A DNA stretch of 52,023 nt. It comes from a virus. Taxonomy: Duplodnaviria; Caudoviricetes. The position numbers and the translations under genes are program-made. A model generated the notes under the pieces. The model made no database searches, was not told the origin of the DNA, and saw only the letters and a program-made list of their open reading frames with translations. Of this stretch, positions 1 through 52,023 are shown in pieces; within the stretch, counting starts at the first letter, position 1; each line of letters begins with the position of its first letter. The stretch is taken from positions 1 through 52,023 of the IMG/VR virus record IMGVR_UViG_3300038675_000398. One strand, written 5' to 3'.

Positions 1-1
1 T

Positions 2-706
2 TATATTGCCGTCAATCTGACTTTGCAGGTTGGATATGTCCCCGGTTACGGTTGTGACGAAATTTCCCAACTGCGTGTCGGCGTAGGCTTTCGCTGCATT
101 TTCGGCTGCCGTCTTTGCGTTGTTGGCCTTTGTTGTTGCATCGGAGGCCGCTGCCGCTATCGCCTCACTTTTTGCGGTAGAGGCCAAAGGGCCAGCCACG
201 TCCTGGATCTTCCCAATTACTACCTGTTTAGCCACTAGGTTATCCACGTCAATGCGGTCCGCACTTACCGTTCCGGTCTCAATGTTTCCCCCATCTATCT
301 TGGTGGCCCCTGAGGCCCCAAAGGATAGCGTTTTTGTGCCGTCTGAGACCGATTGATCCCCGGTGAATGTTACCAGGCCAGAAAACCCTATTGCTTGCTT
401 TACGGTGCCAAAAATGGGTGTTCCCGTACCGGATCCTGATGCGGACTCCTCAACGGTATATGTGCAATACCAATATTTATTGGCATTTCCAGATGCGTAA
501 ACAGGAGAATCAATAGCCCAATTGGAGGTCAGTCCGGAGAAAACCCTTGTGGCAAAGTTGAAAGATGTTGCGCTTGGCTTGGCCGGTGCTGATGCCTTGG
601 ATAATTGGTAATGGACCATCCCGGTCAACATCCGCTTCCCGGTGGGGCCGGTAGGTCCATCATTGATTACGACAATGGTTATCTGTGCTCTGGCTAATAT
701 GGACAT
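2..706 (-). CDS. tail/tail-fibre protein, N-terminal part (runs off the left edge of the window)
   Basis: Not in the ORF track because no stop lies in the window. Read manually from ATG at 706: MSILARAQITIVVINDGPTGPTGKRMLTG...TKIDGGNIETGTVSADRIDV...SEAIAAAASDATTKANNAK...ISNLQSQIDGNI, open to base 2. Starts 2 nt after the stop of 709..1749; Ala-rich coiled segment as in fibre proteins. Confidence 0.8.
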   Translation of the reverse strand, partial: MSILARAQITIVVINDGPTGPTGKRMLTGMVHYQLSKASAPAKPSATSFNFATRVFSGLTSNWAIDSPVYASGNANKYWYCTYTVEESASGSGTGTPIFGTVKQAIGFSGLVTFTGDQSVSDGTKTLSFGASGATKIDGGNIETGTVSADRIDVDNLVAKQVVIGKIQDVAGPLASTAKSEAIAAAASDATTKANNAKTAAENAAKAYADTQLGNFVTTVTGDISNLQSQIDGNI

Positions 707-708
707 AC

Positions 709-1749
709 TTATAAAGCGGTCATTTCAACAATAAAGGTTGCTTTTACATCTATTTCCGAGGCAGGGACAACAAGTATGCGCCCTGTCTTAACTCCGCTTG
801 TTCCCCAGGTATTGTCCGCCACTCCGTCTTTATCAAACTTTCTCCAGGAAAAGGCATATGATGCGTCAACAGTTGAGCCGTCAATAAGCTGGCCTTTCTG
901 CCATACATTGACCGTTAACGTAGTGCTGCCTGTGCCGTTGACAATCTTATCCCCGGTTGTGGAAGATATTTCCAACTGGAAAGGATCTGTCAGGTCCACG
1001 AAGGATATCACGTCTGCCACAAAGGTATTATAGGTGCCTGCGGCCGGATCGGTATCGGTACACTCACATTTGAATGTGGCTATATTAAGCACTGCGTCTG
1101 CCGGGATGGTAATTTCATTTGTCGTATAGCCGGTGCAGCCAAAATTGTTTCCAGCCGTTAGCTGAGTCCAGCCATCACCTACAAGCTTGTACCACTTATA
1201 AGAAACGTCAACGGCATCAATTTGGGATCCTCTCCACATATCGCAATGCGCTTTTAGGCTTGCCACTCCCTGTTTGTATATTGTTCCCTGGGGAGCATAA
1301 GCAATGGCACAAATGAGCTGGCCGCTGTTCTCGGTCTTGGTAATGGTCATGGTGGCCTTTACTATGGTTTCCACAAGGGTAACCTGATCCACGTATATTA
1401 CCTCGCATTCAATCTTCAAATATGCAGTATCGGTCAGATTCTCAATAATGGTTAATGCGTAAGGGGCTGTTTGTGCTGCGGATGCGCCAAACTCGGCCAG
1501 GTTGGCACTATCGTTGATCTTCCACGTAGGGGCCTGTTTGATCCTGGATATTTGGCTGGTTGCCGCTCCTGAAATAAACAGTTGCGGAGTGATCACCAGG
1601 TGTGGGGACACTGTGTAATCAGGGGCATAAGTGGTGTTTTCTTTATTAAATATCTGTGTTGCCGGTCTATTGGAAGACAGGAACAGATTTAACGTCTTGG
1701 CATCATTGAGATCCACAATCGTTATTTGGCCTCTTGCTATTGCTGACAT
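709..1749 (-). CDS. tail-associated protein with Ig-like beta-sandwich domains
   Basis: 346 aa, Thr/Val-rich beta pattern, repeated Y/F-x-W-x-K...F-x-C/V-E motifs; lies in the tail cluster. Confidence 0.65.
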   Translation of the reverse strand: MSAIARGQITIVDLNDAKTLNLFLSSNRPATQIFNKENTTYAPDYTVSPHLVITPQLFISGAATSQISRIKQAPTWKINDSANLAEFGASAAQTAPYALTIIENLTDTAYLKIECEVIYVDQVTLVETIVKATMTITKTENSGQLICAIAYAPQGTIYKQGVASLKAHCDMWRGSQIDAVDVSYKWYKLVGDGWTQLTAGNNFGCTGYTTNEITIPADAVLNIATFKCECTDTDPAAGTYNTFVADVISFVDLTDPFQLEISSTTGDKIVNGTGSTTLTVNVWQKGQLIDGSTVDASYAFSWRKFDKDGVADNTWGTSGVKTGRILVVPASEIDVKATFIVEMTAL

Positions 1750-1767
1750 GGTTGTATTTGTTTTTGG

Positions 1768-2268
1768 TTAGTTATCATATATGGTCTGGTCTATCAGTAC
1801 TTCAACGGAAAACATGGCGCTTCTGGTAACATCATCCGGGGTTATGGTAACCTCATTGCCGAATGACTTATGCTGTGCGGTCCAAATGGGATCCGTGTCC
1901 GGATTGCTAGACTTCCTGATCCATGAGAACATATTGGGGGCAATCTTATGTGTTACCTCTTCGGATCCTTTGTACACAATGGCCGTAAGTTTTACCCGGC
2001 CTTGTCCGTTTACAAAGGTGGTTTCCGCATCGGCCCAAATGGACACATGGATAGCGCTTTCGTTGATTGACCACTTTACTCCAGCCTCTCCATCTTCACT
2101 GCTAACAAGGATATACCCACTCGGCCCGGGGTTTATAACCTTTGGCACCCCCTGAGCGTCTGCTGAAATTATTGATCCCTTCCGTATCGGGACCCTTCGT
2201 TCAATAAACTCCACATCGCCACTCTCGGTTGCAACATCCTGTATGATAAGCAGATCATTCTTTGCCAT
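1768..2268 (-). CDS. tail-associated protein with C-terminal Ig-like domain
   Basis: 166 aa; C-terminal half (VNGQGRVKLTAIVY...FSWIR...W...AMFSVEV) resembles the C-terminus of 709..1749. Confidence 0.6.
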   Translation of the reverse strand: MAKNDLLIIQDVATESGDVEFIERRVPIRKGSIISADAQGVPKVINPGPSGYILVSSEDGEAGVKWSINESAIHVSIWADAETTFVNGQGRVKLTAIVYKGSEEVTHKIAPNMFSWIRKSSNPDTDPIWTAQHKSFGNEVTITPDDVTRSAMFSVEVLIDQTIYDN

Positions 2269-2530
2269 CCTCTCTAAACACTAAATTTGGCGTTAACCGT
2301 ATCTGTTCTTTCCCGGAAAGGAACTGGTCAATAATACCGGGCAGATCCTCAACGGCCAAAAATACAGACATGGCAAGGTTCTCTTTGTCTAAAATTTCCC
2401 TTACCTGTTTTGTTACACGAACAACGATTGAGGATTCCTCCTTCAGGGCTTCAGTCCTGAGTCGTTCAATTTCCCTTACCCTGTTTGCGGCTATGTTTCT
2501 CTGGTCTTCCAGGTACTTGCTTTTTCTCAT
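2255..2530 (-). CDS. hypothetical protein (helical, possible fibre chaperone)
   Basis: Start moved to MRKSKYLEDQ at 2530, which gives an ATGA overlap with the stop of 2527..2940; 91 aa. Confidence 0.55.
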   Translation of the reverse strand: MRKSKYLEDQRNIAANRVREIERLRTEALKEESSIVVRVTKQVREILDKENLAMSVFLAVEDLPGIIDQFLSGKEQIRLTPNLVFREDGKE

Positions 2531-2940
2531 GACGTAAAGAGTATGAACTTTTTCCAAATAGCCTGACCGGCTTCGCCACCACGTACACATACGTATATGT
2601 AATCATCTGTCAGCGACATATCCCAAAGGCTCCCAGCATCCCGGGAAGATCTCTTTTCCCCTGACAATAGGTTGTTCATTCCCAATGGACCTACCAGGCT
2701 TGCCAACCATTCTTCCTGCGTTCCCTCAAAGCCGTTGCCCAGGGCTATTTCGTAAGCAGATTTCCCTGTAATGTAACGGCCCATTATTACTTCTACGGTA
2801 GTTGTTTCCGTCGCCGGTATGGCATCCACTTCCAGATCCGAATTCCGGATTGTCAACACCACCTTTGCCACAGTCCCCAGCATATCCCCCATGGAGGCTT
2901 CCAGGTCCGGATTCGCTATGTTTATTACTACACTATCCAT
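2527..2940 (-). CDS. phage structural/tail appendage protein
   Basis: 137 aa; contains GKSAYEIALGNGFEGTQEEWLASL, a motif common in phage fibre/collagen-associated proteins. Confidence 0.6.
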   Translation of the reverse strand: MDSVVINIANPDLEASMGDMLGTVAKVVLTIRNSDLEVDAIPATETTTVEVIMGRYITGKSAYEIALGNGFEGTQEEWLASLVGPLGMNNLLSGEKRSSRDAGSLWDMSLTDDYIYVCVRGGEAGQAIWKKFILFTS

Positions 2941-2941
2941 G

Positions 2942-5851
2942 TTATAAGATTATTTGCTCTATAAAGTGGTCCGCAACAACACCTAGATTCACATCGTTTT
3001 GACTATATACATTCCCGTCATTGTCTGTAAACTCAAGAGAAAGTGTTATTGTCGCATTGTTTTCATCATAGACAATATCTCCGGAGCCATATATGTATCC
3101 GAGCTGCGCCGTTCCACCGGCCGGCACCTGTACTGATGTAAAGCGGCTTATGGTTGGCCCCGGGCTGCCTGCCCGGATCTTCACTGTTCCTACGGCCGTA
3201 AATGCCTGGTCTGTATCGTTGCCCAGGTTTATCGTCAAGCCCTCAAGCGTTACGTTTGGTGGGTTCTGTGTTCTGTTCCCGGTCAGGCTTCCCATACTTA
3301 CCGTAACATTGGGTGCGGCTGCCTGGGTAATAGTCATGGAGTGCGAAAATTCATGCCCCGGGTATGATGCGATAACGGTTGTTGTCCTGGGAACGTGCAA
3401 TAGGTTTTTGTTAATTACTAGCAGTCCGTTGCTCATATAGGCCCATCCATCTACTACGGATATTGCCGCATCAACCTGTGTGTCCTGAGTGAACCCGGAG
3501 CTATATACATTGTCAGCCGGACAATAGGCAGCGATCTCCAATAGGGTAGCGCCGGCCGGTATATTCACCCCTTGTGTCTGTCCGTTTATTGTCAGTACGG
3601 CTCCTTCCGTTCTTAGCGTTGCCCCTTCCAGCTTATTCTCTTCACGAACCACCCTTATGTAGCTATCGTATTTATCCAGAATATCGTATGGATCAAACTT
3701 TGAAGCCATATAATCCCAACATGGAATAATAATCATTTCCCCTTGCGGAACCTCATTGTCCTGGTGATCGGGGAAGTTGATGCGCATATACGCCCTATGC
3801 TCCGGCGGTGTGTTTGCCTGGTATTCTATCTGCTCTTGAGCGTATGATATAAACGGAACCACCACTTCATATTCGCTAAAATCGGTTTGTTTTATGCTCC
3901 ATATTGTCCGATAGGGCACCTCATATACGGCATAAGGTAACACATAATCATAAGAAGCGTTGATCTCTTTGTCTGTTTCTCCAGACGTGTATTGATATAA
4001 GGCTACATCATTAAAGTGAACATCAAAGCCCAATGCGCTGCCTCCCGGTCTTGCATGGAATATATAAACAAGTTTACCATCTATATCGGTCTGCGTAATA
4101 GGATTGTTCAACCCATGCTCCATCACGTCCCTGGCCTCAATGCTGAAATCTTCAAAGATTGATGAATCCACTAGCGTCTTTTCGTTCTCCTGTTGGTAAA
4201 CAGTAAATGATGTGGGCAGGCCGGAAAGTTTTATTGTGCCGGATCTCAGCGGTCCAATCACCTTGCCCCTGGGTTGGAACATGAACCCAAACAAACCATC
4301 ATCTGCCTGGTTGATCTTCTGGTACAATGAGAAATCGTCTCCCTCACAAATTATATCTTCTGGGGAGGAAACAGGAGTGTATTGCACATTCAGATTCTCA
4401 ATTACCGGTTCTGCGTTTGACGTAAAAGTGTGTACCAGTTGTGTGTAAACGGCCCTGGTTACGGTAACAATAATAGGGTGAAACTCTCGCTGTCCATCGA
4501 TCTCTGCAAAACCGCTCGCATAAAAGGGGAATACCTGGGAACCATACGAATCCTCTCCGTATGTAAGGTACATGGCTGCATCATAGGTTGTGCTCTCTGT
4601 CGTTGTCTTGACATTGGCTTCCTGATAAATGTAATTCCCATCCATCTCAAACCCTTTGCACATGACTATAATTTCCGCACTATACTCCGGGCCCTCTTCC
4701 GTTCCCCGGTTATAGCATCTCAAAATACCGGCAAGCTCATTGAAGTTAATATGATCCGTCGTTTCCATGCGGTACGTGATGTACTTTTCCGGAACGACCT
4801 GGTCCAGGCAGGTCTTCTGGGCTCCTGATGTATAAATTTCCCGGTAGTCTGCTTTTACCACTGCGCTGATCGTGGCTACTTCACCTGATGCAGGAAGCGC
4901 ATCTTCATGTGTTGTGCCACCGTTGGTTGAATGAAACTCGGCAACATAAGGCGTTGTGCCTTGGTTTATGGCAATATCTTCTACAATATTTGGCATCTGA
5001 TATACAGATACCGACCTGGCTGTCGCCCCTTCATATTCTGCCCGGATATTGGTATATCTTATACTATCTGAAGGATCCGTCCCCCGGCTATGTATTGTTA
5101 CAGTCCTTCCGTTGACCGTTGCCCAGGCTACATATACAACAACATTTGGTACATTATTGACCTCTTCTGATGTAACAATAGTGCCTCCAGACGTTAGCGT
5201 CTCGGTGATTTCCTGGTACAATGACGTTTCAACGGTAAATACGCTTTCTGACGCAGGTAGGGGAGATCTGACTCCTTCCGGGAGGCTTATACGGCATTCC
5301 GACTTGGTAACTCCAATAGATACCTGTTCATTGGCCTGTTGCCTGAGAACGACCTCGGATTGTTGGCCCTTATAGGTCCAGGTAAGCTTGTAGGTTCCTT
5401 CAGCGCCTTTATCGTTGCCCCTGTTGTCGGCCGTAATTCTTATCTTCCCGGACACCAGCTCGGCACTCATGACGCATCCGTTTGGCACAAGTGGCACAAA
5501 TGTAAAGCCTTCCGGGGCCACCTGCTCTGCACTTTCTTCTATCCCAAGGTACATCTTCGCCACCTGGCACGTAACCTCAAGATAATTACTTCCGTTGGCC
5601 AGGATCATATCCCCGGATACAGACTGCCCAAGCACGTACTGATAGGCTGCCTTCTGATGCACGTCAATAGTACAGGTAACAGGACCGTTCTCGTCCTGTG
5701 CCGTAATGGTGATGGTCTTGGATCTTTCTTTTGTTGGATCGGTGTGCGGATCGCTGCTTACCGACAATATCTGATCCCCGGAAGGGGCGTCATATTCAAT
5801 ATATATGTTGCCCCCCGATGAATCATTCCATGGTATCGTCTGTATTGGCAT
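2942..5851 (-). CDS. large BACON/Ig-like repeat virion protein
   Basis: 969 aa; terminal BACON-like units (ERSKTITIT...IDVHQKAA; PRTTTVIASY...TITQAAA) and internal repeats xRGT...VYQxxN. Confidence 0.65.
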   Translation of the reverse strand: MPIQTIPWNDSSGGNIYIEYDAPSGDQILSVSSDPHTDPTKERSKTITITAQDENGPVTCTIDVHQKAAYQYVLGQSVSGDMILANGSNYLEVTCQVAKMYLGIEESAEQVAPEGFTFVPLVPNGCVMSAELVSGKIRITADNRGNDKGAEGTYKLTWTYKGQQSEVVLRQQANEQVSIGVTKSECRISLPEGVRSPLPASESVFTVETSLYQEITETLTSGGTIVTSEEVNNVPNVVVYVAWATVNGRTVTIHSRGTDPSDSIRYTNIRAEYEGATARSVSVYQMPNIVEDIAINQGTTPYVAEFHSTNGGTTHEDALPASGEVATISAVVKADYREIYTSGAQKTCLDQVVPEKYITYRMETTDHINFNELAGILRCYNRGTEEGPEYSAEIIVMCKGFEMDGNYIYQEANVKTTTESTTYDAAMYLTYGEDSYGSQVFPFYASGFAEIDGQREFHPIIVTVTRAVYTQLVHTFTSNAEPVIENLNVQYTPVSSPEDIICEGDDFSLYQKINQADDGLFGFMFQPRGKVIGPLRSGTIKLSGLPTSFTVYQQENEKTLVDSSIFEDFSIEARDVMEHGLNNPITQTDIDGKLVYIFHARPGGSALGFDVHFNDVALYQYTSGETDKEINASYDYVLPYAVYEVPYRTIWSIKQTDFSEYEVVVPFISYAQEQIEYQANTPPEHRAYMRINFPDHQDNEVPQGEMIIIPCWDYMASKFDPYDILDKYDSYIRVVREENKLEGATLRTEGAVLTINGQTQGVNIPAGATLLEIAAYCPADNVYSSGFTQDTQVDAAISVVDGWAYMSNGLLVINKNLLHVPRTTTVIASYPGHEFSHSMTITQAAAPNVTVSMGSLTGNRTQNPPNVTLEGLTINLGNDTDQAFTAVGTVKIRAGSPGPTISRFTSVQVPAGGTAQLGYIYGSGDIVYDENNATITLSLEFTDNDGNVYSQNDVNLGVVADHFIEQIIL

Positions 5852-5857
5852 GCGGTG

Positions 5858-6469
5858 TTATGATACGGTCCAATTCGTGTTTGATATAATGTTTATTGCC
5901 TGTGCCGTTCCGTCTGCAGGAATGGTTATAGCTGTGGGTGATACGCTCAGCGTTGCCGTTACTCCGGTTTGCTGAATGGTGACGGCCGCACTGGTTCCGT
6001 TCTCGGTAACAGCCGTTAATATGCTCTCCAGGGTATCGGACAACATATTTTCTGGTATGCCGGTAAAGACAATACTGAAGTTGTAGGCTGAAACGGCACC
6101 TGGATCTCCCGGGATATCCACATTCGGCGTTGCTGATGCTCCTGCCGCAATAAAGGATCCCGGCAATGTAAGTCCAATCTCATTTACTTGTCCCAGGGAA
6201 AATGCCAGGCGCCTTGAATTGGATCGCCCTGCTATGGAAATATTCCCCCCGAGCTTTCCTATTGTTACAGAAACCTGGTCAAAGGAGACAAATTCTGCGG
6301 CTGCGGTCTGTATTATGCTAACTGTCTTAGCGCTTGCTCCACCGGTTGGCGTTATAGTGGCAATACCGTTACGGTTCTGCCTTCCGCTATGTACGTCTGC
6401 CGATATCTGCACCGTTCCGTTTCCTGATCCGGAAGCCGGTGATGCGTGAAAATAACTTGGTAATGCCAT
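5858..6469 (-). CDS. BACON-like domain protein
   Basis: 203 aa; SPASGSGNGTVQISA...GRQNRNGIATIT...VSIIQTAA and a C-terminal LSVSPTAITIPADG...SNTNWTVS, typical of BACON/Ig units. Confidence 0.7.
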   Translation of the reverse strand: MALPSYFHASPASGSGNGTVQISADVHSGRQNRNGIATITPTGGASAKTVSIIQTAAAEFVSFDQVSVTIGKLGGNISIAGRSNSRRLAFSLGQVNEIGLTLPGSFIAAGASATPNVDIPGDPGAVSAYNFSIVFTGIPENMLSDTLESILTAVTENGTSAAVTIQQTGVTATLSVSPTAITIPADGTAQAINIISNTNWTVS

Positions 6470-6476
6470 ATCTTAT

Positions 6477-6683
6477 TTATTTAGTTTCCCAATTTACGTT
6501 GCTCAATACCTCTGCCTGATCCCTATTGTTATTGGAAGGCATGAGCCACATATTGCGTGGCGCCACATACAAATAATCCCCTGCAGGTCGCTGCCACACC
6601 AGGCGGCCATGACTAAACACTTTCATTACCAGCTTTCGGTGGTACCTGGAGTCTATGGCCTTTTTGCCCTTGCTTGCAAACAT
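6477..6683 (-). CDS. small tail-cluster protein
   Basis: Start moved to MFASKGKK at 6683, just after the upstream stop at 6685; ends with a BACON-like strand (EVLSNVNWETK). Confidence 0.5.
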   Translation of the reverse strand: MFASKGKKAIDSRYHRKLVMKVFSHGRLVWQRPAGDYLYVAPRNMWLMPSNNNRDQAEVLSNVNWETK

Positions 6684-6684
6684 A

Positions 6685-6990
6685 TCAGTCTTCGTATATG
6701 ATCGCCCATTGTACGGCGGCTTGTTCATTCAGGCTTAACGCATCCCACTCGGACTGCGTAAAAAAGGCGGTGCTTCCCAATCGTGCCAAGGCGATATAGT
6801 ATTCTTCCTCGGTCCCGGTAAAGCCGTTATCCCGGGCAATCTCAAAAGCTCCCCGGCCGTCTTGTCCCCGGGCATATATGCCGGTATCCTGTCCCTCGAT
6901 CCACCAGTTGCCATTGGGGCCGACAACAGGGGTGTGGCCATCCTCGCCCTTAACAAATCTTCCAAGCGCTAAATTTACTTTAAGAGCCAT
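6685..6990 (-). CDS. small collagen-associated tail protein
   Basis: 101 aa; GEDGHTPVVGPNGNWWIEGQDTG and GRGAFEIARDNGFTGTEEEY motifs. Confidence 0.6.
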   Translation of the reverse strand: MALKVNLALGRFVKGEDGHTPVVGPNGNWWIEGQDTGIYARGQDGRGAFEIARDNGFTGTEEEYYIALARLGSTAFFTQSEWDALSLNEQAAVQWAIIYED

Positions 6991-7360
6991 TGCACGTACA
7001 ATTTACATCCAATAGAGGACCGGTTGACAAATCATCAGGGAGCCTGGTTGACGGATACAAGCGAAATGCTTTTTTTACATCGCCAATAACGGTTCCGGTA
7101 TCATCCACAAGGGATATTTCAAGACCATACCAGCCGGGAATCATCTTAACCGTTACATCTCCGGTAAGTATATAAGCAAAATTGCCTTCCTGGTCTTTCT
7201 CAATACCACCATCCCGGGTTGCCCACATATATACCGGCCTGCCTAGTTCATGCGATATGATCACCACCCTAAATTCAAAGGTTGACAGGTCTGTTATCTT
7301 CTGGTCGCTTGCGTCCAGAAAGTGCCCGGTAAATGCTATGTTTTCTCCCTGCTTTATCAT
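6980..7360 (-). CDS. BppU-like/adaptor beta-sandwich protein
   Basis: 126 aa; IKQGE...ITDLS...G-W-Y-x-LEI pattern; paralogous to 11437..11784. Confidence 0.5.
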   Translation of the reverse strand: MIKQGENIAFTGHFLDASDQKITDLSTFEFRVVIISHELGRPVYMWATRDGGIEKDQEGNFAYILTGDVTVKMIPGWYGLEISLVDDTGTVIGDVKKAFRLYPSTRLPDDLSTGPLLDVNCTCNGS

Positions 7361-7362
7361 TG

Positions 7363-7737
7363 TTATTCTTCTTTTAACAGAATATCACATAAGGTTATCT
7401 TAAGCTCTTGTGATAACTTGTTGTCCGCACAAACAGCGGATATGACCGGGTAGGGGAATTTGTGTTTCACCTCCAGGTCCATTTCCTCGGCCAACATCAT
7501 TTCTCGCTCCTTGATGTATGCGCCAATCCCTTCCCTGCTAGGATCAAAACGTCCTTTTTCGTTTAGAACGCCATTGCGTTCCTGCAGGTCTTTTTCTTCT
7601 TCTGCAATTTCCTTAAAGGCCTTGAGTAACGCCTTTGTGAATTTGTAAAACTTGTAGTCATTCTCGGCATCCAGCCTGGTGTATGCTTTTGTTAAAGCCT
7701 GGCCCAGGTCGGCCAGTTTCCTTTTCTCGATCAACAT
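7363..7737 (-). CDS. hypothetical helical protein (possible fibre assembly chaperone)
   Basis: 124 aa, charged and helical; follows the fibre genes. Confidence 0.5.
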   Translation of the reverse strand: MLIEKRKLADLGQALTKAYTRLDAENDYKFYKFTKALLKAFKEIAEEEKDLQERNGVLNEKGRFDPSREGIGAYIKEREMMLAEEMDLEVKHKFPYPVISAVCADNKLSQELKITLCDILLKEE

Positions 7738-7739
7738 GG

Positions 7740-7943
7740 TTATTTATCTTTGGTTTCTATGCTCCACTTTATAAAGTATCTGTATATCATATACCCATTC
7801 AGGGCAAAGTAAAGAGTACCGCATATCCCAAAAATGGTTGCGTTTCCGATCCATCCGGACACAAGGGCCAGGATTGCCAGGATTGCCCATGCAAACAGGG
7901 CAAGTCCTTTAATTACTGTTTCTATTCCAAAATCTATCTTCAT
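7740..7943 (-). CDS. small two-TM membrane protein
   Basis: 67 aa with two hydrophobic segments and a basic C-terminus; fits tightly between neighbours. Confidence 0.55.
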   Translation of the reverse strand: MKIDFGIETVIKGLALFAWAILAILALVSGWIGNATIFGICGTLYFALNGYMIYRYFIKWSIETKDK

Positions 7944-7949
7944 GGCTTA

Positions 7950-9269
7950 TTATACGGCGCTAGGGGACTGTTGCAGCAACATGTTTAGGTTATCAAGGGC
8001 ATAGGTCCTCTCATTGCCTGACCACTCCAAATGCACTTTTACCGGTGCGGCAGTGTTTATTACCACCGGGAAATCCGCATATTCCTTAAAGTTGAATTTA
8101 TATGTTGCAGATCCGTTTGCCGGTATCGTCTCAGTCGTACTTGCATATACAATATCTTCCCCACCTCCTACGACCAAAGTAGCCTTTGCTCCTGTCATGG
8201 AAACGTTTTTTGTGTTACTTATAACCATTGATGCGGATCCATACTCTGTACCTGTCTCAAATTCAACATGCTGATTGTAAGTGCCAACAATACGACCATA
8301 AATAACAGGGTAGGATATTTGCACGTTGTCCACCGGTTCGTTTGATGCCTCATAGTTAAAACGTATTCTTAACGGCTCGCAACACAACGGAACAAACAAC
8401 CCTGCGCCATCCACTTTCTCTTGCGTTGCAATCAGGTCCGGCTCGATTACCGTGGTAATGAAAGGAACCAGGAAGTGCGGCCCATCAGCGAAGCCGTTTG
8501 CCACACTCAGATATGCGCTTGGTATCTTCAGGTCATACGTGGGCGCATCGCCCACGTTGCTCATGGTTGGGATCCCTCCCTGGTTAGGATTACCTACTGC
8601 CATACACCATTTTATTCCGGTAGCTGACGGATTCGCAAATGGGAATGGGTCGTTGGGCCCTACGTTGGCGTAAGCCACATAAAACCCTATCCCATAGTTT
8701 ACGGGGTTGGCGGTGGCGTCTATACCAAGAAATTTTGCCCAGCTCCAAATCCCTATCTGTCCCGTGCCGGGGTTAAGCAGGTGTTTGCCATATACATTAA
8801 GCAGCACATCATCATTTGTTGTTATTTCAACATACTTCTTGTCTCCGGGATACACAATGTCTAGTGGCGGCCTGGGTGCTGCATGGTAATAGCTCCTGAA
8901 ATCATCTATCCTTAACGGCTCAGACGAGGCCATGCCCCTTGGACTTAAGTACCCCCACCTTTCCCCCTGGGCAACAGCGTAGAGCATTTGAGCTATGGTG
9001 GTGTATTGCGGAATCTCCCACCCGTAGTTTGCGGCCGCATAGTCCTCTGCCGTAAGCATACCGATCTTGTTTAGGCGGACCGGCTTTTCAAAAGACCATG
9101 GATTGATTCTTTTCATTTCGACAAACGCACTGCCGTTATAGCGTTTTTCCGCACAGAGACATCCCACATCCAGCGGCCCACCAAGGACTCCGGCTATAGT
9201 GTGTACATTGGCAATAGACGGATCCAGCATCTTTGCCGTGTCATTCGGATATACTAAAATGTTGCTCAT
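7950..9269 (-). CDS. tail fibre-associated / receptor-binding protein
   Basis: 439 aa; N-terminal INPWSFEKPVR...WGYLSPRG...PLRIDDFRSYYHAA resembles a motif seen in Bacteroidota phage proteins downstream of fibres; beta-rich C-terminus. Confidence 0.55.
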   Translation of the reverse strand: MSNILVYPNDTAKMLDPSIANVHTIAGVLGGPLDVGCLCAEKRYNGSAFVEMKRINPWSFEKPVRLNKIGMLTAEDYAAANYGWEIPQYTTIAQMLYAVAQGERWGYLSPRGMASSEPLRIDDFRSYYHAAPRPPLDIVYPGDKKYVEITTNDDVLLNVYGKHLLNPGTGQIGIWSWAKFLGIDATANPVNYGIGFYVAYANVGPNDPFPFANPSATGIKWCMAVGNPNQGGIPTMSNVGDAPTYDLKIPSAYLSVANGFADGPHFLVPFITTVIEPDLIATQEKVDGAGLFVPLCCEPLRIRFNYEASNEPVDNVQISYPVIYGRIVGTYNQHVEFETGTEYGSASMVISNTKNVSMTGAKATLVVGGGEDIVYASTTETIPANGSATYKFNFKEYADFPVVINTAAPVKVHLEWSGNERTYALDNLNMLLQQSPSAV

Positions 9270-11440
9270 ACTATTATAAAATCAAATGCGTTTGCTACTT
9301 TGGTACCGTCGGCATCCTCAAAGACCACCTTGATTGAGTTTGTTGTTTTATCTTTAACATAAACCTTTACGGCCGTTGCTGGGTCCTTAATAATCGGTGT
9401 GCACACATAGTCCGTTCTTCCCAGGTTATGGGTGATCGTATAATCTTTGTTGGTACTGTTATATAAAACCGTGAATGTTCCGATTATTTCCGTCCTAATC
9501 CCGGCAGAAGTTACAGATCCAGCTCTTGTGGCCTGGGTGGCACCAAGTACTCCAACGCCTCCGGCAGAAAGGGATCCGGTGGCATGTAGGTTGCCGTTAA
9601 CAACAAGATTCCCATTGGAGTCTTTGGTGATTGACACCGGGGCTTGATCAGTAATTCCATTCTGGAATGTAAACGTTTTTGCCTTCAATGTGTAAAGAAA
9701 TGTGGCATACGTTCCTACTAGCGTACCAGTTATAGTATTATCACCCGTTTTGCTTAAATAAGTTTCATCATGGTCGTGGGTTAAAAGAGAATAATCCTCC
9801 AAGGCAGTGGTTACATCGGTCTTTAAGGCATAATCGGTTAAGTCCGCCGTATCGCCACTACCAAGTGCTGATATGGCATTGTCTACATAGTCTTCCGTGG
9901 CATATCCATTAAGTGCCGTGCTAATGGAACTGCCTACATAGGTCTTTAAGGCATAATCGGTAAGGTCCACCGATCCACCGGTATCAATCCCTGAAATGGC
10001 GATGGCAATAGCAGCATCCACCTGGTCCATTGTTGCGTATGTAGGTATGGATCCGGCTGCACCTGCCGCAATACTCCCGGTGGCATAAAAATCTCCTTCC
10101 ACATATATTCTGCCATTGGCGTCAATCTTTAGCGCCGTTGAAACGGAGCTGCTATACTTAAGTGTGAGCTTCGTTGCAGTAAGTCCGGCCGATACATTAC
10201 TGAAGTCTCCGCTGTTATGGAGCCGTAGGTTCTTAGCTGCTGGCAGCTGGAGTGCTCCATTGTATAGGGTTAGCGTAACACCGCCATTTGCTTCTTCGCC
10301 AAAAATGGCCTTGGAATAACTTGTATTGTGATTGTGTCCGGAAGCAGCTGCGCCTACCTCGGAATATGAATAAGAAGGCTTTGTTTCGGCCTTGGCCCAG
10401 GCATGCACATCCGAGGCCGGCAATGACGTTGGCGCATTCGAAATATCGGACCATGTGTGCGAATGCGTTGAAGCCGCATAGTCGTGAGTATGGCTGCTTA
10501 ACGCAACCAGTTTGCCTGTATCGCTTTCCTGCACCTTAAGAAGTCCGTATCCGGCCTCCTGCGTCTCTCCCCAGGAAACAACGCTGGCTACCGGTGCGGA
10601 GCTTTCCCCACCCGGGCCACCAGCAGAAACGCTTCCAGTGGCGTAAAAGTTGCCGGATACATAGATATTCCCGGCATCGTCAATGGATATTGCCGTTTGA
10701 AGTTCTCCTTTTTTTAGGATTATTCCGTCAATAAACAGGTTATCTGTCTTTTCCCTGTATATGTCGTGAGAGTGTGATTTTGCGGCGTAAATCGATGAAT
10801 AGTCATGTGTATGGCCACTCAGGGATATATTCTTTGTGCTTCCGGCTACCGTCAAAGGAACATATTGTCCTTCGCTTTCCGTTCCGTATGAGACTGTGGT
10901 GCCCTCTCCTGTGCCGGGATCTCCTGTGCCGGGATCTCCTGTTCCTCCTCCCTCGGCCGTTCCCAGGCCCCCGGCAGCAACGGAGCCAACACTCCAAAGG
11001 TCATACTTGGCCTTTATGGATAGCGGAGTAACACCGTCTTCGTCGTACTGGATCTCGAATACCTTGTCAAAATTCAATACGGCTGCTTCTTCCAGGGCCG
11101 TCAGCCTACTATTTATTTCCCAAATGGCATGCGCATTAAAGGTTTCGGTCAGCGTTTCTTCGCCATAGGGGTTCGTTTCCCCGGTAAGCTGGCTATATGA
11201 ATAAACGTCCAGTCCGCTGCCAGATCCACTTCCCAGGTCCATCTCCTGTAGGGCTTCCAGCGTCACCAGGTTCCCCACAATGGTTGTTCCACCGCTAATA
11301 AGATTAACGGTGTGGTCTTCATTCTCCGAGTAGGATAGGGGATATGACGTGCCACCCGGCGAAGACCCTCCCCCGAAATCTATCTGGACAATCTTCCCGA
11401 ATTGTACGTCCGTTCCTTTTATTTCAACATCTAACCTCAT
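9266..11440 (-). CDS. tail fibre protein
   Basis: 724 aa, Gly/Ser/Thr-rich; four GxxxA/SxGSxxAGG repeats, six HxH motifs, two DLTDYALKT repeats. Confidence 0.75.
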   Translation of the reverse strand: MRLDVEIKGTDVQFGKIVQIDFGGGSSPGGTSYPLSYSENEDHTVNLISGGTTIVGNLVTLEALQEMDLGSGSGSGLDVYSYSQLTGETNPYGEETLTETFNAHAIWEINSRLTALEEAAVLNFDKVFEIQYDEDGVTPLSIKAKYDLWSVGSVAAGGLGTAEGGGTGDPGTGDPGTGEGTTVSYGTESEGQYVPLTVAGSTKNISLSGHTHDYSSIYAAKSHSHDIYREKTDNLFIDGIILKKGELQTAISIDDAGNIYVSGNFYATGSVSAGGPGGESSAPVASVVSWGETQEAGYGLLKVQESDTGKLVALSSHTHDYAASTHSHTWSDISNAPTSLPASDVHAWAKAETKPSYSYSEVGAAASGHNHNTSYSKAIFGEEANGGVTLTLYNGALQLPAAKNLRLHNSGDFSNVSAGLTATKLTLKYSSSVSTALKIDANGRIYVEGDFYATGSIAAGAAGSIPTYATMDQVDAAIAIAISGIDTGGSVDLTDYALKTYVGSSISTALNGYATEDYVDNAISALGSGDTADLTDYALKTDVTTALEDYSLLTHDHDETYLSKTGDNTITGTLVGTYATFLYTLKAKTFTFQNGITDQAPVSITKDSNGNLVVNGNLHATGSLSAGGVGVLGATQATRAGSVTSAGIRTEIIGTFTVLYNSTNKDYTITHNLGRTDYVCTPIIKDPATAVKVYVKDKTTNSIKVVFEDADGTKVANAFDFIIV
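10905..10942. repeat. 15-bp tandem repeat (2.5 copies) encoding a GTGDP linker
   Basis: tctcctgtgccggga x2 plus tctcctgt. Confidence 0.85.
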
Positions 11441-11784
11441 AGGCTTCCATCTTGCCCCAATACACTTGGGGCTATTGTGATATGTTCTTTGGCTACACCA
11501 ATAACAACTTTACCGGTGCTTGTGTTTGTGAATTTTACTTCCAGTATAAAGGTCCCGGATAAAGGTCTGGTTACTTCTGGTCCACATGAATAGGAAAATA
11601 CGCCATTGGAAACTACAATAGGGAGCGTGGATGCCGTGCCGGTGGTGCTCCAGATAATTTTCTGGTTATCCCTTTCCCGGAGCATGCAGCTTATCTTGTA
11701 TGCGGAAAGATCGGTGATCTGTTCCCCATCATCCCCGATTAGCTTGCAGCTAAATTCAATCGTTTCCCCCTGATACGTCAACAT
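11437..11784 (-). CDS. BppU-like/adaptor beta-sandwich protein
   Basis: 115 aa; YQGE...ITDLS...GTFILEV; paralog of 6980..7360. Confidence 0.5.
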   Translation of the reverse strand: MLTYQGETIEFSCKLIGDDGEQITDLSAYKISCMLRERDNQKIIWSTTGTASTLPIVVSNGVFSYSCGPEVTRPLSGTFILEVKFTNTSTGKVVIGVAKEHITIAPSVLGQDGSL

Positions 11785-11785
11785 G

Positions 11786-12310
11786 TTATCCTACATTTTC
11801 TGTTTGTGGCTCGGCTACTGGTGCCGGAGCAGGAGCCGGTGCCCCAACAAGGTTATCCTTCATGCACTTAATCGCCTCTGTAAGCTTCTTCAATTCTTCT
11901 GCAGCGTCCATGGCATTTTCCGGGATCTGTGCGGCCTTGCTCTTGGCATCTCGTAGGTTTTCACGTACCGACTTAAACTCGGTAAGGCAAGCCCCCAGGG
12001 AGCAAAACATTACGCCTACCGGAATTACTAGGCCGCTTTCCGTAAAGGCCATAGAGACTATTATAATGGCTATATCAATAACGATCCCGAAATAATACAC
12101 CTTGGTATAATCTCCGAACTTGATGAACGTCTTTTTAAGGCCGCCACTGTTTATTACCTGGTTCTTGGCTTTAGCTTTGCTTATGCCGGTCTTAAGATCT
12201 ACCATGGATGCTATAAGCATCAATACGGCAAAAAGAACGATAAACACGGCCTCTGTTATCAGGTTACGTGTGGCTACCTCTATTAAATGGTCGGTTTCAT
12301 AACTAATCAT
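11786..12310 (-). CDS. phage holin (phage holin 4-type)
   Basis: 174 aa; TM segments flanking DLKTGISKAK...INSGGLKKTFIK, then EFKSVRENL, the pattern of this holin family. Confidence 0.75.
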   Translation of the reverse strand: MISYETDHLIEVATRNLITEAVFIVLFAVLMLIASMVDLKTGISKAKAKNQVINSGGLKKTFIKFGDYTKVYYFGIVIDIAIIIVSMAFTESGLVIPVGVMFCSLGACLTEFKSVRENLRDAKSKAAQIPENAMDAAEELKKLTEAIKCMKDNLVGAPAPAPAPVAEPQTENVG

Positions 12311-12978
12311 GTCAAATGTGCTTTGGCAAGGTTAAAATAAGTTTCTGCGTTTTGGTCCTTAAAAGTCGCCAACACAAGTCCGGTGAGATAAGACAATATG
12401 GCATTCTCCAGATATCTGTTAATACTTACATATTGCTTGTTGTCCTCTGTTTCAATCTTGGGGATCGGAAAGTAAAGAAGCTTTCTAACATAGTCCTCTC
12501 CGCTTGCCGATACTCCCGGGGCTTCCCTCAAGGAGTAATACTGCAAATACGGTCCATTATCTCCGTACCTAAGAACAACTGCAGGTCGCTGATAGGTGCC
12601 GCAAACATAGGGATCGTTTTGCTTTGCCGCTTCCAGGCTATCCTCTGGGATAAACTCTGTAACGGTATAATTGGAATCGGTGGCTGCTAGGGCAAGTGGC
12701 CTTAGCAACCCCTTTTCCGTAAAGTGTATAAGAATGGTTTTGCCGTCAACCTCTACGTTGTCCTCCTGGCTTAATGAATCTGCGTCTTTTGCGGCTAATA
12801 TATGTGGTGCCGTGCTGTGTATCACGTTTACGGCCTTCAGAATGTTGGCCTCTATGATATGATCCAGGTCCTGGCTGTCTGCATCTGTGAGAATCTCCAT
12901 AAGTGAGCTATTCGGCTGCAATTCGTCTATTGCAGCCCGAACGAACCCAATTATATCAGACGTAAACAGCTTTATCAT
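12307..12978 (-). CDS. putative head-tail adaptor / virion protein
   Basis: 223 aa; helical N- and C-termini around a beta core; located downstream of the capsid gene. Confidence 0.45.
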   Translation of the reverse strand: MIKLFTSDIIGFVRAAIDELQPNSSLMEILTDADSQDLDHIIEANILKAVNVIHSTAPHILAAKDADSLSQEDNVEVDGKTILIHFTEKGLLRPLALAATDSNYTVTEFIPEDSLEAAKQNDPYVCGTYQRPAVVLRYGDNGPYLQYYSLREAPGVSASGEDYVRKLLYFPIPKIETEDNKQYVSINRYLENAILSYLTGLVLATFKDQNAETYFNLAKAHLT

Positions 12979-13424
12979 TCCTCAAAAACAACATTGGGAA
13001 ATACAAGATTGTTTTCTGCTATTCTATTCTTAATGGCGGTCAGGCCATTGAGACCTTGGGGGCTAACGCCTATTACGGTTTTCAGGTAATACCTCACACC
13101 ATTAAGGTCGGTAACATCTTCTATGATGTTTTGTTTTGTCTTAGCTTCCGGGATGCTGGCCGGCTTCTTGCTCTTAACCACAGGGGCATCCGTTTCCTTA
13201 ATAGGATATACGGCAACCAACCGTATAGGGCCCTTGTTAAACCTTGGATCGTTTTCAATGATCGCCTGGATAACCGGATCTGCGGTTGAAAATGAAGCCG
13301 GTCTGTCTTCTCCAAAACTAGATCCGCCCTTAAACTCTACTTTGAGTGATGCGTTTCCTGTTTTGAAATATAGGATTGCATTGTTTATGCCCGGTAATCC
13401 GTATGTTCTTCTGCTTCTGCTCAT
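12975..13424 (-). CDS. hypothetical virion-associated protein
   Basis: 149 aa directly downstream of the capsid gene and terminator. Confidence 0.55.
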   Translation of the reverse strand: MSRSRRTYGLPGINNAILYFKTGNASLKVEFKGGSSFGEDRPASFSTADPVIQAIIENDPRFNKGPIRLVAVYPIKETDAPVVKSKKPASIPEAKTKQNIIEDVTDLNGVRYYLKTVIGVSPQGLNGLTAIKNRIAENNLVFPNVVFEE

Positions 13425-13441
13425 GGTTGTTGGGTTAAATT

Positions 13442-13477
13442 AAAAGAAAGGGTGCCCCGTTTCAGGGGCCCCTTCTT
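13442..13477 (-). terminator. intrinsic terminator after the major capsid gene
   Basis: Minus strand AAGAAGGGGCCCC-TGAAAC-GGGGCACCCTTTCTTTT: GC-rich hairpin plus U tract, 11 nt after the capsid stop. Confidence 0.75.
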
Positions 13478-13488
13478 GATTAATTAAC

Positions 13489-15075
13489 TCAGGCAGTTAT
13501 GATACCTGAGAATTCTTTCCAAACGGTATTCTCAAGGTCATAGACCAGGATCGAACCGGCAGGCCAGCTGCCAATAGCAGCGGTCAGATAGATTCTCATG
13601 CCGTCAGGCAGGGTTTCGCCAGCTTCAGCTACAGGGAGCTCATCTACAGAAGTGGCCCAGGAGGCGTCAACAACTTTTTCAGACATAGGGATAATCAGGT
13701 TGGATGGCCCTACCATAACGCTGTTAAAGCCTTTCAGGGCAATACAGTCAATCTGTTGGTAGATATCCCTGGTGGCCTCCCGGTTCTCACCGGCACCTTT
13801 CTTCATATCCACATGCTGTTCCTTGTTGTCCACTTTGACGTAGCGTACAGCATTCTTAATATCAATGACAAAAGCAAACTCGGAGTACCCTACATCATCC
13901 AGGGTGGGATCCCATTTGAAGTTCAAAGTTCCAAAGGTGGTTTTGAACGCCTTAATGTCAATACCCAGCACCGTATTAGCGGTAAAGGTTACGTCTTTAT
14001 GCCTTGTGAAGTCAATGTTAAGCAATTTCTCCATGAAGTTTTTGCCGCAATAAACACTTGCTTCGTTGCTTACAGCGTATTCAGTAAACTGCATTTTGCT
14101 TATGGCAATCAGATCTTCATAGGTAATCTTATCCAGGTATGCGTACATGGACTGGATCTGCCTTACAACGCCCTCGGAGAAATAGATATACTCCTCTCCC
14201 ATAGTGTCGCTGACTTGTTTTTTCACCCTGTATTTCTTGCCGATCCATGCGGTACGTGCGCATTTACGCCTGTGGTTGTACAGGGCATTGTCTTTCACGT
14301 CTTGTTTTACAAAGGGCACTTTCTTGGCAATCTCCAGCCAGTGGTCTGTCAGGACAATGTTGGTGATCTTCTTCTGCAAATAGACAGTTTTGGGCCTGGG
14401 TTGGTAGTTCTCAGGAGCAACGTGCATCTGTGATTCAGAACAAGCATTGGAGCATACGATAAGCTTTGATCCGCTTGCAATGGCAGGAATCTTGGCTGTG
14501 CCACCCTCAATGACCGGGTTAATGGCTTCAACGGTAATACCGCTATCGGAAGAAGCGCTAACAAACAGCATCAACGATCCAGATACATTGGCTCCGGTTT
14601 CATCATATCCTGCCACATCCGGAACGGATATAGTGGAATATTTGGGGAACATACGGTAGTTGGTGCTTGCTATAGGCAAGGTTGCGGTATTGGTGGCTGT
14701 TTTTGCCAGATCATCGTTTGTCTCACATTCCAGGATTGCGGAACCACTTGCGTAGTGCTCAATCTCATAACCGGTTACGCTAGACTGCCGGGCTTCCTTT
14801 CGGATATCGGTGTCTAAGGGAAACTTAAACGGCCGGAATTTGGCAATAAACTGATCCACCTCCGGTTCGGCAAGATCGCCTTCACGTATTTGACCGGCGC
14901 TTGCTACCTCTCCTGTCAGGTCGGTATTGATGCCTTTATCATCGGCAACGGCACCGGTGGTATCTGCCGCCATAGCGACATCAAAACTTGCCCCGAATGC
15001 CAGGGCAAAGACCAACAGGATCAAGCTCACAAAGCTTATCTTATTGGATTTCAGAAAAGAAAATAGTTTTCTCAT
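13489..15075 (-). CDS. major capsid protein (HK97-fold, SU10/DUF5309-like) with N-terminal hydrophobic leader
   Basis: 528 aa; follows an acidic scaffold-like gene and precedes a terminator; capsid-like segments (PLDTDIR; YLQKKITNI; FSEGVVRQI; GIDIKAFKTTFGTLNFKWDPTLD). Confidence 0.75.
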   Translation of the reverse strand: MRKLFSFLKSNKISFVSLILLVFALAFGASFDVAMAADTTGAVADDKGINTDLTGEVASAGQIREGDLAEPEVDQFIAKFRPFKFPLDTDIRKEARQSSVTGYEIEHYASGSAILECETNDDLAKTATNTATLPIASTNYRMFPKYSTISVPDVAGYDETGANVSGSLMLFVSASSDSGITVEAINPVIEGGTAKIPAIASGSKLIVCSNACSESQMHVAPENYQPRPKTVYLQKKITNIVLTDHWLEIAKKVPFVKQDVKDNALYNHRRKCARTAWIGKKYRVKKQVSDTMGEEYIYFSEGVVRQIQSMYAYLDKITYEDLIAISKMQFTEYAVSNEASVYCGKNFMEKLLNIDFTRHKDVTFTANTVLGIDIKAFKTTFGTLNFKWDPTLDDVGYSEFAFVIDIKNAVRYVKVDNKEQHVDMKKGAGENREATRDIYQQIDCIALKGFNSVMVGPSNLIIPMSEKVVDASWATSVDELPVAEAGETLPDGMRIYLTAAIGSWPAGSILVYDLENTVWKEFSGIITA

Positions 15076-15100
15076 GTTTGTATTGGTTTGGTTGTGTTAG

Positions 15101-15841
15101 TTATGCTAAGAATGGATTGTAGGATTTCTTATTTGGTTTTTTCTCCACGTCTCCTGCCCCGGATCCTGTTAGGGTAGGGGGTACACCAGCTGGCGTTTCG
15201 TCCTTTTTCAGCTTTTCTTCAATCTTTGCGTTCCGCCCCCGGACTTCTCCTACTCGCTGAGCTTCGGCCACATCAACATCATAGTTAAGGGCTTTAGCAA
15301 CCATGTCAAAGGTTTCTGGTTTAATAACATTGACAATACCGTCCAGGATTATCTGGTGCGCTGCGTCAAAGATCTTTACCGCATCTTCATCACCCAGGTT
15401 GTGTTCTTGCTGATACGCTTCCAGGGTGGCAAATGTAGCCTGTAGGTTGTCATCAGACTGCTGTTTTAGCTCTTTGCTTTTGCCTACATTCTCCAGCCAC
15501 TTGCTGTAGCTCTGTGCGAATTTATCCTTTTGCTCCGGATCATCCAGGGCAGCCTTGAATTCGTCTCCAAAGTTTTCCATAAGGTAACTTATAGGATCGC
15601 CACCGTCTTTCCATACGTTAAACAGCTCTGCGGACCGGGGATCGGAAGAAAAGAGATCTACCAGCTTGCGGCTTTCTTCTTCATACTTGCCTATCTTGCC
15701 GTCTCGTTCTTCTTGCTCCTTGGAAATGAGATCAAAAACGGCATCATCATCCTCGTAATTGGCATCAGGGTATTTGCCCTTCAGCGACTCCAAATAGAGT
15801 TGCCTCTTTGACTTTTGTTCAGGACTTTCGTTATCTTTCAT
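15101..15841 (-). CDS. capsid scaffolding protein
   Basis: 246 aa, acidic and helical, with a Pro/Gly low-complexity C-tail; immediately upstream of the capsid gene. Confidence 0.65.
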   Translation of the reverse strand: MKDNESPEQKSKRQLYLESLKGKYPDANYEDDDAVFDLISKEQEERDGKIGKYEEESRKLVDLFSSDPRSAELFNVWKDGGDPISYLMENFGDEFKAALDDPEQKDKFAQSYSKWLENVGKSKELKQQSDDNLQATFATLEAYQQEHNLGDEDAVKIFDAAHQIILDGIVNVIKPETFDMVAKALNYDVDVAEAQRVGEVRGRNAKIEEKLKKDETPAGVPPTLTGSGAGDVEKKPNKKSYNPFLA

Positions 15842-15876
15842 ATTATTAAGATTGTTTTTGCCATACTATTGGTAAA

Positions 15877-15919
15877 CAAAAATATAGCTCTTTACTGGCC
15901 CTATATGTCTAAAAATTCC
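15877..15919 (-). promoter_or_regulatory. late promoter for the scaffold-capsid-tail operon with upstream 13-bp box
   Basis: Minus strand GGAATTTTTAGAC (15919-15907), 22 nt spacer, TATTTTTG (15884-15877) matching the Bacteroidota -7 consensus TAnnTTTG. Confidence 0.6.
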
Positions 15920-15937
15920 ACATTGGCCTATGTGTTG

Positions 15938-15953
15938 TAACTTTGCGTAAACC
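15938..15953 (+). promoter_or_regulatory. promoter for the terminase island
   Basis: TAACTTTG (-7 box) followed by CGTAAACC; the same CGTAAACC follows the -7 box at 43318-43311. Confidence 0.55.
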
Positions 15954-15972
15954 TTAGCCACGCTTTTATGTT

Positions 15973-16407
15973 TTGCGTACTAAAAGTGAATTTACAGAAG
16001 ACCGGGATATAGATTTACTCCAAGTCTTCAATGATGTTGTAAGGAACTACAATGTTAAATCTCAATGCGAGGCGCTACGCATTGCGCTTGACAAACCCTC
16101 AAAACGATATTATGTAACGCCGGAGTGCGTTTGTAAAGCCATCTCCCGGATACGCCGTGGCGATGATCTGCCGGAAATGAAACCTTCCAGCCGGCTTATG
16201 TATTTTGAACTCTACCGGCTGTATTGCGAAGTAAAAAGCAGAAAACCAGCACTACCAAACAACCAGGTTTGTGAATTGATCGTTGAGCTACCTGCGAGCC
16301 GTTTCTTTGTGTCTATGGGAACGGCGGTAAAGATTATTAACCGACAAAGAAAGATTGAACAATGCAAAAAGCTAAACCTATTATCACAATATCGGCACTC
16401 ACGATAA
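15973..16407 (+). CDS. basic two-repeat protein, putative DNA-binding (late regulator or small terminase candidate)
   Basis: 144 aa, TTG start; internal duplication PSKRYYVTPECVCKAISRIRR / PASRFFVSMGTAVKIINRQRK. Confidence 0.55.
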   Translation: MRTKSEFTEDRDIDLLQVFNDVVRNYNVKSQCEALRIALDKPSKRYYVTPECVCKAISRIRRGDDLPEMKPSSRLMYFELYRLYCEVKSRKPALPNNQVCELIVELPASRFFVSMGTAVKIINRQRKIEQCKKLNLLSQYRHSR

Positions 16408-16868
16408 TATACCTGGTGTCTCTGTTTGTTGACGTTCCCGGTCCCGGGTATTCCAGGGATAACCTCTGGCCACATTTTTATTATATGTTTTTCCATGCCA
16501 ACGTATTTCATTTGGCCTTAAACTGCCTGGGGGCATATTTCCTGGTCCGGGAGATCAAGCCGTTGATTGCTGCTTACCTGATATCGGTAGCCCTGTCATT
16601 TATCCTATATGCCAAATATCCCACCCTGGGATTCTCTGCACCATTATTGGTCCTGGTTGGCTATTACGGCAATTTGTTAAGCCGGAATCCCTTTAGGGAA
16701 CCCCGGCTACTTATGGCCTATTCAATCTTGATTGCCGGCTTGTTTAATCCAAAATTAAACGGCCTCATACATATTGCCGCCATGCTTTGCGGCATTCTCC
16801 TGTCTTTGTTGAACAACATAATTGCACGTTTGCGGTATGACTATAGAAGGGTTGGTAAAGGAAAATAA
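16362..16868 (+). CDS. rhomboid-family intramembrane serine protease
   Basis: 168 aa, multi-TM; YMFFHANVFHLALN (HxxxxHxxxN), GFSA (catalytic GxS) and IHIAAMLCG (catalytic His helix) in rhomboid order. Confidence 0.75.
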   Translation: MQKAKPIITISALTIIYLVSLFVDVPGPGYSRDNLWPHFYYMFFHANVFHLALNCLGAYFLVREIKPLIAAYLISVALSFILYAKYPTLGFSAPLLVLVGYYGNLLSRNPFREPRLLMAYSILIAGLFNPKLNGLIHIAAMLCGILLSLLNNIIARLRYDYRRVGKGK

Positions 16869-18918
16869 GATCCGTTACACGAAACTACTGGCTGACTACA
16901 ATCCCCTCACCGGGGAAGGCGCTCCATTGGAGCGTAAGCCATTGGTTATTGAGGATCATCCTTTACAAACCCAACTTGTTCCAAAAGAGATGTTTAGTAA
17001 CCGCCTGGTCAGGTCGCTGGCTAAAGCAAAGAGTATTGAGCGCTTTGTTACAAGGGATCTAAAACAAAACTTTAGTGACGAAATGCTTGACCGGGTGGTT
17101 AAGGATCTGGCCATAGTTAGGAACCGTTACGATTTTTGCTATTGGGCCTATACCCTGGTAAAGATAAAACCCAAATTAGGTGGGGATGTTGTCCCCTTTA
17201 AGCTCAATTACCCACAACTTAAGATGCTTACCGAGCTGGAAGACCTTCGTCTGGCCGGAAAGCCCATCCGCATCATCCTACTTAAGGCAAGGCAGTGGGG
17301 TGGATCTACCCTGGTGCAGATCTACATGGCCTGGATCCAGATATGCCATAAAACGGCCTGGTATTCCACAATCATTGCGCAAACAAAGAATACGGCAGCC
17401 AGGATTATGGAAATGTATTCAAAACTGATTGCCAATTACCCGGCCTGGGCACTTGACCTGGAAGATGATAACGAGCTGCGTCTGGCCCAATATGGTAAAG
17501 CGGCGAACGACTTTATCATAAAAGACAAAAAGGGCAAAACGGTCCGGGACTCAGTTATTCAGATCGGATCCGTGGTGGAACCTGACAATATACGTGGGGG
17601 AGACTCGGCCATGGCGCATTATTCTGAGGTGGGTGTATGGAAAGACACCCCTGGCCGGAGACCGGAAGACTTAATTAAATCCGTATCGGGTGGCATCCTG
17701 AACATTCCTTACACCCTGGAGGTGATGGAAAGTACGGCAAAAGGGACCGGCAACTATTTTCATAGGGAGTGGAGCAGGGCAAAAGAGGGCATGAGTGATA
17801 AAACCCCGGTATTCATTCCCTGGTATTACATTTTCAATGATACCATGCCGGTAAAAGATTCTGTGGATTTCGCAAAATGGCTGTTGCACTGTAAGGAGAT
17901 AGGAGATAACAGCCCTGCAGGATACCCTGATAGCGGAAGGTATTACTGGTGGCTTTGGGAGCAGGGGGCAACCTTTGAAGGTATTAGCTGGTATAGAGAA
18001 AAACGTAAGGCTTATGACAGCCATGCGGATATGGCATCTGAAGCTCCATCTGACGACATAGAGGCATTCCAGCACTCCGGTAGCCTTGTGTTTGATCCTT
18101 ACGATATCAATGAATTGCGCAAGGACTGCATAGAGCCGGCTTTCGTTGGTGATATATATGCAGACGTGGTAAGTGGCCGGGATTGTCTAGAAAATATAAG
18201 AGTCAAAGAGGATCTTGCCGGGGGAAAGCTAAAGATCTGGTCCATGCCGGAAAAAGACCTGGATATTGCCAGGCGGTATTTGGTGGTGGTAGATATCGGG
18301 GGAAGAAGAACAAAGGCGGACTATTCCGTGATAACCGTATTTGATCGCTTTTTAATGATAATGGGCGGCAAGCCGGAGGTGGTGGCACAATGGAGAGGCC
18401 ATATAGACCATGACTTATTAGCATGGAAAGCCACGCAAATATCTGCCTTTTACAATAACGCATTGCTGGTTATTGAATCCAACACCCTAGAGACAAAAGA
18501 CCAGGAAAGGGATGTTGACGGTGATCAATCCGGGTATATCCTTGATTTGATTGCAGAGGTGTACGACAATCTATATGCCCGGGAAGTTACCGGAGACGTT
18601 ATTAATCAGCCCAAGGTTACCAAGTGGGGCTTCCATACCAATACGGCCACAAAACCGGCCATTATCGGACACATGGTTTCTTGTGTGCGAGACAAGAGCT
18701 GGGTAGAAAGGGAGCAGGAGGCTTGCAACGAAATGGCCTTTTATGAGAAAAACGAAAAGGGTGTCTTTGCTGCCATTCCCGGAAAGAAAGATGATAATGT
18801 TATGACCAGGGCCATTGGCCTGTGGATCTGCTTCAGGGTTATGGAAATGCCGGCTTACGTTACAGCTGGAAAATATAAACGTATGGAGCGTAAAATACAA
18901 TCTGAAGCCACAATTTAA
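16837..18918 (+). CDS. terminase large subunit
   Basis: Start probably MTIEGL at 16837. ATPase motifs LKARQWGGST, HYSEVG, ESTAKG; RNase H-like nuclease VVVDIGG...DYS...IESN...DDNVM. Confidence 0.9.
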   Translation: MTIEGLVKENKIRYTKLLADYNPLTGEGAPLERKPLVIEDHPLQTQLVPKEMFSNRLVRSLAKAKSIERFVTRDLKQNFSDEMLDRVVKDLAIVRNRYDFCYWAYTLVKIKPKLGGDVVPFKLNYPQLKMLTELEDLRLAGKPIRIILLKARQWGGSTLVQIYMAWIQICHKTAWYSTIIAQTKNTAARIMEMYSKLIANYPAWALDLEDDNELRLAQYGKAANDFIIKDKKGKTVRDSVIQIGSVVEPDNIRGGDSAMAHYSEVGVWKDTPGRRPEDLIKSVSGGILNIPYTLEVMESTAKGTGNYFHREWSRAKEGMSDKTPVFIPWYYIFNDTMPVKDSVDFAKWLLHCKEIGDNSPAGYPDSGRYYWWLWEQGATFEGISWYREKRKAYDSHADMASEAPSDDIEAFQHSGSLVFDPYDINELRKDCIEPAFVGDIYADVVSGRDCLENIRVKEDLAGGKLKIWSMPEKDLDIARRYLVVVDIGGRRTKADYSVITVFDRFLMIMGGKPEVVAQWRGHIDHDLLAWKATQISAFYNNALLVIESNTLETKDQERDVDGDQSGYILDLIAEVYDNLYAREVTGDVINQPKVTKWGFHTNTATKPAIIGHMVSCVRDKSWVEREQEACNEMAFYEKNEKGVFAAIPGKKDDNVMTRAIGLWICFRVMEMPAYVTAGKYKRMERKIQSEATI

Positions 18919-18922
18919 TGAA

Positions 18923-19216
18923 ATGAATATGAGCACAAACTATTCAATGATCACCATGGTGCCTCTCCATAAAAGAATGGAGCCGGCAAAGCATGTAAAC
19001 AACAACGGAGCCTATTCTCCAGGATGGAATCCCAGGGTATTCTACCAAAAGAGCATGACCTATTATACGATCCAGGGATATGGCGATATCCGGTTTGTCT
19101 TTATTGAATCATACCGGGACCGGTTGCTGCACTTGACCGTATATAGGATGCTGTCACAAACCGGAGTAGTTGTTCACGTAAACTGCATGGACGTAACACC
19201 ACACATAAACTTATAA
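18923..19216 (+). CDS. hypothetical protein
   Basis: Start moved to MNMSTNYS just after the terminase stop; about 97 aa; fills the gap to 19221. Confidence 0.45.
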   Translation: MNMSTNYSMITMVPLHKRMEPAKHVNNNGAYSPGWNPRVFYQKSMTYYTIQGYGDIRFVFIESYRDRLLHLTVYRMLSQTGVVVHVNCMDVTPHINL

Positions 19217-19220
19217 TATT

Positions 19221-19574
19221 ATGAAAAAACTCTACAAAAGGATAGCAAAATACTTTGTTATCCTGTACGCCAATCGCATTTATCGGAACCGTGTCAAACT
19301 TGCCGATAAGCTTCATGCTAAAAATCGTACCAGGTACTATGTAGCCCTGGACTATTCAAACTCCAAAAATCTATTGGTAATGAACAGAAAAGGGTTCCGC
19401 AACCTGAAACGTATATTTCAGATCTACGATCCTGCCCAGGGAACACTAAAGTTAAAAGAAGGGGCGTTCTATTTCACTCCCGATGCAAAAGGAAACGGCC
19501 CACTCCTTCCGGTTGAGAAAGAAGCACGCCGTTTGGCCTTTGTGAAATACATGCTGGATCGGTCCCGGCTTTAG
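19221..19574 (+). CDS. basic hypothetical protein
   Basis: 117 aa, K/R-rich, A-rich start context; stop overlaps the portal stop convergently. Confidence 0.65.
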   Translation: MKKLYKRIAKYFVILYANRIYRNRVKLADKLHAKNRTRYYVALDYSNSKNLLVMNRKGFRNLKRIFQIYDPAQGTLKLKEGAFYFTPDAKGNGPLLPVEKEARRLAFVKYMLDRSRL

Positions 19575-21523
19575 GCTGCCAACATCTTCTGTGCTGCCTG
19601 GACGTTTTGTGGATTAGCTGCTTGCCCGGCTTGCTGTACGGCTCCCTGGTCCAGGGGCGCAATGCCTTGTTGTTGCTCTGCGTTTTCCCGGTTGGATTGC
19701 ATGCTTTGTAAAAGAGAATCCGCAAAGGGGAAGTCTCCATGTTCCAGCAACATTTCCAGGGTGATGGCTCCGGCTTTCCAGAACTCAAGCAGCATATCAT
19801 TAGCTATCATGCGGTGTACCGGCGTGGATGCACTTTCCTTGATTGAAAGGTCAAATTCTATATCCCTGGCCTTTTCCGGATCGTATTCAATGATGTTGGT
19901 ATAGGTGGCACCTGATATGTTAATGATTCGTTTATCATCATAATACTGCTGTATAAGCTTCGTTTTCTTTACGGCAATATCTTCCACGAAGGAGCTGAAA
20001 CGGAGCAATAGGGATGATAATGCGGCTGTGCTGTTGGCTGCCTGTTGGCTATAAAGCGCTGCAGAAGTGCCGGAATAGGGCTGCTTGCCCTGCATGGCGC
20101 TATGGACAGACGATATGTCTTCCATCAGGCTTATCTGCAGTTGTACCATGTCTGCGGTATTCAAGGATACGGAGGAACTGTAAAACTGTTTCGGCTCTGG
20201 CACTCCCGGTTTGGGTTTATAAACAATCAAACCATCCACCGAGGACCATTGCTCGGCAAACTCTTCAGGGCTCATGCCGTTTGGGATGCTTCCTTCTGGA
20301 ACCAGGGTTACCCCTTTCGCTCCTGTACGGCGCACAAAATCATCAATGGTAATTAGCCTGTTGATATACCTTTGCTGATCAATAAAGTCCGCTACAAAAG
20401 AGTGTATTTCTCCATCCACAAAAGGATATAGGGACAATACATAGGGATGCGATTCGTGATAGAATGGCGTTTCCCCTTCCAGTAACACGTCTCCCCAGGG
20501 TGTAAGGTATTGGAAAAACCAATAATAGTCTATGACGTATTCATACCGGATCAATGGCACCTCTTCTTCGGGTATTCCGTATTCCTTTGCCATTTTCAAA
20601 CGTGCCTGGTTTTCGGCCTCCACTCCCTTCAGCTCCTCTAATTCTATGCGGTATAGTTCTCCGGTTTCCGGATCGTGGCACCGATACCTGGGCTTTATTT
20701 CTTTGGTCCAAACCTCATAAACCCGGCATAAGCTTTCATCCTGCGGTGAGTAAAAACTCATGCGTCCTTCATCGTGCCGGGTGGTAATATCTTCCACATT
20801 GGCCCCTTTGTCATTAGCCTGGTGCTTATAGATCTCGTATAGCTTCTGGAATGAATCTTCGCTGGTTGAAAACTTGTGGCATAGCTCGTTAAAGGTAAGG
20901 TCATGTATCTGGCCGATCAATGATACATCCCAAAACCGGGGATCATTCATTGTGGAATCAAAAAACATATAATTGGGGTTAGGGATAGTTGTAAATATAT
21001 CTTTCCTTCCGTTACGTACATCTACAGATTCCCGGCAGAATATACCTCCACCGATTAAATAATCCTCAATAAGCAAAGACAAAAGCACTGGCATTTTGTT
21101 TATTTGCCAATTACATTGCAGGGTAGTGGTCATCATCTCTCCCAGGCGTTGTTCATCCCGGTCCCTGGCTTTAGCCGTTGGCTCGGTCTCGGACTTGGTG
21201 TAAAGGCCGGTAACATTGTTTACCAACCTACGGATAAGGTTATTTTTAAGCGGCACATTCCCCTGAGATTTAATGTAATCCGCCTCAGTCATGGTTATTC
21301 CTTTGTGCGTAATGAAATCGCCCCATTGGTCCCCATATACATACCTTTTGCATCGGGCCCTTTCTTGTCTGAATGCGTACAAATTTTCCCAAAGGGTTGA
21401 ACATTTCTCCACTAAGGCCACGTTCTTTTTATCTCCCCCGAACTGATAATGGCGCTGCTTTACGGAATCAATGGGATTTTCCTTTCCGTACAATTTTGAC
21501 AACGGTGTTATTTTCTTTGACAT
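19571..21523 (-). CDS. portal protein (P22-like)
   Basis: 650 aa; RCKRYVYGDQW, LKNNLIRRLVNNVTG, DQQRYINRL, SGTSAALYSQQ and a Gln-rich C-terminus, typical of P22-type portals. Confidence 0.85.
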   Translation of the reverse strand: MSKKITPLSKLYGKENPIDSVKQRHYQFGGDKKNVALVEKCSTLWENLYAFRQERARCKRYVYGDQWGDFITHKGITMTEADYIKSQGNVPLKNNLIRRLVNNVTGLYTKSETEPTAKARDRDEQRLGEMMTTTLQCNWQINKMPVLLSLLIEDYLIGGGIFCRESVDVRNGRKDIFTTIPNPNYMFFDSTMNDPRFWDVSLIGQIHDLTFNELCHKFSTSEDSFQKLYEIYKHQANDKGANVEDITTRHDEGRMSFYSPQDESLCRVYEVWTKEIKPRYRCHDPETGELYRIELEELKGVEAENQARLKMAKEYGIPEEEVPLIRYEYVIDYYWFFQYLTPWGDVLLEGETPFYHESHPYVLSLYPFVDGEIHSFVADFIDQQRYINRLITIDDFVRRTGAKGVTLVPEGSIPNGMSPEEFAEQWSSVDGLIVYKPKPGVPEPKQFYSSSVSLNTADMVQLQISLMEDISSVHSAMQGKQPYSGTSAALYSQQAANSTAALSSLLLRFSSFVEDIAVKKTKLIQQYYDDKRIINISGATYTNIIEYDPEKARDIEFDLSIKESASTPVHRMIANDMLLEFWKAGAITLEMLLEHGDFPFADSLLQSMQSNRENAEQQQGIAPLDQGAVQQAGQAANPQNVQAAQKMLAA

Positions 21524-21527
21524 AATG

Positions 21528-21570
21528 CAAATATCTTTCCTTTTACTATTGTGCTGTTTCCAAATATTCT
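21528..21570 (-). promoter_or_regulatory. degenerate late promoter upstream of portal
   Basis: Minus strand AGAATATTTGGAA, 22 nt, GATATTTG; 10/13 match to the box at 15907 and 43341 with identical spacing. Confidence 0.45.
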
Positions 21571-24550
21571 TAATCTCGCTTCATAAGTTCATCCACCAGG
21601 CGGCCTTTGAGCCGGTTGTAATAGGCATTCAGATCACGTTTCGTTTCATCATCCGGAGCCTCTTTCAGTTCTTTTTCCACATTCTTCACTTCGTCCAGGT
21701 ATTCTTCAAAAACAAGATACCTCTTATATCTGTCCTTATCCTCAAGACTGCGTTGTTGCTTGCTATATTTTTCCGGATCTTGTCCGTATTTAATAACAGA
21801 TTGTCTTACTTTATCGTACTCTTCCTTGTAGTAGTAGTACATATCATTGATAAAGCTATTGGACGTTCTTTCATCGTTATGCTGCAACAATACATTGGCC
21901 AGGGGTACGTTTCGCAAGATCCGCTGATCAGGATCCCATATCATGGACAGGGTTTTTGCTGCTTCATTGGCCGTTGTCAGCGCACCCCCGAAATACCCCT
22001 CAAAGATATGTTCCCACTTGGCCGGGTTGTTCACATCGGCAATAGTAATATTGTTTTCTACCCATCCTTTGGTAACATCATCGCCACCACCAATACGGTT
22101 AATCAATTCGGAAGCACGTACCAGGGCTTTGTTGGTCCCGGCATAAGCTTTTGTAAAGGCAGGATAATAGCGGTTGAAGCTATTGTTTTTGAATATAGGT
22201 CTGCCAGTAAAATCTTCGTTGATCAGGTTTTCAAATAGGGGTGCAACAATATCAGGAACAAGGTTTGCTACACCGGCATTATTACCCACCGGATCCACCG
22301 GCATGACATCCGTTAGCTGCCCCAGGATCTCCCCGGCAATGTTTTTGTTTTTCATCCGACCGGCAGAGGCCATATATGCAATATCTCCAATTCCGTATAT
22401 GGCTCTTAGTTCAATCGGTAATGGAATTGTGACATAAAAGCCATTGCCCCCAACGACCATATTATTACGTCTGATCCATTCGGGCATATCCAGGTATTCT
22501 TCTGGATCGCCACCAAGCGCCATGGCAATTAGCTGGTTGAAGAACGGTATCAATGCACCTGCGGCCAACATAGAAGCGGTGCCAATAGTGAATTTCTTGG
22601 GATTCTTTTTGGATATATTGACAAAGTTGTCCAATCCCTGTATCCCTGCATTATAGAACAGATATGCGGTTCTCAGGGTGCTGGCTCCATAGCCTTGCCC
22701 AGATCCTTTTTTATTAAAGTTTACTGATACGTTCTTAGCATCGGCAATGGATTCTTCCACACTTCTACCCATTTGCCGGCTTGTTGTAAATGCCGTAAAC
22801 CGGCAAATATCCTCTACGCACCTATTGGCAAATCCTATCTGATCAAACATATACCTCAAAGCTTTCTTAAGTGTAACGACCTTGCCCCCTTTGGCTTGCA
22901 ACATAAGGTCGCTCATTATTCGCTTGTATTCATCAACCCTCTTCAGAACGGTATATCCGGTTTCTCCTCCATTGGCAAGAAATTCCTGCATATACATACC
23001 TTCCTGGTTTGTTACGTCAAGCTTGTTTTGTGAGTAATCGCGCATTAGTTTCCAGATGCTGACATAACTACGTGCCAGGTTTGCCCTGAATCTGCGGTTG
23101 TACGCCTTATCCTCCTTGACGTATATATTAAACAAGCTATATATGGTATCCCTGGAGAGGTTACGCAACATAAATTTTGGGGAACGTGTTGTGTAGTTGG
23201 CTGCCAGCCACCGGTTAGCCCTCATGATCTTTTTTCGTATGTCCGATACATCGGGATTAGTCAGTCCATTGATTGCCTGTGCCGCCCTTGGGTTCCCATT
23301 TATAAATATGACATACTCCTTGCCGGCAGATTTTACAATAACGGAGTGCTCCTGGGCTTGCTTCCCTAGTGTTCGGTAGGGAATGTTCAGCCCCTTCATG
23401 GTCTTTTTAGCCATGCCTATCCCCGATAAATCAGCCATGCGCTGCTCAAAGGTCTCATACGCCTGGTTCACTTCCATAGCACTTGCCCCAGGTTCAATAT
23501 CCGGCATAGCCTGTATCCAATCGGGATTTTCTTCGGTCCCTTTGTTCTCATACCACATTTCTCTGACGGAGATCAGGTTGCTTTCATGGTTCAGGGCCAT
23601 GTTCAGGAATTTTTGCTTCATCCAGTTATTATTGCCCTGCTGGATAGCGCTTTCAGCCATTGTCCCTATGGTCGCAAATGGGTCATCTGCCATGGATTTA
23701 CGTCCTCTGGCCGTCAACACCGGGGGAGAAAATGACGATCTGTCAAATTGCAGGTATTCGTAAACATCATCAGCCGTTGTCTCTGAAAAGCCACGTAAGG
23801 GGATGTAATAATCGTACATATCCCTTATGTTTTCATATACGGACCTGGTAAGGATCCCGGTTTCATAGGTCTTATGCAGACTTTTTTTGGTAGCTGCATT
23901 AACCCTGGACCAAAATTCTCGCACTTCATCCATGGCCGCTTCTTCCACCTGGTCCACCAGCTCTTGTGCCATAGCTTCAGCCAGTGCTACATCGGGCAAT
24001 TCTTCCATACTTTCAGACGAAGGGAATAGCGCAGTAAGTCCGGAATAGTCCCTGCCTCTGTAATATTCTACAGTTTCGTCATATTTCGCTTCCAGGCGTT
24101 TGATTTCTTTATCGTACTTGGCTTGGTCTATTAATTCCTGGGCCAGTTTCTTGTCCAGCTCCGCTTTCCATTTTGCGTGCATCTTTTCTGCATCCCTTTC
24201 GGCTAGCTTTATATTCCGCTCCAGGCCATGTTTCGCCATTGCGTAAGTAACAACACTTTGGTATTCTCCATCAAGCTTATCCGCCAAAGAACGTATGGCT
24301 TTTGACATTGGCTCATAGTAATTGGCCATGAAATGCTCCTTCTCGTAAAGATTCTTGCTGCTAATATGGTTCTCGGCTAGATACGCATCTTCAAAAGTCT
24401 GTATTTCTTTTCTGGAAGCCTTTGCCACTTCTTCCTGCAGGATCTTCAAAGACAACATGGAATCCTGGTGTGCTTCCCGGATCTTGTTCATTGTTTCATT
24501 CAGCCTGGCATCATAGGCGTTATTGGCAAATTGTTCCACCTTGTCCTGGG
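21570..24550 (-). other. C-terminal LPD38-like region of the giant protein
   Basis: VNFNKKGSG, LFYNAGIQG, PEWIRRNN, IPLPIELRAIYGIG, NEDFTGRPI, NPAKWEHIFEGYFGG; boundaries approximate. Confidence 0.55.
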
Positions 24551-27500
24551 CAGCGTTCTTGTTGCTGCGGTAGCGTGTATCATTATCGCTATTCAGGCCA
24601 ACACGTCTTCTGATCTGTGCGTCCCGGGCAGCGTCAAACACACCTCCCGGCCCACTTGGATCCGTCAATCGGTCATAACTCCTTTGCAGGATGTAACGCA
24701 AATCTGCATCTGTCAGAACGCTGTCCATTTTAATACCGGCCCTGCGGAGCATATCCATAAAGTAGTTCTTTATCTTTCTCCAAAGGCTTTCGTTCTGATC
24801 GTAATCGGTGCTCTCGGCTAGGGTTGCTAGATATTCTTCGGCAGCTAGCCTTGTATCCCATCCGTTTTTGGCAATTAACTTGTTGATCTCGGCACGCACC
24901 TCTTTACCGGCACTTTGATATACATTGTCCAGGAAACGGTCAAAGTCGGATCCAAAAAGGTTTCTCAGCCCCTTGTGCGCAACTGCCTCATGGAGTAGGG
25001 TGGCAATAGCATCGTCAGCCGTTTTGTGGTTGTCCAGCACAATGGTAATATTGCCGGTTCTTGGTTCATAAAAACCTTTTGCCCTCTTTTGCTTTTCGTT
25101 CTTAAGATCTGCCCGGTTGACAATATTTACTTTTATGTTAAGTTTGTCAACCATGGATTCAAGCCTGTCCCGGGCAATGATCCGTTCCCTCATTGGGGAC
25201 TTCATGAAAGGACGGAACAAGGGCATGCCCCCCGGTACTGATTCTTTCATGGTGTAAGTAACGGGCAATGATTGGACAGTAAAGGTTTGTCCGGATGTGA
25301 TCTTTTTAAGATTGCTGGGCTCTCCGTTTTCAAACAAGACTTCATACCCTGCGTCTTTCATATCCTTAACGTAATCCTCCAGGGCATAATCTCCTTCTTC
25401 GGCCTGGGACTCCATGAAGCGATCCTGGATCTCCTCGGCTTGTATTGATAGATCCAGATCCTCGGTTTGTTCATTATACGCCTCTTTAGCCACAAGCGGT
25501 AATTGTACTTCCTCAACCTTTGCTCCAAATGGTTTACCAAGCTTATTGGCTGCTTTTGGAACAATATTATCGTAAAAGGCTTTCATCCCTTCTCCACCGA
25601 CTTTCAGATCAACACCTCTTAATGTATAAAATTGTGGGTTTACTTTTGAATTTTTTGGCCAATTTAAATTAACTGTTTTATCGGCTCCTTCAATGAGCTT
25701 ATTTGCTAAATCTTTCCCTATTGTATCCTCCATTTCTTGAGGAGTTAAAGTTTTTCCGCTTCTTGCGTATGGCTCAATTTCATCACCTTTACTATCTTCA
25801 AGTATTAGTGAGTATCTTTGAACACCGTCCTTACTTAGTTGAAGTTTTATGGCGGATGCCATGCTTATCTGCTTACTCAAATCATACCTTTCCGCTTGCT
25901 GCTCCCCATTGGTCCAGGCAATCCTATCAAACCCATTCTCGGCTGCATAACGCATCATCCTACGGAGTGCCAGGTTCACCCATTGGCCGGTCTGCTTGAA
26001 TGGCATGTTAGGAACGCCATTCTTCTTTTTCCTTAATTCATACTCCCTATCAATAAGCTGATTTTCTTTTTCATCCAGTTCTTTCATTCTTGGATATTCA
26101 GCCTTTAGGTAGGATATTGTATATTCATTATATGGATCAACCTCTTTTATGTATGCTAATTTTTTATCTCTGATCTTAACCAGCTCGGCAAAAACAGAAT
26201 CGTATTCACTAGCATCACCCTTAAATCCTTTCTTCTTCCCTTCCTGCGCCCAATCTGATTGAATTTCCTCGATGAACAGCACACGTTCACCGTTCACTTC
26301 TCGTTCATTGAAGCGTACATGAGCAAGGATGTTAGGCTCATCGAAGTGCCCGGATTGGAATTTAGTACTGGAACCCCTTAATGCGTTTTCGGTTGCTATT
26401 TCTGCATTTGACCCTGTTGATACAACATTCCCATTTTTATCAAATACTTTATATAAATCACCGAGCTTGTCTAAAGTATATCCTTCTGGCAGTATTTTCC
26501 TTATCGGCATCATCAGCAACAGCTCCTGGTAGTTTTTCCCACCGGGGACGGTGTATTGGGAGTATTTGGGGGCTGGCATTCTTATACTTGCCAACTCAGA
26601 AATTAGATCATTGTTTTTGAATTTCTCTTCTGCTGATAACGGAAATCCATTGCTTATCCAATAAAAAATATCCTTGCCTGGAGCTTGAGCCACCCCAATT
26701 CCTCTATCGTTAAGTTTTTTAATTATTGGAGTTCCTCGTTCTTCCCTATTTATCTTCTCCTCCACCTCAATCTTATTCTGGTCAATCCAGTCCTGGATTT
26801 CAGTTTTAGTTACTGATTTCCCTGTGAATGCGCCATCATAGTCCATCCAATCCAATTCAGCCTGTTTCGCTCCGTTTTTGAGCAACATCGCCTTGAACTG
26901 TTCCGGTGTCCCCTTCTCCTGCTTGATCTTCTCCAGGGCATCCTCTACGGTGGAATAAAAGCCTGCCTGGTTCAGGCTGCGGTATCTAATCGGAGCCACT
27001 CCTAATTGTGCTTGCAGTACAATCTGATCCTCTCTGGCCACATCTTCGGTCTCTTGGATCAGGGTGCGCCTTGCTTCTTCCTCGCTCATACCCATACGTG
27101 TCTGAACGTTCCTGGCTTCCACCTCTCCAGCCGACCTTCTATACGCATCAAACTTATTTTTTGCCACGTGCTCAGGGTCGCTCAAGCTTATTGCTACACT
27201 TGAACCAGGAGCGAAATATTCAATTTGCTGGATTAGGTGTTGTATCTCGTGACCTATTACGCTTAGGACGTCATCGGCGTGTGCCTCTAACGTATCTGAC
27301 GCATCAAGTTTTTCGCCTTCTTTAGAGGACTTGGCCCAGGGATACTCAATATAAATTCCTACGTACCCATCATGGTATATTGACGTTACCCCTTTCATAA
27401 ACCTTCGGAAATTATCTCTAAATTCATCGGTGTACTCGGGGACCATTTTATCATGATTTATAGCTATGGGTATTCCCCTTAGCTCTGGATATGCCTTAAA

Positions 27501-30500
27501 GAGTTCGTCGGCATCTATTGCTTGCTCTAGCTTGCGTGGGCCGTACTGTGTGGTATCGCTAATATCCTTTGCCTTTATTGGAGAAATCTCATACCGCCAT
27601 TTCTTATCCGCTCCTCTTTCCCAGCCGGTAGCCAGACGGATTGCCTTAGCATCCATTCCCTGGTCCTCCATCTCCCTAGCTACCCTCAGATTATCCAACC
27701 TAATCGTAGCATCCTCGGCCCTATCCAAATTCCCTGCGCCTTCCTCGCCAATAAGTCTATAGCGTATTTCGGGATCTCCAGACATGGATAGGGTTACGTA
27801 ATCTTCCTTTCCATTGTCAACAAGGATCTTTTCCACCTCGGCATCTGAAAGCACCCTTTCCACCTTCATAGACCCAGCAATAGGCCAGACCCCGGATCCG
27901 GTGGCATTCGGGTTGGTTTTGAAGTTGTATGCCTCTTTCGGTCCAATAACACGTTCCCTAATCCCGGACCTTTGTCCATTTGGCAGTAGGGTAGTGTTGT
28001 CGCTCTCAGCTTGCGTTTTCTCGCTCATGGCCGGCATAAGCACCTTTGCCCACACCCTGGTTTCTCCACTTTTCCTTACCTTTCCCTGCAAGAACAACGG
28101 AAGATCAACCGCATGGATCCCCGGTCTCTCGGCCAGGTTTTTGCCACCGATCTTTACCGATTGCCTCTCTGCCTTATACCACACTCCTTTCTTAAACCCC
28201 TTCTTCCCGGCTTCGTCTTTAGCGTATAAAGGATAAAGAACACCCGGTTTATTATTGAAATAGCGCATAAGCTTATAGGCTACCTGTGTTTTTTCGGGGA
28301 TCTCTTCTTCCGTTAGCTCTGTGTAGGTGCTAGAACCCTTCTCATTCATGAACTTTTTGGCAGCCACCATATCGTTTAACATGGTTTGCTGCTTTTCGTA
28401 CCGCACTTGCTCATCCAGTAGTCCCTGGGCGGATAGACTCTCGTAGTTGTTTATAATATCTTTGTCCTGTTTTATAGTTAGGACGTCTAATAACTGGGAG
28501 TCAATTAGCTTAAGCCCATCTTTGAGATCCGACAATTCAACGTTATTAAACTGCCTATTTGACGCAAGCATAACATAAATACCATGCTTGCCGACTGCCG
28601 GCCAAATGGTATTTAGCATTTCCGATGTTGACAAATTGCCGTCCATTAAGAAATACCGGCTAACCATAAGCGCTCTATCCAAAATCATAACATGGATCTT
28701 GCCATTAATCCCCCTCTTTTGCCGACTTATAAATTGCGCCACCTTATCGGGTTCGTTTAACTGGATTCTTCGACTTGAAGGCATGTACAATGTCTGTCTG
28801 TCAAAAGCATAAATATCTACCGGGGACACGTCACCCATGTCCTCCTTGCGTGGCCTATCGGGATGGTTGGTAAAGTGTTGTGTAAATTCCGCATACTTTC
28901 CTGTGTCCAGGTTTATGATAATGCCCGGCATAGCTTCTATGCCCATCTCCCTGGCTATCTGGCCAATTCTTGTTTGGCACTTAATGTCATTATCCGAAGG
29001 TTTAAGTGATCCTGAAGGGTGGTTGTGAACCATACAGATTTTTGCTGCGTCAAACTCTTTGATCGCTGCAGGGATACTCTTAAAATCAATAATGGTTGAG
29101 TATTCGTTCCCTGTGGATAGATAAAGCACCCGGTGGTTGTTCTTTTTGTCGATTAGAACAATAAACGCATTCTCGGATGATGCGCTTTCCAGATTTTTGA
29201 ACAAGAAGGCAACGTCTCCCGGCCCGTTTATTTTAGCAGGACCGGTAAGCGGATTACCCATGAAAGTTACGGCGCCGTTATTTGAAAGGACTCTTTCTAC
29301 AGAGGTGAATCCATGATCGATAATCGGATTATAACCGGCCGATTGTTGTATTTTGGCAATATCGGGGTCAGCAACGATGGCTGCGGCACGCTGGGCTGGT
29401 ACGTCTCCGACCTGCTCGTCCCAGGACAGCTGCATTTGGACTGCGTCCTCTTGCAGGATTGAGCTTCTTCCTTTATTGTTGCCATTGTTATCTGTAAAGG
29501 TAGTGCTATTTCTGTATTCATACAAACTTTCTTCTTCCAGGGAATCGGTTGCTGCCTCCGCTTCTTGAGCCATGCGGTACCTATTTTCTCCATTCTCATC
29601 CTGGTCAACATCTTCTTCGTCATTATTAGGAGTATCATCATTCTCTGTTGATATATCTGTTATATTAAGGCCTTCCCCATTTCCCCTCTGGCTATACTTG
29701 GCCTCTTTCTCGGCCAGCTCTTTCCGCATGGCTTTATCATATTCTTCAACTCTTTTTTGCGCAATTTCCAATTCATCTTCTTGATCAAATGGTTTCCCCC
29801 TCCGCTCAAGCATGGCTTGGTTTTCCCTCTGTATATGGTCTAAAGATCTTCTGGCTGTATTTAATTCTTGTTCATAATAAGCCCCTGGAATGACGTTATT
29901 AATAATTTCCTCTACTACTTTGCTTACATAACCTCCCCCAATTGGTTCCTTATTTAATCCTAGCGTTGGTGCGTCATAATATACCTTCCTGTGCATGATA
30001 ATCCTCATGCCATGGAACTTTTGATCATAAGTGGTATCTCTGCTTACAACTGTAGTTATAGTAAATTCAACGCCATTTATCTTTAGGACAACTGGGAATT
30101 TTTCTTTGGTGAAACGATTATTATTCCTGGCGGCCTCTATTGCTTCGTTAAGAGGTTTGTTGACATAATCTTTAATTATCGCATCAAGGCCTAATGCGCC
30201 GCTCACCTTATGGCCTTCGAGATATATTTCCTTGGCCTCTCCGTTAGGGAAGTGTTTTTTGATCTGGCTGACGATATTCTCTAGTTCAGCGACTCTTTTC
30301 TGGCTATCTTGCGTTTTTAATTCATTCCTCCTTAATTGATTCTCAATATATATTTGGTCTTGTTCATGCTGCTTTTTTTTGCTGAGCAATCTTCGCAAAG
30401 CTTTTTCTGCAAAGTTTTTCTTCAAAGCAAATTGGCTACCTGAAAGGTGCGCCACTGTGTCCGTAAATATATCGTCTCCTTCATCTTCTATACTTCTTGT

Positions 30501-33500
30501 TTCCATGGAATCATTCATAATAGCATTGCCGTCCATAATACTATTAATGAATTTCGATTTAGTGTCCAGCCTTTGGTATGAAGTAATATCAAGGGAATCA
30601 ACCACTCCAAAACGCAATATCCGGACCTCTTTATCCCACTCCTTATGTAAATTGCCTTGTCGTAGGATGCGGCCGTTACGTTGGGTGTATTGCATAGGCA
30701 GGTCGGGTGCGTCAATATGAATAAGGGTATGAAGTCTCTCCTGTATATTTACCCCAGTGCCCAAGGTCCCTGTACTTCCCATAATCACACGTACATTACC
30801 CTCGTTGACTTCGGCAAATAGCTTTTGCTTACTTTTGATGTCCATATTGCCCTTCATGATAGCAATTTGTGACTCTGGTGTCCCTTGTGCAATAAGCTTT
30901 TGTTTTATATCCTCAAAAATGTTGAATGTAACTTTCCCATTCTCCATTCTGTTTTGATTATCACAGAACACAGCTACCGTGCCTTTATATGCCTTGGTTT
31001 CCTCTAGCGTTTTTAATATTTCGGTAACTGTTCTATTGGTCTTGCTAAGCGGTTCATCAGGTGCTTCTTTGCTGACAAGACGTGTATCAATGGCAGCTCT
31101 TTTAGCAATACCATACATGACAATTGGTATATGGCTATTCTCCTTCTTTTCCTTGCCGCTCATATTCTCAAATTTCTCCAGCTCACGCCTTACGGCCTTA
31201 AGTATAGCCACAAGAGAATCAGACTGCTCCATATATACGTCCTGCGCTTTCCCAGTCTCAATTTTGGGGATCTTGTCGTTTATATAGCCCACATCTTTGG
31301 TTAGTATCGTATCACTATGCGAGGCCCATATACGTACTAATTCTGGTATGTTTATATACCTGGCAAATCGTGTGTTTTCTTTATACTTGCCACTTGTGGC
31401 CCATTCTACCACCTGTTCTATGCTCCCAAAATTCCTGGCGAAATCATCAAAATACTTAAGATCATTTTGTTCCAGGACATCTTTAGGAAGCAAAAAGCGC
31501 ATGAAGGTCCACAGCTCTGCCGTTGTGTTTGTAATCGGAGTGCCGGTAGCAAATATGATATTCTTGCCACCAGTCTGGTCCAATATGGCTCTTGATTTAA
31601 TATATAAGCTGGCGGCCCTCTTGCTTCTGCTTGTGTCAATACCCTTCACGCCCCTTGCCATGGTTGTCTCATAACCTAGTTTCTTATATGCGTGTACTTC
31701 GTCTATCAGCAAGGCATCTACTCCCAAATCATCAAAATACTGCACATCATCCACTTTTCTGTCAAGCTGCTTTTCGGCTCTTGTCGCTGCGTTACTAATT
31801 GCTATTCCCTTGCGTTTTTCATTGTTGGCGTTTTTCTTTTTACTCTTTGCCTTCTTCTCTGTTCTGCCTGTCAATTCACCGTAAAGATCTTCCAGTTCCT
31901 TTTCGTACCGGCGAACTGTTCTTTGATCTTCTCCTGAATCTCTCAAGGCCTCAATAGTGTGCAATTTCTCGTCAATCTTCTCCCTGATGAAAGTTTCTAA
32001 CCTTTCAGGACTGTCGGGGATCATATCAAAGGTGCTTTGCGGTATGACTACCATATCCCAATCATTGTACTTTATGTTGGAATAAAACCTTAACCGGCCA
32101 TCTCTGTCTCTGTCGCTATCTGTAAGAGACAATATCTTTGCGTTGGGGTATAGCGCTTTTGCTTCGGAAACAAACTGGCCTATTGTAGCATTCTGCACTA
32201 CTATCATGGGTTTCTTTGCGGTCCCTAAACGCCGCATTTCCATTGCCGTTGCCACAAGGGTAAACGTTTTCCCGGATCCAACTTCATGAGCAAACATAAG
32301 TGGCTGCATTGTTCCCCTAATAGCCGCTTTCTTCTGGTGTGGATACAACTTAATATATTCTGCAGATCCAGGTAGCCTCTCCGGAACAAATATATCATCT
32401 ATCTTTAGCGGTGCGATGGCATTATACTTTTCGTTGTAGATGACTTTCAGACCTGCTGACAAATCCGCATCAGACGCAATCTTAGTTTGTATGTAATCCT
32501 TGAACTCTTCTTTTATTTCCTGTATCCTGGCCGTTGCAGCACTTGTGGCGTCTTTGTCGTTTATGGTTTCGGACGTGCCGTCTGAATATTTAACTTGCTT
32601 GCTAAATACTATATTCCTGTTGTTCATAGCAGCAGCAGCAAGTTCATGACCTTTCACCCTCTTGTCTACAATGGAGCTATATACTCCTTTCTGAATGTTC
32701 TTTTGGTTACTTGTATTGTCTTTGTCCTCTACTATCCATGTTCCCTCTATCTGCCTAACAGCAACCTCAACATCATACATATCCTTGAAGTACTCAATAA
32801 ATACTTTAGCTGGAAGCCAGGTTGACCCAATCCCGATATCAATCAGATGCGTAGGTATATCAAGCGGAATAACTTTGTTAAGTGCTTCAATATTTTTTTC
32901 ATAAATACCATCTATATTACCATTTTCGGCAATACGCAATTTCTCCCTAACGTTGCCACTTAGATAGATATGTCTTGGCACAACTGCGCCTGACTCCGGA
33001 TCAGAAAATCCATAACCTTCTCTTATTATCTCCTCTATTACAGCTTCATCAGGTATCTCAAGTTTACTGGCAATATATTGAACATCAATAGTGCCGTATT
33101 TATGTATGCTGGCGATTACGGCGTCTTTGATATTTTTGGGCTGCGGTTCAGCCTTGAACCCAACAACACGTTCAGTGAACAGTTTGGTTTTAGAGGCCTT
33201 GATTATTTTTTTGCCGTCTATTGTCTTGGTCTCATAATATTCCTCTATAGCAGCTATGGCCGGGAATTCAACATCTTTACGTAACCAGGAAATTGAAGCA
33301 TTGTTATTGAGATATCCATAATTGGCCACAAATAAGTCATAAACTCTGTTTAGACGAGCCAGGAGTGGTTTTAATCCTTCGTCCCCCTTGTTGGTCGTTT
33401 GATAATCAAGAAGGCTATTAATAGCGTCTTTTATGGTATTATAATCCCTAAGCACTTTGGTCTTAGCGTGTCCTTTTACCTTTTGGTTATTAATGCCGGG

Positions 33501-36500
33501 ATCTGCAGCAAAGCCACGAGACGATATCGCAATCTTGCCGTTCTTGTCAATGAATAACTGGCCATCCTTTATATCTGTAGCTTCATGTTCTCTCCGATCT
33601 ACGTTTTGAGATTTGGTATCAAATTCTGTCCCATTAAAACTATTAACCCATTCTGCAAGTCTTTCGTTTTGATTAATAGTGCTTTTTGGATACAAGCTCA
33701 TGGATAACGGCCTGTAGGTATCGTTTTTCTCAAAGCCAAAGGCCATTACGCCACCCATGCTATTCTGGTTTTTAATGAAATAGCTATTATAGATAAGATC
33801 TACCGATTTGAATACTTTATCATATTGACGTAGCTTATTATTCCATTTCAAATCTCCGGTATCATAGTCTAGGCTTCTTTCAACAGCTGTGGATAATACG
33901 TCAATAGCCTCTGTTGACACTTTTCCGCCAATCCTTTTTCTTACAACAATAATATCACTCGTTACACTGGTCCCCTCGAAGGTTTCGTTATTCAAGCGGA
34001 ATGCGCCTATTACATCGGCGGATCCTTTTGTCCCTACCCACTCTCTTAATTTCTTGCTGCTATCCAGCGTCCCTTTTGTAGTTATAAATATGCCAATGCC
34101 ACCTTCTTTCAGCTTTCGGATATTCTTTGCAATTACAAAGTCGTGTATGTTTTTGAATTTTGTGGAGAGGTCTTTATCTACCTTATCATAAACATTCAAC
34201 CCGGTAACGAATGGGACGTTGGTTATTGCAAGGTCCACAGATCCGTTACGTATCTCCGTATCCTCGAATCCGGAAATAGATACATTGGCATCCGGATATA
34301 AAAGCTTCAGGATGCCTCCGCTTATTGGGTCAATCTCAACGGCGGTAATGGATGAGTTATTGCTTATAGATTGCGGCATATAGCCAATAATAGATCCAAT
34401 CCCGGCACTACTTTCCAGTATGCTGCCTCTCTTGAAGCCAAGCTTTTTCGCCAGGCTCCACATTGAATCAATTACAACGGATGGCGTATAGTAAGATGAC
34501 CATACGCTCTCGCTTGCTCTTTGATATTCCTCGGAGTCTAATACAGATAGAAGTGTTTGGTTCTCCGGTGTATTGTCGTTGAAGTATGATCCTAACCCAC
34601 CCCAGCCGCTAAACTTGCGCAAGACACCCATTTGCTCCCGGGTAGGAACAGTAACGCCGCTATTATTTAACTCACGCATGAGCTTAATAGCCTCTATGTT
34701 GGCATTAAATCGGGCCTTTGTTGCCTTCGGGAAATAATCTACGCCTCTTTCGTTTCGGTTGTTGTTGGCGTTTCGTCTCTCAGTTCCGGAAGTCTGTTCT
34801 GAAGATGCGTCAGAAGTTCTTGTGCTTCGTACCTGGTCAGGGCCATTATTGTCCGTATCGCTTCGATCCACTCGTCCTCGGTTAGGCTCTCCAGTGTTTT
34901 GTTGTGCTGTTTTTCCCACTCCAGCACTCTCCGTTTCACTTCCTCGTTTCTTGTACTCATTATTGTTATCTTTATTGGTTATACTATCTTCTTCCTGGAA
35001 TAAAGGTAGCTGATTTTCATCAGTTTTCCTAACTTTCACAGGATTTACTTTCGTGTTTTTTACCTTTTCTGGAGTTACTTTTACTTCGTTTATTTCCTGC
35101 TCCAACCCTCTTGATCTCAGCTCTTGGTTCAGCCCCTTTAACAGCGTTTCAGCTAATTCTTTTGCCGTTACATCGACACTTGTCCATTGGTTGGATAGTC
35201 CTCCCCATTTATCCTGTTTCGTTGTTACACGCCAAAGGATTGACCCCTTTACATGGTAGTCGTCATACGAATCACGATAATCAGGGGAGTATGGTATTGA
35301 AACGTAAACGCCATAATCGGGATTCTTCTTGCTCCATAAGACAAAGGTTACATCCCCACCGGCTGGTGCTATGTTCACGTTGACTATCTCCATTTTCCCT
35401 TTCCGGTCTGTATCATGCTCCAATCCTGTCATAGCTGCCACCGCTCTCACGTATGCAGTCGCATCTTTCTTGATTGGCCCTTTTGCCAATATGTTTATTG
35501 GGTAATCGGCTTCGATACCATCGGTGGAATATTCCTTATCGGTCAATTTCAGCTCAGCCAACTTCTCATCTACCTGATTGAGAAGTGTTTCAATTTTTTC
35601 TACTTGTTCCCCGGCTTGCTCTTTGATGTCTCCGGCCCTCTGTTGATCACTTCCGACATTTTCCGACTCACCTCGGATAGATTCTGATGCTGCTTCAACA
35701 GCCTCTGTTTCAGCTTCAATAGTCTCTGTGCTTCTTGTTTCTTGTCCATTATTTTCTGTTTCTTTCTTTGGGTTATCAAAATAGTTGGGGGCTTCCTGGT
35801 AAAGAACTTCATTCAGCGGCGCTGGATCCCAATAGAAATCAAGCTCCATGCCCCTTATGTTCGTAACTTCCTTTATAGACTGATACCCGAATTCGCTCAT
35901 TTCATAATCCCCATTCAGGATCGTATATGTGTACATCAGTCCTTCGTCTCTGTCTATATCCAGGACATATATGTCAGTCTGACCAATGAAGTAATGTGCA
36001 TATACTACGCTCTGATACCCTTTATCCTGGGGTCTGCTGGGTATAGCCTCCAGGCTCTTTTCAACATCCTGGGTAATGCTTTCAATCTCTTCACTTTTAT
36101 TCCTCCACATTTCACGCACCGCTGTCTTCTGCGTCTCTGGAATATAGACGTTGCATAACTTGTAGTCAGAAAATGTTTTCCTTATCTCCTGCCTGGGCTT
36201 TTCTTTTGCTTTCTCTGCAGCCGCAAAAACAGAAACCACGCCGGAAGATTCTTCTGGTTTAGTCTCTGCTTGCTTCTTTATGAATCTTGGATGCCGGTAT
36301 GATATATCTATGGTTTTTTCTGTCCTATATTTAGGATTATATATTTTCAATATCTCTCCTTGCTGATTTTCTACTTGTGTATAAAGCCCACTTGCCCCAT
36401 GAGTGCTGGATCCCCCCCATTCATACCCTACTTCTACTGTGTAACCATTGAGCTTATATGTGTTTATCTTGACCTCTTTCCCTTCTATCATTTCATAGTT

Positions 36501-39500
36501 ATGGTTATCAAGGTCTTTTTGATAATCAACATTTCCGTTCGTTATCGCTGCATCTTGAAATTCTCGTATGTCCTTCAGAAATTTATTTGCTTGCCATCTG
36601 CTGATAGATGTTTTAGCCCATAGTTGCTCATTATGTGGGGCAAGATCTGAAAGTGAAGCGAAAATATTGTCAATCTTTTCAGTCAGAGCTTGCTTATCCG
36701 CTTTAACTTCTTCACTTTCTGACTTCTGGTCGTTTTCTGTATTGATGTCGGATAACTTGAAAGCCCGGATTGCCTTCATTTCATCCAATTCGTCTATATC
36801 ATTCTCGGCTGCAAATGCTCCGTATGCCTTCTTTAGCGCACTAAGTAGGTCTTCGGTAATCTGTATGCCCTTTTTGGCAAGACGATTAACCAGGTCGGCA
36901 AATTTATACACTCCCAATTTGGTATATGCGGCAACCATCTTGGTACCGGCTATCAGCATTTTAGCCTGTTTCTCGGCTGTATTATCTATTATGCCGGGGC
37001 TATTGTCCTGGAGGTCGTTGAACGCTTCTAAAAACTCGGCCGTTGCTTCATCGGCCTCTCTCTGCAATCTTTCTTCCGTACTTTCTTCTGCTTTCTTGGC
37101 TGCATCAAATACGGAAACTAAGCCTTGATCTGATTGCTCCTGGCCGGGATCTTCTTTTTGTTCCGAACGTGTGGGCTGAGTATCTACTTCTGATCCTGAT
37201 CTTTCGTTTGTTGCTGGACTAGCTTTTGCCTGTTCTCCAGCATCTGCAGAAATTCCTGGTCCTCCTGGCTCATTGTCTTTTGGACCTCCTGGTAAAACTG
37301 CTCCTTGGTCATTGGCTGCTCCTGACTGGGCATTTGCTGCCCGGGCCGCCTCGATTGTTCTTCGTTGTTCATCGTTATATTGATTTTCTAATTCCTTGTA
37401 AACGTCATCTTTGGTCTCTATTTCGCCGGTAAACATATTGGCTATTGGATCTTTCAGCCTCTTGTTGGCAAGCTGCACGTAATCCCGGAAATCCTTTTCC
37501 GTTCCCTGCAGCATTAAGGCATTCCGCACTCCATTCAGGTCATAAGTGGCTGCCTCAAACATATTGGACTGCAGGAAATATTCCCGGAGCGTCATACCGG
37601 CCTTCTTGGCCCCATAAAGATACTTAATTCCGGTGTTAATGTCATCAATTATCCTTACTTCTTCTCTTAATTTGCTGTTTTCAATAAGTGGAACAATGGC
37701 TTTGACAACACGTTGCCGGGTTGACTTCATCCCTTCGGTGGCAAGGATCTTGACCTGATCCTCTTTCATAACAGATCCTACCAGGACGGATTCCAGGAAG
37801 TCTTTCCCTGCAGGGGTAAAGCTTCCGTTTTCAAATAGCTCCGGTAGCTCATTCTGATTGATCAATCCACCTTCTGTAAGATACTTTGCTATAGCGGTGC
37901 TTGCTCTCTCGTTCTGGTACAGGTCGCTTAGCCTTTCATATCCATCTAACTCCCGGGATATAAGGCCAACAACATGGGTATTATCCCTTTTGCTTACAAC
38001 AATAGCACGTTCCGTAGGTGTTTTGCTCTTTGTTTCTCGCTGATTAAATAAGGCAAAGGTTTCCGTATTTAGGGGAAGATCCTCGCTGATTTCAACATAT
38101 AACCGGGGATTCTTGAATTGCGCAATTTGCTCCGGGGTAAAGCCCATTTTCTTGGCTTTCTCGGCCAGGGCTTCCCGGTACTTGGTGTCTGTTCCTCTTT
38201 CGGCTGCCAGGATCCCGGACATGGTGCGGTTGTTACCTGATATGACAATCCCGTTTTTCACAAAGATAGGATGATCTATTGCCCTGGAATCATAGCTTTG
38301 CGCCATTGTTTCCACCTCGGCTGCCTTCTTGGTATAGTCATTGTCGTTGACGTTCTTTCCGTCCTTGGTTACCGGAAAACCCTCTGAGGGCTGCAAAGTA
38401 TGTGGATCATGGCTCGGTGTGGGTGCCCAGGCCTCGGTAAGGATCCAGCGACCTTTAATCTGTTTGCCGTTTGGCAGGGTAAACGTTTCCTCAATGCCTT
38501 GCTGTTTAGGCGTATTCTTCCATTTGTCGGCAATATTCTGACCGACCTGTCCTGCTTGGACCGGCTGTGCCGTCTGTCCGTCTGTTACTTCAGGGGTCTG
38601 CGGTGTCTGCGGCTTGGAACCTTTTACGATAAGGCCGGTAAGGGCATCCCTGCGCTGCTGAAGCTGGTCAATATTTCGGTTAATAGATACAATCTTATTG
38701 GTTGATGTTTCCTTTTCCAGCCTCTTTTGCAGCTTTTCTATCTGCGCATCGGTTTGTTTTGCAAGGGCGGACATGGTGTTGGCAGCTTTTTCTTCTCCTA
38801 TTGCCTTTGCCAGCTCCTGGGCATAAGTTTCCGGATCCGCATCTAACAAGGCATCAAAGTCTGTTTCTCCATCCTCGGTTTTCGGCAGTTCTTTGGCCGG
38901 GGTCTCAGGCTCCACTTGCTCCTGGGCTGCTTCTTCCTGTTCCTGGGCAAGTTCTTCTTGCTCCTGTTCCGCTTGCTCTTGCGCTTCTTGCTCTTGCGCT
39001 GCTTGCTCTTGCTCAGCCTGGGCCAGCTCTTCTGTTTGTGCTGCGGTAACGGCAGTGGGCTGGTTCAGGGCCTTGTACTGATCTGCAGTTAGCATTTCTA
39101 CATGGTTGCCGAAATGGACCGTTATGGATCCGTCAGGGGTAATGGCCTGGGGTGTCCCCTCGGTCATAACTCCGTTGATGTTAAAGTATTGCGGCACTCC
39201 TAATTCTATGCTATTAAGGAAGTTCGCATCTTCTTCAATCTTTGTTTCCTCGGCCAGTTCCTGCGTCTGTTTGGTCATGATCATTTCGGACAAATACTCA
39301 TCCTTGGACGTAAGTACGGAGGGTGTGTAGTTGGCCTGGTACTCGCTCTTTGAAACCATTTTTGTCTGCCCGTCCAGGCCTTTAATGACAATCAGCGGCT
39401 CCAGTTCATCGGCAACGTCGGAAAGCACGTAATTGGCATTGCCGTCTTTGTCAACGGCCATTTCCACTTCACCTTTCTTGTTGGTGTATTCTCCTATCTC

Positions 39501-41366
39501 ATTTTGCAGATCCTGGTCCAGCTCATTCCGTTTCTCCTGATGCTCCGCTTGGTATATGCCGTCATAGCCCTGCATTACTGACTTGGTGCGTATAAACTCG
39601 GATATCCCGGTCAAAAGGTTTCCGGCATCCCCATCAGTCTCCAGGGCCATCTGGTTGATGATCGGGGCCACCTTTTGTGCCATTTGGCTCGGAGTGGTGT
39701 CCATGATCAGGTCCATTATATACTCTGCCTGTGAGGTCTTGTATCCGTTGTCCTTTAGGATATCTTTCAGGGCCAGGGTAGCGTTCTGGAAATTCTTTTG
39801 TGCAGATGCGTATTGTGCCGTTGATACGGCTCCACCCAGGATCGTTATAGGAGCAAAGGAAGCCAGGGTAATGAGCTGCTGCTCTATGGTTGCAAAATCC
39901 TGTAAAGCTTCTTTATTGCCTGTCAAGGCCCTCAAAGAATTGCCGTACCATTCCTCAAAATACTCCCCGGCAAAACCATTCCAACCCCCTTGTTTCATTA
40001 GCTTATAAGCGCCGGTCTTGGAAAGGTTCTGAAAGAACTTGGTAAACCCTGTTTCCGGGATCTTGGATATAAGGCCGGTAAAGGGCAGCTTCATTCCTGC
40101 AATGATATGCTCACCCATAGTTTCGGATAAATTCTCAATGAACGAATCCAAGAAACCCAGGCCAACGGCCTTAAACCCATTATTAAGCCTCCCGTTTTCG
40201 TCATACAAAACAGCTTGATCTGTGATATTGCTATACGTTGAAAGCATAACCGGTGTCCTTGCTGCAGTTGCTACAAGTCCTTTAGCAACGGCCAGCCCAC
40301 CCTTGGCAAGGGTTCGCCCTGCTTTGGATGCTATGTTTTTGACGATCCAGCTTTCCAGGGCCTTTGTAGCCCCTTTTGCAGCCACCTTGCTTATGCCGCC
40401 GGTCAGAATGAACTCTGCCATAAATTTGGCCGAATCCATGGCTCCCTGTCCTGCCTGGTAGCCTAATGACAGATCATCGGCTCGCAATGCGGAAGCGTGA
40501 AGGTTGTTAAAGAAAGCTCCCATTAAAGCTTTTTCAGGCTCTGTCAGGACAGCATCTATATCAATATCCTCTCCGTACTCCTCCTGGGCCTTTTGCAGCT
40601 TCATAGCAACGTCCCTGGTATTAAGGTTCCTGGCAATGTTGGTAATGCCAAAGGTCCAAAAATCTATGTCTGTGGCCCTATTTGCTGCCCCTTTACCGAA
40701 ATTGGCAAAGGCATTTGAATCATCAAACCTGGATGGAGCTGCAAGGATCTCTTGCGTTTTCTTGTTCAGCTCCAGGGCTGATTGCAGAGTGTTTCGCTGT
40801 TTGATAACATCTGCTTCCTGTTCTGTGTATGCAGATCCCGGCATAACCATTCCCGGAACAGCTGCGGTGGCACGTTTTGTCTTTGCAAGAAAGATTGCGT
40901 CTTCATTTTCTTTGCTGAACAGGTCATACATCTGCTGGAGCTGCAATCCCTCTTCCTTGGTCTGCAAAAGCGCATCCTGTTTCTCGTCATGCTGCTTAAT
41001 CGCTTGCGCAATTCCGGTGCGCAAAATGGCTTGCGTTTTTTCACCAGTTGCAGTGGGTGGCGTTTGTTGCGCATAACTCTGCGCTTGCGCATCGGTACTT
41101 ATAGGCTGCGTGTCTGTGATCCCGGGACGTTCTAGTTCCTGGATCGGCACATTGGCAGGGTTTTGTTGTGATGCGTCAAGCCATTTCTCAAACTGCTCAT
41201 AGGTGCCCAGGCGGTCAACATATCCCAGATTGGAAAACCCATTATAGAGTATTTTCCGTTTTTGAGGATCTGCAAGCCTATTGCGAAATTCCTCCTCGGT
41301 TACCGGCTTTGCGGTGTTCTTTGAATAAACAGGGTATAGGGTTTTGATTGCGTCTTTCTGTGTCAT
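21570..41366 (-). CDS. giant polyvalent (DarB-like) virion/ejected protein: ParB-like, DUF2958-like, N6-adenine MTase, SNF2 helicase, JAB/RadC, two zincin peptidase domains, LPD23- and LPD38-like regions
   Basis: 6598 aa uninterrupted ORF; motifs IVISGNNRTM, ILESSAGIG and NVPF, HEVGSGKT/DEVH/ATGTP/QRNGRILRQGN, HNHPSG, HEIQH, HEAVAH. Confidence 0.88.
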   Translation of the reverse strand: MTQKDAIKTLYPVYSKNTAKPVTEEEFRNRLADPQKRKILYNGFSNLGYVDRLGTYEQFEKWLDASQQNPANVPIQELERPGITDTQPISTDAQAQSYAQQTPPTATGEKTQAILRTGIAQAIKQHDEKQDALLQTKEEGLQLQQMYDLFSKENEDAIFLAKTKRATAAVPGMVMPGSAYTEQEADVIKQRNTLQSALELNKKTQEILAAPSRFDDSNAFANFGKGAANRATDIDFWTFGITNIARNLNTRDVAMKLQKAQEEYGEDIDIDAVLTEPEKALMGAFFNNLHASALRADDLSLGYQAGQGAMDSAKFMAEFILTGGISKVAAKGATKALESWIVKNIASKAGRTLAKGGLAVAKGLVATAARTPVMLSTYSNITDQAVLYDENGRLNNGFKAVGLGFLDSFIENLSETMGEHIIAGMKLPFTGLISKIPETGFTKFFQNLSKTGAYKLMKQGGWNGFAGEYFEEWYGNSLRALTGNKEALQDFATIEQQLITLASFAPITILGGAVSTAQYASAQKNFQNATLALKDILKDNGYKTSQAEYIMDLIMDTTPSQMAQKVAPIINQMALETDGDAGNLLTGISEFIRTKSVMQGYDGIYQAEHQEKRNELDQDLQNEIGEYTNKKGEVEMAVDKDGNANYVLSDVADELEPLIVIKGLDGQTKMVSKSEYQANYTPSVLTSKDEYLSEMIMTKQTQELAEETKIEEDANFLNSIELGVPQYFNINGVMTEGTPQAITPDGSITVHFGNHVEMLTADQYKALNQPTAVTAAQTEELAQAEQEQAAQEQEAQEQAEQEQEELAQEQEEAAQEQVEPETPAKELPKTEDGETDFDALLDADPETYAQELAKAIGEEKAANTMSALAKQTDAQIEKLQKRLEKETSTNKIVSINRNIDQLQQRRDALTGLIVKGSKPQTPQTPEVTDGQTAQPVQAGQVGQNIADKWKNTPKQQGIEETFTLPNGKQIKGRWILTEAWAPTPSHDPHTLQPSEGFPVTKDGKNVNDNDYTKKAAEVETMAQSYDSRAIDHPIFVKNGIVISGNNRTMSGILAAERGTDTKYREALAEKAKKMGFTPEQIAQFKNPRLYVEISEDLPLNTETFALFNQRETKSKTPTERAIVVSKRDNTHVVGLISRELDGYERLSDLYQNERASTAIAKYLTEGGLINQNELPELFENGSFTPAGKDFLESVLVGSVMKEDQVKILATEGMKSTRQRVVKAIVPLIENSKLREEVRIIDDINTGIKYLYGAKKAGMTLREYFLQSNMFEAATYDLNGVRNALMLQGTEKDFRDYVQLANKRLKDPIANMFTGEIETKDDVYKELENQYNDEQRRTIEAARAANAQSGAANDQGAVLPGGPKDNEPGGPGISADAGEQAKASPATNERSGSEVDTQPTRSEQKEDPGQEQSDQGLVSVFDAAKKAEESTEERLQREADEATAEFLEAFNDLQDNSPGIIDNTAEKQAKMLIAGTKMVAAYTKLGVYKFADLVNRLAKKGIQITEDLLSALKKAYGAFAAENDIDELDEMKAIRAFKLSDINTENDQKSESEEVKADKQALTEKIDNIFASLSDLAPHNEQLWAKTSISRWQANKFLKDIREFQDAAITNGNVDYQKDLDNHNYEMIEGKEVKINTYKLNGYTVEVGYEWGGSSTHGASGLYTQVENQQGEILKIYNPKYRTEKTIDISYRHPRFIKKQAETKPEESSGVVSVFAAAEKAKEKPRQEIRKTFSDYKLCNVYIPETQKTAVREMWRNKSEEIESITQDVEKSLEAIPSRPQDKGYQSVVYAHYFIGQTDIYVLDIDRDEGLMYTYTILNGDYEMSEFGYQSIKEVTNIRGMELDFYWDPAPLNEVLYQEAPNYFDNPKKETENNGQETRSTETIEAETEAVEAASESIRGESENVGSDQQRAGDIKEQAGEQVEKIETLLNQVDEKLAELKLTDKEYSTDGIEADYPINILAKGPIKKDATAYVRAVAAMTGLEHDTDRKGKMEIVNVNIAPAGGDVTFVLWSKKNPDYGVYVSIPYSPDYRDSYDDYHVKGSILWRVTTKQDKWGGLSNQWTSVDVTAKELAETLLKGLNQELRSRGLEQEINEVKVTPEKVKNTKVNPVKVRKTDENQLPLFQEEDSITNKDNNNEYKKRGSETESAGVGKTAQQNTGEPNRGRVDRSDTDNNGPDQVRSTRTSDASSEQTSGTERRNANNNRNERGVDYFPKATKARFNANIEAIKLMRELNNSGVTVPTREQMGVLRKFSGWGGLGSYFNDNTPENQTLLSVLDSEEYQRASESVWSSYYTPSVVIDSMWSLAKKLGFKRGSILESSAGIGSIIGYMPQSISNNSSITAVEIDPISGGILKLLYPDANVSISGFEDTEIRNGSVDLAITNVPFVTGLNVYDKVDKDLSTKFKNIHDFVIAKNIRKLKEGGIGIFITTKGTLDSSKKLREWVGTKGSADVIGAFRLNNETFEGTSVTSDIIVVRKRIGGKVSTEAIDVLSTAVERSLDYDTGDLKWNNKLRQYDKVFKSVDLIYNSYFIKNQNSMGGVMAFGFEKNDTYRPLSMSLYPKSTINQNERLAEWVNSFNGTEFDTKSQNVDRREHEATDIKDGQLFIDKNGKIAISSRGFAADPGINNQKVKGHAKTKVLRDYNTIKDAINSLLDYQTTNKGDEGLKPLLARLNRVYDLFVANYGYLNNNASISWLRKDVEFPAIAAIEEYYETKTIDGKKIIKASKTKLFTERVVGFKAEPQPKNIKDAVIASIHKYGTIDVQYIASKLEIPDEAVIEEIIREGYGFSDPESGAVVPRHIYLSGNVREKLRIAENGNIDGIYEKNIEALNKVIPLDIPTHLIDIGIGSTWLPAKVFIEYFKDMYDVEVAVRQIEGTWIVEDKDNTSNQKNIQKGVYSSIVDKRVKGHELAAAAMNNRNIVFSKQVKYSDGTSETINDKDATSAATARIQEIKEEFKDYIQTKIASDADLSAGLKVIYNEKYNAIAPLKIDDIFVPERLPGSAEYIKLYPHQKKAAIRGTMQPLMFAHEVGSGKTFTLVATAMEMRRLGTAKKPMIVVQNATIGQFVSEAKALYPNAKILSLTDSDRDRDGRLRFYSNIKYNDWDMVVIPQSTFDMIPDSPERLETFIREKIDEKLHTIEALRDSGEDQRTVRRYEKELEDLYGELTGRTEKKAKSKKKNANNEKRKGIAISNAATRAEKQLDRKVDDVQYFDDLGVDALLIDEVHAYKKLGYETTMARGVKGIDTSRSKRAASLYIKSRAILDQTGGKNIIFATGTPITNTTAELWTFMRFLLPKDVLEQNDLKYFDDFARNFGSIEQVVEWATSGKYKENTRFARYINIPELVRIWASHSDTILTKDVGYINDKIPKIETGKAQDVYMEQSDSLVAILKAVRRELEKFENMSGKEKKENSHIPIVMYGIAKRAAIDTRLVSKEAPDEPLSKTNRTVTEILKTLEETKAYKGTVAVFCDNQNRMENGKVTFNIFEDIKQKLIAQGTPESQIAIMKGNMDIKSKQKLFAEVNEGNVRVIMGSTGTLGTGVNIQERLHTLIHIDAPDLPMQYTQRNGRILRQGNLHKEWDKEVRILRFGVVDSLDITSYQRLDTKSKFINSIMDGNAIMNDSMETRSIEDEGDDIFTDTVAHLSGSQFALKKNFAEKALRRLLSKKKQHEQDQIYIENQLRRNELKTQDSQKRVAELENIVSQIKKHFPNGEAKEIYLEGHKVSGALGLDAIIKDYVNKPLNEAIEAARNNNRFTKEKFPVVLKINGVEFTITTVVSRDTTYDQKFHGMRIIMHRKVYYDAPTLGLNKEPIGGGYVSKVVEEIINNVIPGAYYEQELNTARRSLDHIQRENQAMLERRGKPFDQEDELEIAQKRVEEYDKAMRKELAEKEAKYSQRGNGEGLNITDISTENDDTPNNDEEDVDQDENGENRYRMAQEAEAATDSLEEESLYEYRNSTTFTDNNGNNKGRSSILQEDAVQMQLSWDEQVGDVPAQRAAAIVADPDIAKIQQSAGYNPIIDHGFTSVERVLSNNGAVTFMGNPLTGPAKINGPGDVAFLFKNLESASSENAFIVLIDKKNNHRVLYLSTGNEYSTIIDFKSIPAAIKEFDAAKICMVHNHPSGSLKPSDNDIKCQTRIGQIAREMGIEAMPGIIINLDTGKYAEFTQHFTNHPDRPRKEDMGDVSPVDIYAFDRQTLYMPSSRRIQLNEPDKVAQFISRQKRGINGKIHVMILDRALMVSRYFLMDGNLSTSEMLNTIWPAVGKHGIYVMLASNRQFNNVELSDLKDGLKLIDSQLLDVLTIKQDKDIINNYESLSAQGLLDEQVRYEKQQTMLNDMVAAKKFMNEKGSSTYTELTEEEIPEKTQVAYKLMRYFNNKPGVLYPLYAKDEAGKKGFKKGVWYKAERQSVKIGGKNLAERPGIHAVDLPLFLQGKVRKSGETRVWAKVLMPAMSEKTQAESDNTTLLPNGQRSGIRERVIGPKEAYNFKTNPNATGSGVWPIAGSMKVERVLSDAEVEKILVDNGKEDYVTLSMSGDPEIRYRLIGEEGAGNLDRAEDATIRLDNLRVAREMEDQGMDAKAIRLATGWERGADKKWRYEISPIKAKDISDTTQYGPRKLEQAIDADELFKAYPELRGIPIAINHDKMVPEYTDEFRDNFRRFMKGVTSIYHDGYVGIYIEYPWAKSSKEGEKLDASDTLEAHADDVLSVIGHEIQHLIQQIEYFAPGSSVAISLSDPEHVAKNKFDAYRRSAGEVEARNVQTRMGMSEEEARRTLIQETEDVAREDQIVLQAQLGVAPIRYRSLNQAGFYSTVEDALEKIKQEKGTPEQFKAMLLKNGAKQAELDWMDYDGAFTGKSVTKTEIQDWIDQNKIEVEEKINREERGTPIIKKLNDRGIGVAQAPGKDIFYWISNGFPLSAEEKFKNNDLISELASIRMPAPKYSQYTVPGGKNYQELLLMMPIRKILPEGYTLDKLGDLYKVFDKNGNVVSTGSNAEIATENALRGSSTKFQSGHFDEPNILAHVRFNEREVNGERVLFIEEIQSDWAQEGKKKGFKGDASEYDSVFAELVKIRDKKLAYIKEVDPYNEYTISYLKAEYPRMKELDEKENQLIDREYELRKKKNGVPNMPFKQTGQWVNLALRRMMRYAAENGFDRIAWTNGEQQAERYDLSKQISMASAIKLQLSKDGVQRYSLILEDSKGDEIEPYARSGKTLTPQEMEDTIGKDLANKLIEGADKTVNLNWPKNSKVNPQFYTLRGVDLKVGGEGMKAFYDNIVPKAANKLGKPFGAKVEEVQLPLVAKEAYNEQTEDLDLSIQAEEIQDRFMESQAEEGDYALEDYVKDMKDAGYEVLFENGEPSNLKKITSGQTFTVQSLPVTYTMKESVPGGMPLFRPFMKSPMRERIIARDRLESMVDKLNIKVNIVNRADLKNEKQKRAKGFYEPRTGNITIVLDNHKTADDAIATLLHEAVAHKGLRNLFGSDFDRFLDNVYQSAGKEVRAEINKLIAKNGWDTRLAAEEYLATLAESTDYDQNESLWRKIKNYFMDMLRRAGIKMDSVLTDADLRYILQRSYDRLTDPSGPGGVFDAARDAQIRRRVGLNSDNDTRYRSNKNAAQDKVEQFANNAYDARLNETMNKIREAHQDSMLSLKILQEEVAKASRKEIQTFEDAYLAENHISSKNLYEKEHFMANYYEPMSKAIRSLADKLDGEYQSVVTYAMAKHGLERNIKLAERDAEKMHAKWKAELDKKLAQELIDQAKYDKEIKRLEAKYDETVEYYRGRDYSGLTALFPSSESMEELPDVALAEAMAQELVDQVEEAAMDEVREFWSRVNAATKKSLHKTYETGILTRSVYENIRDMYDYYIPLRGFSETTADDVYEYLQFDRSSFSPPVLTARGRKSMADDPFATIGTMAESAIQQGNNNWMKQKFLNMALNHESNLISVREMWYENKGTEENPDWIQAMPDIEPGASAMEVNQAYETFEQRMADLSGIGMAKKTMKGLNIPYRTLGKQAQEHSVIVKSAGKEYVIFINGNPRAAQAINGLTNPDVSDIRKKIMRANRWLAANYTTRSPKFMLRNLSRDTIYSLFNIYVKEDKAYNRRFRANLARSYVSIWKLMRDYSQNKLDVTNQEGMYMQEFLANGGETGYTVLKRVDEYKRIMSDLMLQAKGGKVVTLKKALRYMFDQIGFANRCVEDICRFTAFTTSRQMGRSVEESIADAKNVSVNFNKKGSGQGYGASTLRTAYLFYNAGIQGLDNFVNISKKNPKKFTIGTASMLAAGALIPFFNQLIAMALGGDPEEYLDMPEWIRRNNMVVGGNGFYVTIPLPIELRAIYGIGDIAYMASAGRMKNKNIAGEILGQLTDVMPVDPVGNNAGVANLVPDIVAPLFENLINEDFTGRPIFKNNSFNRYYPAFTKAYAGTNKALVRASELINRIGGGDDVTKGWVENNITIADVNNPAKWEHIFEGYFGGALTTANEAAKTLSMIWDPDQRILRNVPLANVLLQHNDERTSNSFINDMYYYYKEEYDKVRQSVIKYGQDPEKYSKQQRSLEDKDRYKRYLVFEEYLDEVKNVEKELKEAPDDETKRDLNAYYNRLKGRLVDELMKRD
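24670..25150 (-). other. zincin metallopeptidase domain (polyvalent-protein MPTase type)
   Basis: KGFYEP...TLLHEAVAHKGLR...AAEEYLATLAE...LWRKIKNYF; boundaries approximate. Confidence 0.65.
27010..27755 (-). other. LPD23-like domain followed by a zincin HExxH domain
   Basis: IRLATGWERGADKKWRYEI; ELFKAYPEL; HEIQHLIQ; AGEVEARNVQ; boundaries approximate. Confidence 0.65.
28470..29300 (-). other. JAB/RadC-like domain plus a degenerate second copy
   Basis: ENAFIVLID...MVHNHPSGSLKPSDND; the following segment (IHVMILD...QLLDVLTI) lacks the HxH; boundaries approximate. Confidence 0.7.
30500..32400 (-). other. SNF2/SF2 helicase domain
   Basis: LYPHQ, AHEVGSGKT (Walker A), IDEVHAYK (Walker B), FATGTP, GTGVNIQ, QRNGRILRQGN; boundaries approximate. 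Confidence 0.85.
33900..34730 (-). other. N6-adenine DNA methyltransferase domain
   Basis: FSGWGG, SYYTP, ILESSAGIG (SAM binding), VEIDP, ITNVPF (NPPF-type catalytic motif); boundaries approximate. Confidence 0.85.
34739..34960 (-). CDS. candidate nested (+1 frame) small helical protein inside the giant gene
   Basis: 73 aa MSTRNEEVKRRVLEWEKQHNKTLESLTEDEWIEAIRTIMALTRYEAQELL...; amphipathic pattern; leader accaataaagataacaataATG has A at -3, -6, -12, -13. Confidence 0.5.
   Translation of the reverse strand: MSTRNEEVKRRVLEWEKQHNKTLESLTEDEWIEAIRTIMALTRYEAQELLTHLQNRLPELRDETPTTTETKEA
35600..35749 (-). CDS. candidate nested (+1 frame) small basic protein inside the giant gene
   Basis: 49 aa MDKKQEAQRLLKLKQRLLKQHQNLSEVSRKMSEVIN...; A-rich leader aaagaaagaaacagaaaataATG. 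Confidence 0.35.
   Translation of the reverse strand: MDKKQEAQRLLKLKQRLLKQHQNLSEVSRKMSEVINRGPETSKSKPGNK
35805..36090 (-). other. DUF2958-like domain
   Basis: YAHYFIGQTDIYVLDID...SEFGYQSIKEV...MELDFYWDP pattern; boundaries approximate. Confidence 0.55.
37184..37372 (-). CDS. candidate nested (+1 frame) small Gln-rich protein inside the giant gene
   Basis: 62 aa ...MTKEQFYQEVQKTMSQEDQEFLQMLENRQKL...; leader gaaaatcaatataacgATG has A at -3, -6, -12, -13. Confidence 0.35.
   Translation of the reverse strand: MNNEEQSRRPGQQMPSQEQPMTKEQFYQEVQKTMSQEDQEFLQMLENRQKLVQQQTKDQDQK
37390..38500 (-). other. ParB-like (DdrB-type) domain
   Basis: PTPSHDP...NVNDNDY...PIFVKNGIVISGNNRTMS (ParB GxxR motif); boundaries approximate. 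Confidence 0.6.
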
Positions 41367-41368
41367 AG

Positions 41369-42715
41369 CTAAAATCCTTCAAATACGTCCTCTTGTGCAA
41401 AGGGGTTGAACCATTCCGTTGCCTCTGAATACTTATCCTCAATTTCTGTTGCCTTGTCTTGATAGTCCTGGGAAAGCTTTTTGATCTTCTCCATGGCCTT
41501 AGGCGATTGGGCTGCGTATTGTGCGACAAAAGATGCTTTTTCCTTGTCTGTCTTAAGATCTTTGTACTTGCTGCTTATCAATCTGCGCACATCGTCAATA
41601 TCAATGATCTCTTTTTCCCTATCCCTTTTCTTCTTGCCAGATGCGTTGACCTTGTCAATGTCTTCGTTATACGATTGCATGAGGTCGTTATATACATCCT
41701 CGGCCAGGGTTGGAAGGTTGTTAGATCCTAATGTGTAAGTTTGATCCCCTGACGTGATCGCAATCGGTTCCCCCTGTTCTTTGAGGAAGTTTTTACGTTC
41801 AAGGTCATATCCCCGGATCCGGTTCGTTTCCTTTCTGATTTCATTTTGATTAGTGCGATAATCTGCAAGCTGCTCTTGCTGTTCTTTCTTTAATGCCCGA
41901 TCCGCAACGGAATCCTGCTCACGTAGATTAAGCGCTCTTTCCTGGCGTTCGTCATCTATCTTTTCTCTGGCCGTTTTTTGCGCAAATTGCTTGTTCTGCG
42001 CCTCGGCGCTGCGCACATCTGCCTGTGCCTTTTCTTCCCCTGCCAGGGCCTGATTTTGTGCCGCTAATCGGCTGTTGATAGACTGATGCTGCAAGGTTAG
42101 GTTCTTATCCGCAAGTGATCTTTCCGACTCATTGAGCGAAGTGCGCAACTCCCTCTGAAGCTGCTCACGTTTAGCCTGGGCCTGATCGTATTGTTCCTGG
42201 TACCGGGTTGAAAAGCTGCTAGGCGGAGCCGATGGTGCTCCCTTGGTCGTAAAGTAAAGGTTTGCAAGCGATGTAATGCCGTCATTGATTGCATTGACAG
42301 TCTGTACTTTACGTGCCCTTTGAGCGGCCTCTTCCTGCTCTTCCAGGCTGGCCTGGTGCTGCTTATAGAATCCCTGCGTGATGTTTGCAAGATCATCAAT
42401 GTATGATTTTGAAACCTTGTCCTGGTCCTGGATAGCCTGGTCGGTTGCAGCGTTGCGCTTAGCGTTGATTTCCTGGCCCTGTTTGGCAATCAGATCTGTG
42501 TCATACAATTTATCTTGCTGCGAATCTTGCTGCGTTATTTGGCCGATTTCCCCACCTGGCTGGCTGGTTTGATTTGGCTGGATCGGCTCCCTGCCTGGGT
42601 TGGCCTGTATAGGGCTGGCCGGTGCCTGGGGTTGCTGCATATTAACAGCAGGAGCCGGCTGCTCTATGACCGGCTCATACTTTTTTGTTTGCGGATTATA
42701 TACAATACGATACAT
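41369..42715 (-). CDS. putative internal virion / ejection protein (coiled coil)
   Basis: 448 aa, Q/E/A-rich, Pro/Gln N-terminus; lies between the small pilot-like gene and the giant gene. Confidence 0.6.
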   Translation of the reverse strand: MYRIVYNPQTKKYEPVIEQPAPAVNMQQPQAPASPIQANPGREPIQPNQTSQPGGEIGQITQQDSQQDKLYDTDLIAKQGQEINAKRNAATDQAIQDQDKVSKSYIDDLANITQGFYKQHQASLEEQEEAAQRARKVQTVNAINDGITSLANLYFTTKGAPSAPPSSFSTRYQEQYDQAQAKREQLQRELRTSLNESERSLADKNLTLQHQSINSRLAAQNQALAGEEKAQADVRSAEAQNKQFAQKTAREKIDDERQERALNLREQDSVADRALKKEQQEQLADYRTNQNEIRKETNRIRGYDLERKNFLKEQGEPIAITSGDQTYTLGSNNLPTLAEDVYNDLMQSYNEDIDKVNASGKKKRDREKEIIDIDDVRRLISSKYKDLKTDKEKASFVAQYAAQSPKAMEKIKKLSQDYQDKATEIEDKYSEATEWFNPFAQEDVFEGF

Positions 42716-42724
42716 AATAGGTGA

Positions 42725-43288
42725 TTATTTCGTTCCGTCTTCCTTCATCCCTGCGGCCTTCATGGCTGCGGCTTTCTTCTCCGCATCAATGGATCCCTGC
42801 ACTCCGGCAGCTGCGGTGGAGAGGGCAGAGGCTGCCTGACCGGTGGCGGTTGCGATGTTCTGCGCTTTCTGGTTAAGTGTCGCTTGCTCATTTTGCGCAA
42901 GCTGCGCATCCCGGTTCTGGAATTGCGCTTCAATACCTTCCTTGTAGTTTGCTGATTGAGCGGCTATGTTACTCGTTACGTCTCCGATTGTGTTGTTTGC
43001 TTGCTGCTTGGCCAGCGCCGCTGCTTCATCTGTGGTCCCGGCAACGGCCCGGGAGGCTGCAACATTACGCTGATGCTCTAGCAATAATTCCCTGGCCTTT
43101 GTGATTGCTGCCTGGGAATCGGCCCTTTTGGTATAATCTTCATTCATCCTCATATCATACCAGGTGCGATTTTGAGCACGTTGCTGCTTCGTGATTGCGT
43201 TAGCCTCTGATGCTGCTTTTGAGGACTTTATGCCTCCGTATATGGCTGATCCTGCTGCCAGGACACCACCTATAATTGATGCTATCAT
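42725..43288 (-). CDS. putative DNA ejection/pilot protein
   Basis: 187 aa; Gly/Ala hydrophobic N-terminus (MIASIIGGVLAAGSAIYGG) then Ala/Gln coiled coil, as in podovirus ejection proteins. Confidence 0.65.
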   Translation of the reverse strand: MIASIIGGVLAAGSAIYGGIKSSKAASEANAITKQQRAQNRTWYDMRMNEDYTKRADSQAAITKARELLLEHQRNVAASRAVAGTTDEAAALAKQQANNTIGDVTSNIAAQSANYKEGIEAQFQNRDAQLAQNEQATLNQKAQNIATATGQAASALSTAAAGVQGSIDAEKKAAAMKAAGMKEDGTK

Positions 43289-43302
43289 ACTGAATCTGTG
43301 TT

Positions 43303-43353
43303 GGTTTACGCAAATGTAAAACTACAGATGCAGATCATTAGTCTAATTATTCC
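43303..43353 (-). promoter_or_regulatory. late promoter for the ejection-protein operon with upstream 13-bp box
   Basis: Minus strand GGAATAATTAGAC (43353-43341), 22 nt, TACATTTG (43318-43311), then CGTAAACC. Confidence 0.6.
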
Positions 43354-43385
43354 TATTCACGTGAGGGCAGAATGACGCCGATAAG

Positions 43386-43450
43386 TGGGTAAAAGAATTG
43401 GGAAAAAGAATTGGGTAAAACGAACACATTTTCCGCAAGGTTTTTACCCA
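43386..43450. repeat. 13-bp tandem repeats plus an inverted copy in the divergent intergenic region
   Basis: tgggtaaaagaat-tgggaaaaagaat-tgggtaaaa (43386-43420) and ttttaccca (43442-43450). Confidence 0.75.
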
Positions 43451-43663
43451 TTTTAATCTATTATAAATGATACTTTATTGCCTCTTAGAAACAAATATTT
43501 GTTAATATGCTAATTATCAATTACATCTGTTTCTATTCGTATCTATTATAGAAACGAATTATTTCCCAGGAATGTTAAGATAATGTCATTCTCTCAGCGC
43601 AAAGCTATGTTATAATAGTACGCAAGTTTGACAACAAAGTACATTAATTTCATTTGCATTGCT

Positions 43664-43694
43664 ATTGCAATTAAAAATAATTTATATATCTTTG
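43664..43694 (+). promoter_or_regulatory. early promoter (Bacteroidota sigma-A type)
   Basis: aTTG (43664-43667), 19 nt, TATCTTTG (43687-43694), 46 nt before the first early gene. Confidence 0.6.
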
Positions 43695-43740
43695 TAACAA
43701 CAAAGGGAAACAGGGAAACAATTTATTAAATAATGATATT

Positions 43741-43950
43741 ATGAAAACACTAAGTTTGAAAAAGGTAGATGAAGCAGCAGAAAAGTATTTCGCTAAAATC
43801 AAAGAAGAAAACCTGTTAGGCGAACATGATATGATAGTATTCACAGATGATTATCAATTTCGGTTAGCCAACAAAGAATTAGTAAAACCATTTGACCACA
43901 TCCTTAGGGCGTATAGGATTGATTCTTTAGGAAATTTGTGGGTGGCATAA
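43741..43950 (+). CDS. small early hypothetical protein
   Basis: 69 aa, AT-rich start context, first gene after the promoter. Confidence 0.65.
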   Translation: MKTLSLKKVDEAAEKYFAKIKEENLLGEHDMIVFTDDYQFRLANKELVKPFDHILRAYRIDSLGNLWVA

Positions 43951-43992
43951 ATAAAAACAAAAGGAATAAAAAACTAAACAACAACAAAGATC

Positions 43993-44280
43993 ATGAAGAC
44001 AATTAACAATTACAAAAATGTTACGAGTAGCCTTCAGTCGATGATTGCAATGAAAAACACGGAAAGCAATCCCCCGGCTGTTGGCAAGTATGTTACGGAG
44101 TTTTTTTATACGGATAGGCGCAGCCACAAAATTGCGTCTTTTGACAGCAGGACAATCGTCTGTGAGGACGGAGCGAAGTTTTCGTATTGGAAGGACGGAA
44201 GCATCCGGGTGGGCCGGGAAAAATGCAGAAATGCGAGAATTACCAATACGGATATGTCTTACGACGATATGAGTTTCTGA
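43993..44280 (+). CDS. small early hypothetical protein
   Basis: 95 aa, A-rich leader. Confidence 0.65.
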   Translation: MKTINNYKNVTSSLQSMIAMKNTESNPPAVGKYVTEFFYTDRRSHKIASFDSRTIVCEDGAKFSYWKDGSIRVGREKCRNARITNTDMSYDDMSF

Positions 44281-44282
44281 AC

Positions 44283-44308
44283 CGGACGGGGGCGAAAGCC
44301 CCCGACCG
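44283..44308 (+). other. GC-rich intergenic RNA hairpin with GAAA tetraloop
   Basis: CGG-A-CGGGGGC-GAAA-GCCCCCG-A-CCG; no U tract follows. Confidence 0.6.
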
Positions 44309-44340
44309 TATTAAAAGTCAAACAATTAACACCTAACATT

Positions 44341-44550
44341 ATGAAAACAACATACGCAGGAGTAACAACGGAATTAGTAACAGCGGCAATGGAAAAGTTC
44401 CCGTCTCTTAAAAAAGTATTTACACGTCGAATAACTGTAGTTAAAAATGACATAAACGGTCGCGATATGTATCGCATGCCGATTTTATTAGATAACGGAG
44501 GAAAAGGTTATCATCACGCTTTTTATTACTATGTAGATGGCAGCAAATAA
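44341..44550 (+). CDS. small early hypothetical protein
   Basis: 69 aa, A-rich leader. Confidence 0.6.
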   Translation: MKTTYAGVTTELVTAAMEKFPSLKKVFTRRITVVKNDINGRDMYRMPILLDNGGKGYHHAFYYYVDGSK

Positions 44551-44572
44551 TAAACCAATTAAAATAAACATT

Positions 44573-44995
44573 ATGGCAACAAGAAAAGGGACAACGGTGT
44601 ATCTGCCTGAAGATCAGGCAAGGTATATACAAGAAAATTACAAGAATCAAAACGTGGGCATCATTAGTGCTCTGGATGCGCTGATCATGATCCGGACTTA
44701 TTCTCTGTCAGAGATCAGAGGTCGCTTCAGCCCTGAAGAATGGTCGTTCCTGGCCGATTCGCTAAACGGCACAATCACAGACGGATCATTTAGGTGCAAC
44801 GCAGGAGCCCTGGCGTATCACTGCCAGGATGCTGACAAGCTTGACGACCTGGGCGAGAAGTGGGAAATTGACGTCTTGGACCTTATGGACAAGATCAAAG
44901 ACCTAACCGCTGCACAGGTGGATGCAGTCTATTTCAGGGTTGAACAATTCTGGGATAGTGAGGATAAAGATCTGGAAGAATTTAGCCAATTTTAA
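44573..44995 (+). CDS. hypothetical protein, possible ribbon-helix-helix N-terminus
   Basis: Start probably MATRKGTTVYLPEDQARYI at 44573 (leader aaaataaacattATG); acidic C-terminus. Confidence 0.6.
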   Translation: MATRKGTTVYLPEDQARYIQENYKNQNVGIISALDALIMIRTYSLSEIRGRFSPEEWSFLADSLNGTITDGSFRCNAGALAYHCQDADKLDDLGEKWEIDVLDLMDKIKDLTAAQVDAVYFRVEQFWDSEDKDLEEFSQF

Positions 44996-45040
44996 CAAGC
45001 GCATTGATAGGGAACCGGCGCATACAAATCTACTTATGGT

Positions 45041-45085
45041 GAAATGTTTTGTATTTTTTCTTGCATCATTGCGAAATGTTTTGTA
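45041..45085 (+). promoter_or_regulatory. 13-bp direct repeat, putative operator pair upstream of the antirepressor
   Basis: GAAATGTTTTGTA at 45041-45053 and 45073-45085 (32-bp period). Confidence 0.6.
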
Positions 45086-45148
45086 ATATCGCAGTCAAGT
45101 AAGCACTAATATATGTTTTTAGCATATAATTAAAGCAACGATAAAGGC

Positions 45149-45904
45149 ATGAACGAGATTCAGATTTTTAAGCATGATTCATTCGGCCAGGTCCGGGTGA
45201 TCAACGAAGACAACCCTTTGTTTTGCGCTACTGATGTAGCTACAATATTAGGTTATTCAAATCCTGCAGCGGCAGTGCAAAGGCATTGTAAGGGTATAAC
45301 GAAACGTGATACCCTTACTTCCGGTGGGGTGCAAGACCTTTTATATATTCCTGAATCAGACGTTTACAGATTAGTAATGCGGTCAAAACTCCCGGAAGCA
45401 GAAGGATTTCAGGACTGGGTATGTGAGGTTGTTCTCCCTTCGATCCGCAAAACCAGTGGCTACATTCACGCCTCAGAGAGCGACACTCCGGAGACGATTA
45501 TGGCCAAAGCGGTCCTTATCGCACAGGAGACAATCAAGGAACAGGAGCGAAAGATCTTGAAACAACAGCAACAAATTAAAGAAGCGGCTTCAAAAGTCCT
45601 GTTTGCGGATGCGGTTGCCACATCGCCACAATCCTGTCTGGTGCGTGAGTTGGCTAAATTGTTATGCCAAAGGGGTGTTGATATTGGCGAAAAAAGACTG
45701 TACGAGTATCTTCGTGGAAATGGGTACTTGATTGCCAGTGGGGCGCATAGAAACGAACCCTACCAACGGTATGTTGAAATGGGACTATTTGAGACAATAG
45801 AATGGCCCGTTTATAAGGCAGAGACTATAGACATAAAAAAAACAACAAAAGTTACCGGTAAAGGGCAGATCTATTTCATTAACAAGTTCCTAAAGCAGTC
45901 ATGA
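45149..45904 (+). CDS. phage antirepressor (BRO-N plus KilAC/ANT domains)
   Basis: FGQVRVI...PLFCATDVATILGYSNP...IPESDVYRLVMRSKLPEAEGFQDWV.EVVLPSIRKT; KVLFADAV...TTKVTGKGQIYFINKF. Confidence 0.9.
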   Translation: MNEIQIFKHDSFGQVRVINEDNPLFCATDVATILGYSNPAAAVQRHCKGITKRDTLTSGGVQDLLYIPESDVYRLVMRSKLPEAEGFQDWVCEVVLPSIRKTSGYIHASESDTPETIMAKAVLIAQETIKEQERKILKQQQQIKEAASKVLFADAVATSPQSCLVRELAKLLCQRGVDIGEKRLYEYLRGNGYLIASGAHRNEPYQRYVEMGLFETIEWPVYKAETIDIKKTTKVTGKGQIYFINKFLKQS

Positions 45905-45946
45905 CTGCTTTAGGAAACAATAACAAAATTACAATCATTATCTACT

Positions 45947-46243
45947 ATGAAAACTGAAGACATAATCAAATTGAGCCAAGATGCGAAGAGCAAGCTGAAT
46001 GCTCTGTTCGGATCTGAATGTGTAATGACCCATCTTGGCATTACATGGCTTGGGGCGGACAAGTACATGATCGAGATAAAGGTAAACATTGCCGGAGTAC
46101 CCTTTGAATGCCACAGCACAAAAGGAATCAACCAAGCCATTGACGAATTGCTTGAAAGGTACAGAGTCTATATGCAAAAGGATATGGAAATCCTTTGTAC
46201 GAGAAAGCAGATGTCAGAGATTGTCCTGGATAATTTATTATAA
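45947..46243 (+). CDS. hypothetical protein
   Basis: 98 aa, co-oriented within the early operon. Confidence 0.6.
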   Translation: MKTEDIIKLSQDAKSKLNALFGSECVMTHLGITWLGADKYMIEIKVNIAGVPFECHSTKGINQAIDELLERYRVYMQKDMEILCTRKQMSEIVLDNLL

Positions 46244-46376
46244 TCAATAGGAGTAGGGTTTTTCTCATATCTGCATTAAAAATCACGTTTTAACCCTTTA
46301 TCTTATTTCGCTGTGAAGCGCAATCCATAGCCCTGCTCCTTTCTTTTGAAACAACCCAATTTAATACATTTTTATT

Positions 46377-46634
46377 ATGAACAAAACTGAATTTATTGAG
46401 CGCATATCTCAGCGCACAGGCTTTACAAAGAGCCAAGCCGAAATTGTTATTGAGGCCGCATTACAAACCATCAAGGAAGAGGATATGGTAGCCTTGCGAG
46501 GCTTTGCGACATTTATCAAGAAGGTCTATCCGGCCAGAACGTTCATCATCGGGGACAAAGCATGCCATTCCCCTATGCGCATTCGCACAATTTTCAAACC
46601 CTCAAAAACCTGGGACGGAAAGCCTGTTGAATAA
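46377..46634 (+). CDS. HU/IHF-family DNA-binding protein (divergent)
   Basis: MNKTEFIERISQRTGFTKSQAE...VALRGFATF...PART...FKPSK. Confidence 0.85.
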   Translation: MNKTEFIERISQRTGFTKSQAEIVIEAALQTIKEEDMVALRGFATFIKKVYPARTFIIGDKACHSPMRIRTIFKPSKTWDGKPVE

Positions 46635-46652
46635 GCGTAAAGAGAGATCCCT

Positions 46653-46886
46653 ATGAGCCTTAAGAGTATCCAAACCAAAAACATCGAGCTGAGCCTGGGC
46701 TATATTCACAAAGCCCAGGACCGGCTTGAGATGGCATTGTCTTTTGCAGACGATTGGGCGCTAAAATCAATCGGAACAAAGTACCATGAAACTGCACAAC
46801 TACTATCTAAACAGCTACACCACGCCTCCGACATTCTATGCGAGGCGTCTGTAATTACCAATAAATCAATTAATATAGTAAAATGA
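46653..46886 (+). CDS. hypothetical protein
   Basis: 77 aa, helical; stop overlaps the next start. Confidence 0.5.
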   Translation: MSLKSIQTKNIELSLGYIHKAQDRLEMALSFADDWALKSIGTKYHETAQLLSKQLHHASDILCEASVITNKSINIVK

Positions 46887-47230
46887 AAAAGAAACAATCA
46901 ACCACGCCGGATAAAAAGATAACCGGCCAAAACGAAACAGGGCAGGAGTTTATTTCAGAATATGTTAAACTTGCAACAGAGGAGTCCGACAGGATGTTGT
47001 CAAACCTAAAGGGACACCTTAAGGAGTCTGAGGACAACCCTAACAACCTGCTCATTATCGCCTCAAACCTTGATCATTTTCATGTATCCATAGTGGGAGG
47101 CAGCTATCCGCTCATACGCGCACTAGCGATGACAATGTATAAAAACGAAATGTTTTTTAAGATTGTTTCAACCGCACTGGACGCGTTTTATGAAGCAAAA
47201 AAAAGAATGCAAACAAGAGAGGCAAAATGA
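46883..47230 (+). CDS. hypothetical protein
   Basis: 115 aa, ATGA-coupled to the ATPase gene. Confidence 0.6.
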   Translation: MKKKQSTTPDKKITGQNETGQEFISEYVKLATEESDRMLSNLKGHLKESEDNPNNLLIIASNLDHFHVSIVGGSYPLIRALAMTMYKNEMFFKIVSTALDAFYEAKKRMQTREAK

Positions 47231-49188
47231 AAAAGATACAAATAAACTACCTGAAGCTTGAGAACTTCAAGGGAATAAAGGACCTTGAAGTTGCTTTTGC
47301 CCCGGATCTGACAGTCATATCCGGGCAGAACGCAACAGGAAAGACAACCATAGCGGATGCTTTTTCCTGGGTACTATTCAATAGTGACACCAGCAACCGA
47401 TCGGATTTCAAAGTGCAAACGCACATTGACGGGGAATTGGTCCCCGAAATTGAAACGAAGGTGGAATTGATGCTGACAGAGCTTTCTGGATCCAACGAGT
47501 TGCAGCACACTTTTACCCGGGTGGTGCGTCAGAAATGGGCAAAAGACAGAGGAACGAAGGAATTGTCCTTCCGGGGTATAGAATCCGTTTATTTTTATAA
47601 TGACGTGCCCCTCAATCTATCAGATTACAACAAAAAGATAGATGAAGTATGCGAAAGGAGCATATTTAAGCTGCTCACGTCAGTTACGGCCTTTTGTTCC
47701 CTCTCCACAAAGGAACGCCGGGCAATCATTGACCAGGTGGCTGGGATTGAAAACGTGGACAACGAGCTGCTTGCTTCAGACGCATACGCCATGCTTCGGC
47801 AGAAGGTTGCCGAACGGAAGACTCTCCAGGAGGTTAAGACCGAAGTGTCGGCCAAGATCAGAAAACTGAAAGACGAACTTAAAGCCATCCCAACCAGGCG
47901 TGACGAAGCTTACCGGTCCTTACCGGCCGAGATGCCAAACTTTGATGCTATCCGTAAGGAACAGGCTGAAGTGGACCGCAACATCACCCGGCTGGAAGAA
48001 GAGTTGATGGGAGTGGGTAAAAATGCCGCCAATGAGGAGATAATAAAAGAGGTGAGCCGAGTCCGCAATGATATGTTCGAGGTGGTTGAAGGTTTGCGGA
48101 CAGATCTGCAGAATAAAAAAGATGATCTACAGAATAAGCTTACAAAAATTCAAAGAGAATCATCACAGCTGAAGATGTTCATGGATGACAGCTCTAAGAA
48201 GGTGGAAGAAAACGAGCCTTTGGCAAAGAAGTGCGAGGAGAGGCTTATGCAGCTTGGACAACGCTGGGACGAACTTAACAGGCAATCCCCGGAAGAATTG
48301 CCCGAAAAATGCGAGTGCTGTGGTCATGTGTTCACACAACATGAGCGAGCAGAAAAGGGAGCTGAGCTGGTAAAAGCTTTCAACGCAAGGCGTCAGAAAG
48401 AATATGATAGCATTGAGGCGGAGGGTAATACGACACATAAGCTCATGCAATCATATATTGACGCAAATAACACGTTGCGCCAAGAAGTGGCCAAGTCACT
48501 TACAGCACTTCAAAAGCTGCAAAAAGAAGAGATTGAAACACAGGTCGCCCTAAACAGCTTACCCACTCTTGCTGCATTAACAGAGGCGAGCAAGGAACAC
48601 ACGTTTCTGCAGAACAAACTTGCCGAGCTTAACGGCAAGATTACGGCCCCCGAGCTTACAGGTGCCGACCAGGTGCGCATTGACAAAAAGACCGAGCTTA
48701 AGGCGAGATACCGGGAATTGGTGGAAGCACTTGCGAAAGAGGGCCAGTACAACGCAATTAACCAACGCATATCTGATATTGATGAGCAGGAAAAACAATT
48801 TGCTGAGGAGCTATCTAAACAGGAGGAGATCCTTATTGAGCTAAGCGAGTTTGAAAGGGAGAAGGCGGATCTGATAACTGAGAGGGTAAATTCCCTTTTC
48901 CAGATTGTTACATTCCGTCTGTATGAGCAGAATGTAACCAATGATAGCGAGAAAATCATGTGTGAATGCCTGGTGGACGGGATCCCTTATTCTACCAACC
49001 TGAATATGGGGGCAAAAATCAATGCCGGCCTGGATATCTGCATTGCCCTGCAAAGGCACTACAGAGTCATTGCCCCGATATGGATTGACAACATGGAGTC
49101 CGTATCCGACATTACAGTAAATAACGATATTAACGCACAGCTAGCCGTTTTGCGAGTTGTGCCCGATTTACAATTAACAATAGCATAA
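47227..49188 (+). CDS. SbcC/Rad50-like ABC ATPase with coiled coil and zinc hook
   Basis: LENFKGI, GQNATGKTT (Walker A), long coiled coil, CECCG hook, LNMGAKIN signature, IWIDNMES (Walker B). Confidence 0.85.
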   Translation: MKKIQINYLKLENFKGIKDLEVAFAPDLTVISGQNATGKTTIADAFSWVLFNSDTSNRSDFKVQTHIDGELVPEIETKVELMLTELSGSNELQHTFTRVVRQKWAKDRGTKELSFRGIESVYFYNDVPLNLSDYNKKIDEVCERSIFKLLTSVTAFCSLSTKERRAIIDQVAGIENVDNELLASDAYAMLRQKVAERKTLQEVKTEVSAKIRKLKDELKAIPTRRDEAYRSLPAEMPNFDAIRKEQAEVDRNITRLEEELMGVGKNAANEEIIKEVSRVRNDMFEVVEGLRTDLQNKKDDLQNKLTKIQRESSQLKMFMDDSSKKVEENEPLAKKCEERLMQLGQRWDELNRQSPEELPEKCECCGHVFTQHERAEKGAELVKAFNARRQKEYDSIEAEGNTTHKLMQSYIDANNTLRQEVAKSLTALQKLQKEEIETQVALNSLPTLAALTEASKEHTFLQNKLAELNGKITAPELTGADQVRIDKKTELKARYRELVEALAKEGQYNAINQRISDIDEQEKQFAEELSKQEEILIELSEFEREKADLITERVNSLFQIVTFRLYEQNVTNDSEKIMCECLVDGIPYSTNLNMGAKINAGLDICIALQRHYRVIAPIWIDNMESVSDITVNNDINAQLAVLRVVPDLQLTIA

Positions 49189-49192
49189 TATT

Positions 49193-49960
49193 ATGGAAAA
49201 TCAATCATTACAAACAGCAGCAAAACAGCCCGAAAGAGGCAGGGTAACTTATCAATCTGGTGGACAGGATGTAACCTTGTCATACCAAATAGTACGGAGC
49301 TTTTTAACTAAAGGAGACGGCCAGGTTACAGATCAGGATTTGACACAATTCATTAGCGTATGCAAGTACAACCAGCTTAACCCCTTCCTTAACGAAGCCT
49401 ACCTGGTAAAATTTGGCACCAAACCGGCACAGATGATTGTCAGCAAGGAAGCGTACATGAAAAGAGCCGAATCTTGCGATACCTATGATGGTATGCAGGC
49501 AGGGGTTATTGTGCTACGTGACAACCAGGTCATTGAGCTGGAAGGGAATTTCTATCTAAACTCAGATAAACTGCTCGGCGGATGGGCAAAGGTTTACCGA
49601 TCTGACCGTAAATACCCATTTGTCGCCAAAATCCGGATAGAAGAATACAACAAAGGAAGATCTACCTGGAATGAAATCCCGTCCACGATGATTGCAAAAG
49701 TGGCAAAGGTCCAGGCGTTAAGAGAAGCTTTTCCGGCACAATTTGGGGCTATGTATGTACACGAGGAAGCTGCCGCAATCGAGGATACTAGGTATGAAGA
49801 TGTAAGTAAATCTGTTACCCAGGAGATAAAAGAGAATGCCGGGAAGAATAAAGTTGATTTAAGCAGTCCAGAAGCGCCAGGTCAACAAGAAGAAAACTCG
49901 CCTAAATCAGATCCACAAGTGGACCTTCCGAAAGAAAAACCATCATTCATGAGGCCGTAA
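49193..49960 (+). CDS. bet: Bet/RecT-family single-strand annealing recombinase
   Basis: FISVCKYNQLNPFLNEAYLVKF, GGWAKVYR, W...PSTMIAKVAKVQALREAFP...MYVHEE. Confidence 0.85.
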   Translation: MENQSLQTAAKQPERGRVTYQSGGQDVTLSYQIVRSFLTKGDGQVTDQDLTQFISVCKYNQLNPFLNEAYLVKFGTKPAQMIVSKEAYMKRAESCDTYDGMQAGVIVLRDNQVIELEGNFYLNSDKLLGGWAKVYRSDRKYPFVAKIRIEEYNKGRSTWNEIPSTMIAKVAKVQALREAFPAQFGAMYVHEEAAAIEDTRYEDVSKSVTQEIKENAGKNKVDLSSPEAPGQQEENSPKSDPQVDLPKEKPSFMRP

Positions 49961-49964
49961 CAAT

Positions 49965-50717
49965 ATGAGGCTGCACGTATTTGCAAGCGGATCCACCGCT
50001 AACGGATACCTACTTTACAACGACAGGGAAGCTTTGGTTATTGAAGCCGGAGTCCCTGTCAGTAAGGTGGTCCGTTTCCTTAAAGGAAATACCGGCATAA
50101 TAGCAGGGTGCCTATTGACACACGAACATCAGGATCACGCAAAATACGTAAGGCAGTATATGTTAAGGGCAATCAATATCAACACATCAAAAGGGACTGC
50201 GGACAAGCTAGACCTCCGGGATGCTGGCCGTATTAACATTTGTCGGAATTGGGAGATTTTCAGCACCGGCAGGTTTACTGTCCGCCCCTTTAGTGTGCAT
50301 CATGACGCTGCAGAGCCGTTTGGGTATTTCATACACCACCCTGATTGCGGCAATATATTGTTTGCCACGGATACATACTACCTGGATCATAGCGTGTCAT
50401 CAGGATTGAATCAAATAATGATCGAATGCAATTACTCCCGGGATCTTTTGGATAAGAATTACCAGGCAAAAAAGACACACCCTATTGTGCGTAATAGGAC
50501 GCTAAAATCACACATGGAACACAAGATATGCCTGGAAGCTATCTTGTCAAACAATTTGCACGATGTAGCCAACATTGTTCTCTTGCACCTTTCATCAAAT
50601 AACGCCGATCCGGATATGTACGTCAATAGCGTTATTGAACGGTCCGGGAAGCGTGTTTTTCTTGCCCGTAAGGGCCTTGACATTGATTTTAATATAAACC
50701 CTTGTTTTAATGGATAA
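49965..50717 (+). CDS. MBL-fold metallo-hydrolase (probable exonuclease partner of Bet)
   Basis: SGSTANGY, THEHQDH, HDAAEP, FATDT, IECNY, SHM, LLHLS. Confidence 0.88.
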   Translation: MRLHVFASGSTANGYLLYNDREALVIEAGVPVSKVVRFLKGNTGIIAGCLLTHEHQDHAKYVRQYMLRAININTSKGTADKLDLRDAGRINICRNWEIFSTGRFTVRPFSVHHDAAEPFGYFIHHPDCGNILFATDTYYLDHSVSSGLNQIMIECNYSRDLLDKNYQAKKTHPIVRNRTLKSHMEHKICLEAILSNNLHDVANIVLLHLSSNNADPDMYVNSVIERSGKRVFLARKGLDIDFNINPCFNG

Positions 50718-51102
50718 ATCATCAATACAAGAGACGTATCCTGTTCTTAACGAGTTAACAGATATGCACTCAACATTGACCTCCCCTATTGATCCGGATG
50801 ATGGGCCAATGTTGTCCGAAAGGTTGTCGATAATCTCTGTATATATGCCCCGTCTTGCATATATAGTCACAGATGCAAAATATAACCAGGACTGCGCAAT
50901 AAGAAAGGTTTTTGAGTTGCATAGTGAATATATTGCCAACCTGAAATCGCTTATTGCGAAAAGGTTTATTTCATCACTTACCCCTGCTGAAAACTACATT
51001 GTTTCCATAGCTGAAGAGCTTCTTGATGTATGTAAAAAGCAAGGAGATTTTATACGAACACAGATATCGTACATTAAATCTACACAACAATACCTTGGAT
51101 AA
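50710..51102 (+). CDS. hypothetical helical protein
   Basis: 130 aa, overlapping both neighbours. Confidence 0.6.
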   Translation: MDKSSIQETYPVLNELTDMHSTLTSPIDPDDGPMLSERLSIISVYMPRLAYIVTDAKYNQDCAIRKVFELHSEYIANLKSLIAKRFISSLTPAENYIVSIAEELLDVCKKQGDFIRTQISYIKSTQQYLG

Positions 51103-51953
51103 TGGCTGGAAGAAAAGAAAAATATACAGTTGATTACTTTCCCCACTCCTGCAAACATGGGAAGACTTTATTCATCCTGGAGAGCAAGTACGGCAATGAC
51201 GGCTATGCGGTGTGGTTTAAGACATTAGAGATGCTTGGGGATAGCGAAAACCATTTCATTGATTGTAGGGATACCGCAACCTGGGAATATATGCAAGCAA
51301 AAATGCACGTCAATAGTGATTTATTACTACAGATATACAACACACTTGCGCATTTAGGCAAAATTGACGCTGATCTATGGTCAAAGAGGGTTATTTGGTG
51401 CGCAAATTTCGTTCAAAACGTGATGGACGCTTACGCAAGAAGATCTACCCTTCCTTTGTCAAAAGATAATTTATGTAATCATTTATTCAATTTATGTGAA
51501 CAAAAATGCAGCTCAGATAATATTTCTGATGACATAATTACACAAAGTAAAGTAAAGGAAAGTAAAGAAGAGAATAGTAATATGCGCACCGAATTGTGCG
51601 CAACACTGACTCCAAGGGTGGAGGATACTTCATTGCATCCGGAGGATTATAAACCTAAAGATGATAAAGGCAGCGTGGCAGAGGAATATCCTTTCTCGGA
51701 GTTTTGGGAGTTTTACGACAAGAAAAGGGATAAAGGGAGAGCTGAAAGGTTGTATAAGAAGATTTCTTTGCGCGATCGCAAATGTATTTTCGCAACACTC
51801 CAGGCATACAAAGATTCAACCCCGGACAAGCAGTATCGAAAAAACCCCGACACCTATCTGCGCAACCGAACATGGGAAGATGAAATAATCCCTCCCGACA
51901 ATGACGGACGTTCAAAGACACCGGCGCAAGTACTTAGGATTGACATTTTATAA
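51102..51953 (+). CDS. phage replication initiator (DUF4373/Lin1244-like N-terminus)
   Basis: DYFPH...ILESKYGNDGYAVWFKTLE; QSKVKESKE linker; FSEFWEFYDKK...KNPDTYLRNRTWEDE C-terminal domain. Confidence 0.75.
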   Translation: MAGRKEKYTVDYFPHSCKHGKTLFILESKYGNDGYAVWFKTLEMLGDSENHFIDCRDTATWEYMQAKMHVNSDLLLQIYNTLAHLGKIDADLWSKRVIWCANFVQNVMDAYARRSTLPLSKDNLCNHLFNLCEQKCSSDNISDDIITQSKVKESKEENSNMRTELCATLTPRVEDTSLHPEDYKPKDDKGSVAEEYPFSEFWEFYDKKRDKGRAERLYKKISLRDRKCIFATLQAYKDSTPDKQYRKNPDTYLRNRTWEDEIIPPDNDGRSKTPAQVLRIDIL

Positions 51954-51971
51954 TATTAATAAATAATTATC

Positions 51972-52023
51972 ATGAGAAGCAGTAATACAGAGATTCACAT
52001 TTTAGGGACGTTAATATCTGAGG
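51972..52023 (+). CDS. start of the next gene, possibly DnaB-like helicase (truncated by window)
   Basis: MRSSNTEIHILGTLISE resembles the ExxVLGxL N-terminus of DnaB; follows the initiator; only 17 codons visible. Confidence 0.35.
   Translation, partial: MRSSNTEIHILGTLISE

Follow-up and report, generated by a model that had tools for sequence, protein, structure and literature searches.

A conserved membrane leader on an HK97-fold phage capsid protein and its possible connection to a phage-encoded rhomboid protease

We analysed a 52,023-nucleotide stretch of a Caudoviricetes record (IMGVR_UViG_3300038675_000398; estimated completeness 83%), referred to below as the window, in which an HK97-fold capsid protein begins with a membrane leader and a rhomboid protease with intact catalytic residues is encoded close by (Table 1). 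In rhomboid-carrying lineages, the leader bears an additional motif (small-xxx-Gly, Met-Ala). HK97-fold heads are commonly taken to assemble from soluble subunits. We give slightly less than an even chance to our preferred reading, that this is a removable membrane leader cut by the phage rhomboid where that enzyme is present. More tentatively, a widespread Bacteroidales podophage family, together with a domesticated derivative in bacterial chromosomes, might build HK97 heads from membrane-anchored precursors, with most of the phages encoding a rhomboid of their own that cuts a reversed GlyGly-type leader.

Table 1. Features of the head module in the window.
Feature	Position	Strand	Description or basis
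Holin-like membrane protein	11786..12310	-	Rival rhomboid substrate; Pfam Phage_holin_4_1, E 0.003, below cut-off
Two conserved genes after capsid gene (149 aa, 223 aa)	12307..13424	-	Probably head completion, suggested function
Major capsid protein precursor	13489..15075	-	528 aa, HK97 fold, SU10_MCP-like; Pfam, model, Foldseek
Membrane leader, capsid residues 1-36	14968..15075	-	Amphipathic/basic n-region, hydrophobic helix ending A24-x-x-x-G28, then V33-A34-M35-A36
Probable scaffolding protein	15101..15841	-	246 aa, acidic, without leader; function suggested by position
Conserved basic protein	15973..16407	+	144 aa, probably DNA-binding, suggested function
Minimal six-helix rhomboid protease	16362..16868	+	168 aa; Pfam, alignment, GlpG profile matches, model
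Catalytic S92	16635-16637	+	Rhomboid ORF
Catalytic H137	16770-16772	+	Rhomboid ORF; also H45/H50/N54
Large terminase	16837..18918	+	Likely ATG at 16837
Basic protein	19221..19574	+	117 aa; comparison of loci
P22-like portal protein	19571..21523	-	Without leader; Pfam

Capsid precursor, rhomboid protease and their neighbours

The capsid ORF matches SU10_MCP in Pfam (5e-6, above cut-off). A Foldseek search with its AlphaFold model (pLDDT 79.6) retrieved Vibrio phage VP1 (9in6; 1.4e-19), crAss001 (7qof; 8e-13) and HK97 (1ohg; 3.7e-8), which places the protein in the HK97 fold; a sequence-profile search of the capsid family against solved structures gave no match. The fold, together with its place after a scaffold-like gene, suggests that it is the main virion shell protein. 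The rhomboid ORF scores 22.8 bits against Pfam Rhomboid (cut-off 22.6), its family profile finds GlpG as the best PDB matches (1e-7), and the top Foldseek rows for its model are all GlpG, albeit weak, with a best E of 2e-3 and none reaching 1e-3. Residues H45, H50, N54, G90, S92 and H137 are invariant in 19/19 aligned rhomboids, and the GxS and His are kept in 37/37 genomic copies (31 recognised by pattern, 6 by visual inspection). With the six-helix core, the GxS serine and the helix-6 histidine of rhomboid proteases all present, the protein is, judged by its residues, a GlpG-like rhomboid with an intact catalytic apparatus. Loop charges predict that its active site faces the periplasm. A 1e-9 rhomboid match in G048 proved to be a host gene on the chromosome, surrounded by housekeeping genes, and not a phage copy.

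The capsid and rhomboid genes are divergent on opposite strands with starts 1,287 nt apart, and the terminase start overlaps the rhomboid gene by 32 nt. The preliminary description, which had proposed the HK97 fold, a rhomboid with HxxxxHxxxN, GFS and a downstream His, and its location about 1.3 kb from the capsid gene, upstream of and overlapping the terminase, was thus correct on these points. It had also reported no recognisable prohead protease, and we likewise found none in 35 ORFs (Pfam), in 30 (PHROGs) or in two halves of a 6598-aa protein. This absence argues nothing, because the P22-like portal groups these phages with podoviruses that are not known to need a maturation protease.

The scaffold-like gene immediately precedes the capsid gene in almost every locus; its product matches phrog_22323 of unknown function, and the lead to a scaffold is weak (0.86). 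Both genes stay together with the 149-aa and 223-aa genes in chromosomal copies. The 144-aa gene accompanies the rhomboid in the human-gut clade and is also present in leaderless, rhomboid-less phages. The 117-aa gene occurs in 28/33 loci with leader and rhomboid versus 0/14 leaderless loci. It is also present in a rhomboid-less free-phage clade and was not found in 5/5 complete rhomboid-bearing records (a search without positive control); we rejected it on these grounds as an obligatory third part.

The leader and its distribution among relatives

The leader described at the outset as basic and then hydrophobic (KD17 2.6 at residues 13-29) is a conserved feature: the full pattern, basic-hydrophobic-Gly-AMA, occurs in 120/120 homologs among the matches listed, and the leader in 80/80 viral loci. 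G28 and A34 are invariant across 52 aligned sequences, and Met35 is kept in 42/47. We place the putative cut site after A36. Capsids of leaderless relatives begin approximately at this site, mostly with Met-Ala, so the leader appears to be a separable piece. An N-terminal hydrophobic leader was found in none of the scaffold (0/46), portal (0/42) or terminase (0/41) proteins, nor in the two downstream proteins (0/47 each). The charges flanking the helix (+2.5 before, -3.6 after) predict an N-in/C-out topology, the reverse of canonical rhomboid substrates. The latter adopt a type I/III topology and carry the motif at the helix's N-terminal end, whereas here the motif follows the helix. At the candidate site, P4 is V, F, L, M or I in 38/47 leaders, and P1 is A or S in 47/47, partly by construction of the search and with two sites visibly mis-picked. 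With its hydrophobic P4 and small P1, the site agrees with the rhomboid cleavage motif as given in the accessible part of PMC2941825; P2' is mostly Ala or Thr, not a large hydrophobic residue.

Leader and rhomboid co-occur in one direction. Among 48 terminase-anchored loci with a capsid gene, 33 have both, one has the leader only, 14 have neither, and none has the rhomboid only. No phage-type rhomboid was found elsewhere in those 14 leaderless genomes or in five further leaderless loci, giving 0/19 loci with a rhomboid beside a leaderless capsid. Conversely, the leader persists in two lineages in which no phage rhomboid was detected, namely the free-phage clade (rhomboid in 0/13 records, one 100% and one 88% complete) and a chromosomal GTA-like lineage (0/20 genomes). 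The co-occurrence anticipated in the preliminary description therefore stands for the rhomboid, which none of these loci shows without the leader, and does not stand for the leader. Because of these two lineages, the rhomboid is not an obligatory substitute for a prohead protease: an obligatory maturation protease would always accompany its propeptide-bearing capsid, and the earlier suggestion that it takes the place of one is not supported. An apparent absence from the human-gut clade (58/80 loci without a rhomboid within 9 kb) was an artefact of window size. When 30 such records were searched whole, 27 had the rhomboid elsewhere, and the three misses are 74-86% complete. Overall, the rhomboid is retained when relocated away from the terminase in 30/33 records, and in 22/22 that are at least 90% complete. 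The rhomboid gene thus does not always lie next to that of the terminase.

Leader sequence also tracks the rhomboid. A small-xxx-Gly kink is found in 46/54 leaders of rhomboid-bearing lineages versus 2/11 and 2/32 in the two rhomboid-less lineages, and Met-Ala/Ser in 43/54 versus 4/11 and 3/32, contrasts that rest on two events and on Fisher tests without phylogenetic correction. The 14 leaderless capsids form one clade, with a single leader change on the capsid-core tree. The terminase tree gave five changes, but we do not count these as independent joint losses (all trees FastTree). Among the 81 rows, no more than 3-4 pairs are independent (sign test p 0.25-0.5), and with so few independent contrasts the association is not significant.

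Possible routes of leader removal

In the reading we prefer, the 36-residue signal-like leader would insert N-terminus-in, anchor the capsid precursor in the inner membrane and later be removed, with the neighbouring rhomboid making or assisting the cut. The Gly28 kink and the linker could let V33-x-M35-A36 loop back into the periplasm-facing site of the protease, and the cut after Ala36 would free the capsid protein for assembly with the cytoplasmic scaffold and portal. A loop-back of type II rhomboid substrates is proposed in the accessible text of PMC2941825. The phage rhomboid would be a dedicated but replaceable processor; after its loss, the leader would have vanished or grown longer and more hydrophobic, presumably handled by a host protease. 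Both leader and protease are predicted to put the cut at the periplasmic face, which, with the topology read from leader charges, is difficult to reconcile with a capsid body located in the cytoplasm. Tethering followed by rhomboid release, as originally envisaged, is partly supported, by the HK97 fold, the leader, the intact rhomboid, the one-way co-occurrence, the retention of relocated rhomboids and the motif tracking, while the charge topologies conflict with release from a cytoplasm-facing tether. A complex prediction for the rhomboid with capsid residues 1-50 (score 0.01) weighs neither for nor against.

Alternatively, signal peptidase I of the host, or some other host enzyme, might cut after Ala36 in all lineages, with the rhomboid only clearing abundant leftover leader peptides or mis-inserted precursor from the membrane. 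Ala36 is kept in 37/40 leaders with a rhomboid and in 16/16 rhomboid-less chromosomal leaders, the leader persists in two lineages that lack the phage enzyme, and the rhomboid-linked motif (A24, G28) sits inside the hydrophobic helix, away from the cut site, all of which favour a host cut. The leader in the window moreover has a signal peptidase I-type layout, with a basic n-region, a hydrophobic h-region, A34 at -3 and A36 at -1. Signal peptidase I requires small residues at -3 and -1 (the -3 rule), but in 11/47 leaders of the rhomboid lineage the -3 residue is Met, Phe or His, though a second AxA is often present two residues further on. This enzyme also usually acts once a protein has been exported, and no signals are present on the partner proteins. 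The accessible part of PMC10367356 mentions a Q-rule for Bacteroidetes signal peptidase cleavage, but AxA-Gln occurs in 0/97 leaders. We consider an exclusively host-made cut unlikely, and equally so the proposal that the rhomboid has another target (the holin, a defence factor or a protein of the host envelope) and is associated with the leader through shared ancestry and linkage. The latter is consistent with there being only one joint loss, with loss of the 117-aa gene in the same clade, with the joint relocation of the rhomboid and the 144-aa gene to places outside the head genes, and with the presence of a rhomboid among non-structural genes in Stenotrophomonas phage DLP3, as far as the partial source shows. 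Against it speak the loss of the small-xxx-Gly motif in both lineages that kept the leader but lost the rhomboid, the lack of rhomboids in the 19 leaderless loci, and a 117-aa gene that does not follow the rhomboid's distribution.

Two further explanations seem very improbable. The leader might never be cut, or a second start at Met35 might make the shell protein, with a minor long form anchoring the prohead. The conservation of Met35 and the Met-Ala start of leaderless relatives suit a second start, but the DNA before it scores -8.0 on a start-context matrix that responds mainly to A/T richness, where true starts reach +6.5 and internal Mets -4.5. Some relatives have Ile, Leu or Phe at this position, and in these the next Met is more than 100 residues away; we rejected this start on the context score and the substitutions. 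Slightly less probable still is full Sec export of the capsid protein with head assembly at the periplasmic face. The leader's charge and layout are those of a textbook signal peptide and the predicted active site faces the periplasm, but no leader exists on scaffold, portal, terminase or the two downstream proteins, and leaderless relatives have the same gene set.

Relation to known systems

The phage rhomboid shares the six-helix fold, HxxxxHxxxN and the GxS and His dyad with GlpG (E. coli, H. influenzae) and AarA (PF01694), but it is phage-encoded, about 160 aa long and without extra domains. AarA trims an N-terminal extension of its substrate TatA; in the candidate substrate here, the membrane helix instead precedes the cut site (type II). 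In T4, proheads begin at the membrane but are tethered there through the portal and not by a capsid leader. As with HK97 gp4 and the delta domain or T4 gp21, the piece predicted to be removed is N-terminal on an HK97-fold protein, but here it is a membrane leader accompanied by a separate scaffold-like gene, and the candidate protease is an intramembrane enzyme that two lineages do without. The rhombosortase/GlyGly-CTERM system (TIGR03902; accessible parts of PMC3237569 and PMC6219818) likewise combines a dedicated rhomboid with a tripartite signal of Gly-rich motif, hydrophobic helix and basic residues. The phage signal, however, is N-terminal rather than C-terminal, reversed in order and confined to a single capsid target, and the phage rhomboid scores 17.5 bits with the TIGR03902 model (cut-off 84), outside that family.

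Among Bacteroidota phages, major capsid proteins with signal peptides were predicted before, for the Nixviridae of Porphyromonas gingivalis, in one sentence of the accessible part of PMC10367356; these signals are ascribed there to prohead proteases, and "rhomboid" is absent from that text. The cultured temperate Bacteroides phages BS-TP4, BKO1-TP3 and BF1-TP2 have the same head module with leader and rhomboid (capsid 24%, terminase 46-51% identity). Their capsids are unnamed in their records (DUF labels), and the accessible main text of PMC12694917 contains neither "rhomboid" nor "signal peptide". A "YajC" label on a BS-TP4 neighbour is not borne out, since that protein is a 73-aa acidic sequence without a hydrophobic helix. 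In the literature searched, which covered few subscription papers, we found neither the pairing of capsid leader and rhomboid nor a paper on the chromosomal element. The newness rests on the leader itself, which the sequences show; the pairing with the rhomboid is putative.

If the more tentative, family-wide reading is true, capsid maturation would be intramembrane, a step for which our literature search gave no tailed-phage example, and the capsid would be a rare natural type II rhomboid substrate. To our knowledge, few natural substrates of bacterial rhomboids have been identified, so that a single enzyme paired with a single substrate would allow reversed-orientation cleavage to be tested cleanly. 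Whichever protease cuts, a conserved membrane leader on a shell protein is predicted to imply an unrecognised membrane step. Cultured phages carry the pair, and natural variants without leader or without rhomboid offer ready controls. Abundant gut phages are concerned: one relative matches 497 stretches in the viral collection and is reported at 31% prevalence in the accessible text of PMC12694917.

Capsid leader and rhomboid of the head module

The phage record has an estimated completeness of 83%, and its relatives are Bacteroidales prophages and phages. The capsid and rhomboid genes are divergent, with 1,287 nt between their starts, and the rhomboid gene and the beginning of the terminase gene share 32 nt. 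An AlphaFold model of the capsid protein (pLDDT 79.6) matches HK97-fold proteins, with VP1 as the best match (1.4e-19), followed by crAss001 (8e-13) and HK97 (3.7e-8). Residues 1-36 are basic, then hydrophobic, followed by Gly28 and Val-Ala-Met-Ala. All 120 capsid homologs listed, of 330 found, carry an N-terminal hydrophobic stretch; G28 and A34 are invariant in 52 aligned capsid sequences, and leader and gene order recur in three cultured temperate Bacteroides phages at 24% capsid identity. As judged by the start context of the upstream DNA, Met1 resembles true starts (+6.5), whereas Met35 (-8.0) and internal methionines (-4.5) score poorly. The leader is thus conserved and translated from Met1, and a dual start at Met35 is unlikely. 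No comparable leader was found on the other head and packaging proteins examined.

The preliminary description had paired a basic-hydrophobic capsid leader with a catalytically equipped rhomboid near the terminase; the fold matches bear this out, as does the invariance of H45, H50, N54, G90, S92 and H137 in 19/19 aligned rhomboid copies. Capsid and rhomboid are each members of a known fold. The preliminary argument from the absence of a prohead protease is a weak one, given that heads of the P22 type require none.

Features of the phage record
Feature	Coordinates	Strand	Description
67-aa protein	7740-7943	-	other candidate rhomboid substrate, hydrophobic stretch
Capsid ORF	13489-15075	-	Pfam SU10_MCP match
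144-aa protein	15973-16407	+	two copies of P-x-x-R-(Y/F)-(Y/F)-V; possibly a late regulator
Rhomboid ORF	16362-16868	+	six-helix rhomboid
117-aa protein	19221-19574	+	basic, conserved; 3' of terminase
6598-aa helicase/polyvalent protein	21570-41366	-	large, DarB-like kind; ddrB-ParB, LPD14, SNF2/helicase, RadC-JAB, LPD23, LPD38
187-aa protein	42725-43288	-	other candidate rhomboid substrate, hydrophobic stretch; Gly/Ala-rich N-terminus
P22-like portal, large terminase, recombination genes			present

Distribution of leader and rhomboid among relatives

Among capsid-anchored viral loci, the leader was present in 80/80 and a rhomboid lay within 9 kb in 22/80. When 30 of the 58 negatives and three controls were searched over their whole records, a rhomboid turned up in 30 of these 33, including all 22 that were at least 90% complete; the relocated rhomboid adjoins the 144-aa gene in five of the six relocated loci read. 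BS-TP4-like loci carry the leader in 80/80 cases and the rhomboid in 79/80. We also used the terminase as an independent anchor (best 80 of 593, from a scan of half of the collection): of 48 such loci with a capsid gene, 33 have leader and rhomboid, one has the leader only, 14 have neither and none has the rhomboid only. The genomes of these 14 leaderless loci, which are incomplete assemblies, gave only weak rhomboid matches on other contigs, and none of five more leaderless loci in a sample of 401 Bacteroidales genomes has a rhomboid. Leaderless capsids begin near the predicted cut site, for the most part with Met-Ala. Ten of the 14 leaderless loci have the usual layout, and there the 144-aa gene directly abuts the terminase. 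In one clade this gene relocates along with the rhomboid, and it also occurs near the chromosomal capsid module described below. The 117-aa protein is found in 28/33 leader-plus-rhomboid loci and 0/14 leaderless loci.

In the capsid tree the 14 leaderless capsids group as a single clade, and on the terminase tree they are scattered. Repeated joint loss of leader and rhomboid is not supported. An 81-row tree (16 near-duplicate rows removed; four human-gut rows coded rhomboid-positive, one of them, locus L011, by clade despite the lack of a match in its 86% complete record) places leader plus rhomboid basally, provided that its single distant outgroup, flagged as a long-branch join, roots correctly. 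It implies that within the family the leader was lost twice and the rhomboid three times, and it yields 3-4 independent pairs (p 0.25-0.5). The association thus runs in one direction and lacks statistical proof: no rhomboid was seen without the leader, but the leader does not require the phage rhomboid.

Leader-bearing lineages without a phage rhomboid

The co-occurrence expected from the preliminary description holds in one direction, as no rhomboid was seen without a leadered capsid, but the leader persists without a rhomboid in two lineages. As the proposed stand-in for a maturation protease, the rhomboid does not behave as an obligatory one. The sole discordant terminase-anchored locus, L258, is part of a clade of free phages with the leader in 19/19 loci and a rhomboid in 0/13 records. 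The 100% and 88% complete records of this clade gave no rhomboid by Pfam (both controls positive), and an unfiltered broad rhomboid profile reached a best E of 0.15. Of 24 leader-bearing loci among the 401 genomes, 19 have no phage-type rhomboid on their own contig; one genome has a 3e-12 match on another contig, within a 357-aa frame.

Most of these rhomboid-less loci are chromosomal: the scaffold and capsid genes, followed by one or two more, lie amid housekeeping genes. Our chromosomal test set comprised 20 of 27 terminase loci without a capsid gene, with housekeeping surroundings read for five. All 20 genomes carry a leader-bearing capsid elsewhere, one copy being stop-split, and none has a phage-type rhomboid (control positive). 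At L301 (G114:C3), where a stop codon divides the capsid gene, the leader is two-part and unusually long, and the genome has no phage rhomboid. Records titled Barnesiella, Caccoplasma, Coprobacter and related Bacteroidales show this arrangement: the family terminase (L214, L223, L224, L229, L241, L242 and others) is surrounded by housekeeping genes, and the scaffold and capsid genes, with those downstream of them, occupy another part of the chromosome (L281, L284, L298, L343-L359, L333-L342). The module is a candidate domesticated, GTA-like element; we found no paper on it, and Barnesiella is absent from the available portion of 10.1101/2024.11.15.623857.

Leader shape differs between these groups. 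Gly28 is present in 39/40 aligned leaders from rhomboid lineages versus 4/16 chromosomal ones, which are longer (39.6 versus 33.7 residues) and more hydrophobic; both retain Ala36. In alignment-free patterns, small-xxx-Gly occurs in 46/54 leaders of rhomboid lineages (including six human-gut rows placed by clade, two of these without a whole-record match or search) versus 2/11 and 2/32 in the rhomboid-less lineages, and Met-Ala/Ser in 43/54 versus 4/11 and 3/32. Leader shape thus tracks the rhomboid, with each of two separate enzyme losses coinciding with loss of a helix-breaking motif, the pattern expected of a substrate freed from its protease, although the number of such events is two. Capsid residues 1-12, the n-region, often form an amphipathic helix (M-K-x-hydrophobic-hydrophobic-x-F-L-K) in phage and chromosomal copies alike and are under tighter constraint than the n-region of a usual signal peptide.

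Proposed processing and alternatives

We tentatively favour a reading, conditional in every step beyond the sequence features, in which the leader would hold the capsid precursor in the membrane N-in, the phage rhomboid would cut after Ala36 and host enzymes would stand in where the rhomboid was lost. Leader charge (+2.5 before the helix, -3.6 over the 20 residues that follow the site; motif found in 174/181 distinct leaders) predicts an N-in/C-out orientation. Lysine plus arginine counts in the rhomboid loops (loop 2, 1.8; loop 4, 2.8; C-tail, 4.0; loops 3 and 5, below 0.3) point to a GlpG-like orientation, so that the active site should face the periplasm. A cut on the periplasmic side would be difficult to reconcile with a capsid body retained in the cytoplasm. 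The candidate site has a hydrophobic P4 and a small P1, and the candidate motif lies 5-8 residues past Gly28. Canonical rhomboid substrates are type I/III proteins, and type II substrates are suggested, in the part of that source available to us, to loop back if the motif is far enough from the helix (PMC2941825). The GlpG-like orientation, the P4/P1 fit and this loop-back proposal together favour the anchored, rhomboid-cut reading.

Cleavage by host signal peptidase, with the rhomboid removing remnants, is unlikely; the persistence of the leader in rhomboid-less lineages, with Ala36 kept in the chromosomal one, fits it, and the tracking of leader shape with the rhomboid fits the favoured reading. 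An unrelated rhomboid substrate is about equally doubtful; the rhomboid of phage DLP3, placed among non-structural genes in the accessible part of PMC7326821, speaks for it, and that no rhomboid was seen without the leader in the present family speaks against it. That the leader stays uncut, or that a dual start bypasses it, is improbable, the Met35 start context being poor. Export of the capsid, with which the predicted C-out orientation would agree, is the least probable, if marginally so.

We found no paper on the pairing of capsid leader and rhomboid, in a search of main texts; supplements may hold annotations or virion proteomics. Within the portions available, capsid signal peptides are mentioned for Nixviridae (PMC10367356), the sole such mention found in print, 'rhomboid' is absent from PMC8008677, PMC12694917, PMC12629997 and 10.64898/2026.06.25.734096, and the rhomboid review PMC12615303 does not use the term 'phage'. 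The system falls outside rhombosortase/GlyGly-CTERM, yet, as far as the accessible descriptions go, resembles it in reversed order. The preliminary observation is confirmed and its interpretation partly supported: what is firm, and surprising, is that an HK97 capsid bears a conserved membrane leader, and the rhomboid is a plausible cutter that is dispensable in some lineages. Cleavage of the leader by the rhomboid is open to direct test in the cultured phages. In the public records of these (BS-TP4, BKO1-TP3 and BF1-TP2), the terminase is named 'tail spike protein' and, in one, the rhomboid 'glycoside hydrolase'. In a single genome, G050, the family is represented by four terminases and two phage-type rhomboids.
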